Both the position numbers and the translations under genes were made by a program. From Macrostomum lignano (Eukaryota): DNA of 64,000 nt. Shown piece after piece: positions 1-64,000 of this stretch. Positions within the stretch are counted from its first letter, which is position 1. Each line of letters opens with the position of its first letter. A model generated the notes under the pieces. That model had not been told where the DNA came from. It was given only the letters and a program-made list of their open reading frames with translations, and did no database searches. The stretch spans positions 124,001 to 188,000 of the forward strand of contig NIVC01001510.1 of NCBI GenBank assembly GCA_002269645.1, given 5' to 3'.

Positions 1-1058
1 CACGTGTGTACATTCCCCCAACTCCGGAACACTTGCGTGTCGACTTCATTCTTGCTAAACTGTTGAAACTGGTAAGACATCCTTTCGTTCCGCGCATTAA
101 AGTTATAAAGCTTTCTTGTGTGGAAGGGGTGAGGGAATGAAATCGAAGGGGTTGAAAGGAAGGCTTTCGCGCCAGCCAATGAGAGCACGGTGAGTTTTAT
201 GGTGGTCAAAGTTTGGACACGAGCGTGTGTACATTCTGGGCAGGGGTGGAATCTATGTATACTTTATCTATGGCGGGGCAGGGGGGGGGGCTTTGATAAG
301 TTTAGAAGCCCAAGCTTGCAGGTGTAAACAACTTGCTAATTGGATCAGAAATAATGTACATTTAACATTTGCCAGTCCACTGAAATGTGCATAGCAGCTT
401 TAGGCCGGAATTCCGAGAAAGGCAATAACAATTGAGGCGGGGCGAGGCGGGGGTAGTGTGGAAAGGCGCGGTTGGAGGGTTGAAGCCTGGGGGTAAGGGC
501 CAATAAATTAGCCTTTGGCTTACTACTACTGAACTGAAAGTAGCTTACGCGCAAATGTGCTGAGTGGCTCATCAAGTTATTCTAGAATCTGTGATCTGAG
601 ATTATTTAACAAGCCAACCAAGGCACCGCTTTAAGAAGATATTCAACCATTCCTTCAAGAAATTAAGTTTCCCAGTTCAATAAAATATCAGAAATGCCAA
701 GCGCTATAGTCGCCTATGTGACTACGAGTTCTCTTGTCCATTGTAGGTCCAACAGGCTTTCAATAACTACGTACAATACGTAAAACATTTTTACATAGTG
801 ATATTTCTACACGATTCGCTGGTGTTCTGGAATTTTACATTTAGGGCGCAGGAAAAAAATTGCTTCAGAGGGAATTCTTCTCTTGGTAGTAGTTAAAAGC
901 TATGAAAAAACGGTTTAGTTCAAGCAGATATTTGTGAAACAATATCGAGTTGACAAGTCTTGCATTCTTTTTTAGCGGTTGTATTTACCGTTTTATCATC
1001 TTACTCGTACCAGTTTATTAGAAGCGCGTTTAAAAAACGAATGAAAATAGAAATGCCG

Positions 1059-4000
1059 TCAACGAAACATGACCGAATCCAGATAGGAGCGCAGATTAGC
1101 GCGCACAGTGTCAACCGGGTAGGCGGCCCTGGCCTGCTGCACTAGTTCGGCGAACTGCACAAATTTTTGGCTATCCGGCGCCAGCTCCTCGCATACCGGG
1201 TGACAGGGACAGGCGAATGGCGATCTGTCAATGACGCACCGTTCAGTGCTCGGTTCAACTGAGGCTACCCAGGAAATCAGATTATGACAGGGGAAACTGA
1301 ACGGCGGCACGTGGCAAATCTCGCGCATCTGGGCTGGTATAGCGCGTAATTTAGTTTGCCAGGCTTTATTGCCACGAAGTTGTCGATTTTCTCGAGCAAA
1401 TGTTCGAACCTTGTCTCTGGCGCCTAGACAGCGGCCGAAAGCATCCTCGGCATCGCATTGAAAGCGGATGACGCAATAGCCGCAGTTAAGCTCGGGCTGC
1501 AACGGGTCGCGTGGCACGTGGACGCTGCGCAGCCGAGGAATCATTTCGCGTAGGGAGCCGATCAGCTGGGATAGTGGCAGTTGAGTCGGCAGATTCCAAA
1601 TTAATAAGAAAGGCGCCTGTTGTCTGGTAGGCCAGAACAGAAACCTGTCTGGCAGGCTTGAAGCAAACTCGTGACACGTGACTGTACTGTATTCGCGTAG
1701 GCACAACGAACCGACAACGGAATCATGAGCCGACTTGTCTGTTGGTTGAGCGCTAGTCTCTGCTTGAGTAGTCGCAGAGGCAGGTAGCTTTTCGGCTTCA
1801 ATCGCCGCCTCTACGCTTGGATTATGGGGCTTATTAGTTGAACCGGACTCAACCGTTCGAACAACAGTGTCTAGAAGAGCTTCGGCTACCTCTCGAACTA
1901 TGATGTCGACTGAAGCCGACTCATTAGTGTCAGACGGTGTTTCACTAGTAGTCTCGATTTTTCCCTCAACACCTTCGATAGCTTTGTCAGTAGCTGCTAC
2001 ATCAATAGTACCTAATTGCATAGACTCAACTGTCTGACCATCGCTATTCGATTCAACCTTCTCCGTCTTGTTTCTGTCCGGTTTTTCAACAGACTCGGTG
2101 ATCTGATCTACAGGATTAGAAGCCTCAGGCTTTTTACTTGCACCTGCTTCATTTGAAATAACAAGTGAATGGTTAACTACACTAGGCTTCGCGTCGGTCA
2201 CTGACACATTCTCAGAAAAGTTAGCTTCGTCAAAGACGTTGCTGGCAGAAGTTTTTTCGTCGATGACTGTCTCAAATAGAGCGCCAATTGGATCGGTTGT
2301 CACATCTCTGCCGGGTGCGTCTACTACATTATCTGCCGACATACTCGGATTCGCTGTGCTCACTGCCTCTTCCACTGTTTCCATCGAGTCGGCGAGTTCT
2401 GCATTCTGGTCGGCTGCAATCAACGCATTAGCTTCAGCTTTCAGGTTCTCAACGCAACTGACTTCAATAGAATGGTCTGCTGCTTCAGCATCTCTAACGG
2501 TCGCTTCATCAGCGGATTCAACAGCAATAGCATTCAATTCAATTGTTTTCGTCTCTGCTGCTGAATTTGACTCAGCCGATGTTGTTTCCATGCTCTCTAC
2601 AGCTGACTCGACTGGATTAATTTCTGCCTTAGCTTCTTCGACAGGTTTAGAATTTACATCGCTCATCGCAGATTGACTTGTACTGACATCTCCCAGTCCG
2701 TTTGACTCCGTCGACTCCGCTTCAGATTCTACCCTGAACTCAGCATCCGCATCCGGCATACCTCCAGAGTCAGAATCTGTCGCATCACTATCTTTAATAA
2801 TTGGGAGCTCCTTCTCCCAAACAACCTCGAATTCGTCGTCTAGAAACTCGTCTGCAGTCAACGATTTCTCGTCATTCAAATATAACTTCAACTTTTTCGC
2901 AGCCGATCTGGCCAAAAATTGTGCCACATCCATCAACCGAGACTTTGACAAAGACTTGCCAGGCAAAGGTGCCACTACAACGGCTTTGGAACCAGTGGAC
3001 GGATGCACTACCGCATAGCAACTTGCATAACAGTCCTGAAATATAACTTGAATACGATTACTTAACCAAATGCAATCAGTTTCTTTGGGAAAACCTGAAA
3101 TAACATAGTACGTCTCCAGTCCACTAGAAATATACCAACTATCTGATGATATTGAAATGGCAGAGGAGGCAGCAGAAACACAATTGCTGCTTCCAATAGC
3201 AGGCTGCCTGAGAAGCGAATCTGTCTGCTGAATCATTTTCAAGCCCAACAAATACAAGTTCGAGTCGTCTGACTGCTTGTCAGTTTTCCTTTGCCGGTCA
3301 GGCTGCAGCTGGGCTGCGGTGCTTGCTGCACCGTTCGATTGCTCTGCCGACCGTTTGACAGGCGCGGTAGCTGCGTCCGAGCGACGCGAAGATGACCCGC
3401 TGATTCGCCGCCGCAAAGAGCTACTATTCGGTGATTTTGATCTGTCAGCCTCGCTGGTGCGTTTGCGATGTCGCGATGATGAACTTTTGGAGCGAGACCG
3501 GCGGCTATGGCGATGACGAGAATTGCTTTGCCGAGACCCAGATCGCCGGTTGTCATGTCGGGATCGCCGCGATTCCGTGTGGCGTCGATGTCGAGATTCG
3601 TCACCCTTGGACGCTGATCGATCATCGGCCCGATCGCGTCGGTGACGCCGCGAATCGCTACGGGAGCTGGATCTGCCAAAGCGGCGGTGCTCCAAGCCGC
3701 TCGGCGATTTAGACTCGTTGTTAGACTGACGCCCCGATCTACTGGGTGATCTGGACGGCGATCGTCTGCCGCCGGTGTTGAGTCGGCCTAGATGCCGATT
3801 ACGATCGCGATCCTGATCGGGTGTAGAGTCAACCCAGAGCGAAGCTGGTCTTGGTGCTTGCTGGCGATGCTGCTGCATAAGCATTCGCTGTTGCTGCTGT
3901 TGTTGCTGCTGCTGTTGCTGTTGCCAGGCCGCCATAGAGGCCGAGTAAGCAGCATCGAATGACTGCTGCCCCGGCATCATTCCTGAGCTTATCGGCGGCG

Positions 4001-4937
4001 GCGGATAGTTAAACTGATGGCCAAACATTCCGGGTGGCATTACCGCCGCCATTGGTGGCGCGTTCCAATAAGACTGCGGCGCTATAGGGGGCGCCACACT
4101 GGCAGGATACTGCATGTATTGCGCAGGATGAGAGTATTGGGCCTGCTGAAATGTTACTAGCGGATGAGGATAATGCGCCTGAGCTACTTGGTTAAAAATC
4201 ATCATTGGCTGGGCTGGCTGGGCCTGCAGATGCTGTTGTAGCGGCGCCGGCGGCGGAGTCGACGAAGGCGACTGAAGCGACTCAGCTGGAGCCCACAGCT
4301 CAAAGACGGAGAAGCCGTCTGAAGAGGAGCTCAGCCGGTTGATGATTTCGGTACGATCGGCCGGGTTAGTCGGCACTCGGACAAAAGCGGCACGGGCGTC
4401 GCCCAGGCGTTCAACAATGCGCACATCGTCGACAGGAATGCGGCCGCCAGCGGCACCGTCGGATACGTCAGCGGGAGTGAGATTGTCTGGTAGGTTGTAC
4501 AGAAACACGAAATTCAAACGGCGTTTGTCAACCGGCTGACGACTGCCGCAGACGCCGTTTTGTATGTAGACAGGGCAGGCGGTGGAGCGGGCGGACAGGT
4601 GACGATAGGTGTCATCCCATTGGCTGGAGTCCAACTGGTCAAACAAGGCTACACAGCAGTTGCCAGGCAGCTCCGCGTAGTTAAGCACACGCGATCCCAG
4701 CGGATCCAGCAGCTCTCTAAGCTGACAGGCGATTCGATGCAGGAATACAAAGTCCGACTTAACCAGTTCAGGCTCCTCAGTGGAGCCGGATGCGGCGGAG
4801 ACGGCGCCTGGCCGTTTATCCGGCGGCAGCATCCGCTCCTGGTGTCGCTTGCCAAGCACGTGCACTTCGTAGCCTTCCCGAGTCATCATGCCCACCGAGC
4901 AGAGCTCGCAGTAGAATGGGAACGAATCGCGATCCAT
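1059..4937 (-). CDS. Intronless 1292-aa putative nuclear RNA-binding protein: U1/matrin-type C2H2 zinc finger, up to four RRM-like domains, P/Q-rich, RS-rich and acidic low-complexity regions (matrin-3/ZNF638-like architecture)
   Basis: Uninterrupted ORF. N-terminal FYCELC-x12-H-x5-H finger; RRM-like segments FVFLYNLPDNLT...AAFVRV, YYVISGFPKET and FLLIWNLPTQL...NCGYCVIRF; poly-Q then an SR/RH-rich block. AATAAA on the minus strand at 1014-1019, ~40 nt after the stop. Orthology not established. Confidence 0.85.
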   Translation of the reverse strand: MDRDSFPFYCELCSVGMMTREGYEVHVLGKRHQERMLPPDKRPGAVSAASGSTEEPELVKSDFVFLHRIACQLRELLDPLGSRVLNYAELPGNCCVALFDQLDSSQWDDTYRHLSARSTACPVYIQNGVCGSRQPVDKRRLNFVFLYNLPDNLTPADVSDGAAGGRIPVDDVRIVERLGDARAAFVRVPTNPADRTEIINRLSSSSDGFSVFELWAPAESLQSPSSTPPPAPLQQHLQAQPAQPMMIFNQVAQAHYPHPLVTFQQAQYSHPAQYMQYPASVAPPIAPQSYWNAPPMAAVMPPGMFGHQFNYPPPPISSGMMPGQQSFDAAYSASMAAWQQQQQQQQQQQQRMLMQQHRQQAPRPASLWVDSTPDQDRDRNRHLGRLNTGGRRSPSRSPSRSGRQSNNESKSPSGLEHRRFGRSSSRSDSRRHRRDRADDRSASKGDESRHRRHTESRRSRHDNRRSGSRQSNSRHRHSRRSRSKSSSSRHRKRTSEADRSKSPNSSSLRRRISGSSSRRSDAATAPVKRSAEQSNGAASTAAQLQPDRQRKTDKQSDDSNLYLLGLKMIQQTDSLLRQPAIGSSNCVSAASSAISISSDSWYISSGLETYYVISGFPKETDCIWLSNRIQVIFQDCYASCYAVVHPSTGSKAVVVAPLPGKSLSKSRLMDVAQFLARSAAKKLKLYLNDEKSLTADEFLDDEFEVVWEKELPIIKDSDATDSDSGGMPDADAEFRVESEAESTESNGLGDVSTSQSAMSDVNSKPVEEAKAEINPVESAVESMETTSAESNSAAETKTIELNAIAVESADEATVRDAEAADHSIEVSCVENLKAEANALIAADQNAELADSMETVEEAVSTANPSMSADNVVDAPGRDVTTDPIGALFETVIDEKTSASNVFDEANFSENVSVTDAKPSVVNHSLVISNEAGASKKPEASNPVDQITESVEKPDRNKTEKVESNSDGQTVESMQLGTIDVAATDKAIEGVEGKIETTSETPSDTNESASVDIIVREVAEALLDTVVRTVESGSTNKPHNPSVEAAIEAEKLPASATTQAETSAQPTDKSAHDSVVGSLCLREYSTVTCHEFASSLPDRFLFWPTRQQAPFLLIWNLPTQLPLSQLIGSLREMIPRLRSVHVPRDPLQPELNCGYCVIRFQCDAEDAFGRCLGARDKVRTFARENRQLRGNKAWQTKLRAIPAQMREICHVPPFSFPCHNLISWVASVEPSTERCVIDRSPFACPCHPVCEELAPDSQKFVQFAELVQQARAAYPVDTVRANLRSYLDSVMFR

Positions 4938-6605
4938 TGATTTGTTTGTTTATTGTCACTCTGTATTGTTAATGCACAGTTGTAATTGAGGTCAGCCAGC
5001 TGTGCAGCTGCCTTAGGTGCGCATTAGGTTGATATTCTGAAACTGTGTCGAATCTTGCTTTCAGTAATTTGAGCCTTGGAACTATTTACGCTTGATTGTA
5101 TGTTTCTTTATAGCAAGTGCTGAAATGGATCATGATTAATTTTTCAAGTTTTTCACTCACTTGAATCACAAAATTATTAATGCAGTTAAAAAATAGCATC
5201 AGTCCTCAGCATTAAATAATTGTTACTATTGCAACTAGATACTTTGCATTATAATATGTTAGGGAGCTAAGTCTATGATGAATATTTAACTGGTGTTTTA
5301 TGAATAATTTCCACTAGCTGTGCAATTTGGTTTTAACAAAAAAGAACTTGTTGGCTCTAGTTGCAACATACATGTGCAAACTCTGAAATTACACTGGTTG
5401 CAACACTAAGTCACCTGGTGCCACTTGGAATGGTTGAGAGACTAGCTGAGGATTTTCAGCAGTTGAGCTATGTCTATTATAAAGGCTTGATTAGAAAAAT
5501 TAGAGAAATTTGCAACAGGTTGTCCATAGTCTCTTGGCGCCACCTGCTGAAGGTCTAGAAGCTCCGCCTGGGTGAAAGTCAGTGACAAGCAAAGCTAGAG
5601 CTGATGCCAAACATGTGGTCAATGTGCTGATGAAATTTTAAGGCTTGGCAAAGCTGGAAGTGCAGTGCTGATTGATGCATAGTACATTGAATACAATAGC
5701 ACTTATGGGAAAAATCCAACATGGCAAAGTTGTTAAGAATCGACTGTAAAGTTGATTCTTGCTTGAAAGGTACACACGAAAAGTTAGCCTACATTCTTGA
5801 ATTTTGTATGCCTATATTGCTCCATTCTGGCATAGAAAAATTGCTAGGAGGGGGATCTTCCTTCCCAATTGGCAGTTTTGATAGGTAAAAGAATAGCTTG
5901 GTATTCCTATTGTAAAAATAGGGCCTAGAAATTAAAAAAACGGGCAAAATTTTATTATAAAATGTCCAACTGATATTTGTTGTATATTGTTTATTAGCTT
6001 ATTTTATAACATTAAAATTATACAGTTTTATAGGCCCCTAACATAGTGTGTAATAGTTTTGTCTAGCCTTTTTTTATTTGCTAGTAGAGAAGACAACTTC
6101 ATTAAGCAGACAAATATCTTTTAAGTCCCAGTTCTAAAATCTTGGCTTGCTAAAAATAAAAATACATATTTTGATTGAATAAGTTATATAAGCAGTATGC
6201 CATACTTTTACACTATGTATTGGGTAAAACAGAAAGTTCTCACCATTTGTGAAGCCTTCTATGAATTGAAGTGCTTAAAGTACATAGATTGGTACTATAG
6301 CACTGTAGCTAAAACTTGAATCTGGGTTGCTCTATGTCAGTCAATGACATTTATTTACCTCTGCACACAAACCTGGAAGCTTCTAAAAATTTCTGTAAGC
6401 TTAACATATTTAAAACCAACTAGAAAATCATGATATTGCACTTGTCTGAAAATTTCATGCCTACAAGTAGACCAACTTTTAAGATTAAATAAACATGTAT
6501 AATCATGTACTACAAACTCAATAAATATCTCACAATGATTAGAGAGAAAAGTTCTAATCTATAATCAGTTTCTATAGCACTTTTGGTAGCTCTGCAATGT
6601 CTTCA

Positions 6606-7880
6606 ATGGCTTTAACTCATTTGGAGAACCAATTAAGAATATGCCTGGTCTGCTTTAAAAAAGGAGCATCTCATGCATATATTCATGATACAAATATATA
6701 ATACATCAATTGACATTTTATTGAAAACATTGATATCACTAATAAAAGTCTCCTAGCATATTTATGCATTTGGTGTCATAAACTTCTTGATGTCAATAAT
6801 GGTAAGAAGCCAATGGATGCTCTGCCCAAATGATACAACTTTTCACAAGTGAAGCAAACAGTAGTTATACACCAAAATCCCTTATTCCAATGTGATCTAT
6901 GTGAAGTCACCCAGATGACTACAATTGGTCAGGGGCTTGGCTCTGCCAAAGTTTTGTCTTCTCCAATTGGCTAGCCAAAGACATCTAACAACCAGCTGCC
7001 TATAGCTTTGCTAGCCAAAATCTGCCAATACTGCCTTTGCATCCTCTAGCAAGGAATCAGTCACTGCTATACCATCACTCAATTCAGGGAAAATGTGCAC
7101 CATGTACTCTATAGACTAGCAAGGTGCTAAGATGCATGCAGCCAAAGTGATCAAGAGGATCATATTGATAAGCATAGTGATACTCAAATTCAATTAACTA
7201 CTTATGGGTAGAATCTGAAACTCAATGTCCTAGCTATATTACAAGCTAAAAACTTGGCTGCTTTCTATGATTTGCCCATCTCAGCATCTGAAATGAGTTG
7301 CTTTTAGCAGGTGCTAAGTCTAAGCAAATAGCAAACAAGGACTATAGCACAATAATTCTATAAGTAAAATGGGTAGAATTTAATTGAAGCAGGTCTAGAG
7401 TCAAAGTTGCAGCAGCTAGACAGCAGTCTCAGCAAACATTTTTGGTGATCAATACAGAGTTTGTGATCAGCAGCAGTCAGAAAAAGTGCTGCCGTTATAT
7501 TCTATAGGGACCTAATAGGTCTCATTGATTACATGCTGCAACATTGGAGGGTGCCTTTTGGTTCTAAGTTTGTTGCAAAAGTTGGAATGGAGAGTGGAGG
7601 AGATTTTCTAAAGATCCTAGCCTTTTAGTTGACATATCAACTGAGGCAAGTGACTTTGAGACAGCCTACCAATGTCTACTTAAGCAACTTTGCCAAAGGG
7701 GGTGTCAAGAGACTCGTGCTATTTAGAATTGTTCAAGGAGTAAAATAAATATATGCCAACCTTAAGACTATGCCAGGTCTTTTGAATATGAATGGCTTCT
7801 AATATTACTATTTGATAAGACATGAAGATGGCCAACATCTTAAAGTATGTTCCATGGGTGCTATGATCTAAAGATGAATA
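6606..7880 (+). pseudogene. Decayed Chapaev-like (CMC/Transib-related DDE) transposase
   Basis: Reading from ATG 6606 through stops: MALTHLENQLRICLVCFKKG...LCIWCHKLL...LPK*YNFSQ...FQCDLCEV...G*PK...KICQYCLCIL*QGISHC (Chapa-like Cys/His domain); LSLSK*QTRTIA...LIEAGLESKL; KVGMESGGDFLKI (7578 on, cf. IDGGGxFLK / FIDSSKxSLK); GVKRLVLF...K*IYANL (cf. ExYxN); DMKMANIL (cf. DLKxxNIL). The C-terminal catalytic part appears deleted. Motif matches are from memory of the family. Confidence 0.7.
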
Positions 7881-8399
7881 AAAATCATTAGGAAAGGTCC
7901 CACTCAGACTCCAACTCTTTATTTAAAGTTTAAAGGTAGATTCTATAACTTAATATATAGCTTATAGGCCAAAAAATATTATAAATAAAATGTCCTAATT
8001 TATTTAAACTATCTCACAGATAACAAAGTATGCCAGGTAGCAACTGCTTAGTAGCTTTTGCATTAATTTAGGACAAAGGGTTTGGCTTTCTTAGACCATA
8101 TTATTGCACTTGATAAGAGACTTGGATTTGTTTATATGAGCCCAACCTCAAAAGCCAGAACTCTGAGTGGCAGCCAAAAAATTCTGTCTAGCCATTAAGA
8201 CCAGTTTTGTGACAAGCCAAGGGAGTTGACAAGATAAATTGCATGCATGCTATGACAATTTTGGCTTTATTCTTATTTACTGCATGTTTTAAGGCCAAAA
8301 AATTAACTAGCAGCCTTATTGGAGCTTTATAATTCACTATCACTATCTTTGGCCTACTTTGCACAAAAATTGGCCATAGACCCTAGAACTTGGTCTACT

Positions 8400-9320
8400 C
8401 CTTTTGCATGACAATGCCAGTTTACACACAGCCTGCATTATGCCAGACCTATTGTGAGATTGGCATTCCTTTGGTTTACAATCACCTTCTATTTTGCCAC
8501 TTCCAGTTTACACATAGCCTGCCTTATGCCAGACCTATTGCGAGATTGGTGTTCTTTTGGTTTACAATCACTTTCCATTTTGCCACTTCCAGTTTACAAT
8601 CACCTTCAATTTTGCCACTTTTGGTTTTAGATCATCTTACATTTTGCTCAATTGCAGCGCAAAAATGGCATGTTTAAAACAAAAAACAAAAAATATGCAA
8701 AGTTGAAAGTGCAATTTGTTGGATGATGCTTATATATATATTAGCTTTGGTATACGATCATTTGAATGTGTAATGCAAATAGAAATGATCATGAACTGAA
8801 GCTAGGTTAAAATTAATATTGTATGTAAACATATGCACTTAAGGTAAACCATAAAGGTAATATTTCCAGCTTTGGTTTGCAATCATTTCAACAAAGTGCA
8901 TGTAGAAGTGATTGTAAACCAAAGGTGAAGGAGAAGGGGTTGAAAGTAAGGGAGGATTTTGATGCCCTCAATCTAGAATGATCATAGTTGTTTTCTGCAT
9001 GTGACTATTTGTCATAGTTGACACACTTTTCTATAGCCAGCTTTGGTTCAATATAATTTTAATAGGTAATACATGTTTTGGTAATTGTAAACCAAAGGTG
9101 ATATATATAAGCTGCCAGCTCAAACTTGCAACTTGACAATTGAAATTATTTGACAGGCTTTCCTACAGCTAGCTTTGCTTCACAATCATTTCAATGGGCA
9201 ATATACATTTGGGTAATTGCAAACCAAAGATGATATATATATAGGCTACCAACTCAAACTTGCAACTTGACATTTGAAATTATTTGACAAGTTTTCCTAC
9301 AGTTAGCTTTGGTTTGCATT
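8400..9320. repeat. Degenerate ~85-bp and ~130-bp repeats built on the motif CTTTGGTTTRCAATCA in both orientations (hairpin-forming units)
   Basis: Direct duplicate at ~8418 and ~8503. The ~130-bp units at ~9036-9310 and a related unit at ~8869 each carry ctttggtttgcaatca...gtgattgtaaaccaaag. Confidence 0.6.
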
Positions 9321-9971
9321 TAATTGGAAAAACTATTGGATTTTGTCTTACAATTGTTTTTAGTAGTGATTGTCACTATTTGAAGTAATTGATTGATTTG
9401 AGTCTCTATTTAAAGTGATTATTAACAAAAGGAATGCCGTGGGATCATTAGTATAAGGTACCACCTTATCCTTCTTACTTCCTAGACCATTGACAATTTA
9501 TAATTGTAAAACTACTTTGTTACCAAAGTGGCTAGCTGGCTTTTACCAAAGACAAGTACATTACATTATTTTTGAATTAGCTTAAAAACTCAAGATGAGT
9601 TTAGTAGGCCTTATAGGAAATATTATATTGAATTTAATGAATTAGCTTAAGAATTAGAATATCAATTAAGAAAGTAAAAAAACTGTTGCATTAAATTTGT
9701 TTAGGATATATGTTAATACTCTCACTACTTTAACATAGAAAATTTCAAATTAAATCCAATATTATATTCTACATTGAAATATCAAACATATATCAACCCA
9801 GAATTTGATGCAATTTTTATTGTGTGGAACCATGACTTAGCTAATTATGTTTTTATTAATACCAATTTAATAGCCTAAAAAATTTTGGGGAAAATACAGA
9901 AAGTAACCCTGACCCTATTAAATTAGATATAGGGCCTATTATTTTTTATATTGTATCCATAGGTACTATGG

Positions 9972-10681
9972 GTAACTAGTTGTTTTGCCTATAAACTGTT
10001 TTGGCCATGGACATTTTGCCCTTAGACCAGTTCGCCCACAGACTGTTTTGCCTATATAGACCATTTTGGCCATGGACCATTTTGCCTCCAATTGTCCCAG
10101 TTTGGCCAAGGTGGCAACGAATGCCTAAACTTGGAGAAAAGTAACTTAGAAGTAAAGGAAAAAAGAATAGTAGTGTATTGCAATACTGACTGACTGAGAA
10201 ATAATTATACATGTATATTGTAACTTCAATTCAATTCATTCTAGGCCAAACCTTTTCTCACCCTTTGATTGTTCAAATTGGCTTTAATTGTTGCACTTTT
10301 TTAAAGGAATAACTTTAAAAACTCATAACATAAGAATTCACAATTGTAATAAACAAAATTGCAATAATGCAATAACACAATTGTTATAGCAACAATTCAG
10401 ATCATTTTTGATTACACATTAAAACTAAAAATCAGCATTGAAGAAAAAATAAAGATATTAGGCCTATACTATATTGCATTGCTATATCTTTAAATTACAT
10501 CATAGGGCCTAATCCCAATTTTGGCCAAAATGCCTTCAGCCTACTGCTTGCCTAAGCCAAAATTACACTACACTACACTACAATAGCCAAACTGGTTTAT
10601 GGGCAAAATGGACTATGGGTGAAATGGTCTAGGGGCAAAATGTCTATGGCCGAAATGGTTTAGGGGCAAAACAACTGGAAT
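9972..10681. mobile_element. Non-autonomous fold-back/MITE-like DNA transposon with ~100-bp imperfect terminal inverted repeats made of ~15-bp subrepeats
   Basis: 9975-10080 (agttgttttgcctataaactgttttggccatggacattttgccctt...) is the reverse complement of 10590-10680 (...ggggcaaaatgtctatggccgaaatggtttaggggcaaaacaact). No coding capacity; TSD unclear. Confidence 0.7.
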
Positions 10682-11462
10682 TTGTACTAGGCCCTACATT
10701 ATCAAATAAATAAACAATCAAAAGCAAAGATACCTTAGACTTAGTCTGTGCTGTCAGACCACCTTACTCAAAATTTTCTAGATCTATCATACTATCTATG
10801 ACTACCAATATAATGACTTAGATTAAATTATCTAGAGTGACTAGACTATGCAACAGCAACAACAACAAAAATTCATCCAGATTTTCTAGGCCTACAAAAT
10901 TGCACCAGTAAACATGATTGTCCATACTTTCTGCTCTAATGCTTATGCTGCTCAAGAAAATATGCACAAAATGCAGCCAGTTATTAGTTATTAAGTTATA
11001 GATAGTGCCTGCACCATTTGATTTTTGTTTAGAAAATTTAGGCAAGTACAGTACAAAATAGACTTGAGTATCATGAGATCATAGTCAAGTGACAAGATAG
11101 TGGTGAGATAGACTGTTAACGGTGACAGACGTGGAAACAGGTCAAACAGTGAATGCAACTGACTGTTCTGTTTTGTTAAGCCAAACATTTTCATCGCAAT
11201 TTAAAAGTTTTTCAAGGTGTAAAACATTTAAAACTACAATTGAGCATTATTTACGTAGTATAAGAAAAACATTAATTCTTAGTAAATTTGTACATTAGTA
11301 GTCGACAAACTAATTGAAAATAATTCACAAACTAATCGAATAATTCACACAATACCTGCGCATTTTTTTCTTATATAATTTTTAACTTAGAAGACTACTG
11401 ACGCTCACTTTTTGTCTTCTTTTAGGCTTTTCACGAAGATTGGTTCCAGAACCAGAGTAATC

Positions 11463-11774
11463 CCGATTCCAGAACCAGAATCAGTAGGAAAATGAAAAGC
11501 TTCGAACCCATTCTGCGTTTGTCAGTCTTTCAAATTTTTTTTTGTCTTTCCTTGACTTTGTTTCCTCTTGGATATGACAAAAAAGGGAATAATTAATTAA
11601 ATAACAATTAAAAATTGATGATTTCAAACACATTTTACTGTTAAAGTGTGAACATCAAAACGTCCAGAAATTTTCTCAATCCAAATTCCAGAACCAGAAC
11701 ATGATTCTGGAACCGATTCTGAAAACGGAACAGCAATATGAAAAGCTTCAAACTGATTCTGGTTCTGGAATCGG
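11463..11774. repeat. 22-bp perfect inverted repeat pair, possible MITE
   Basis: ccgattccagaaccagaatcag (11463-11484) is the exact reverse complement of ctgattctggttctggaatcgg (11753-11774); further partial copies lie inside and nearby. Confidence 0.5.
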
Positions 11775-12013
11775 TAATATAAAAAGCCTAATGGCTCACG
11801 GTAAGAAGCAGCAGAGGTTTTTGAAGCAAATTTAAAAATCATAATAAATTCATGACCAAATTAAATTGCAGTCAGTTACATGAGTGTTTTAGCCACCTCC
11901 AAAATAGTTTTTTTTTAATTTAGAAGAGAGTAAAACTGTCCATGCACTGTTATTTTTTCTTATAAATGTACATGTACATTAACAAACTAACTTTAGCATG
12001 CTGTTAGGCGGTG

Positions 12014-12679
12014 TTAGACGGTGTTTGGACGTGGCTGGCGGCTCAGGACATCTGCCGGGTTGTCTGCGCCCGGCTGGTAGGTGACTTCGAAGTGGAGATC
12101 CTGCAGCCGAAGTGCCATGCGCTCGATCCGCGGCGGGGACCGCGAGCCGGGGCTGAGCAGGCTGACCAGCGGCTTGTGGTCGGTGATGACTTTGAACTTT
12201 GGGCAGCCGCTAAGGTAGTGGTGGAACTTGAAGCAACCAAATTTGACGGCCAGTGCCTCCCTCTCTGTCTGCGAGTAGCGCTGCTTGGTGTCACTGAGGC
12301 TGCGGCTGGCGTAGGCGATTGGCCTGGTGAGGCCGCCAGGTTGCACCTGGGCGAGGATCGCCATGAGGCCGGTCGGGCTGGCGCCGACGATCAACCTGGT
12401 CTCGCAGTTCTTGTTGAAGAAGGTCGTGCTGTGAGCGATCGACAGCTTGATTAACTGAAAGGCTGAGGCTTGCTGTGGGCCCCACGACCATTTCACGCTC
12501 TTCTTGGTCAGCTCTCGAAGTGGCCTCGCTTTGTCGGCGAGGTTTGGGATGACGCGGGCTACGAATGTGACGAGTCCGAGGAAGGACCGCACCTCCGTTG
12601 CATTTTCTGGTCGCTTGAAGTTGGCCACAGCCTCCAGCTTTTCCTCGGTCGTTTGGATTCCGCCCGCCGAGAAGCGCAT
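12014..12679 (-). pseudogene. Gypsy RT thumb/RNase H
   Basis: EVRSFLGLVTF, IVGASPTGL (DAS degenerate), IAYASRSL, YSQTEREALAV, TDHKPL, NPADVLSR. Confidence 0.88.
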
Positions 12680-12739
12680 GGCCAGGAAGTCGGCCTGCTG
12701 GGTTGCAATGCGGCATTTGGGGGGGGGGGGGGTTCAGAG

Positions 12740-13540
12740 TCACGTCGTGTTGGCGCAGCCTGTCAAGGCAGGCAGCCTCTCGTTGTGCTCCTTTATGGTG
12801 CTTGCGAAGATAATGATGTCGTCGTGGACCGACCGCACGCCTCTCAAACCGCTCAGGATAGATGTCATGACGCGCTGTAGGATTTCGGATGCTGAGGTAA
12901 ATCCCATGCAAAGGCGCTTGAGGCGGAGCAGGCCCAGAGGCGTTGAGAAAGTAAGCAGCTGCCGGGACTCCTCGCTGACCTCGATCTGGTGAAAGGCCTT
13001 GGCAACGTCTAGTTCGGAGAAATAGGTGGAGCCGGCCATCTCGTCGGTGACTTCTTCGAATGTCGGTATTGGCTGTTTTTCTGGGATGACGTACTTATTG
13101 ACGTCCCTCGGATCCTGCGTGATGCGGATCTCGCCTGGCGAGGCCTTTGGAACGACCACCATGCGTGAACTCCAAGCGCTGGGCCCCGTCACTCGCTCCA
13201 GGATGCCGGCTGCTAGCTGGTCCTTCAGCTCCTTTTCCACGGCGGTTCGAAGATGCACCGGAACTCGAGACGGAGGGTGGCAGACTGGCACCGCTTCTTC
13301 CTTCAGCTGGATGCTGACTGAGACGCCCTTAATGCAGCCGATTTCTTGAAACCTGTCGCTGAACTCCTTCATGATCGATGACAGTCGCAGGTCTTGCGGA
13401 AGGTGCTGGTCGTTGACTGTTGGTGTCAGCCCGGGGGTGAGAGCTGTCTCGGCCGGCGGTCCGACCTCAGCATCCCCATCTGCGTGCTTGTTTCGCGACC
13501 TAGAATTGTGATGCAGTCTTCTCTGATGACGATGAAGCAC
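12740..13540 (-). pseudogene. Gypsy reverse transcriptase
   Basis: PVCHPPSRVP, WSSRMVVVPK, IRITQDPRDVNK, FSELDVAKAFHQI, RLCMG, VHDDIIIF; frameshifted near 12770 and at the poly-G run near 12720-12732. Confidence 0.88.
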
Positions 13541-14613
13541 ACTCCCCGAGTTGCCGTTGATCTTCGTGTGCAGAGTGATCTGGCCAGCGGTGTCAAGGGC
13601 CTCGCTGCTCCGAGAGTATAGATCCTTGTGTGTTTGAGCTGAAACGCCCGCTCGGGTGCTCCAGTTAGATGAAGGGTCCGCTGGCTAAGCACATTGCAGC
13701 TCGCACCGCTGTCGATCAGAATGGGTACGTTTGAGCCGTTGATGACCGCTTTGAAGGTGGCGCTTTTGCGGCTGGGGTCGAGGCTGGAGAATGCCGCCTC
13801 CTCCAGGTGCGCCACTGCTGGTTCCTCTGGCTCAGGCTCTGCCATGTTGATGCGTGCGCGGCCGCTTAGGTAGGCCTTCGCCAGGTAGTGCAGCTTGCCG
13901 CAGTTGCTGCAGCGCTTGCCTTGGGCCCGGTTGCAAGTGCGGTGGCCGGGCTCTCCGCACCGCAGGCATTTGTCGGCCGGGCTGGCTGGCGGGCGCCTGG
14001 TGGAGCGCTTGCCGCGAGCCGCATGCACTTCTTCAGCTGGTCCGGCTGCCGAGCGCTCCATGATGGCCGCTTGTTGGCTGGCTGCTTCGTTTGTTCTCGC
14101 CAGCTGGAGGGCCTCGGGGAGGCTGATGTTGGGCACGTTGAGCAGCCGCTTTCGGAGGGATTCGCTGCGGCAGCAGGCGACGATCTGGTCGCGGATGAGG
14201 GACTGACGCAGCTCGCCGAACTGGTAGGCCTCAGCCGCGTTGCACAGTTGGTTGTACCAGCTGTCGATGGCTTCCCCGTCCAGCTGCGCGCACTGGCGGA
14301 ATCGGTACCGGGTGAACACCACATTGTCGCGTCCTTGAAAGTGCTGAGTTAGCGCCGCTATGAGTGAATCGAGCGTTTGCTGCTCCGGCTGGTCAGTGGC
14401 GGGACGCGACTCTGAGATCTCTTTAAAGATGTCTGCAACCTCTTTTCCCGCGGTGTACAGGAGGATTTCCTGCTTCTGGGCGTCGTCCGAGATTCCTGAT
14501 GCTGCCAGGAATCGCTTTAGTGTGGTGGCCCACTCTGTCCAGCGCTTGCTGACGGTGTGGGGGTCCGCACTGATGCTGAATGCGGATGGCGGCTGTAGCT
14601 GTAGTAGCCCCAT
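13426..14613 (-). pseudogene. Gypsy gag (degenerate zinc knuckles) plus aspartic protease
   Basis: PPSAF...WTEW...LKRFL gag start; RYRFRQCAQ..GEAIDSWY..L; CLRCGEPGH..C and CSNCGK; protease ILIDSGASCNVL; frameshift afterwards. Confidence 0.85.
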
Positions 14614-16518
14614 TGGATCCTGCTTGCAACTCCTGCGAGCAACTCTGGCTGGTTATTGCGAGTGTTAGTTAGCCACTCAAAAAGGTGGAGAAATAGAATG
14701 TGGCTGTGCCTGTATATTTATTGTCTGGTCACAGATTTCCGGTTCATTGAGTGCGCGTTGGGATGTGCTCGAGCAGAGGGAAGTGGATAGGCTGGGTGGG
14801 GGGGGTCACGGAGTGCAAACTAGGTGCCCGAACTGCCTGCCTGCGCATGCTAAAATGAGAATTTGACTCATGTGACTAGATTCGAAATAACTAGATCGTC
14901 CTCGCCCTTGAACGTCCTTATATCGATCGATATATACTCATTACGCGTATGGGTAAAATTGCTTGTAATCGTAAGTTAGATGTAGTATAGTCTATAGTCA
15001 GACATTATAGTATATTGTCGATAGTTTATAGCGTCTATAGCGACGTCGGATTGCTGACGTCGAACGTCGGGGAACGTCGGGTCGGATTGACGTCGGGGTA
15101 GTTAACTACTCTCAACTCACGTTTAAGTAGTCTGCATTGTACCATGTATTTGGCGTGGCAATACCATTTGTAAAAAAACATTGTTTACATTTATCTTACA
15201 TAAATACAGCATATACCATATTTATGCAGCTGAGCTGTAACAATCGCCTGCCCGCAATGCTGATTCCACGAACTGCAGCTGGCTGCAGGGGCTGCCCCAA
15301 CGAAGCCTTCCTTCCCCTGGCTCAGCATATGAAAGAGTTGCCCGCATAGTTATAAAAAGCAGCATAAAAAGAAGAATGATGGGCACTGCAGACAGGCACA
15401 CAGCAGTAGGAATATTAATAGAAACTCAAATGCCCACGCCTACATACACCCTACATGCAGCCATTGTCGTTGAAACCAAGCTAGACTCTGGAGGAGAAGT
15501 AAGAAAAAATGAGGGGAAAGGACTCAGGAAGAGAGCTCGTGTTGCAGGCGGGAAATTGCCTTGTACGATTAGAAAATGGACGACAATGAGTCCAATATAT
15601 AATGTGAGGAAGCATAGAAAGTGGAAAGATTGTCTCAGGGGCGAGATGGATGACGGATCATCGGGTCCAAGAGAAAGAAAGATTGATGGAATGGGAAATA
15701 GATAAGATGGCTCTGCGCAGATCGGACTTCTCCTTCATCATCTCCCGCTTTGCTGGCCCGCCTGGGGAATAGGCGGGGGGGCGGGTATAGAACAAACTGC
15801 CCATTCAGCACGTCTCCTCCATGGGAAATGGGATGTTGGCATTGGGGTGGCTGCCTGCCAATAAATCCTGCCGCCATGTGCAGCCTCTTCCAACTTCAGC
15901 AGAAGCTCCATGCAGACTGTCACCTGTACGCTTTATTCTTCCCCTTCTTCCTCTTCCTGTCTCTGCCTCAGCCTCTCTGCTGCATCACTGCCCAATCTCT
16001 CTGTTGTCTACCGTGTGAGCAGCGAGCGAGACTAAAGGATGTGCAGGCAGCCCTCCACGCGCTCATCTCCCAGCAACGATTCTCTCTCTCTCTCCAAAAG
16101 CAGAAAAAAGTTTCTCGCCGTGAGAACAAATTCTGAAAATTGCAGAACCAGTCCACCGCCTGTATTTTCAAGCTGGCAGCCGCAACCCCAGCCTCCGGTT
16201 CCTTCTCCATCAACCCGATTGGCTAGTCAAGACCCGGCCTTCCCACCCCAGAAAATATCAGTCCTCATACAGATGCCAGCTCACTCTAAACGCTACAGAG
16301 TTCCACTATACCATGTGACGTCGTAAATCAGCAGGCAGGTTATGCTTGTCCCAGAGAACTGTACACTGTCGCCAAAGCTTTTTTATTAGTTGCAGCTGCC
16401 GCTATATAATTAATTTAATTGCTTTACTGGCCTTCCTAATTAACACAGTAGCAGTCAACAGTAAGTAGAAACTCTGAAGGGAAGTTGAACGCTGAGAAGC
16501 GAGGATCAGCAACAGGTC

Positions 16519-19500
16519 ATGGACGAGACACTTCTACTGAGGATCCTTCGGTTGAGCTTCCTGCTCTGCTGTGCAAGTGAGTGCGTTTCCGGTAACTATT
16601 CCATACTGGCGCTACCGTGATTCACGTGCTGCATAGTGGCGTTAAAAGTGACTCTATTCCATCTGATAGTAGCGCTATTCTTTCATAGGGTTATATATAT
16701 ATTAGCGCGCTTTCCCATTAGATATTGGCGCTGTTTTATTTGATATTGGCGCTGTTCTATTAGATATTGGCGTTGTTCAATTTGATATTGGCGCTGTTCT
16801 ATTAGATATTGGCGCTGTTCTATTTGATATTGGCGATGCTCTATTAGATATTGGCGATGTTCTATTAGATGGCGATGTTCTATTAGATATTGGCGATGTT
16901 CTATTAGATATTGGCGCTGTTCTATTAGATATAGGCGATGTTCTATTAGATATTGGCGATGTTCTATTAGACATTGGCGATGTTCTATTAGATATAGGCG
17001 ATGTTCTATCAGATATTGACGATGTTCTATTAAATATTGACGATGTTCTATTAGATATTGGCGATGTTCTATTAGATATTGGCGATGTTCTATTAGATAT
17101 TGGCGATGTTCTGTTAGATATAGGCGATGTTCTATTAGATATTGGCGCTGTTCTATTAGAGAATTGCGATGTTCTGTTAGATATTAGTGCTGTTCTATTA
17201 GATACTGGCGCTGTTCTATTAGATATTAATGCTGTTCTATTAGTTTCTGGCGCTGTTCTATTAGATATTAGCCCTGTTCTGTTAGATACTGGCGCTGTTC
17301 TATTAGATATTGACGCTTCTCATTCACAATCTGGCACTATTCTGCTAGATCGCAGTATTTCCCCAAATTTTATCCTACAGTTCTTATCAACCAGCGCGGA
17401 TAAGGGAAAACTTTCTATAAATTTATAAAATATTTAGCTGGGGGAAACCTGCTGGTAGCTGCTGGATATTGGGTTGGCTCTTCCGCCTCGGATCTCAACT
17501 TTCAATCAATATTTTCACTGCAACCATGGTGCGGAGTGAAATATTTGAAAGCGAACCTGACACGCCTCGCTCCGCTGCCATGGAAACCGAAGAAAGCTCT
17601 GAGCAGATCTGTTAGAATCAGCATTAATAAACATATATAAAAAGAATATATTCTCATTTATTGAAAACCTGTGTTCTCAGATTTCATTTTTATTAAGGGG
17701 TATCAGTGACTCTCCATGGTCTGTAGTCCTGCATTCGAGGAAACCCCGCAGTCATTCAAGTGCCACCTCCCACTCCGACTGCGTGTGCTTTGCTTTGCAC
17801 TTACTTGGTCAGGGCGAGGCGAAGAGAAACACATGGGGGGGGTTGACACTCGAAAAATTAATAAGAACAAGAAATGTTATGCGTTGCTTGGCTTCTGCCA
17901 GGACTTTCTAGTAGCTAGTAGTAAAAGATTCTGTGAGTCAAGTTCTGACTCGAATCGTCCATTGCTAGACAAGAGTTAAGGCTTAAGACAAGAGTCAAGA
18001 GTTACGTTCTATTGAAAATTGGGATTCTATGTTAATTTTACATCCGAAACATATAATGTGCCAAACAACCATAAAAATTGCACAAAACGACTCATTAGTT
18101 TTATGAATCTAATGTTAGCTGACTGTGTTTGTAATGCAAACAGAATTTGTAATACGCGTCATGTGCAGAAGAGAATCCCGTTTTCATTTTCGAAATAAAT
18201 TGACCTTTTTTGCCTTGCGGCACTTCGAAAAATCATAGTAAGCCGCTGTTTTGGATGGGTAAAAACAGGTCAAAAAGGGGATGTGAACTTCAGAGTCGGA
18301 ATGGAGCCTGAAGCATTGGGTCCCGATTTCTCTAGGCCAATCCCTTCATTTGAAGCCAAATAGCTCCCGTAGCTGACACTTTAATTCAGAGGATCTCTGT
18401 GGAGAGAAATGGGATAAATGGAGATTTCATGTGAACATGATTTCATGTGAATGTGATCATGGGACCCAATGCTTCAGGCTTCATTTTGAATCTTAAGTTC
18501 ACATCCTCTTTAAAATAATTCGCGGCACGCAAAAACAGTTCATAATCCTAATTAATGGAGAAAGCAACTTGAAACTTTGCTATTGCCAAGTTCATTAACG
18601 GTATGCGTTTCAACTAAATTTACTACAGACAAAGCTACTGGAATGTTCTTTCTATGAGGTATCCCTTTAAGAACTTCAAGATGCTGGATCAAAGGCCGAT
18701 CGTCTTGCAACCATTCTGCAACCTTTTCAGCGCCTCGCAGTCTGGCGCAGAACACGCCGCCGACATTCCGACAGTGCAGCGGTTTAAACGTCAACTATGT
18801 GTCTGGAGAATGCGGCAGTTTGCTCCAGATTAAGGAGGAGATTCCCATCGGTATGTGCGGGATCGCCAGTGCAGAAATCTGATAGCCAATAAGGCGGTAG
18901 ATGCCTAAAATCAATCTATAGCTGTTTTGTTATTAGAAGTTTACATGTAGCTATGCTATTATCAGGTGCTTGTCGGAAACAGAGAGCTCTAGTATTATAA
19001 TTTTTCGCAATTCATTCTATATTTACTTAATTATAAGTTTATGCAATAGAAATACAAGAATCACCGCAACCAAGAACAAAAACGGAATTCGGATCCCAGT
19101 TCTCTTTTGCATCACTGCAGACACGTCTCTGTTCACCGTTGAGGCCACTGACGCTGAAGGTGACGACGTCGAATTCACACTGGTTGGCGACGCGACGCTG
19201 CTGTACTTTTTCAAGCTGCGTACCAACAAGGTGGCTCGAAGCGCCCTGGTCATGGTCAACAGTCGCATTGACAGCGAGGTCGGTTTTGTAATATCCTTCC
19301 ACTTTTAAGTATATTGGAGCACAAAAAACGAAGTATACTCGTAGACTCCCTACTGCTGTTGCTTCAATTTCAGAGCCTGAGCAGTCCTGTGGGAAATCTG
19401 ATCCTACGAATGAACGATTTCAAAGGGAATGTAAGGCATTATTTATTCTTACACTTTAGAATAGAATAGTTATTTTTAACTTCAAGCACAGCCGCAGTGA

Positions 19501-22500
19501 CCGTTCCGATCGCAACCATGCAAATCCCACAGGTGATTGACAAGTCAATTATGATATACATCGTCGACCAGAACGACAATTTGCCGGAATTTCAAAATCT
19601 GCCGTACCGCTGGGAGGTGCCGGAGGTAATTATATGCATTTTACTGTAATGCAATGATAGCTCGCAGTCACATCTTGTTGGTACGTCACGAACACAATGA
19701 CAGCCGGTAGTAATAGGAAGTAACACTCCTTTTCAACGAATTTCAAATGCAAGAATTCAGCAACCGTCCATGGATCAAACTGAAAACTTTAATTCTCACT
19801 TTTATCGTCGCAGAACACTCTGTGGACAGCAGAAACGAGTTTCAATGTGACGGTGCTGGACCGGGACAAGACTTCGAGCAGCTACCGGTTTACCTATGTG
19901 GTACGATCAGGCAATGCCAATGCTTGTAGTTGCTGCTCTCTCGAATTTCAAAAATAATTACCACTCTCTTTAAAACCCATTGCAGGTGAACTCGGCGGTG
20001 AGTACAAAAAAACTACCTACGATTCGTCATTTAAATAAGGACAAGAAGTACTTTTTGTATTTTAAATATTTAGGAAATGTCAATAAGAAGGTTTAGACGG
20101 CAGTGTTCCGTAGACAGACGAAGAAATTCTTGAGAACTTTCCCCACTTGATCCATCTGTTTAACTGCACCGCACACAGCTCACGTCCACAACAGCAAATT
20201 TGTTCAACGAGTCCTACCGAACAAGCAGACTGCTCTCGGCGCCGCAGACCGGCTCCATTTACCTGAGCACAGTGTCACTAATGCAGCCTTTGGACTATGA
20301 AGCCAACCGCTTCTATCAGGTCTCGGTCTACGTCACAGAGCGCGTCACGGGTGGCAGGAATACCTCTACCGATATTGTGGTCAGCGTGCTTGACAGACAG
20401 GACACACCACCAGTGTTCGAGGGCACGCCATACCTGGTCTCAGTGACTGAGAACTCGCCAATTGGTTCCCTGCTGATGACTGTGCTCGCGCGCGATGGAG
20501 ATCGCGGTGTGCCCAACCCGGTGCAGTACCTGCTGGACAACAGCTCGGCTCTAGCCAGCTTATTCTCGCTGAACAGAACCACAGGCAGGCTGGAGGTTGC
20601 CAGCAGCATCGATCGCGAGAGTGCTCAGATAGCCGCAGTGTACGCCAGTTTCAGCTTGAACGTCATCGCCGAAGAGGTATCAACAGGTAGTCCGCAGCCG
20701 GCTAACCTGTCGCGTACGACGACTTCAGTGCGAATCACCGTTCAAGACGTTAATGACGTGACGCCGACGTTCAGTCGATCGGCCTACAATGCCACAGTGT
20801 TGGAGAATACGGTGGCGGGAACTCCGGTCAGTCTGCTAGCCGCGTGCACTGTCAGTGACCATGACGACGGCGACAATAGCGCCTTTGATTTGACCATCGT
20901 CCTCAGTAACGGAAGCGCGTTTGACGTCTTTGATGTGCTTCCATCTAGTGCTGTCGGCACCGCAGCTTTGACAGTGCGCGTCAAAGACAGTACGGTTCTT
21001 GACTACGAAGCTACGAAGAGCATAGAGTTCCAGGTAGGAATTTTGGCTGCAAAAAAGTGCAAATCCATTTGGTTCTGGATGAATTTTTCTACAGTTCAAG
21101 CTTCTTAAGAGCTCATGAAGCCAAGGCGCAGCATCAGAATACAGGTTTAATCTATTCAACTCTTTCTACTTTAGATAGTGGCAAGAGAGTCCAAAACTAC
21201 AGCACGGCTGTCTTCAACCGCTACCTTCACTGTATTCTTGCTCGACGCAAATGACAACGCTCCCAGATTCAACCAGTCTAAGTACGAGTTCAGCGTACCC
21301 GAGAACTCTCCGAATGGCACCATTGTCGGTAAAGTCGATGTAAGAAATCTTGAAATCTATCGAGGTTATTAGGATTATCAATTTATCTTAGATCTGATGA
21401 GCTGAAAGCTCTTGAGAATTTTTTCATTCATTAATCTCATTGTCAGGCATTCGACATTGACAGCGGAGATTTCGCTAAGATTTCATACAGCTTGGGTGGC
21501 ACCGATGCGAATAAGTAAGCCATGGTTTTGAGCCACCCTGTATACTGAAATAAAAGCTCATCATGCTCAATAGACGGAAACACTGTATACAAATATTCTA
21601 TCATCTGCCATCAGGTTTATCGTCAACGGCACCACAGGTCAAATTCAAGTCGGCGTCCGAGCCGACGAAGACCTCAGCCTGCTGGACAGGGAGAAATTTC
21701 CCATCCTGTACCTGACCCTGCAGGCGACGGACGGCGGCGGTTTGACTGGCAGCTCGCAGCTGGAGATTCACCTGCTGGATAAAAACGATCAGCGCCCGGC
21801 ATTTCAGAGAACATTCTACGAAGGGGCCGTGAAAGAGAACAGCCTCAGCATGGAGAGTGTGGTGCAGCTTGTGGTAGGTAGCTAGTTGCGCAACTACGGC
21901 CACGCACTCCAAGTATCTACTGCTAGATAAAAAGCAGAGCTAGCCAGATGTGTAGCTAAAAGCTATTTACAGCTTGTACAGTGCTAAGACTGTAAGTCAC
22001 AACTCCCACCCTGTGTTTAAATAGCAGCTCAGAGCTGCCAACCTATTGAAATGGAGCTCATCGAAGCTCCTTGCTGTGCTCTCTTGCCGTGGTAAACCTG
22101 AACCTGCGTACTAACCCGGACTAACTCTGCTTAACTTTACATATAGCCCTCTCATAGCCCCATAATTGGTACTTACAAAGATGAAAAAGCTCTGGGATAT
22201 TACCATAAATTAAACTCACGATTGCAGGCCGTGGACTCGGATCTCTTTCCAAACAACGTCATTACCTACTCCCTGTTGCCTAGCAACTCTAGCGCCAGTT
22301 TTGCTATAGATAATGCCACTGGTCTGCTGTCTGTACAGCGGCCGCTGGACTACGAGGCACTGGCCAACAAGACGCTGGTGCTGAAGGCCGAGGCCGCTGA
22401 CGGAGGGTCGCCTTCGCTAAGCAGCACCGTAGAGATTCGCATCGCAGTGGTGGATCAAAACGACCTGGCACCGGAGTGCAGCCAACGGGTGTACAGCGGC

Positions 22501-25500
22501 TCGGTGCCGGAGACCGCCGGCTATGGCACCCGAGTGGCTGAACTTGCAGGCAGCGACGGCGACAGTCCGGGCAGTCCGAACTCGCAGGTATGAGTCTGGC
22601 TGATTGGTACGTACGCTCTTACCTTATTGAGAGCAGTCTCGGAAGGCTGTGACAGAGTATTGATTTTACGTTCGAGCTACACGAGTTTTTAGAACGCATT
22701 CTAGTTTTTCTGGACATTTTTAGGCACAACAGTGGTGAGACAAGGATGCAATGGTTGAAAAGATTACTCAGCACTGTGCTACTCTGGGCTAAAAACATTC
22801 ACGGGAAAATTTGTCCTCCTGAATGGAACCTAAAGTTTTTAAAAACTCAATCGAAGGAAAAGTTTTAAACCTGCATGTTTTTGTCTTGTTTTGTACAATA
22901 TAAATGTATGGAGATATAAGAAACATGGCATTATTATTAGTGGGATTACGCAGTATAGACGACAACCAGCAAATGCAAAATTTTACACTTGATTGATGCA
23001 AAGGGCCGCGAAAATTTGCGAGTGTATGCACAAATTAGTGATCGTCATGCTAAGCTAATGTGGCGTGGTTATGTGCTTGCTACAATGCCCTGTATCCGTC
23101 TTCAAACCCAAGCCAATTTACCAAGTGAACTTTTTATTGAACTAAACTTCAGGTCTTCTTCCGCATCCTGGCCGGCGCCGGTGACCGGTTCACGCTGGAC
23201 GCCGGTGGCAGCGGTGTCATCGTTGAGCGGGGCGCCGACCTGGACGTGAATAAGCTAGGCGTCTTTCACAACCTGACCATCGGCATCTTCGATCGAGGAA
23301 CTCCCCAGCTAACTGGCGCTCCCTGTTTCGTGCACATCAACGTGTCAGACGTCAATAATAAGGCGCCTTACTTCGAACCCGTGACCACACGGGTCACCGT
23401 ATCAGAAGGTTCAGCAACTTTCGCACCGCTCTTTCAGCCGTCAAAGACGGCCATCGACCCGGACTCCAGCGCCAACCTCACTTACAGCCTGCTGACCAAC
23501 ATCACAACCGGTCGATCTGCCGGGGGCGGCGCCGTCGCATCGACACCCGCGTATAACTTCTCCACTTTGTTCAGCATCGACCCGTTGAATGCGACGCTTT
23601 ATGCAATGACCGCCTTGGACCGGGAGACTGCACAGGAGCTCACCGTCCAGGTGCTAGCGCGCGACCTCAATGCTGCGACTCCGACACCAGTTCAGACGGC
23701 AACTGGCACCATTGTGTTGACTCTAACTGACATTAACAACAAGCCGCCGCGGTTTCTATCAACTGGTAGCGCCAACAACTACACTGTACAGGTGAGCAAC
23801 TTCAGCTTTGATCAGAAGCCTCAATCCGATGCACTTTGGTAGGAAAAAATTGTCAAACACGTAAAAAATTTTGTAACACTCGCAGGTGTCCGAGTCGCTG
23901 GCTCCGCCGATTCCCATCAATCTGAAGCTGCAGGCCGACGATCCGGACGTGTCCACCGTGAGCCTCGCGTACGCCATCGCGCCGCCCGGGATCAGCCAGT
24001 TCGCTGTTGACTCCGCCAGCGGCCAGGTTTCTCTGGTGCAGAGACTCGATTACGAGAAGATCAGCAGACACGAGTTCATCGTCACAGTTAGCGACGGTCT
24101 GCACGTGACCAGCGCAAGCGTCACCATCGAGGTTATCAACGCCAACACATACGATCCGGTGTTCGACCAGTTCCCGACGCCGCTCAGCTACCCCGAGAGC
24201 ACCCCGGTGGGCACCGTGGTTGCCACCGTTCACGCCTACGATAACGACTCGGGCGTCTTCGGCCAGGTGGTCTACAGCTTGCTGGCAGGAGATGCATTTT
24301 TTAACGTGGCTTCCGATTCCGGGCGAGTGACCCTCGTGAGGCAGCTGGATCGCGACGTCTCTGGCGGCGACCAGCAGCTGCTGGTAATCGAGGGGGTTGA
24401 CAATCCCAGCGGCATCGACCGTCGCCGCGTCAGTCGCCAGATGGTTATCAACGTGAAAGATGTAAACGACTGCTCGCCGACCTTTCCTAGCGGCCTGTTT
24501 ACTTTCCGCAATCTCAAGGAGAACTACCAAGCCGGCTTCGAAATTGACTCGGTGCGTGCCACCGACAAGGACGTCGGTCGCAATAGCGAGCTCAGGTACG
24601 AACTGATAGCGGCACCTGGCCAGTCTGCTGACGCCCTGCAGCTGTTCCGCGTGTCAACCACTAACGCCACAGATGGCTACTATGCCCAATTGAGGGTCAA
24701 CCAGAGCCTGACTGGTCGGCGAGGCTGGTACAACCTCACCCTGGTTGCTAAGGACTCCGGATCGCCCCAGCTAACCGGTTCAACCGTGCTCAGCTTCTTC
24801 GTTGCCAAAGCGGACGACTTTACATTAGTCGACGACGAAGCGCTGGCCCGGTTTCGCAGCGCTCTGATCGGCACCAACGTCATCCTGATTGCTGGCTGCG
24901 GCATCGCTCTGACCTGCCTTATTCTCATGTACTGCAAGTACCGCCGGCTGAGCCGCCAGGCCGAGATCACCATTGCTGCCGGAGAGTCCGGGGTGCAACA
25001 GCTGCACCTGATGAAGCGCCTTGAGCAACAGAAACAGGCGGGGGAGGCCGAGACGGCGGATTCAGCGGCCGACAACGGAAAGCCGTCAAAGCATAATGGT
25101 AAACCTCGAGAATTGTCCTCACTAACAGTTGGCCAGTTCTCCTCTTCCCTTGCGCACCCAGTTTGGCATGGCAACGCCGGGTACAAACCAGATGAGTGAG
25201 GGGAAGAGAAGCAGGACTGAGTCTGTGAGCTGAGGTGGCAACTATTCCCAGTCAAGAGGGAGTTGGCAGCAGGCGGGGCAGAGAAGTCAATGCAGCGGGA
25301 GAGGCATTGTTTTTCAAGCGTTCAGGCTGCCAGGCTACAAAAAAGCGTTCAGCGGCTCCACGCTGAAGAGTCATAGCGCCAATTACCTATCAATATTTCC
25401 TGCGGGCACATTACTTCAGCTCCGGCTCTGGCTGCACTTCTTAGAAAACTCTGCAGGCTTTCTGGAATTTTGTTAGAATTTACGCTCGTAAACCCCAAAG

Positions 25501-27592
25501 CAGTCCTTTCCCCCTATGCTTCGCGAAGGCTCTCAGCCACTTAACTTTCAAGGCCAATGCTGACTCGCTCACACGCACTGCCTCCTGTCCTCTCCTCTCC
25601 TCTCCTCGCTTCTCCATCAGCAGCCATACAGGAAACTTCCATTATTTTGATGGAAACAGCTATACATACAGACTCCGACTTAAACAGAAAAAAATATCGA
25701 TCGTTTAGAATGACTTACTCGTTGTGCAAAGTGCTTTCTTCTAAAAGGAGCATGGCGGTCTTTTTTCATGCACAAGCAAGCATTCATGCCGCATTGCTTT
25801 CCGACCTAGGGGTAGAGTAAGTAGCCCAGCGGTCAACCCGTCCGACTCTCATGCCAGGGTTCCGTCTCTCTGGTACCGGGGTTCCGGGCCTGGCCACATT
25901 AAGAGAGCATGGAGATAGAAACCATAGTTACCTAGAACTGTTCCATAAAACCCATTCACATTTGCATGGTCTGCAGCGGAATCGAGAAGTTCAAATATCG
26001 ATGCTGCATCTGCTCCACCTGATGACATGTCGCGACAGAGTCTGGCCACCAGGGCGCCTCTTGTACCGCCAAGCAGGCAAGAGCCGTGAGTATTACTAAT
26101 AGTAGAGTAGGAGAATTCTAATTCTCATTGCATGAAAACTTAATTAGAGGAAATTTCGACAAACTGACTGAAAACTATTAAATTGGTAGTTTTAGAAGTA
26201 GATGACAAAATGTTTTAATAAAATTTAAGATACTCGTACTAGCTAATACCAAACTGTTCGATGCTTTCTAAAAGTTCCAGTACTGTACGTTGGGATTTTT
26301 TAAAGTGCTTCATAAAAGTGACACAACGTACTTGCGCTGAATCCGTGACCTATGACCTATTTACACCCACTTTCAGGCTACACCATTCAAAGCTGAAAGC
26401 CGATGACAACTTGAAAAGTAGCGAGTGAGTTTGGATTAATTAAACTCAATTTAGTCACGTGCAGTCTTATTTCTATTTTTCGGCTTTCCATAACTAATTG
26501 GCTTTATTTTGCTCATTTCTCTATCGCTTGCAAACTGTTAATTTCTATTGTAGAAGTTCCGATAAAAAGCGCAAGAAGAAGGGCAGGAGGTCGCACAAAG
26601 TTGACCCCGGGTAAACACGCTCTGCGCTTCTTGTTATTGATTAAAATTATGACAAAATATGCGCAATATGTTACTAAGTAAGCCAAAATCCCTCTTTTTT
26701 CGAGCTCAATTCCACCTTGATGTGCGCTTTTCCGTTTGACCATTAAACATATAAAATACTAAAAATGGTCATTTGACCCTTCATTAACTTTAAATGAAAA
26801 TATTATTTAAAACTAGATTACGAAATGATGGAAATTTCCTTAATAATAATTGCGCTAGCTAATTGCTAATCCGTAGTAATTTTAGATCGTATAAGTAGCA
26901 ATTATGAGCTATTACTAATTGAAATAATATTCCGTAGTAATTACTAATCGTTTTCTAATCGATAATTTTTTTAATTTTGCAATTTAATTAAACTTAGCTT
27001 GTAATACTATTTTGTAATTAGTAGTTTATCTAGATTATTTGAATCCTATTTGCTAAAATGAGTGTTAAAAATTAAAGCTTTTTATGGGCCACTGTTGTTA
27101 TAATACAGTGGCCCTTGGGCTTTTTACGTCAATGAAGTATATATTCTCTAGATATTTAGTTTAAACATTGCTGGAAATAAATTTTATGTTGAAAGTCTGA
27201 AAATTAATAAATTTCAGAGATTGTTTTTCTTAGAAATTCTTGAATATTACGTTCAGGATTTTCTGAGTACAAAAGAAACGAAGCTAATTATTACATTCGG
27301 GGTCCAAAAACAGCACTCGACATTTTTTAATTCTACTTACATTTATAAGCGCTTGATAAATATTTAATAGCGTAAAAAATAATATCGCACGAAAAAAGAC
27401 CAACGCGTTGAACCAACCGCTCTGTATTTCAGCAATTCGAATCCCAGCTTAGATGACAGCCGGAGCGAACCGTTGAACAATCCTAAAAGCGACTGGCAGT
27501 TGCCGCCGCTGTCGCGGCATCATCGTCAGCTCGGACGCCTACCGGAACTGCTAGAACCCGACGCCGATCATCAGGGCGATATTCGAAGCTAA
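16519..27592 (+). CDS. Cadherin-related type-I membrane protein, ~1470 aa, ~11 EC repeats (CDH23/Cad87A/CDHR-like)
   Basis: Manual model with all GT-AG introns and consistent phases: 16519-16576 (signal peptide MDETLLLRILRLSFLLCCA), 18731-18850, 19121-19278, 19374-19430, 19533-19625, 19814-19900, 19986-19997, 20179-21033, 21175-21339, 21447-21514, 21615-21873, 22228-22587, 23153-23791, 23886-25098, 25977-26085, 27433-27592. Repeated DxNDxxPxF, DxD and LDY/RE motifs; TM segment NVILIAGCGIALTCLILMYC. The last two exons are less certain. Confidence 0.9.
16717..17320. repeat. 21-bp minisatellite (gatattggcgatgttctatta) in cadherin intron 1
   Basis: ~28 visible tandem copies. Confidence 0.95.
18277..18508. 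mobile_element. ~230-bp MITE with ~49-bp imperfect terminal inverted repeats
   Basis: ggggatgtgaacttcagagtcggaatggagcctgaagcattgggtccc versus gggacccaatgcttcaggcttcattttgaatcttaagttcacatcctc (reverse complement). No clear TSD. Confidence 0.65.
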
Positions 27593-27839
27593 GACGCGCG
27601 GACAAAGCCTGCTGTTCTTTCATGAGTGTAGCGCAACTAATAACTGTAATATTTTATTTTCTAGAATTCAAGAATCACGAATTCAACCCGCGCTTCATCT
27701 CGATAAAGGCTGCACCATTATCTAAAACTCGAGCAAAAACTATACTATTAATCACTGTGCATTGGAAATAGACATTCTATGGCACAGAACGTCTATGGCT
27801 AAAACTGTCAATGGCTCAAAGTTATGTATGCCATGGCTC

Positions 27840-28290
27840 AGACTGTCTTTTGCTTGGACTGTCTATGTCTCAGACTGTCTGTCTCAGACTGTCTGTCTCA
27901 GACTGTCTGTCTCAGACTGTCTGTCTCAGACTGTCTGTCTCAGACTGTCTATGGTTCAGACTATACCACTGTGTATGGCTCAGACTGTCTATGTCTTAGA
28001 CTGTCTATAGTTCAGACTATACCACTGTGTATGGCTCAGACTGTCTATGTCTTAGACTGTCTATAGTTCAGACTATACCACTGTGTATGGCTCAGACTGT
28101 CTATGTCTTAGACTGTCTATAGTTCAGACTATACCACTGTGTATGGCTCAGACTGTTTATGTCTTAGACTTAGGCTGTCTATAGTTCAGACTGTCTATGT
28201 CTCAGACTGTCTATGTCTCAGACTGTCTATGGCTCAGACTGTCTATGGCTCAGACTGTCTATGGCTCAGACTGTCTATGGCTGAGACTTA
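27840..28290. repeat. 14-bp minisatellite (gactgtctgtctca) with a ~55-bp higher-order variant
   Basis: Visible tandem copies downstream of the cadherin gene. Confidence 0.9.
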
Positions 28291-29830
28291 TTTATAGCTC
28301 TGACTGTATTTAATAAATCATCCATTCCGTGCATTAAAGGCTCCGTAACACTAACGAATTTTCAATGCTCTGAGTAATAGGAAAACGGAATGTAGTTTAT
28401 CTTTTTCTGACTATGACTGACGCAATTTTTCTCTGAGAATTTTGCCAAACTTTACCTACTTAAGATAGCTCGTACGCTGTACCGAGCTAGTCCGTATTTC
28501 CTTTAACAATTTAGCCCGCCATACACTTTTGCAATATTTATTTTTATTTCAAAATTTCACCTAAATGTTTATCAAGTCCTGAGCCAGCGTTTGAAACCAT
28601 TGTGAGCCAGACCGCATAGTTTTGAACACTCATCTTTTTAACATTCCGTAAAATCTATAATTTTGGTTTTTCATGCAGACGATTATACATCAATGTCCTG
28701 GTATTGATTTTAATAGATATTGTTTAATAAATCTAATCGGTGATATTTCTGTCTATACTACTTAAATTATGCATGTACATATGCATTCCCTATTATGCTG
28801 TCGCTAAGAGAAAATTATATATTTTTAATAATATCTATCAGATTCTTATTTTGATTGGAATTATTCTGCATAACGCAGTGGTTTCTTGGAAATCTGAGTC
28901 CTTGACTGGCTATTTCGTCATTTCTGGTTGCAGTCCAAGCCGTCCAAACTTCAAGTTAAAACTCTGGTTGCTATACAAACTACCACTGGTTGCTATCCAA
29001 ACTACCAAATATTGCTATCCAACAATCAATGGTTGCTGTCCCACCGTATTAGTAGTGGTAGGCAAAGTAATCAAAATTACCTGTGGTTTAGGTGGAACAT
29101 CGAATTTTAAAAGATTTTATTTGCGGAACAAATTTGTATTAATGCTCAGCAGACACTACTGAATAGTGAGCAAAACTACTACCGAGTGTTTTCATTCCCG
29201 TGAGCGCAACAACAAACCTAGACTGAACTGAGACCCATTGTCATGCCCAAAGTGGTGAAAGAGGCAATATTGGATAGAGCTTCTCATTTGATCTACTTAC
29301 CTTAGTAAATGTACCTCACTGAGCGCACAGGTGTATGCTCTACACTGCTGCATGAAATACAGCCCGACGAATACTCCTGGCGTACCGTATGATTGGAGTG
29401 AATGTACGGGCACACAGTACGTTCAGCCCCCAGAGAGGGCCGGGGGGGGTCTGGGTGGACCAACTCTCAGGCCAGCCCTTCTCTCACCTGTCTTGCCCCA
29501 CCGCCTCTCATTCCAGGCCTGTCCTCTGCGCGACACTCTCTCTCTGAATAGCGGAAAATTGGGCGCTGAATTTGTAGCCGAGACAGTCCGCGTATGCGCA
29601 GGGTGGGAGGCGCGGAGATGGGGGAGGGGGGCCGGCTCAGAGCGAGGCCGGGGCGCTGCAGCGTTAGCAACCAGCTTGGCAACCAGCTTTAGCTTAGCAG
29701 TACTCACCCCTTTTCATAGAGCGTTTCTCTCGGCTTTCTCTGCTTTTTCATAGAAAATTTCTTTGCTATAAAGCAGTCTCGCAGACCCTGACAGTGTAGC
29801 ATTCAATCTAGCAGGTTAGCGCTAATCAGC

Positions 29831-31135
29831 ATGGCGGTCAAAACCAACATGAAAGACATCGGCTGGATGTACCACAGCCCGGCTAAGCACGAGGACAGGC
29901 CCGAGGTTCGCGTCCCGCCGACATCGCAGATTCCCGGCCTAGGCAACATGCCGGACGATATGCTGCCACCGGAGAAGGAGCCGCGGCAGGGCCTCATCAA
30001 GGACACGGACACGCCCTACATTGTGATGGCGAAGAATGGCGGCAGGAAGGACCTGCTGTGCATCCGGGAGAATCAACGCGACGACGATGCCCCGGCTAAG
30101 GGCTATCCAAGGTGCGACTGGTTCTACCAGGAGGACAACAGCATGCTTGACGACGACGCCGCCAACCAGCGCGAGCCGTGGGTGTTCCGCCTGCCTGACT
30201 ACATGGTGCACCAGCCGTGGAACGCGGCCGGCAAACCGGGGCGCGCAGCGGCGGTGCCGAAGTACGGACCAGGCGAGCGGGGCCGGCCGCCGTTCGCCAC
30301 TGAGCAAGACGTCATCCCCAACCACATGGTGCGCTTCGACAAGAGATCCCGCCTGCCGGAGGCCAGGAAGCAGGGCGTCGGGGTGAGGAACGAGAAAGCG
30401 GCTAAGAAGGCCAGCCAGCAGCAGAAGCTGGAGAATCAGGAGCTCACTGTGAAGGCGCGGCCGCACAATGAGAACGAGCTGAGACAGAAGGCTCGGCGAG
30501 GTGGCGGCTTTCAGGTAAGTTTCAGGTTCAGTTTGACCTTTTCCATCAGGCCGCCCCCTTTAAATAGGTCAACCGCCTGCCAGCTCCCTCGGGCGGACTT
30601 TGAACCCCTTTTTCTAAAAGGAAACTCCATCATCCGCTCCTAGGTAGTAAGCTCAACCAATTTCACCATCCGCTCCCTACCCAAATCCACCATCCGCTCC
30701 CTACTCAAATCCACCATATGCTCCCTACCCAAATCCACCATCCGCTCCATACTCAAATCCACCATCCGCTCCCTACCCAAATCCACCATCCGCTCCCTAC
30801 CCAAATCCACCATCCGCTCCCTACCAAAATCCACAATGCAGAATCCGAACGATGAGCAGCCGGGCGGGGCGGTGGAGCGGCCGGCCATGGACAAGCTGCT
30901 GTCTATGGGCTACGCCAAGGAGTGGCAAGACTCACACGACGCCTACGAGCACGAGAAGGCGGAGGCAGCCAGGCGCCAGGCTGAGAAGCTGCGCGGCCTG
31001 CAGGCCCGAGCCCAGGCCCGGGAGACGCAGCAGATGGCGACAGCCAACCGGCTGGCCGATCGGCCGGGCGGCCAGGGCGGCGGCGTGAGCACCACGCCAT
31101 GGAAGCCGACCTCCAAGGGCGGTCACCTGCTGTGA
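29831..31135 (+). CDS. C7orf57: C7orf57 (DUF5524) homolog, 325 aa, 2 exons
   Basis: Exons 29831-30514 (CAG|GTAAGT) and 30842-31135, phase 0. Motifs PPTSQIPGLG, IKDTDTPYIVMAKNGGRKDLL, YPRCDWF and MDKLLSMGYAKEW match my recollection of C7orf57 ([42 protein letters not shown]). Confidence 0.8.
30662..30832. repeat. 24-bp minisatellite (ccaccatccgctccctacccaaat) in the C7orf57 intron
   Basis: ~7 copies running up to the splice acceptor. Confidence 0.92.
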
Positions 31136-31949
31136 TTGGCTGGCTTGGCGGACGCTGGTCAAGGAATGTTGACGTCATAATTTGGGGTCTTTGTAGCTGT
31201 ACTTTCTGTTCTGTTTTTTTAATTGTTTGTTTATTAAGTTTTGCTCACACGTGCGCTGTGTTAGTGCTTGCTGCGAATGTATAAGTATAGTTTAGTTTAC
31301 CGTATCCTTGATACTGCCTTAAGGACCGCTAAGGGTAGGAGTACGTGGCAACTGAAAACTGTGAAACATAATTTTTGAAGGTTCCACTTTTGTTTTAAAA
31401 TGCATTAGCGAGATTGCATAGATTGGATGCTGGCAAACCGCCCCATCTTTTCACTCTATTCTTTTCTAAAGGGATTTCCCTGTGCGACAGAACCCTACTC
31501 AATTGAATGCATTCTAAGAAAGAACGCACTGTGCTTTTGCTTATTTCCAATATCAAAATAACAGTTTTCAGTTTTTTCGTTGACGCGTTAACTGAAAGCG
31601 TAACGTCCTATCACTACATTGGTTGATCCTTGCTGATCTCCGGCACTGCTCCCGATGTTAATCTGAGGATCTCTGATTTCCGTTAACTCCTCTTCAGGAG
31701 GGAAAATAAACGAATTAAACCGGCAAAGAATTGATGGAGTCCGGGCTCCGCAACACAGCGTAGAAATCTTCAACGTTTCGTACAAAAGCGTATGATTAAG
31801 GGCTAATTGTAATCAACAGTAATTTTCATCACAGAAGTTATCAGACACAATATCGGCCCTCTATCTACTCAATACTCTACACCTACCTCTCTGCACCATT
31901 TACTGTATCCTATCAACTCTTACAGTATCTGTCCAACCAAAACGTGTCT

Positions 31950-32270
31950 GTCTACGCTCTATCTACTCTAGAATATCTATCTACATGTACTCCATACACT
32001 CTATCCACTCTACAATATCTATCTACATGTACTCCATACACTCTATCCACTCTACAATATCTATCTACATGTACTCCATACACTCTATCCACTCTACAAT
32101 ATCTATCTACATGTACTCCATACACTCTATCCACTCTACAATATATATCTACATGTACTCCATACGCTCTATCTACTCTACAATATCTATCTACATGTAC
32201 TCCATACACTCTATCCACTCTACAATATATATCTACATGTACTCCATACACTCTATCTACTCTACTACCA
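31950..32270. repeat. 42-bp minisatellite (actctatccactctacaatatctatctacatgtactccatac)
   Basis: ~7.5 copies. Confidence 0.92.
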
Positions 32271-33006
32271 CGCCTATTCCCGTCACTATCCAACTAAATC
32301 TACGCAATCTGAATCTATGTTAAATGTACTTATCTATGTAATCAACCGCGATCTATATCCTACAGTCTACAACTCACCTCACCCCATCAACTCATCAGCA
32401 ACCGATAACACACAAATAGAAAGAGACTTAAAGACTCAAAGTATTCTGCTGGATGAATACATTTTGAGTCCGGTACAAAAGAACTTCTCTACAGCAAAGT
32501 TCGTCTCAGCCCGATCTCAATCGATCAGCGCGTCTCTCGTCTGCCCCCAAACGCCGCCCATCCCCCACCCCTCGTTTTTTTATCCCAAGGACGGCCAATC
32601 TCAGCGATAGGAGCTTATCCTATCCTGTTTTTCTTTTCTTTAGCTCGCTTCTGCCACTTCGGCTAACAGACGCGTTAGATAGATAGAGACAAGCAGGAAA
32701 TTGCAGAGGAGCAGGAGAGAGAAGGCAAATAGCAGAGCTGAGATGGAGCTGGGCTGAGCACGGCCAGCTAATTGGCAGCCATCCGCCATGGCCAAGTGGT
32801 GGCTCTGCAGTGTTGGAGGAGTAAAAGCTCCGCCCCGGCCATCAGTCACAGCTGCCAGGATGCAGAGATGTAGTTTGTTAACTTGGCCGATTTTGTGCTG
32901 GCTAAGAGCCGCTGGAATGCTCAAGTTTGGAACATAGAAGGAAGGAAATATTCGGAAGAGAACTTCTGTGCCCCACAGCGTCTCAATGCTTTCATGTGGC
33001 AATGCA

Positions 33007-33500
33007 TTGACCTACCTGGAGAAAGCGTAGCTAGTTCGGGATTGACCTTCTGGAGAAGTAGCTAGTTCGGGATTGACCTACCTGGAGAAGTAGCTAGTTC
33101 GGGATTGACCTACCTGGAGAAGTAGCTAGTTCGGGATTGACCTACCTGGAGAAGTAGCTAGTTCGGGATTGACCTACCTGGAGAAGTAGCTAGTTCGGGA
33201 TTGACCTACCTGGAGAAGTAGCTAGTTCGGGATTGACCTACCTGGAGAAGTAGCTAGTTCGGGATTGACCTACCTGGAGAAGTAGCTAGTTCGGGATTGA
33301 CCTACCTGGAGAAGTAGCTAGTTCGGGATTGACCTACCTGGAGAAGTAGCTAGTTCGGGATTGACCTACTGGAGAAGTAGCTAGTTCGGGATTGACCTAC
33401 TGGAGAAGTAGCTAGTTCGGGATTGACCTACTGGAGAAGTAGCTAGTTCGGGATTGACCTACTGGAGAAGTAGCTAGTTCGGGATTGATCTACCTGGAGC
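33007..33500. repeat. 32-bp minisatellite (gacctacctggagaagtagctagttcgggatt)
   Basis: ~15 near-identical copies; several later units are 31 bp. Confidence 0.95.
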
Positions 33501-34537
33501 CTATCGAGCGTCCAATATTGTTATCTTTTAAAACACGTTGTTCATAGTATATGCGTTAGCTTTTGTATTACCCAATGTTTTTAGTGTCGTTATTAACGGA
33601 CTCAGGACTGCATTTAAAATAACCACTTCTACATGTAGTTGGTTCTTTGCTTAATAAAATGCCAATTTTTATGCGCGAACTGCGTCAATAATTAAGCTAT
33701 TGATTAAAGTGAAATATCGCATGCTAATATAGTCCTCAAGAGATGCACAGCGCTGAGGGAGTCAGAGGAAATGAAAGCAGAAGATTGAGTGACTGAAAGA
33801 GAGACAGGGAAGCAGAACTAGAAGTCGCACGCGTGTTAGCCAGAAAATTTTCAATAGCAAATACGAGCTACAATTTCTTCACGGAGAGTCACAGCGAAAC
33901 GACGGGGGGTTGGCGGGTGGCGGCACAGCAAAGGCCAAACAGAAGCATCCCGGGTGAAGCTTTGAAAGAAGATTTTAATTCGACACGACAAAGTCCCGCG
34001 ACCCCCCGTTTCGACTCTCTGGACTAGAAAGCATAGCCGAGGATGTTTGGTCTGGCCAATCCCCTGCGATGGGCTAGGGAATGAGGGGAGAGTGAGGGGA
34101 GAGGAAGCAGACTTAAGATTCAGGTCAGACGCCTCGGGCCTCAGCAGCCCCCAGGCTTTGGCGGACCTCAACAGCGGTCGGTGACTGTCTGCGCCTCAAA
34201 GCAGCAATAGCAAGGTGAGAAAAGGCTGAGCAGCAAACTCCTGACTGGAGCTTTACAAGCATGCTGTCTCGGGTTGAACTGAGACAGTCAATATGTGTTG
34301 AGCAATACACTTCACTCTGCATTGCTTCAGTTCACCCAGCTGTAAAATGGGTGCCAGCATTAGCTGGGGTAATTGAGGGTGCGTGTGGCGACCCCTTGGA
34401 CTGAACAGCCGTACGCAGCCTTCAGATACGCCGCACAATAGCTGCCGCTGAGCTGTCGGTTGCACAGCTGGCCCAATCGGGGCAGGTGTAATCAATTCTG
34501 ATTATGATAATCTTTCGTCATCCCTCAACTTCCCAGC

Positions 34538-37500
34538 ATGGCATCGAAGCCGGCCAAGTTTCTCTACCCCTCCGAGGTTCGCTTCTTCGCCCGAGTTAAA
34601 AACTGGCCGGAGCTGACCGCGGCCGCCGTTGACTCCGGCGGAGACCACCGGCTGAACTCGGACAGCCTGTCCGACTATGCTCGCCGCCTGCTTAGCCACG
34701 ACTCGAAGTACCCGAAACTGCAAGTTGTACAGCTCGGCGGAGTCTGGTACGCGCTGAACAGCCTGCAGCTGGCCATCTGCCGGCAGCTGCAGCGGGCCGG
34801 GCACTGCCGCCGGATCCGAGTGCTGGTCTGTCCGGCCGGGCTTCTGCCGGGCGGCCTCGGACAGGCGCTCGGCCGACCCATGGAGTTCGAAGGTCGGTTT
34901 GGGGACCGACATGTGCCTGCGTGTCGTGTTTGTTTGGCCTTCAGGTATATTCAGGATGTAGATCGAGTCTGTGAGCATGTAGATCGAGTCTGTCAATATG
35001 TAGATCGAGTCTGTCAGTATGTAGATCGAGTCTGTCAGTATGTAGATCGAGTCTGTCAGTATGTAGATCGAGTCTGTCAGGATATCTATGCACTGCAATA
35101 TCAAGCCGAGTTCTTAAAAGCTTCCGGTAAGGCGAAGCATATACTATAATTATTAAGGTGTTCATTCTTCAAAAGAAGAAAATCCGCCAGTAATCAGGCA
35201 GTGCGAAAGCTTGCAGAAGAAATGATTGCGGACCGGGGCGGATGAAGCAAGCAAATAAATGATTGAAGGAGGAAAGCATTAGGATAAGAAATTGCAAGCC
35301 TTTAACGCCTTGTAGCGTTCGGTTCATTTCCTGTTGATCCCGCCGTTCCTCTGCACAAGATTCTCCACCCTCTCATTACTGCCGGCAGGTAGCAACCTTA
35401 GACTGCGCTAGAGCCTGCACTTGTATTAATACTTCAATTCTTTTCACTCCCAGCTTGTGCAGTTTCTTCTGATGCTATATAAAGCAGAATATTCTGACCC
35501 CACCTGCGGCTGTTTAGGTTTATTTTTATAGTGTAAGTACTTAATTATACATCTAGTAAGCTCATCACTCTGCTCAGATGGTTAGCACACACTCTAGTGA
35601 GCTCATCACTCTGCTCAGATGGTTAGCACACACTCAAGTGAGCTCATCACTCTGCTCAGATGGTTAGCACACTTTCTAGTGAGCTCATCACTCTGCTCAG
35701 ATGGTTAGCACACACTCAAGTGAGCTCTTCACTCTGCTCAGATGGTTAGCACACACTCTAGTGAGCTCATCACTCTGCTTAGATGGTTAGCACACACTCT
35801 AGTGAGCTCTTCACTCTGCTCAGATGGTTAGCACACACTCTAGTGAGCTCATCACTCTGCTTAGACGGTTAGCACACACTCTAGTGAGCTCTTCACTCTG
35901 CTCAGATGAGCACACTTTCTAGTGAGGTCATCACTCTGCTCAGATGAGCACACATTCAAGTGAGCTCATCACTCTGCTCAGATGGTTAGCGTACACACTC
36001 TAGTGAGCTCATCACTCTGCTCAGATGAGCACATTTTCTAGTGAGCTCATTACTCTGCTCAGATGAGCACACACACTCTAGTGAGCTCTTCACTCTGCTC
36101 AGATGGTTAGCACACACTCAAGTGAGCTCATCACTCTGCTCAGATGGTTAGCACACTTTCTAGTGAGCTCATCACTCTGCTCAGATGGTTAGCACACACT
36201 CAAGTGAGCTCATCACTCTGCTCAGATGGTTAGCGTACACACTCTAGTGAGCTCATCACTCTGCTCAGATGAGCACACACTCTAGTGAGCTCATCACTCT
36301 GCTCAGATGGTTAGCACACACTCTAGTGAGCTCATCACTCTGCTCAGATGGTTAGCACACACACTCTAGTGAGCTCATCACTCTGCCCAGATGGTTAGCA
36401 CACACACTCTAGTGAGCTCATCACTCTGCTCAGATGGTTAGCACACACACTCTAGTGAGCTCATCACTCTGCTCAGATGGTTAGCGTACACACTCTAGTG
36501 AGCTCATCACTCTGCTCAGATGAGCACACACTCTAGTGAGCTCATCACTCTGCTCAGATGGTTAGCACACACTCTAGTGAGCTCATCACTCTGCTCAGAT
36601 GGTTAGCACACACACTCTAGTGAGCTCATCACTCTGCCCAGATGGTTAGCACACACACTCTAGTGAGCTCATCACTCTGCTCAGATGGTTAGCACACACA
36701 CTCTAGTGAGCTCATCACTCTGCTCAGATGGTTAGCACACACACTCTAGTGAGCTCATCACTCTGCTCAGATGGTTAGCACACACACTCTAGTGAGCTCA
36801 TCACTCTGCTCAGATGGTTAGCACACACTCAAGTGAGCTCATTACTCTGCTCAGATGGTTAGCACACACTCTAGTGAGCTCATCACTCTGCTCAGATGAG
36901 CACACACACTCTAGTGAGCTCATCACTCTGCTCACATGAGCACACACACTCAAGTGAGCTCATCACTCTGCTCAGATGGTTAGCACACACTCAAGTGAGC
37001 TCATCACTCTGCTCAGATGGTTAGCACACACTCTAGTGAGCTCATCACTCTGCTCAGATGGTTAGCACACACTCAAGTGAGCTCATCACTCTGCTCAGAT
37101 GGTTAGCACACTTTCTAGTGAGCTCATCACTCTGCTCAGATGGTTAGCACACACTCAAGTGAGCTCATCACTCTGCTCAGATGGTTAGCGTACACACTCT
37201 AGTGAGCTCATCACTCTGCTCAGATGAGCACACACTCTAGTGAGCTCATCACTCTGCTCAGATGGTTAGCACACACTCTAGTGAGCTCATCACTCTGCTC
37301 AGATGGTTAGCACACACACTCTAGTGAGCTCATCACTCTGCCCAGATGGTTAGCACACACACTCTAGTGAGCTCATCACTCTGCTCAGATGGTTAGCACA
37401 CACACTCTAGTGAGCTCATCACTCTGCTCAGATGGTTAGCACACACACTCTAGTGAGCTCATCACTCTGCTCAGATGGTTAGCACACACACTCTAGTGAG

Positions 37501-38996
37501 CTCATCACTCTGCTCAGATGGTTAGCACACACACTCTAGTGAGCTCATCACTCTGCCCAGATGGTTAGCACACACACTCTAGTGAGCTCATCACTCTGCT
37601 CAGATGGTTAGCACACACACTCTAGTGAGCTCATCACTCTGCTCAGATGAAAAACACTAGTGAGCTTACAAGGACCACTAAAAACCTACGTTAAGTTCCT
37701 TTTTAAATCCTCTTAGTTATCCATCGTTTCGCCCCCCCCCACAGATAGCAGCAACGGCAACGGGCACAATCACGAAACCTCAGACGACCGAAGCTCATCC
37801 GAAAGCTCGGTTGATGATGATGACGAAGAAGACGAAAATCAAGGATACGGAGACAGCAACTCGGACTCATCCGGGTGCTCATGCTCGGACAGCTACTGTA
37901 GCGAATGCGCGGCCAAGGAGGCTGACATCGATGATGAAGCGGAAGGAACAGCGGCTGCGCCTGGGCAAATCCGGGCTCCAATCACCGCTATTGGGCGCTT
38001 CGGTGGGTAGAAGAGGGAAATTACGAGCTAGATGCCACGGACAAAATCGGCACCAGGAAATTAAGGCTAGCAAAATAGCGACTTGCCAAGTGGCTTTATT
38101 TTTCTGACCCTGTTCAGAATCTGATGACTAGAATCTTGTTCATAACCCATAAATTATTTGGATGGAATACATCCTCTGCTAAATAAGAAGATAAAGTACA
38201 TGTACAATAACATAATTTTTAGGAGAAAAGCTGTGATATATTGTAGCATTTCTTTGGCCTATTACCATACTTTAGCGTTCACTAGTAAATTTTCAAAGAA
38301 ACTGTCACAAGGAAAGAGATAGCGGGTGGGGGTGGGGGCAATCAAGCACAAAATTCGAGAGACAGTGAACTGGGCTGGGATTAGCTGGCCAATGGTGAGC
38401 GGGGAGGGAGAACTGCATGTGACAGACAGCGGGGTGGGGGTTAGCTGGACCAATAGTGAGCGGGGAGGGAGAGAGCTGCTTGTGAGAGACAGTAGGGTGG
38501 GTGAGGGAGTAGCTGGACCAATAGTGAGCGGGGAGGGAGAGAGCTGCTTGTGAGAGACAGTAGGGTGGGTGAGGGAGTAGCTGGGCCAATGGTGAGCGGG
38601 GAGGGAGAGAGCTGCACGTGAGAGACAGGGGGTTGGGGGTTAGCTGGACCAATAGTGAGCGGGGAGGGAGAGAGCTGCACGTGAGAGACAGGGGGTCGGG
38701 GGGTTAGCTGGACCAATAGTGAGCAGGGAGGGTTAGAGAGAGAGCTTAATAAAGAGCCCTTCAAAATGGTTTGAAAGCATCAGATCCGCATTTCACCGAC
38801 TTCAGCAGCTGACGACCCGGTAGATGTACACGAAGCAGACCTTGCTGAGTTCGGTCAGTCCACGGAGCAGCTGCTGCAGCGGCTCCGCATGACTAGCACG
38901 GTCGTTCCACCGCCGCCGCCACCGCCGCCGCCACCGCAGCAGCCGCTACAGCAGCACCAAGACGACGAATCAACAGAGCGAGAGAATTTGCTTTGA
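34538..38996 (+). CDS. Uncharacterised 267-aa protein: degenerate ParB/sulfiredoxin-like N-terminal domain, acidic Cys-containing linker and poly-Pro tail
   Basis: Exons 34538-34892, 37745-38002 and 38806-38996 are phase-consistent (1,1). N-terminal LYPSEVRF...YPKLQVVQLGGVWYALNSLQLAICRQLQRAGHCRRIRV resembles the invertebrate LxPxxIxFSQ...IxV....GxWYxxDNRRLxxxxxL family. Confidence 0.65.
34965..35085. repeat. 21-bp minisatellite (gtagatcgagtctgtcagtat)
   Basis: ~6 copies in intron 1 of the 34538 gene. Confidence 0.9.
35555..37660. repeat. ~41-bp minisatellite (ctctagtgagctcatcactctgctcagatggttagcacaca)
   Basis: ~50 copies with 37-43-bp length variants, intronic. Confidence 0.97.
38375..38730. 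repeat. 63-68-bp tandem repeat
   Basis: ~5 copies of gctggaccaatagtgagcggggagggagagagctgc..., intronic. Confidence 0.88.
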
Positions 38997-39589
38997 CTCG
39001 AAGCGGTTCTTTCACGTTTCAAACGTATCACAACAGTGTGGCTGCTTATTTACTTGATTCATTGATTAAGATCTTTTTCTCACGGTTCGTTCTTTTGTGA
39101 ATCTCTTACCGGTTAAGAGGCCAGAAATCGTTACTGGCATTCGTGCACATTGAATCCTTTTAGTATTTGCCTGTATGTAACTGATGTCCACAAAAACTGC
39201 TAAAAACATGCTGTAAAAATCGGCAACTTCGGGACAATAACTAAAAAAGTTGATAAAAATGCAACAAGAAAATGCTCTCTTAGAAGCCAGAAAGTGCTAC
39301 CCATTTATTGGACAAGGCAAAGCACCTGTTTTTGGCTTCTACGACAGTCCGAAAAATTGCAAAGGTTCGAGAAAATTGCTTTCTTTTTTTCGTTTTTCAA
39401 AAGCTTCAGCAGCTGCTGTCTTGTTTGACAATAATATTGGACCAGAAACACAGTTGCTAACGGCTGTTGGAAAGCGCTGCGATTCTAACCGGCCATGTTC
39501 TTTGCCAAAAATTTTACTGCCTCGTAAACGAGTCAAAGTGCTGGATGCAGCATCAGTTTGGGCCTGTGTTGTTTGCAATTAAGACGCAT

Positions 39590-40878
39590 TAACTCTTCAT
39601 CACCCTCCTCTTCATCACCCTCCTCTTCATCACCCTCCTCTCCGTCACCCTCCTCTTCGTCACCCTCCTCTCCATCACCCTCCTCTCCATCACCCTCCTC
39701 TCCATCACCCTCCTCTCCATCACCCTCCTCTCCATCACCCTCCTCTTCATCACCCTCCTCTCCGTCACCCTCCTCTCCATCACCCTCCTCTCCGTCACCC
39801 TCCTCTCCATCACCCTCCTCTTCATCACCCTCCTCTCCATCACCCTCCTCTCCGTCACCCTCTCTTTATCACCCTCCTCTCCATCACCCTCCTCTCCATC
39901 ACCCTCCTCTCCATCACCCTCCTCTCCATCACCCTCCTCTCCATCTCCCTCCTCTCCGTCACCCTCTCTTTATCACCCTCCTCTCCATCACCCTCCTCTC
40001 CGTCACCCTCCTCTCCATCACCCTTCTCTTCATCACCCTCCTCTCCATCACCCTCCTCTCCATCACCCTCCTCTCCATCACTCTCCTCTTTATCACCCTC
40101 CTCTCCATCACCCTCCTCTTCATCACCCTCCTCTCCATCACCCTCCTCTCCATCTCCCTCCTCTCCGTCACCCTTCTCTTTATCACCCTCCTCTCCATCA
40201 CCCTCCTCTCCATCACCCTCCTCTCCATCACCCTCCTCTCCATCACCCTCCTCTTCATCACCCTCCTCTCCATCACCCTCCTCTTCATCACCCTCCTCTC
40301 CATAACCCTCCTCTCCATCTCCCTCCTCTCCGTCACCCTCCTCTTTATCACCCTCCTCTCCATCACCCTCCTCTCCGTCACCCTCCTCTTTATCACCCTC
40401 CTCTCCATCACCCTCCTCTTCATCACCCTCCTCTCCGTCACCCTCCTCTTTATCACCCTCCTCTCCATCACCCTCCTCTCCATCACCCTCTTCTTCATCA
40501 CCCTCCTCTCCATCACCCTCTTCTTCATCACCCTCCTCTCCATTACCCTCTTCTTCATCACCCTCCTCTCCATTACCCTCTTCTTCATCACCCTCCTCTC
40601 CATCACCCTCTTCTTCATCACCCTCCTCTCCATCACCCTCTTCTTCATCACCCTCCTCTCCATTACCCTCTTCTTCATCACCCTCCTCTCCATTACCCTC
40701 TTCTTCATCACCCTCCTCTCCATTACCCTCTTCTTCATCACCCTCCTCTCCATTACCCTCTTCTTCATCACCCTCCTCTCCATCACCCTCTTCTTCATCA
40801 CCCTCCTCTCCATTACCCTCTTCTTCATCACCCTCCTCTCCATTACCCTCTTCTTCATCACCCTCCTCTCCATTACCA
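39590..40878. repeat. 15-bp pyrimidine-rich minisatellite (catcaccctcctctc)
   Basis: ~85 copies between two convergent genes. Confidence 0.97.
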
Positions 40879-41747
40879 TAAGTTTAGTGTCACCCTTCTA
40901 TTTTACTCAAAACTTTTTTGAAAAATGAAGGTTACACAGGAAAATAATAAACGAATAATTACTGCAATCTGATTCGCGCGTATATTGCTATGATAAGCAT
41001 AATGAAAAATATTGATTAAACAGTGTCTAATGAATATAACAGTTAAAAATGTTCGTTTAATTTACGACAAAAAGTCTAAAAATGGCTATCATAACACTTC
41101 CTATATATAGCAACAGCAATAGGCCTATTGGGATAATAATTCTAAAAATAGCATTATACATTTATGACAAAAAATGGAACACAAATAAGCGCAAAAATAT
41201 TTTAAAATACACTACTAGCCGATATTGCTAAAAAGAAAAAATATACATGTATTATCAAAGGAAATTTATGCCACACTGTCTACTATCAATATCAATCAAG
41301 TAGTATTTAGCGAATAGTTAAAACAGAATAAATGAGAGTACAACGGAAGGTTAAACTGCTTTGGAGGGCATTGATGCCACAGAGAATGATACCCCGACTA
41401 GAGAATCGGCGGGAACATAAAGATAACATTATATAGTGCTTCATCATTTGTTCATAAAGTGTATCACTTGCATCCAGTGTTGGTATTCATTAATTATTTA
41501 AATTGTTTTACTTTTAAATTAAAAAAACTTTCTCAAAGCTCTTTGTTTTAATTAACACTCGGAATTTTATTTTGCTTTTTAATTCGCGCCAAACCCAGAA
41601 CGCCAATCCAATTATTTCAATTGATGTTTTCGAATAATATGAACCTTATCAGTGGCGTTGCGTCTTTTAAATAATTTCAATTTTGGCGCGAATTCAAATT
41701 TTCAAAACCGCGAGAACTGATCCTTGACCCACTCCGCAGCCAGCCGG

Positions 41748-44700
41748 TCACATGTCTCGAAATATTCCGATTCCGGCGAAAGTCTTTCGCAAATTTTTCA
41801 TTGTGTCCTCGGAGTCCTCGCCTGGCCGGCTGGCTCCGCCGCTTCGTCCGCTGCCGCCTGATGACGGCGACGCGGTGGCCGACATTTGCCGGGGCGGCGG
41901 AGGCGGCCTCTGCGGAGGAGGGCCCGGACTTGTCGAGGTTGCTGTTGGCGCCGCGGTTGTTGGCGCCGTTGTCAGAGCTTCCGGCTCAGCCGGAGCCGGA
42001 GGACCGTTGGCTGCCGCTGCGGTGGCTGAGGCGGCGGCTCGGTCCTTCTCCATCTCCTTCTCCTGCTGCAGCTGCTGCTGGTGCTGCGTCATGCGGGCCA
42101 GCACCACATCTGCAATGTGCCGTCTGTCCTCCTCCTGGGAGTCTCCGAGCAGTGGCATGTCGGAACCGGAGGCCTGGCATCCGGGTGGCATTTTGTGTCT
42201 AATGGTTTGTGTCTAATGGTTTGTGTCTAATGGTTTGTGTCTAATGGTTTGTGTCTAATGATTGGTGTCTAATGGTTTGTGTCTAATGGTTTGTGTCTAA
42301 TGGTTTGTGTCTAATGGTTGGTGTCTAATGGTTTGTATCTAATGGTTTGTGTCTAATGGTTTGTGTCTAATGGTTTGTGTCTAATGGTTTGTGTCTAATG
42401 ATTGGTGTCTAATGGTTTGTGTCTAATGATTGGTGTCTAATGGTTTGTGTCTAATGGTTTGTGTCTAATGGTTTGTGTCTAATGGTTTGTGTCTAATGGT
42501 TTGTGTCTAATGGTTTGTGTCTAATGATTGGTGTCTAATGGTTTGTGTCTAATGGTTTGTGTCTAATGGTTTGTGTCTAATGGTTGGTGTCTAATGGTTT
42601 GTGTCTAATGGTTTGTGTCTAATGGTTGGTGTCTAATGGTTTGTGTCTAATGGTTTGTGTCTAATGGTTTGTGTCTAATGGTTTGTGTCTAATGGTTTGT
42701 GTCTAATGGTTTGTGTCTAATGATTGGTGTCTAATGGTTTGTGTCTAATGGTTTGTGTCTAATGGTTTGTGTCTAATGGTTGGTGTCTAATGGTTTGTGT
42801 CCAATGGTTTGTGTCTAATGGTTTGTGTCTAATGGTTTGTGTCTAATGGTTTGTTTCTAATGGTTTGTATCTAATGGTTTGTGTCTAATGGTTTGTGTCA
42901 AATGATTGGTGTCTAATGGTTTGTGTCTAATGGTTTGTGTCTAATGGTTTGTGTCTAATGGTTTGTGTCTAATGGTTTGTGTCTAATGGTTTGTGTCTAA
43001 TGGTTTGTGTCCAATGGTTTGTGTCTAATGGTTTGTGTCTAATGGTTTGTGTCAAATGATTGGTGTCTAATGGTTTGTGTCTAATGGTTTGTGTCTAATG
43101 GTTTGTGTCTAATGGTTTGTGTCTAATGGTTTGTGTCTAATGGTTTGTGTCTAATGATTGGTGTCTAATGATTGGTGTCTAATGGTTTGTGTCTAATGGT
43201 TTGTGTCTAATGGTTTGTGTCTAATGGTTTGTATCTAATGATTGGTGTCTAATGATTGGTGTCTAATGGTTTGTGTCTAATGGTTTGTGTCTAATGGTTT
43301 GTGTCTAATGGTTTGTGTCTAACTTGTGCCCCCCGAGAACTAACTAGAATGTGCTCAGCCTCCTCACCCCGATGATGCGCACGGCGCCGCTCCTGAGCTG
43401 CACCGCCTCCAGCGCGCAGATGTCGGCACCGCTGAACAACCCCGATAGCTCGTCAAGCCATCGGCGGTATCTGAAAGCAGAAATTTTCACTTAGTTTTGC
43501 TGGCGTGTTCATGCGTGAGCACGTGTGCCACTCTGCTGAAGGACTCACTCTTCGGTCACTGGCAACTGCTCAAGCATAGCCGAGCCCGAGTTCACCTTCC
43601 AGCTGCCCGAGATGCTGCGTCTTCTTGGGAGTTTGAAAAATGGGGATTTTAAATAATTTGGATAAGCATATTAGCATCCTGGTTGTAACACTACTAAGCC
43701 ACGGGTTTATAGGCTTGCAGAATGTCCATCACTTATGATCTGAATGGTCATCACTCATGACTTGAATGACCATCACTCATGACTTGAATGTCCATCACTC
43801 ATGACTTTAATGTCCATCACTTATGACTTGAATATCCATCTCTCATGATCCGAATTTCCATCACTCAGAATCCGAATGTCCATCACTCATGACCTAAATG
43901 TCCATCACTCATGATCCGAATTTCCATCACTCAGAATCCGAATTTCCATCACTCAGAATCCGAATGTCCATCACTCATGACCTAAATGTCCATCACTCAT
44001 GATCTGAATGTCCATCACTCATGATCTGGATGTCCATCACTTATGACCTGAATGTCCATCACTCATGATCTGAATGTTCATCACTCATGATCTGGATGTC
44101 CATCACTTATGACCTGAATGTTCATCACTCATGATCTGGATGTCCATCACTTATGACCTGAATGTCCATCACTCATAACCTGAATGACCATCACTCATGA
44201 CCTAAATGTCCATCACTCATGACTTGAATGTCCATCACTCATGACTTTAATGTCCATCACTTATGACTTGAATATCCATCTCTCATGATCCGAATTTCCA
44301 TCACTCAGAATCCGAATGTCCATCACTCATGACCTAAATGTCCATCACTCATGACCTGAATGTCCATCACTCATGACCTGAATGTCCATCACTCATGACC
44401 TAAATGTCCATCACTCATGACCTGAATGTCCATCACTCATGACATGAATGTCCATCACTCAAGCAGCAACCCTGCCGCGCTCACAGAAATGCTTTGTAGT
44501 TGGCGCCGATTTTCTGCAACAGAATGTCGCAGCGGGCCTCCAGCAGACTTTCAGCTGTTGCGTAGGCATCTCCGGCGGGCAGCAGGGCCAGCAGGCTGCC
44601 CGCCTCTTGCAGCGCTTCCGGGTCGGCAGCGCGAAGCTTGGAAGAAGGGATTGGAAGGGGTGGCAGAGTAAGAGACCAGTTAAGAAACTGCTTCTAGTAG

Positions 44701-46764
44701 AAGATGCAGACAACTTTCCAGAGCTAATTAAAAATCCGGACACTTGAAACATCTGTGTAGAAGTAAAAATTATTTGCGCGCTTCTATTGGGAGTGCGCCC
44801 ACTGGATATGCGCGCATGTTTGGGGACCAGACTTTCGCTCCTCTGACAATGCGTTTCAACGTCAACGGTTTCAAAAATAATATTACTTCAATTGGTTCTT
44901 AACTTCTGCGAGCTCCCGCCCGCCGACGAAAGAAGCCGTGGGCAGAGCGTGGGCGTAGCGTTCCCGATTGGAAAAGAAAGCGCATGAATTCGAACAAAAA
45001 AACTGTGCGTCACATCCAATTTCGTGCGATCTTTGCGTGCATTTTATTGGCTTTTGGGGTTTGCCGCTGGTTGTTTTGTCTGGCAATGGTTCTTCTAGAA
45101 GAGCGGGAAAAATTGAGGAAATGAAAGCCGGTTGCGGAAGATAATCGGATTGGCCTGATTGGATTAGCAATTTTTCCTCTTGCGGCGCCGGGAGGCTGCG
45201 CTAGGAAATCGGATTAAAGCGGAGTTTAGCAGCATCAGCGATTCGAGATGGTGAGGCACAAATTTCTTCTTTTTTCAGCAGCAAATTTTCTTAACGCCTT
45301 TCACGCGGCCAAGGCTTCTTGACGAGTCGGAAAAAAGAAACTGGAACCCACCGTTATCAGTCTGAATAAAAATTCTCGAACTTGAATTTAGCGTAAGCAG
45401 TAGTTTTGAAAATGACTGATAGAGCTAGCAGGAGGCCTGTGGTTCAAAATCCAAATTCCACAGCTCTTCTGATCCCCGAGCGCAAACAACGCACCCTCAG
45501 TGCCCTGTGGGTTTGGCCCTTGTGGCTGTGAATGGCAGCATTTAATGCAAGAAAACTCAGGGCTCAGTGCTAAAACAATAGAATGGCAGCTGAAATGTCT
45601 ATGGCCGTTCATTTTTCACAAAATAGATTTTTACCATAGACAAGTTGTTTGAGGCTCTCAATGAGGGGGACAATTGACGCAGTTTGCGGGAACTTTTTCG
45701 ACTATAGACAAAAGTCTGCAACTAAAGTTAGGCTTTAGTCTAATTACATGGTCATAAACACTCCTGTGCATGTATGTGTGTGATTGTCATGGCACCGGGA
45801 CCTGGAAACAGCTCGTCGATGAAAGCAATGGCCGAACGAGGCTGCGCCCAGAGAGCAGCTGGGGTCAGATCGGTCGGAAAAGGGGGGCAGAGCTACAGCA
45901 ACGGCGTCAGAGCGGAGAGGTCGAAGATTCGAGTTTGGCCGCGTAGGTGCAGCCAGCCAGGGTAGTTAGTTCTTTGGCGCCGCCAGTTGAGAAGAAGCAC
46001 GCGATGTGCAGCTGGGGAGGGTGCAGGAGATCCAGTATTGGGAGGCGAATAGCTCAGAGTGAGCTCTTTCCGAAAGCACGGTGCATTCTGCATTCAGGGG
46101 TGCCCGACGGCAGAGCAGCTGTGGCACCCGGTGACAACGCGCAAAGCGGAATTTTGAAAGCGCTGAAGAAGCGATTAGCTGAAGTCGCTGATGAGCTGTG
46201 TTGGAGCGGACTTTGACGCTGATGGCTTTGGCATTCTCGTGGAAGGTCAAAGACGACACCGAGGATTTTGAGGAAACGCTCATAGCTTTTGCTTCCACTG
46301 CTGGAGCAGGACAAGATCTAATTGAAAATACAATGCCAATTAAAAAGTAACTCCTAGAAGCCCAAAAATTAGGGATTTTGGCTTCAGTTTTAATAGCTAC
46401 ATTGGCTCTGTAAGTTAGCTAGGTACTCTTTGCTTTAAAATTGCCAGATACGCAAATCAATTTTTTTATATTTCTGCCAAATTTTTATTGCTCAATCAAT
46501 TTTGTTGAGTATCTGCTAATTCAAAATTAATCTATTTCATAAGCCCCGTTTTGATTGCCAAACAGTTGGGAAATTGCTCCCCGCCGGATCAATTAAATAA
46601 AACAAATCATAAAAATGCGGAATCCCAATTAAAAGCCCACTCACCTTGCCAATTCCATTATGAGCGTGGCCAATTTTCAGCGCGATTGGAAATCCGCCGC
46701 CGCCCCCGCCGCCGGTGCCGTCCGCGCCCGCTACCGCCGATGCCGCAGACGGCGCCGCCGCCTG
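41748..46764 (-). CDS. Syn: Synapsin, 3' part (C-domain ATP-grasp half, linker and domain E); 5' exons not found in the window
   Basis: Exons in minus-strand order: 46645-46764 (FPIALKIGHAHNGIGK; acceptor uncertain by a few codons), 44485-44636 (...CDILLQKIGANYKAFL), 43549-43623 (RRSISGSWKVNSGSAMLEQ), 43368-43470 (YRRWLDEL..DICALE), 41748-42173 (MPLLGDSQEEDRRHIAD...DTMKNLRKTFAGIGIFRDM). Phases are consistent and intron positions match my recollection of vertebrate SYN genes. Confidence 0.93.
42195..43322. repeat. 14-bp minisatellite (ctaatggtttgtgt) filling the last synapsin intron
   Basis: ~80 copies. Confidence 0.97.
43720..44460. repeat. 22-bp minisatellite (tgtccatcactcatgacctgaa) in a synapsin intron
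   Basis: ~33 copies. Confidence 0.95.
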
Positions 46765-47349
46765 CTGCGGGGGCGGCAGTTCGGAGTTGGGGTAGGAGAA
46801 GGGACGAGGGGCTCAGTTGAAGTTTTCGAGACTTGGGGAAGATAGATTGAGGGGGAAGGGAGATACAGGAGAGACTGGGTGAGTGTAACCAAGGCCCGTT
46901 GGCAGGCACTGGGCGCGGCAGATTTATTAGTAACTAACTGAAGTGCCGGCCCAGCGCTCAGCCATGGAGTCCCAGAACCAGAACCTGGATTTGCCACTCA
47001 TCACATGATTTTCAGACCACCGCAGATTGACTGCGGCTTTTCTGTTTAGAAACAAAAGGCAGGCCCAGTCTCTGTGTTCTTTCTGTGTTTACTAAAGTTA
47101 TCATAACTTCGGTTTTGTTTAAACTATTTTTTAACGAACTTGGTCTCATTTTGAAGCTGAATAAATTCTCAGAAGTTAAGTGAAAAACCAAGAGGAAAAT
47201 ATAGAAAATTGTGACCGCGACAACCAGTGCAGTGGCAATTCCGCATTTACCGCTCTTTCCTGAGCACATGCTCGACTCATGAACACGCTCACACAGGGTG
47301 TACAGCAGCCCTGACTATCTAATCGTCAGGCATGTACACTGTCTGTGCC

Positions 47350-48090
47350 TTGGGGGTTGGCTCTCACGGCTGTGAATCGCATGACCTGGGGTCGTAACGC
47401 GATTCAGACACTAGAATCTAGCTCATAGACTACTGGGGTTGGCTCTCACGGCTGTGAATCGCATGACCTGGGGTCGTAACCCGATTCAGACACTGGAATC
47501 TAGCTCATAGACTACTGGGGTTGGCCCTCACGGCTGTGAATCGCATGACCTGGGGTCGTAACGCGATTCAGACACTGGAATCTAGCTCATAGACTACTGG
47601 GGTTGGCCCTCACGGCTGTGAATCGCATGACCTGGGGTCGTAACCCGATTCAGACACTGGAATCTAGCTCATAGACTACTGGGGTTGGCCCTCACGGCTG
47701 TGAATCGCATGACCTGGGGTCGTAACCCGATTCAGACACTGGAATCTAGCTCATAGACTACTGGGGTTGGCCCTCACGGCTGTGAATCGCATGACCTGGG
47801 GTCGTAACCCGATTCAGACACTGGAATCTAGCTCATAGACTACTGGGGTTGGCCCTCACGGCTGTGAATCGCATGACCTGGGGTCGTAACCCGATTCAGA
47901 CACTGGAATCTAGCTCATAGACTACTGGGGTTGGCCCTCACGGCTGTGAATCGCATGACCTGGGGTCGTAACCCGATTCAGACACTGGAATCTAGCTCAT
48001 AGACTACTGGGTTGGCCCTCACGGCTGTGAATCGCATGACCTGGGGTCGTAACGCGATTCAGACACTGGAATCTAGCTCATAGACTACTG
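47350..48090. repeat. 82-bp homogeneous tandem repeat with an internal hairpin
   Basis: ~9 copies of ggggttggccctcacggctgtgaatcgcatgacctggggtcgtaacccgattcagacactggaatctagctcatagactact. Confidence 0.97.
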
Positions 48091-48889
48091 CTCATTGTGC
48101 AATGATTTCTACTCCATCACGGAGAATTCATTCAGCTTTAAAATCAGACTTAATTCTACAAAGAAAAGCTTCAACTGAGTTTGTAGTTTGTGTTTTGTGT
48201 GCAAGCTAAAAAGCTGTTGGGCTGTTCGGGGAAGAGTTGGTTGCTGGGCCTCCATGGCTCAGCCCACTGTCCCATTGAAAATCGCAGCCCAGCACTGGCT
48301 GTGTAAACACGCTACCCCCTGCCCTAGTTGGCTATTCTATGGGGAAGCCGCGGATCCGCCCTAGCTTCAGCGAGATATTTTTGGCAAATTTCATCCATTT
48401 TGAGGGGGAGTGGGAGGGGGCGGGCTGGCAGGGTTAGTGCAAACGGCCTCCGTTTATACTCGTAATGAAACTTCAGGCAGGAAGGAGGGCTTGGACAGGG
48501 GACAGAGTCCAGAGACACAGAGAGAAGGAAGGCATTAGTCGTTAAGCACAACCAAAATAGAAATCGCCATTCCACTTATGAGCAAAATTTTTTTCAGCGT
48601 GAGGAAAATAACCGGTCAGTCGTGGGATGGCGAAATAGAAGAGCTGGAAATGATTATTTTGAGACTGGGATACCATTTCTATTGACAGACCCAATCGACG
48701 ACGCAATATCAATAGAAAGGGGTTCGCGCGCTGCTCTGCAACTTGCTGCTTCTATTTTTAGCATTTCAAGCTCGCCTGAGTTAAATCTTTGATTTTCGGC
48801 ATCTTTGAGACTATCTAACTTATTTCTTACCGTAGCTGACACAGTACTGAGACCCCTGACAATGCCTGGAGCCTGATACTTAGCAGTCC

Positions 48890-50212
48890 CTGACACAGTC
48901 TAGCGCATGTGTCTGATACAGTTTAGCAACCTCTGAGATAGTTTATCTCTCTTAACACAGTTCTTATCTCTCCTGACACAGTTTAGCATCCCTGACACAG
49001 TTTAGCATTCCTGACACAGTTTAGCATCCCTGACACAGTTTAGCATCCCTGACACAGTTTAGCATCCCTGACACAGTTTAGCATCCCTGACACAGTTTAG
49101 CATTCCTGACACAGTTTAGAATTCCTGACACAGTTTAGCATTCCTGACACAGTTTAGCATTCCTGACACTGTTTAGCATCCCTGACACAGTTTAGCATCC
49201 CTGACACAGTTTAGCATTTCTGACACAGTTTAGCATTCCTGACACAGTTTAGAATTCCTGACACAGTTTAGCAACCCTGACACAGTTTAGCAGCCCTGAA
49301 ACAGTTTAGCATTTCTGACACAGTTTAGCATTCCTGACACAGTTTAGAATTCCTGACGCAGTTTAGCATCCCTGACACAGTTTAGCATTCCTGACACAGT
49401 TTAGAATTCCTGACACAGTTTAGCAACCCTGACACAGTTTAGCAGCCCTGAAACAGTTTAGCATTTCTGACACAGTTTAGCATTCCTGACACAGTTTAGA
49501 ATTCCTGACACAGTTTAGCATCCCTGACACAGTTTAGCATTCTTGACACAGTTTAGAATTCCTGACACAGTTTAGCATCCCTGACACAGTTTAGCATCCC
49601 TGACACAGTTTAGCATTTCTGACACAGTTTAGCATCCCTGACACAGTTTAGCATTCCTGACACAGTTTAGCATTCCTGACACAGTTTAGCATTCCTGACA
49701 CAGTTTAGCATTCCTGACACAGTTTAGCATCCCTGACACAGTTTAGCATTTCTGACACAGTTTAGCATTTCTGACACAGTTTAGCATCCCTGACACAGTT
49801 TAGCATTCCTGACACAGTTTAGCATTCCTGACACAGTTTAGCATTCCTGACACAGTTTAGCATTCCTGACACAGTTTAGCATCCCTGACACAGTTTAGCA
49901 TTTCTGACACAGTTTAGCATTCCTGACACAGTTTAGCATCCCTGACACAGTTTAGCATTTCTGACACAGTTTAGCATCCCTGACACAGTTTAGCATTCCT
50001 GACACAGTTTAGCATTCCTGACACAGTTTAGCATTCCTGACACAGTTTAGCATTCCTGACACAGTTTAGCATCCCTGACACAGTTTAGCATTTCTGACAC
50101 AGTTTAGCATTCCTGACACAGTTTAGCATTCCTGACACAGTTTAGCATCCCTGACACAGTTTAGCATTTCTGACACAGTTTAGCATTCCTGACACAGTTT
50201 AGCAACCCTGAC
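48890..50212. repeat. 19-bp minisatellite (ctgacacagtttagcatcc), array 1
   Basis: ~68 copies. Confidence 0.97.
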
Positions 50213-50841
50213 ATAATATGCTTAAGCACAAATGCTATGCATACAAGTAGATTAATATCATAAAAACCATAAATAGTGCACAATTCGAGTCCTCAGATTT
50301 GCGTCGATCGGAAACAATTCGGAAGCAATTTTTTATTACTCAGTTTCACAGACCAAGAAGTATCTCGACTTCGCAAGCCCCATTCCCTGCCTTGGCGTGT
50401 TTTTTGACAAAAAGCTGCGGAAAAAATGGTCCCTCCGTCCTGCCAAAAACATCGATAGTGGGTGAAGGTGAAGGGGAACAGGGTAGTGGGTACAGAGCAT
50501 TTTACTGGTCTTTCTGGTTTCTCCCAACAGTGGCACTCGCCAAGTACGAGCTTATTGTTTTCAAGTTGTGATTGTTCTTTCTTTGCACTTTCAAGTTGTC
50601 TCAGGATTTTCTTTGGTTATTTTTAATGCAGTCAGACTTCGAAACGGCTGGAATCACAATCCAACTCTGGGGCTGTTTCACTCAGCCTCAATACTGTTAT
50701 CAGTGCACACTGGAGGTGGAATTTCTCCAGTCGACTAGTCCCAATGTTAAGCAACAGGATTACCATTATTCAGTTGTCAGTACGAACTACGAGTATTTTG
50801 TCTGTCTGCGTCACCATCAACAGAGGCAGGAAAGCCTCAAT

Positions 50842-51316
50842 GGAAACAGATAAGCGCCCAGAAGCAGATACGCGCCCAGAAGCAGATAAGCGCCCAGAAG
50901 CAGATAAGCGCCCAGAAGCAGATAAGCGCCCAGAAGCAGATAAGCGCCCAGAAGCAGATAAGCGCCCAGAAGTAGATAAGCGCCCAGAAGCAGATAAGCG
51001 CCCAGAAGTAAATAAGCGCCCAGAAGTAGATAAGCGCCCAGAAGCAGATAAGCGCCCAGAAGTAAATAAGCGCCCAGAAGTAGATAAGCGCCCAGAAGCA
51101 GATAAGCGCCCAGAAGCAGATAAGCGCCCAGAAGCAGATAAGCGCCCAGAAGTAGATAAGCGCCCAGAAGTAGATAAGCGCCCAGAAGCAGATAAGCGCC
51201 CAGAAGCAGATAAGCGCCCAGAAGCAGATAAGCGCCCAGAAGCAGATAAGCGCCCAGAAGTAGATAAGCGCCCAGAAGCAGATAAGCGCCCAGAAGTAGA
51301 TAAGCGCCCAGAAGCA
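50842..51316. repeat. 18-bp minisatellite (gataagcgcccagaagca)
   Basis: ~26 copies. Confidence 0.96.
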
Positions 51317-52199
51317 GAACAGTTTGGGTTTAATTCTTGATTCCATTCAATATAGTGTGAATGCATTAAAATGCGAAGCATGCTTAAAGAATAAAATCAT
51401 GGAAGAGGCAAAAGCTTCTACGAACGGCGATATTTTCTAACCTGTAGTTTAGCCTACTTCAGTGGTTACCTTGTAAGTTTAACTCAGTCTTTTATTTCCG
51501 CAAGTTTTTATACCGGCAAGCTTTAAAATAAGTGATTAGAATTAATCTCTAGAATAAAAGATACCTAAAGACAGTCTAAAAAGCTACAATTAATTACCAC
51601 ATTTTTATTTTTTTTGTCAATCTGCCTAGTAGGAACCGAAAAGCAGACGAGTGGGAGTGGCTTAGGAAGGGAATTCTTCACCCACTATCGACCGCGGATG
51701 AGGGGTTGGCTGGGAAGGAGGCACAAGATTTTTACTCCCCATGTCTTACTTCTTGGTCTGTGCTCAGCTCAGATCGCGCCGCCAGACGCCAACCCGCAGT
51801 CAGCGAAATGCCCCCCCCCCCCAACTAGGCAATAATTCCATTCTCACAATCTCAATACTCAGCAATTATTCATAATCCCCTCCCCGCCACGCACCGACTT
51901 ATTGAGAAACAGAAGTCGGGATCATTGAAAGGCACCGCCCAGACCAGACTGTGTTTTCTGCGCCATCTGTCAAGGGGTTGTCTCGCTCAGTGTGTTTTCA
52001 GACAGCAGTAGCGCCAAGGCGACCACTTGGCATGGCCGGCTGTTCCACGAAGCGCAAATTTTGTAAGATTGAGCTGTTTTTTTAATTACAATAAATTCTC
52101 CACTTCTCAGTTGAAGATCTTTGGAATTCTGAGAAAAAGTCCACGAGCTGTACAAAATTTATAGCCGCAAGCAACGCTTTCATCAACATCATCCCACAA

Positions 52200-53437
52200 G
52201 CAGCACTGAGGCAATTCTGCACATTCCGCTTGACTCCTGAGCACATGCTCGACTGAGGCGATTCTGCACATTCCGCTTGACTCCTGAGCACATGCTCGAC
52301 TGAGGCGATTCTGCCCATTCCGCTTGACTCCTGAGCACATGCTCGACTGAGGCGATTCTGCACATTCCGCTTGACTCCTGAGCACATGCTCGACTGAGGC
52401 GATTCTGCCCATTCTGCTTGACTCCTGAGCACATGCTCGACTGAGGCGATTCTGCCCATTCTGCTTGACTCCTGAGCACATGCTCGACTGAGGCGATTCT
52501 GCGGCATCTGCCCATTCTGCTTGACTCCTGAGCACATGCTCGACTGAGGCGATTCTGCGGCATCTGCCCATTCTGCTTGACTCCTGAGCACATGCTCGAC
52601 TGAGGCGATTCTGCGGCATTTGCCCATTCTGCTTGACTCCTGAGCACATGCTCGACTGAGGCGATTCTGCGGCATCTGCCCATTCTGCTTGACTCCTGAG
52701 CACATGCTCGACTGAGGCGATTCTGCGGCATCTGCCCATTCTGCTTGACTCCTGAGCACATGCTCGACTGAGGCGATTCTGCGGCATCTGCCCATTCTGC
52801 TTGACTCCTGAGCACATGCTCGACTGAGGCGATTCTGCGGCATCTGCCCATTCTGCTTGACTCCTGAGCACATGCTCGACTGAGGCGATTCTGCGGCATC
52901 TGCCCATTCTGCTTGACTCCTGAGCACATGCTCGACTGAGGCGATTCTGCGGCATCTGCCCATTCTGCTTGACTCCTGAGCACATGCTCGACTGAGGCGA
53001 TTCTGCGGCATCTGCCCATTCTGCTTGACTCCTGAGCACATGCTCGACTGAGGCGATTCTGCGGCATCTGCCCATTCTGCTTGACTCCTGAGCACATGCT
53101 CGACTGAGGCGATTCTGCGGCATCTGCCCATTCTGCTTGACTCCTGAGCACATGCTCGACTGAGGCGATTCTGCGGCATTTGCCCATTCTGCTTGACTCC
53201 TGAGCACATGCTCGACTGAGGCGATTCTGCGGCATCTGCCCATTCTGCTTGACTCCTGAGCACATGCTCGACTGAGGCGATTCTGCGGCATCTGCCCATT
53301 CTGCTTGACTCCTGAGCACATGCTCGACTGAGGCGATTCTGCGGCATCTGCCCATTCTGCTTGACTCCTGAGCACATGCTCGACTGAGGCGATTCTGCCC
53401 ATTCCGCTTGACTGCTGAGCACATGCTCGACTCATGA
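52200..53437. repeat. 56-bp minisatellite (ctgaggcgattctgcggcatctgcccattctgcttgactcctgagcacatgctcga)
   Basis: ~23 copies including shorter flanking variants; it produces the three overlapping 400+ aa pseudo-ORFs. Confidence 0.97.
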
Positions 53438-53794
53438 CTTTCTAATCGATAGGCATGTACAGTCTACCGAATCAGAGGTCGCGGCTCGAGATTCAGCTGC
53501 GTTCACCACTGAGCTGAGCCCTAGCCTAATCCTATTTTTCAGGAAGAGCTGCCACTCCAGGTTCCGCTTTTAGGTCTTCTTGGCATTGCGTATTCGCGCA
53601 TGCGAGCATAATGTTGTATTATTCACGCATTAAAGCTGACGCGAGCGGCCCTGAGCTCAGCCCGCATTTATTATTCATATCTGAGCAGTCCGCCAGCCGA
53701 CGTCGGGGCCCAGAAAAGTCGGCATTTGTTTTTCATGCACCGCGGCTTCTGCTGGGCATATGGGCTGGGCTGAGAGTAGATCGAGGATAGGGAC

Positions 53795-54710
53795 GGTTTA
53801 GCATCCCTGACACAGTTTAGCATCCCTGACAGCAACCCTGACACAGTTTAGCATCCCTGACACAGTTTAGCATCCCTGACAGCAACCCTGACACAGTTTA
53901 GCATCCCTGACAGCAACCCTGACACAGTTTAGCATCCCTGACAGCAACCCTGACACAGTTTAGCATCCCTGACAGCAACCCTGACACAGTTTAGCATCCC
54001 TGACAGCAACCCTGACACAGTTTAGCATCCCTGACAGCAACCCTGACACAGTTTAGCATCCCTGACAGCAACCCTGACACAGTTTAGCATCCCTGACAGC
54101 AACCCTGACACAGTTTAGCATCCCTGACACAGTTTAGCAACCCTGGCACAGTTTAGCATCCCTGACACAGTTTAGCATTCCTGACACAGTTTAGCATCCC
54201 TGACACAGTTTAGCATCCCTGACACAGTTTAGCAACCCTGACACAGTTTAGCATCCCTGACAGCAACCCTGACACAGTTTAGCATCCCTGACAGCAACCC
54301 TGACACAGTTTAGCATCCCTGACAGCAACCCTGACACAGTTTAGCATCCCTGACAGCAACCCTGACACAGTTTAGCATCCCTGACACAGTTTAGCAACCC
54401 TGGCACAGTTTAGCAACCCTGGCACAGTTTAGCATCCCTGACACAGTTTAGCAACCCTGGCACAGTTTAGCAACCCTGGCACAGTTTAGCATCCCTGGCA
54501 CAGTTTAGCATTCCTGACACAGTTTAGCATCCCTGACACAGTTTAGCATCCCTGGCATAGTTTATCATCCCTGACACAGTTTAGCATCCCTGATACAGTT
54601 TAGCATCCCTGACACAGTTTAGCATCCCTGACACAGTTTAGCAACCCTGGCCCAGTTTAGCATCCCTGGCACAGTTTAGCATTCCTGACACAGTTTAGCA
54701 TCCCTGACAT
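53795..54710. repeat. 19-bp minisatellite, array 2 (same family as 48890-50212) with a 19+12-bp higher-order unit
   Basis: ctgacacagtttagcatcc interspersed with ctgacagcaacc. Confidence 0.96.
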
Positions 54711-55653
54711 AGGGGAGGTTGCTGCCAAGTCAGTATTTATTGGCCAATAAAATTAAATCTCCCGACAATTGAAGAAGATCAGATGCTCTACCCCTGGCCA
54801 TCACTGTCCCAATAGCGATTCCCCAGAGTCCTGACTTCGGGCTCACAACTTGGTTTTTGTTTGACAGGGGGGGGGGCATAATCTTTAAACACTATAAGGA
54901 AATTTCGGCAGAATCGCGACGACTTGAACCAACGTTGGGATTAAGACAGGTTTCACCCTTACCGGGGGAGGGGCTCATCAAGTACGCCCTGCGGCACATA
55001 GGCCTTATGGCTCAGCTTCATCTGGAGGGTTCTGCTCGAGTAGATACTAGTAGAGAGAGACAGAACACGGCTAGGAAAGCAATTTAGCGGCAGAGAGCTT
55101 CATAGCCAGATTAATGAGCGGCGATTGCAATCCTGCCTGAACCCTCGAGTCCCCGCCTGTCCCCGTTGTCGAGCTCTCGCGCACTCCAGTGTACCCGCAC
55201 GCAGAGCCCCCTCCATCCCCGACCGGAACAGCAGGGCCCAATCGCCGGCCTTACTGAGTCTCCCGGTCTTCTAGCGTCTCTAAGCCCATGTCTCTCTCCT
55301 TCCTTCCTAATCTCTTTCTTCCCGTCTTCCCGGCTCCCAGGGATAGCAAGTGGCAGGGAGGGGACGGAGCGGCCCGCCCGGATAGGATAAAGGATTAAGA
55401 GGGGGGAGACGCCACCTCAACTCCCCCCAGCTATGATCGGCACTTGGCTATTGAAAAAGCAGACTTTGACGACTCGCCCAAGCACCGCTCTCTGGTCCCC
55501 TCTTCTGCTTTTGCCGTTTATTGTTGAACTTTTGGCGCAATTCTGCCGCTCCAAGCCTGCGCTCCCTTCTCTGCGTCAGCGCGCCCAAGGTCCCAGCTCG
55601 AATCCCCCAGCCGCCAGCCAGTCCTGAATCGGCGATGCTGCTTGCCCTGCGGC

Positions 55654-57132
55654 ATGGCCCGTTCAAGCAGCAGCAGCCCGACACTTGAGCCCTCCCGCCT
55701 GCGCTCGCCGCCGCTGCCGCCGACGCAGACGCCGGCAAACTCGTCGCCGACAGCCGCCGCCCGGTTGTTCAGCCTCGCCAGCCTCCTGCTAGTGGGCGGC
55801 TGGGCCCTGGCCGCCGGCGGGCCGCCGCCAGTGGCAGCCGTCATACCCAATGGGTTCGGCACCAAGCCCTGCCCCTGCCGGCCGCATCACCCGCTGCACC
55901 CGCAGGTGGCCTTCTGCGCCAGCGACTTCGGTGAGAATCGGGACAGCGACTTGCCCAGCTGTACTTGTCCACATGTACATTTTCTGACGTGCACATGGGC
56001 ATGCATCGATAATCTTATTGTATAACCTTGCAATAACTGCCGCATTACCCCCATAACTGCATTGACAGCTTTGAAAGTTCGGTTCCTACGAATGACCGGT
56101 GAATATTTGAGCTCAACCATGCACCTCAAGCGCTACTGGGTCAGCGTGAAAGCGGTATTTCGCAACTCGGCCAAGGTGAGTGCTTTGCTGGATAATAAGT
56201 GCTCTGTTGGGGAGTAACAGATCAACTGTCAACTCATCAATCCCGCCCGCAAAATCAACGGATTCCGAACGCAGATTCCAAACCTCATCCCCAACCGTCG
56301 GATGCACCTGTGGATTTACGGAGAGAGAGACAACTGCGGCCACGGCATCGTGGTCAGGTACCACGGCGAAGCCAACAGCATAATCTCGCGCGAAGTGCAT
56401 TTGAAAAAACTGTACCTGGTGACCGGTGAGCGGGTGGGGCGGATGGGTTAGGCAATGAGATGAGAGTGAGAGACAATGAGATGAGAGTGAGGCAATGAGA
56501 TGAGAGTGAGAGGAATGAGATGAGAGCGAGGCAATGAGATGAAAGCGAGGCAATGAGATGAGAGCGAGGCAATGAGATGAGAGTGAGGCAATGAGATGAG
56601 AGTGAGGCAATGAGATGAGAGTGAGAGACAATGAGATGAGAGTGAGGCAATGAGATGAGAGTGAGAGGAATGAGATGAGAGCGAGGCAATGAGATGAAAG
56701 CGAGGCAATGAGATGAGAGCGAGGCAATGAGATGAGAGTGAGAGACAATGAGATGAAAGTGAGAGGAATGAGATGAGAGTGAGGCAATGAGATGAAAGTG
56801 AGGCAATGAGATGAGAGTGAGGCACTGAGATGAGAGTGAGGCAATGAGATGAGAGTGAGGCAATGAGATGAGAGTGTTCACAGCTGACCACCTTAGAGAG
56901 ATGGGGCGTATTTCCCAGAATGAAACTCGGACTGTTACTGACGCCCCCGTTGCCAGGCAAACTGGAGCACGGCCAGCCGATGCTGTCCGTGTGCAGCTGG
57001 ATCGCCCAGTGGCCCAATAAGACGATGCGGAAGGCAATAATTAACTCGGAGCTGGGCTCCCCCGTGGTGACGGATCAACAGGCCAGATACCTCAGGCACG
57101 GAACCTACGCTAGAGGCTGCTCAAAGTGTCGG
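55654..57132 (+). CDS. Timp: Tissue inhibitor of metalloproteinases (TIMP), nested antisense in the synapsin intron; last exon not identified
   Basis: Exons 55654-55930 (hydrophobic segment, CPCRPHHPLHPQVAFCASDF), 56069-56175 (ALKVRF...RYWVSVKAVFR), 56275-56425 (LWIYG..DNCG...KLYLVT), 56957-57132 (GKLEHGQPMLSVCSWIAQW...YARGCSKCR). Phases are consistent; the six N-domain cysteines and the first C-domain cysteine are present. Confidence 0.88.
56453..56878. repeat. ~19-bp purine-rich minisatellite (ggcaatgagatgagagtga) in TIMP intron 3
   Basis: ~21 copies. Confidence 0.94.
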
Positions 57133-57264
57133 GTGAGTAGGCGCTTTCAATGAGATATGTACCGAGCCTATCTACATATGGAGTAGGGAAGGGGTTAAGT
57201 AGCCTTACAATAACCCTAAGTCAAAAGCATAAATGTGATGGAAACTACAGTACAGGAACTGTAA

Positions 57265-57560
57265 ATCAACCAGTATACATGAACCATAAAGCAACCAGTA
57301 TAGGAAGCATAAATCAACCAGTACAGGAATCATAAATCAACCAGTACAGGAATCATTAATCAACCAGTACAGGAATCATAAATCAACCAGTACAAGAACC
57401 ATAAATCAACCAGCATAGGAAGCATAAATCAACCAGTACAGGAACCATAAAGCAACCAGTATAGGAAGCATAAATCAACCAGTACAGGAATCTTTAATCA
57501 ACCAGTACAGGAACCATACATTAATCAGTACAGGAACCAAAAATTAACCAGTACACGAAT
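57265..57560. repeat. 23-bp minisatellite (aaatcaaccagtacaggaatcat)
   Basis: ~12 degenerate copies. Confidence 0.9.
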
Positions 57561-58087
57561 CACAAATCTACAGTACTAGAACTTTATTATCAAAAGTTAA
57601 TTCCCTTCTCATTAGTCTGCTTCCTTTCTTTTCTAAGAAAGTGTCAACCTTGTTTTCATTACCGACGCCGAAATGATTAGGGTATTCAACTTTCAAGGGA
57701 AAGAGCTTGATAGACCCATAGCTGATGGGCGAAGGCGCATGTCGAATTGTCAAAACTTCAATGGCACTTCAATAGAAACCGCCGTCCATTCCGCCTACGC
57801 GGCAACAGCTGGGGGAAGACAAAGGGCTACGGTTCAATCAGCGGCCGCCTGTCGGCTGTCAGCGAATGACGCTTGACGGGGGGCCGCTGCTACGGGCGCC
57901 CAAATCTCTCAACCCTCAATACTGGCTTTGCATGCAGTCTAGCATTTGAAGGAGCTGTAGAAGTGCAAAGTTACAAGTATTCAACGCACTTTTGTCTGGA
58001 ACAGGGATAGCGAGGGATAGGCCAGATGCAGGGCAAATATATAGGGGAACAGATCTCGGAATATATGAGATATAAGAAAACAGTAAG

Positions 58088-58800
58088 AGGAGTGAGATTT
58101 GAGCAATTGGAGTGAGATTTGAGTGATGGGAGTGAGATTTGAGTGATGGGAGTGAGATTTGAGCGATATGAGTGATATTTGAGTGAAGGAAGTGATATTT
58201 GAGCGATAGGAGTGAGATTTGAGCAATTGGAGTGAGATTTGAGTAATGGGAGTGAGATTTGAGTGAAGGAAGTGATATTTGAGCGATAGGAGTGAGATTT
58301 GAGTGATGGGAGTGAGATTTGAGCGATAGGAGTGAGATTTGAGTGATGGGAGTGAGGTTTGAGCAATAGGAGTAAGATTTGAGCGATAGGAGTGAGGTTT
58401 GAGCGATAGGAGTGAGATTTGAGCGATAGGAGTGAGGTTTGAGCGATAGGAGTGAGATTTGAGCGATAGGAGTGAGATTTGAGTGATGGGAGTGAGATTT
58501 GAGCGATATGAGTGATATTTGAGTGAAGGAAGTGATATTTGAGCGATAGGAGTGAGATTTGAGTGATGGGAGTGAGGTTTGAGCGATAGGAGTGAGATTT
58601 GAGTGATGGGAGTGAGATTTGAGTGATGGGAGTGAGGTTTGAGTGATGGGAGTGAGATTTGAGCGATAGGAGTGAGGTTTGAGTGATGGGAGCGAGATTT
58701 GATTGATGGGAGTGTGATTTGAGTGAAGGAAGTGAGATTTGAGTGATGGGGGTGAGGTTTGAGCGATAGGAGTGAGATTTGAGTGATGGGAGTGAGATTT
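58088..58800. repeat. 20-bp minisatellite (ggagtgagatttgagcgata / ...gagtgatg)
   Basis: ~35 copies. Confidence 0.95.
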
Positions 58801-59664
58801 CAAACGAACAAATAGAAAAGAGAAAACTTTTAATTACGATTTCAAATTAAATTTTCTGCTGCATTTTTCGAACGAATTTGCAGAATATGAACAATTTTTT
58901 ACGATATCTGTAGATAGTCTTTGTTGGTTATTGAATGAGAGCAAGGCGGTGGTTCATTTGGTAGTTTATCAACGGAAATCAGATCGAAGAGAAAACAAGG
59001 GGAAGGTGATTCGTGTCACTGCCGTCGCCGTATATTTATAGATTTGTAACTGTCTTCCGGAAATTTCTGGAAAGATTGAGCGCATCTTAACAAAGCGATA
59101 AACACTTAATTGTATACGTTACGCAAATACGAGTAGAATATTAACAGTTAAGTAATAATTAATTATTTACTATTTATGTGCGTATGTTATAGATAAGATG
59201 CTAACTTGAAGAAGTTTCTGGAAATATAAATCTTTTTGACTTTAGAAATCTAACGAAATTTCGAGAAAGTTATTAAAGTACGCTACATATCCACAGCGTA
59301 CTTTTTAGCTAAAATAATTGCATAGCTAGTTGAAAAAGTTGCACAAATCGAATTCAGCCTGCAATTTTGCCTGTTCTGAAATTTTTTTTTAATAAAAACT
59401 TGTTTGTGGAACATTTTTTGAAGAAAAACACTGTAGCGACCCTAACTTTTTGCAACGCAGTCAATTTAATAAAATATGCGAAAAAAAAATTTGTTAGAAA
59501 AAAATCTTTTTCCTACCTCAGAATAGAACAAATCAAGTTTAGAAATGATAGAAATTTTAATGTTGGAAAACCAACATTCCATCCTCTGTCAATAACGCCA
59601 GGAAATGAATATGTTTAATCTGTAGTTTGTTCAATATGGCCCATTTCACTGCCGAACTTCAAGG

Positions 59665-60560
59665 AGGAGTGAGAGGGGACTGAGAGGATGAGTGAGAGGG
59701 GAGTAAGAGTATGGGTGAGAGGGGAGTAAGAGGATGAGTGAGAGGGGAGTAAGAGTATGGGTGAGAGGGGAGTGAGAGGATGAGTGAGAGGGGAGTAAGA
59801 GTATGGGTGAGAGGGGAGTAAGAGGATGAGTGAGAGGGGAGTGAGAGGATGAGTGAGAGGGGAGTGAGAGGATGAGTGAGAGGGGAGTGAGAGGATGAGT
59901 GAGAGGATGAGTGAGAGGGGAGTGAGAGGATGAGTGAGAGGATGAGTGAGAGGATGAGTGAGAGGGGAGTAAGAGTATGAGTGAGAGGGGAGTGAGAGGA
60001 TGAGTGAGAGGGGAGTGAGAGGATGAGTGAGAGGGGAGTGAGAGGATGAGTTAGAGGATGAGTGAGAGGATGAGTGAGAGGATGAGTGAGAGTATGAGTG
60101 AGAGGGGAGTGAGAGGATGAGTGAGAGGGGAGTGAGAGGATGAGTGAGAGGGGAGTGAGAGGATGAGTGAGAGGATGAGTGAGAGGATGAGTGAGAGGAT
60201 GAGTGAGAGGGGAGTGAGAGGATGAGTGAGAGGATGAGTGAGAGGATGAGTGAGAGGGGAGTGAGAGTATGAGTGAGAGGGGAGTGAGAGGATGAGTGAG
60301 AGGGGAGTGAGAGTATGAGTGAGAGGGGAGTGGGAGGATGAGTGAGAGGATGAGTGAGAGGGGAGTGAGAGGATGAGTGAGAGGGAGAGGAGGGGAGTGA
60401 GAGAAGTGAATGATGATAGGGAGAGAGGGTGAGAGAGGAGAGTGAGAGGGGGTGAGAGAGGAGGGTGAGAGAGGGTGAGTGAGGAGTGAGAGGGGGTGAG
60501 AGAGGAGAGTGAGAATGGAGAGTGAGAAGGGAAGTGAGGGGGGAGAGGGAGAAGAGAGAG
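59665..60560. repeat. GA-rich ~12-bp simple repeat (gagtgagaggat / gagtgagagggg)
   Basis: ~0.9-kb polypurine tract. Confidence 0.95.
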
Positions 60561-61269
60561 ACGGAGCCCGAGCAACAGCGGGCGGAGTGGAGTGCCAAGC
60601 CGGCAGGAGCTCAGCAGCCAGCACTGAAGGCTGGGCAGCACAGAGAAAGTGTGCAGCAAGGCGGGACTCCGAAGTGGGTGACCCGAAGCCGAAAGGCGAG
60701 CCAAAGTTGATCTGCAGGCTAGCAGCGGGGCATGGGGGGTCAGCAGCGGTTATCAGCTAGCAGTTGTGGAATCAGCCGGTTGATTGAGTGGCTTCTGCGG
60801 CGGGCGCTGGACTTCTTATCTCTAGGCCGGGATCTCAGACTTGTGTGTTTTTTAGGCGCGCGAAAAATGCGCCCAGCCTCCGCTTCATACAGCCGACACA
60901 GATTGAGGCTGGACGGGGCTGTGCGATTTCCGCTGCTTGGAACCTTTTTTCTGACCGCTGCCAAAATGAACAAGTGCGTTTATCGGAGTGGCCGAAGGGC
61001 GGTTTAGGATAATCCGCCCTAGACTTATACAAATATAATGCCATTAAGGATTAGTTGGATAATTAAATAAAGAGCAGGCGGATGAACAAATTCAATTTTT
61101 CGTCGAAGTATTATTCGCTATAAGATCATCATGTAGACGGAAACATTGCCAGCATTTGCATTGGATCACCAGATACATTAAGAAAATCGAGGACATCAGA
61201 CAGATAGACGAGCCTATTAGGTAGATTATACATACATTAGGAAGATCTACAAAGAAATGTGGCAGATCG

Positions 61270-61985
61270 ATGAACACATTCAACACATTGACAAACGCAT
61301 TCGATGCATCGACAAACACATTAAACACATTAGATACATCGACAAACACATTAGATACATTGACAAACACAATAAACACATTGACAAACACATTAGATAC
61401 ATTGACAAACACATTAAACACATTGACAAACGCATTAGATACATTCAACACATTGACAAACACATTCAATACATCGACAAACACATTAAACACATTGACA
61501 AACACATTCAATACATCGACAAACACATTAAACACATTGACAAACACATTCGACAGATCAAAAAACACATTCAACACATTGACAAACACATTAGATACAT
61601 TGACAAACACATTAAACACATTGACAAACACATTAGATACAATGACAAACACATTAAACACATTGACAAACGCATTAGATACATTCAACACATTGACAAA
61701 CACATTCAATACATCGACAAACACATTAAACACATTGACAAACGCATTAGATACATTCAACACATTGACAAACACATTCAATACATCGACAAACACATTA
61801 AACACATTGACAAATACATTCGATACATTGACAAACACATCAAACACATTGACAAATACATTAGATACATTGACAAACACATTAGACAGATCAAAAAACA
61901 CATTCAACACATTGACAAACACATTCGATACATCTACAAACACATTAAACACATTGACAAATACATTAGATACATTGACAAAACT
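61270..61985. repeat. AC-rich 9/12/21-bp composite minisatellite (acacattgacaa / acacattagat)
   Basis: Visible tandem units; they give rise to three low-complexity pseudo-ORFs. Confidence 0.93.
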
Positions 61986-62129
61986 ACTAAGGGATTCCGT
62001 AAGGCGCGATTTTGGAGGTGAGGTGGGTGTCAACCCTCCTCGCCTCTCATTGGCTGGCGCCCCGATCACTAGGTGATCGATACCCGTATCGATATCGGCG
62101 CTCGGCGCGCGCGCGCCGCAGGCGCGTGG

Positions 62130-62440
62130 CGCCAAGCGCCGTCCAGCCGCAGGCGACCCTCCCCAGCCACCGGCGACCCTCCCCAGCCGCAGGCGCACCT
62201 ACCGATATGTATGCCCACCCTACCGATATGTACCCCGATATGTACACCCTCCCGAGCCGCAGGCGCACCCTCCCGAGCCGTAGGCGCCCATGCCGCAGAC
62301 GCCCATGCCGCAGACGCCCATGCCGCAGGCACCCCGAGTGTACACTCTACCGAGCCGCAGGCACCCCGAGTGTACACTCTACCGAGCCGCAGGCACCCCG
62401 AGTGTACACTCTACCGATATGTACACTCTACCACTCTCCC
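62130..62440. repeat. GC-rich short tandem subrepeats (cccgagccgcaggc, gcccatgccgcaga, gagtgtacactctacc), possibly Polinton subterminal repeats
   Basis: Nested direct repeats ~0.8 kb downstream of the polB stop codon. Confidence 0.7.
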
Positions 62441-63269
62441 GATATGTAGTCAACGATATTAGGCTAGTGAAAACTACTTATAGTAGGTGAAATTGAGTAT
62501 ATTTACATAAAAATGTAGATAAAACATATTGGTAGGTGAATAATGACGCATATTGCATATTAAAATGTACATATTGGAGCATATGAGCAGCAAAAACACA
62601 CAATGTAGGTGTATGGGCAGAAATAGACAAAGCAGGTACTGTAGGCGCTACATAGGTGGAAATACACACAGCAGGTTTACAAAGTGTACTTTCGATACAT
62701 ATCGGATTAATGTATAAAGCAGGTTTACAAGGCATGCATAAGGCGTAGTTGTATAATGCAGGTGCGCATGTATAATCAGATTATAGGCAAACGCCCAGGT
62801 GCAACAGACGCGTAAATAATGTCACACCGACTAAAGAGTAAATATTGTCTAACCCGCAGGTGCATAAAAATTTTAACCAAAAGCGGTTCGGGGAAATCCC
62901 AAAAGGGTGGTTCACGACCTAATGACCCGATATACTTTCAACACAATTAAACCCACAAGTGGGCTAGAAAAATGGACAACGTATTTCGATTGCGCTATCA
63001 GTACGCTAATCAGCGCAGCAAGTTCATGTCAGGAGTTCTACTCCAAGAGGCGGACCGCTGGGCCACAAACCGCCCCGAGGGAATAGGTGTCAAATGGGAG
63101 TTTTAACACTTGAGGGGATCCCGCTCAATGTACAGTGGAGGCGCCAAATGAGTAAGGACCCCTAAGTACAGTGCGGGCGTAAAACCATTTTCATCCCCAC
63201 GAGTCAAGGGATCCCAAGTGGGCACATAGGGGAATCCCAGGCGTGCAAAGACAGATCCTTATCTTTCAC

Positions 63270-64000
63270 TCACTCCCGAAAGCCATACGGGCGGCTAGCA
63301 GCCCCATACACCCTCTTAGTCATTACGCGCTGGAAAGTCTTGTCCATCTCGAGGGTCCGGATTGTACAGCTAGCCTTATCGCGCCTGAACTGGGCCTGGG
63401 GCAGGCGGACAGAGCCCCCGTGGCGCAGAATTTCCTGCAGCTCGTCCTCGCGCTCGGAAATCTCGGGCGTGACTCTGATGCCCTTGCACTTGAGCACCGA
63501 GTACAGCGACCTGTCGGGCTTCTCCACCACGTACCGGTAGAGCTTGGGGCCTCCCGTGGTGAACTGTACCATGCGGCAGCCAGCAGGTACCTCGTCAGTC
63601 CACTGCCCCAAACTCGAACCGCCCGGAGGCTCGTACTCGCCCGGGGAGCAGCGGTATACGACCCTGGGAGGAGGAGGAGAAGGATAAAGTGTTAAGGGGA
63701 GAAAGAGAGACAGAGACAGTTGAAAAAATTACTTACGAATCGGTATCGGCGTAAATGACGCGGGTTCCTAGACCCTCCAGAGCCTCGTAGAGTCGCAGCC
63801 GGGCGTGGGAGGTGGTGAAAACGCCAATAGGTACATTGGCGTACTTGAACGCCCGCTCGCCAGCACCGCCAAATCGGGGCTTGTACTCGAGCATCATGAA
63901 GCTCTCCCCAATTGGCTCGCACGACTTGACCTTGATCGAGGGGTCTGTCAGGCGCTGCAGCCACGCCTCGTAGCTGTCCACAATCTCTGTGGAGGTCAGG
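63270..64000 (-). CDS. Protein-primed family-B DNA polymerase (Polinton pPolB), C-terminal part, split by a 73-bp intron
   Basis: Exons 63737->64000 (NVPIGVFTTSHARLRLYEAL...VIYADTDS) and 63270-63663 (VVYR...LGQWTDE...FTTGGPKLY...LKCKGI...KRV...SRPYGF); intron 63664-63736 GTAAGT...CCCAG. No stops or frameshifts after splicing. Confidence 0.92.

Follow-up and report, generated by a model that had tools for sequence, protein, structure and literature searches.

A CpG-stripped, C-to-T hypermutated domain directly upstream of a Macrostomum lignano gene is consistent with partly non-CpG DNA methylation

Non-CpG methylation is known in animals from vertebrate brain, oocytes and stem cells. Repeat-induced point mutation (RIP) of fungi acts before meiosis on duplicated sequence and mutates near-identical copies; CpA is its main target, the mutations form strand-coordinated clusters and CpA/TpG depletion is scored by index thresholds. 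As described in the accessible parts of the reports cited in this paragraph, RIP of ascomycetes kills transposon coding sequence through dense C-to-T change, converts CpA to TpA and implicates a cytosine methyltransferase (PMC9246332). In uveal melanoma deficient in MBD4, CpA>TpA changes have also been interpreted as the product of methylated CpA deaminating (PMC11564873; PMC9530848). In plants, mCHH islands are de novo methylated at non-CpG sites; they lie no more than about 2 kb from genes, are associated with near-gene transposons and are stronger upstream (10.1101/045880). The mosaic gene-body methylation of invertebrates goes with bimodal CpG o/e and with the keeping of DNMT1 and DNMT3 (PMC11292947, PMC10658182). 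Lastly, Bigelowiella natans undergoes a TpA-targeted hypermutation, from T/A to C/G, of about 1000-fold (10.64898/2026.01.13.699255).

In this study, we have analysed a 64,000-nucleotide stretch of the Macrostomum lignano genome (assembly GCA_002269645.1, contig NIVC01001510.1, positions 124,001 to 188,000 of the forward strand), hereafter the window. C-to-T change has removed nearly all CpG from a 6-kb block beside a gene, together with roughly a quarter of the CpA there. The features concerned are:

1059..4949, minus strand: host gene, 1296-aa open frame, first ATG at 4937
5100..11100, no strand: CpG-stripped, C>T-hypermutated domain directly 5' of the gene
5426..5920, no strand: decayed terminal arm of an abundant fold-back repeat family
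6400..7865, plus strand: Chapaev-type DNA transposon, decayed and with an internal deletion; remnant of the right TIR at 7841-7865
8008..8455, no strand: decayed repeat copy of a third family
8592..9440, no strand: old repeat family with 125-135-bp sub-repeats
9971..10676, no strand: hairpin (MITE-like) element, arms 9978-10056 and 10598-10676
11421..11791, no strand: MITE-like repeat just beyond the domain, at its graded right edge
12014..14652, minus strand: gypsy-like retroelement (class from the first-pass annotation and ORF reading), neighbouring control

The first-pass annotation had counted about 14 CpG in 5100-11100, which is the exact number, against about 150 expected; the depletion stands, with an expectation of 173 +/- 11 over 2000 base shuffles (minimum 135). 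Its CpG-free stretch from about 5943 to about 7490 is likewise real, with zero CpG between 5941 and 7493, and the flanks are as CpG-rich as it described, with o/e near 1 (83/79 in 4000-4949, 214/239 in the gypsy). Of the two sharp edges that it drew, the left one holds and lies some 160 bp 5' of the gene's first ATG (4937), whereas the right one is graded: the MITE at 11421..11791, half eroded, still has 7 of about 15 CpG. Nor is the block one element: at least five repeat families, unrelated to each other, make up its patchwork. It can also be rejected as one mobile unit, since nothing in the genome matches it over its full length except the duplicate chromosome copy, which shares its flanks and differs inside the block at just 4 sites. 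The loss does extend to the neighbouring repeats, as had been said, and also to the unassigned DNA between them. The fold-back arm keeps 1 of 25 aligned family CpGs (28 in the family majority), the hairpin element 1 of 13 in its aligned part, and the copy at 8008..8455 none, compared with 20 in L071, its single intact relative in the sample; the family at 8592..9440 is CpG-stripped in 15 of 16 other copies examined as well. The gene, with the domain on its 5' side, encodes a weak N-terminal C2H2 finger and has a CpG o/e of about 1. Two of the 14 surviving block CpGs are variable in public runs, as opposed to 1 of 301 in the gene. The gypsy diverges by about 5% from its sister copies with neither CpG nor CpA excess, a control that dates nothing because this divergence may predate insertion. 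In length, 5100-11100 exceeds all 12 stripped blocks of a 600-kb sample. RIP-type indices, which the first-pass annotation had suggested computing, are uninformative in bulk: CpA shows no depletion (o/e 1.27) and TpA no enrichment (o/e 0.87), TpA/ApT is 0.93 and the substrate index (CpA+TpG)/(ApC+GpT) is 1.53. Because CpG loss refills CpA and TpG, bulk CpA stays undepleted and a CpA-to-TpA excess is visible only against an intact reference.

Such a reference exists for the Chapaev-type copy, which is 81% identical to an intact, young family of 3282 bp. This family has 241-bp TIRs, CAC...GTG termini and 4-bp target duplications (in 7/7 copies inspected), all of which we take to be hallmarks of Chapaev; a Chapa zinc finger and a Chapaev transposase profile are presumably further traits. 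Its transposase shows by eye an N-terminal Cys/His motif, matches in Pfam only DUF1280, below the cut-off, and has 9 unnamed homologues; no RNA record appears among the matches listed for the intact element. About 13 TAG/TAA and about 3 TGA stops had been tallied in the window copy; the majority of TAG/TAA is correct, and the in-register count is 14 (7 TAG, 5 TAA, 2 TGA). The four stops suspected of having been Arg codons (6972, 7209, 7329, 7374) are indeed Arg in the intact copy, three CGG and one CGT.

Tabulated by dinucleotide context against the intact family, C>T changes in the window copy follow a clear order: CpG 74/126, CpA 62/232, CpT 25/200 and CpC 14/124, with T>C at 21/728. Of the 64 family CpGs 63 are lost, and about 27% of CpA is converted. 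The second wave of C-to-T change at CpA that the first-pass annotation had proposed is thus borne out (62/232 against 39/324 at CpT and CpC together, p=1e-5). CG has become TA at 15 of 64 sites, and 15.5 are expected if CG goes to CA/TG and then changes at the CpA rate. The changes are spread evenly over codon positions (60/50/50), which implies neutral decay after insertion. In a pooled set of 26 of the 37 stripped segments (11 near-identical duplicates left out; 13 of the 26 use one reference, L072), C>T amounts to CpG 323/624, CpA 377/1333, CpT 153/914 and CpC 97/664, and T>C to 271/5407. When unique changes were polarised in stripped and intact copies of similar transversion load (0.034 vs 0.029), CpA had changed at 68/299 vs 39/784 (p=3e-16), CpT at 30/252 vs 26/683 and CpC at 19/184 vs 29/477. 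In stripped copies, non-CpG C>T is twice as frequent where a pyrimidine stands at -2 (75/358 vs 42/377, p=4e-4), a bias that intact ones do not show (51/977 vs 43/967); among recent differences, a -2 bias is not domain-specific (72:59 stripped vs 141:113 CpG-rich; also 51:20 vs 16:7). In DNMT3-type non-CpG methylation CAC or CAG is favoured; a preference for CAG is seen in the window (39/101 vs 43/221, p=5e-4), with p=0.86 and 0.31 in two other sets. Copy L014 is half eroded, with 26 of 59 CpG remaining; its CpA excess is 0.024 where 0.020 is predicted from its own CpG loss, and its CpA rate (7/196) is no higher than that of CpT and CpC (9/290), and the full order of contexts does not emerge from this copy.

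The effect follows the place and not the element, and such places are common, with stripped domains in 64 of 701 non-tandem sample windows of the genome. Fold-back copies have lost more CpG where their flank is stripped (Spearman -0.57, p=0.003, n=25), and the same test on a 778-bp MITE family, which is CpG-poor at 4 CpG per copy, showed no trend. The MITE copies L103 and L104, probably a single insertion, have CpA>TpA at 18/71 with 1.9% transversions, against 12/643 in 18 copies at 2.3%. Differences between chromosome copies, from which it follows that the bias is recent, show C/T before A at 71/3083 in stripped and 91/11661 in CpG-rich windows (p=4e-11); before C the two are alike (p=0.48), and CpG-rich windows have no excess at CpG or CpA. 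Around 40 genes, stripped 400-bp bins number 36/298 upstream vs 7/289 downstream (gene-level p=0.013), and a stripped bin lies within 4 kb of 12/40 genes upstream and 5/40 downstream (simple discordance test p=0.09). Gene bodies are CpG-rich: median coding CpG o/e is 0.97, and 38 of 40 housekeeping genes are at 0.7 or above.

A PF00145 profile search of the genome found DNMT1, DNMT2 and DNMT3, each in triplicate; all 12 matches among the best-scoring candidates read as one of these, with no RID/Masc1-type methyltransferase among the 12. DNMT3 has ADD domains, its catalytic motifs align with DNMT3A/B across the domain, and the gene is predicted to be catalytically intact. Its PWWP domain appears degenerate, with no Pfam PWWP match and a core reading QSYP where human DNMT3A has SWWP. 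At the CpG-reading position (N838/N779), 113 of 117 homologues have Asn and the Macrostomum enzyme has Cys. In the sections available of the mammalian studies, N838A lowers relative non-CpG activity (PMC9530848) and N779A is absent from the mutants reported to alter it (PMC7672481). These mutant effects do not support the Cys as a source of relaxed CpG specificity, so this replacement does not explain the CpA excess. TDG-like exons and UNG genes are present; a missing TDG can be rejected, and repair is not plainly missing.

The same two reports, as far as their available text goes, give CpA:CpT:CpC activities of 4.9:2.1:0.4% of CpG for DNMT3A in vitro (PMC9530848) and 17:7:6% for DNMT3B (PMC7672481), and describe T>C>A,G at -2 as characteristic of DNMT3A (PMC9530848). 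The excess of stripped over intact copies is 4.9:2.0:0.9, a match of ratios in which just two numbers are free and the counts are low. The order CpG>>CpA>CpT>CpC and, in the polarised copies, the -2 pyrimidine bias appear to match DNMT3 enzymology. Based on these results, we think that the scar probably arose through germline methylation by DNMT3 and DNMT1, partly non-CpG, of a near-gene domain, followed by deamination. In such a process, DNMT3, with upkeep by DNMT1, would keep the domain heavily methylated in germline or stem-cell lineages; methylcytosines would then deaminate to T in the order of the contexts, and CG would reach TA in two steps, through CA/TG. The degenerate PWWP may free DNMT3 from gene bodies and let it act on transposon-rich 5' flanks.

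Of the two options offered at first pass, non-CpG methylation fits, whereas a RIP-like mutator triggered by repeats fails the tests. Homology-triggered RIP is rejected by the substrate index, by CpG as main target, by the lack of strand clustering and by untouched near-identical copies: seven full-length 3.28-kb copies at least 99.5% identical to L004 retain their CpG. Strand-coordinated runs are absent (94 runs in the window vs 80.7 expected; P of as few runs 0.99 in the window, 0.78 in L014 and 0.93 in L015), which also rejects strand-coordinated deaminase action; many mutation rounds could blur such clusters in the window, less so in L014. An active mutator aimed by chromatin, a RIP-like defence in which cytosine would be converted by DNMT3 itself, on the model put forward for RID/Masc1, or by a deaminase working with it, strikes us as unlikely. 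It would account for a CpG hazard in L014 of 57 times the transversion load, for the quarter of CpA lost by L103/L104 at so few transversions and for the enzyme-like context bias, given that an enzyme both selecting and deaminating its sites would leave the same DNMT3-type footprint. However, the runs tests speak against it, as do the sparing of near-identical copies and of triplicated genes, the existence of intermediate stages such as L014, and the lack of any but DNMT1/2/3 types in the 12 PF00145 matches among the best-scoring candidates.

Two further explanations do without non-CpG methylation. Methylation could be confined to CpG and combined with a local, methylation-independent rise in C>T, for instance from ssDNA or poor repair near promoters, with CpA chemically favoured. 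The rise of CpT and CpC by 1.7-3-fold, the equal non-CpG rates in L014 and the 1.4-fold higher transversions of stripped windows (p=0.012) agree with it, but recent differences show a 3-fold rise at CpA and none at CpC, strand asymmetry is lacking (74 vs 86) and intact copies have no CpA preference, and we judge it quite improbable. Age with AT-biased mutation, under which the domains would be the oldest surviving non-coding DNA and any old copy would look alike, is largely refuted and has very little left to recommend it, even though no other copies in their families have diverged as far as those in the window (about 4% transversions) and CpG-rich copies are mostly young. The first-pass annotation had itself raised the case of all old copies sharing one spectrum; this is not so, and copies of similar transversion load elsewhere are spared. 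Outside the domains the spectrum is flat at matched load, with CpG 4/193 and CpA 5/231 in 10 segments of at least 2% transversions, which were chosen for low CpG loss, and the CpG and CpA excess in recent chromosome-copy differences is found in stripped and not in CpG-rich windows.

Beyond germline methylation of this one domain, a wider rewiring is conceivable, although we would put it somewhat below even chances: a DNMT3 without a working PWWP reader would skip gene bodies and repeatedly methylate, in all contexts and in the germline, thousands of upstream transposon zones. If so, these zones would be an animal counterpart of plant mCHH islands, mutagenic methylation would act as a slow, position-aimed RIP that erases transposases, promoters would carry AT-rich CpG deserts, the inverse of vertebrate CpG islands, and a naturally altered DNMT3 PWWP would be linked with the loss of gene-body methylation. 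The mutation record predicts a methylome in which genes are free of methylation, 5' transposon zones carry it and germline mCpA reaches a measurable level, and Macrostomum is amenable to RNAi tests. A literature search, with the genome paper PMC4603488 (which may bear on novelty) outside its coverage, found among the matches listed no Macrostomum methylome or CpG-depletion study and no heritable CpA>TpA scar of such size in an invertebrate.

Set beside the described systems, in so far as the accessible parts of those reports characterize them, the locus shares with RIP its dense C-to-T change, the destruction of transposon coding, the hit on CpA giving TpA and an implicated cytosine methyltransferase; unlike RIP, it has CpG as chief target, spares identical duplicates, depends on position and lacks strand clusters. 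Hypermutation in B. natans is likewise localised, dinucleotide-specific and directed at foreign-derived DNA outside the fungi, but runs in the opposite direction (T/A to C/G, compared with C-to-T here). Uveal melanoma and its DNMT3 scar have the same order of CpG>>CpA>CpT>CpC and CpA>TpA, with a pyrimidine at -2 as in the polarised stripped copies; there the scar is somatic, makes up a minor share of mutations and requires a repair defect, whereas the scar of Macrostomum, an invertebrate, is inherited, stays within domains of kb scale and has taken away about a quarter of their CpA. As in mosaic gene-body methylation, CpG o/e is bimodal and DNMT1 and DNMT3 are retained, but the depleted class is intergenic transposon DNA and housekeeping coding sequence keeps its CpG, a pattern that reverses the usual invertebrate one. 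Like mCHH islands, the stripped zones lie on gene flanks, more upstream than downstream; those islands are made by RdDM and directly measured, while what is seen in Macrostomum is a 1.5-6-kb mutational scar, with DNMT3 as the candidate enzyme.

The first-pass annotation's claim of strong CpG depletion in 5100-11100 is upheld (14 CpG, where shuffles give 173 +/- 11), and it holds in each sub-segment, so that the loss does reach beyond the transposase into adjoining repeats, as had been suggested. The flanks are CpG-rich as described, the gene on the left and the gypsy on the right both having CpG o/e near 1. The edges were said to be sharp, which is true of the left one; the right is graded through a half-eroded MITE.

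1059-4949 (-), 1296-aa open frame left of the block, first ATG 4937
5100-11100, CpG-stripped block of at least five unrelated repeats (genome searches)
6400-7865, transposase piece, 81% identical to a young 3282-bp family
~10650, position of a 557-bp insertion in the duplicate chromosome copy
11421-11791, half-eroded MITE, the graded right edge
35500-37500, 49000-50000 and 54000-55000, further CpG-poor parts, TRF-masked tandem arrays

The 1296-aa frame has a weak N-terminal C2H2 finger and Gln-rich and Arg/Ser-rich stretches, with nothing above cut-off in Pfam. In the family of the edge MITE (loci L082-L099), many copies have one flank stripped and the other CpG-rich, which could reflect either the edges of domains or a repeat that forms one end of something larger. 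The sole full-length genome match to the block is its duplicate chromosome copy, which shares its flanks. Inside the stripped block of this duplicate lies the young 557-bp insertion (G000:C2217 ~81897-82453, in locus L107), whose 40 CpG, imperfect terminal inverted repeats and apparent 8-bp target duplication make it a natural reporter for methylation of newly arrived DNA.

The 3282-bp family carries a 701-aa frame, 241-bp TIRs, CAC...GTG ends and, in 7/7 inspected copies, 4-bp target duplications; we take the TIRs, ends and duplications to be Chapaev features. Compared with its intact copy L004, the window copy shows C>T at CpG 74/126, CpA 62/232, CpT 25/200 and CpC 14/124 (T>C, 21/728), spread evenly across codon positions, and the postulated second C-to-T wave at CpA is thereby borne out. 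The 64 CG in this comparison became CA (24), TG (19) or TA (15), with 1 kept, and the 15 TA agree with 15.5 expected under a two-step route. The reported excess of TAG/TAA over TGA is also present (7 TAG, 5 TAA, 2 TGA), and the four stops read from context as Arg are all Arg in the intact copy. Pooled stripped segments (26/37, leaving out 11 near-duplicates; locus L072 was the reference for 13) gave CpG 52%, CpA 28%, CpT 17%, CpC 15% and T>C 5%.

The feature is probably methylation-driven transposon decay and is not RIP. The RIP-like, repeat-targeted mutator proposed earlier fails on several counts: seven full-length copies with at least 99.5% identity to L004 have kept their CpG, C>T and G>A are randomly interspersed, half-eroded copies occur, and CpG is the dominant target. 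The bulk composition of the block shows neither CpA depletion nor TpA enrichment. The cytosines of these domains might instead have been deaminated by an enzyme guided by chromatin, an explanation favoured by the half-eroded copy L014, where CpG loss is 57 times the transversion load, and one that we consider unlikely. Age alone is rejected because, at similar transversion load, polarised unique changes remain low in intact copies (CpA 5.0%, CpT 3.8%, CpC 6.1%) vs stripped ones (22.7%, 11.9%, 10.3%).

The C>T loss follows place, not age. CpG loss in fold-back copies is greater where the flank is stripped (rho -0.57, n=25). A pair of MITE copies that probably represents a single insertion is stripped, with a transversion load below that of 18 spared relatives. 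The CpG-poor 778-bp MITE family (~4 CpG per copy) showed no trend in the flank comparison, and six pairwise comparisons of the neighbouring gypsy, which do not date it, showed no CpG excess. When chromosome copies are compared in the surroundings of 13 genes (20 partner loci), stripped windows have C/T differences before A at three times the frequency and transversions at 1.4 times; before C there is no excess. In four public runs, 2/14 surviving CpGs vary in the block vs 1/301 in the gene, on which selection acts; of the two contigs, one may be a paralogue. The AT-rich 778-bp MITE family (L225:6781-7558, L278-L304) has been recently mobile, being absent from one chromosome copy; pooled flank CpG o/e is <0.3 in 16/28 copies, which suggests that the family inserts into stripped domains or is retained there.

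Such domains are widespread. In twelve 50-kb stretches from arbitrary places on large contigs, 64/701 non-tandem 500-bp windows had CpG o/e <0.15, forming 12 blocks of 1.5-4.25 kb; by rough extrapolation, the genome would hold some ten thousand, to an order of magnitude. Seven of the 12 lie upstream of gene starts (judged from nearby frames), 2 adjoin transposon-like frames and 3 lack any frame of 130 aa in the nearest 4 kb. Beside the coding regions of 40 Ras, proteasome and E2 genes (median coding CpG o/e 0.97, >=0.7 in 38/40), stripped bins numbered 36/298 upstream vs 7/289 downstream. Counted per gene this is 12 vs 5; the sign-flip test gave p=0.013 and the discordance test, within 3.2 kb, p=0.09.

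The proposed DNMT-family inventory gives three copies each of DNMT1, DNMT2 and DNMT3. The non-CpG C>T excess above baseline, CpA:CpT:CpC = 4.9:2.0:0.9, falls between the in vitro ratios in the accessible text for DNMT3A (4.9:2.1:0.4; PMC9530848) and DNMT3B (17:7:6; PMC7672481). A -2 pyrimidine preference, a DNMT3A trait described there (PMC9530848), is present in stripped repeat copies and absent in intact ones; among recent chromosome-copy differences it is not specific to stripped domains, and a preference for CAG is confined to the window. The DNMT3 gene (G000:C305 ~371600-385400; L269-L271, protein P0011), itself with a CpG-poor patch on its 5' side, keeps catalytic and ADD domains by sequence; Pfam matched no PWWP, and the degenerate domain aligns weakly with that of DNMT3A, its SWWP core altered. 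The 99% identity of a DNMT3 exon to a Macrostomum lignano protein identifies the species. In human cells with this reader disabled, DNMT3B falls at gene bodies and rises at H3K9me3 heterochromatin (PMC7615734, accessible part), and by analogy the Macrostomum enzyme would be shifted likewise. Its target-recognition loop, TTKRCS, has Lys at the R836/K777 position (PMC7335073, in part) and Cys where 113/117 homologues have Asn; mammalian mutants in the accessible text of PMC9530848 and PMC7672481 do not support this Cys as a source of higher non-CpG activity. By motif reading, 4 matches are UNG and 7 belong to at least three different TDG-like genes (L186-L196). Non-CpG methylation by DNMT3 probably explains the C>T domain.

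Transposon decay driven by methylation is known; the stripped-domain pattern of Macrostomum, with its inherited CpA scar, would be a novel variant of it. A literature search that took in few subscription papers, and neither the genome paper (PMC4603488) nor its supplements, found no description of the pattern in Macrostomum and no heritable CpA scar in any invertebrate; 10.64898/2026.09.02.747768 has no bearing here. In the accessible text, reviews describe M. lignano methylation only as low (PMC10658182, PMC11292947), and its patterns were called unknown in 2022 (PMC9246332); a compartment already emptied of CpGs would result in a low global level. CpA>TpA from DNMT3A-methylated CpA appears in MBD4-deficient melanoma (PMC11564873, in part), and in plants non-CpG methylation near genes is already known, as mCHH islands (10.1101/045880, in part).
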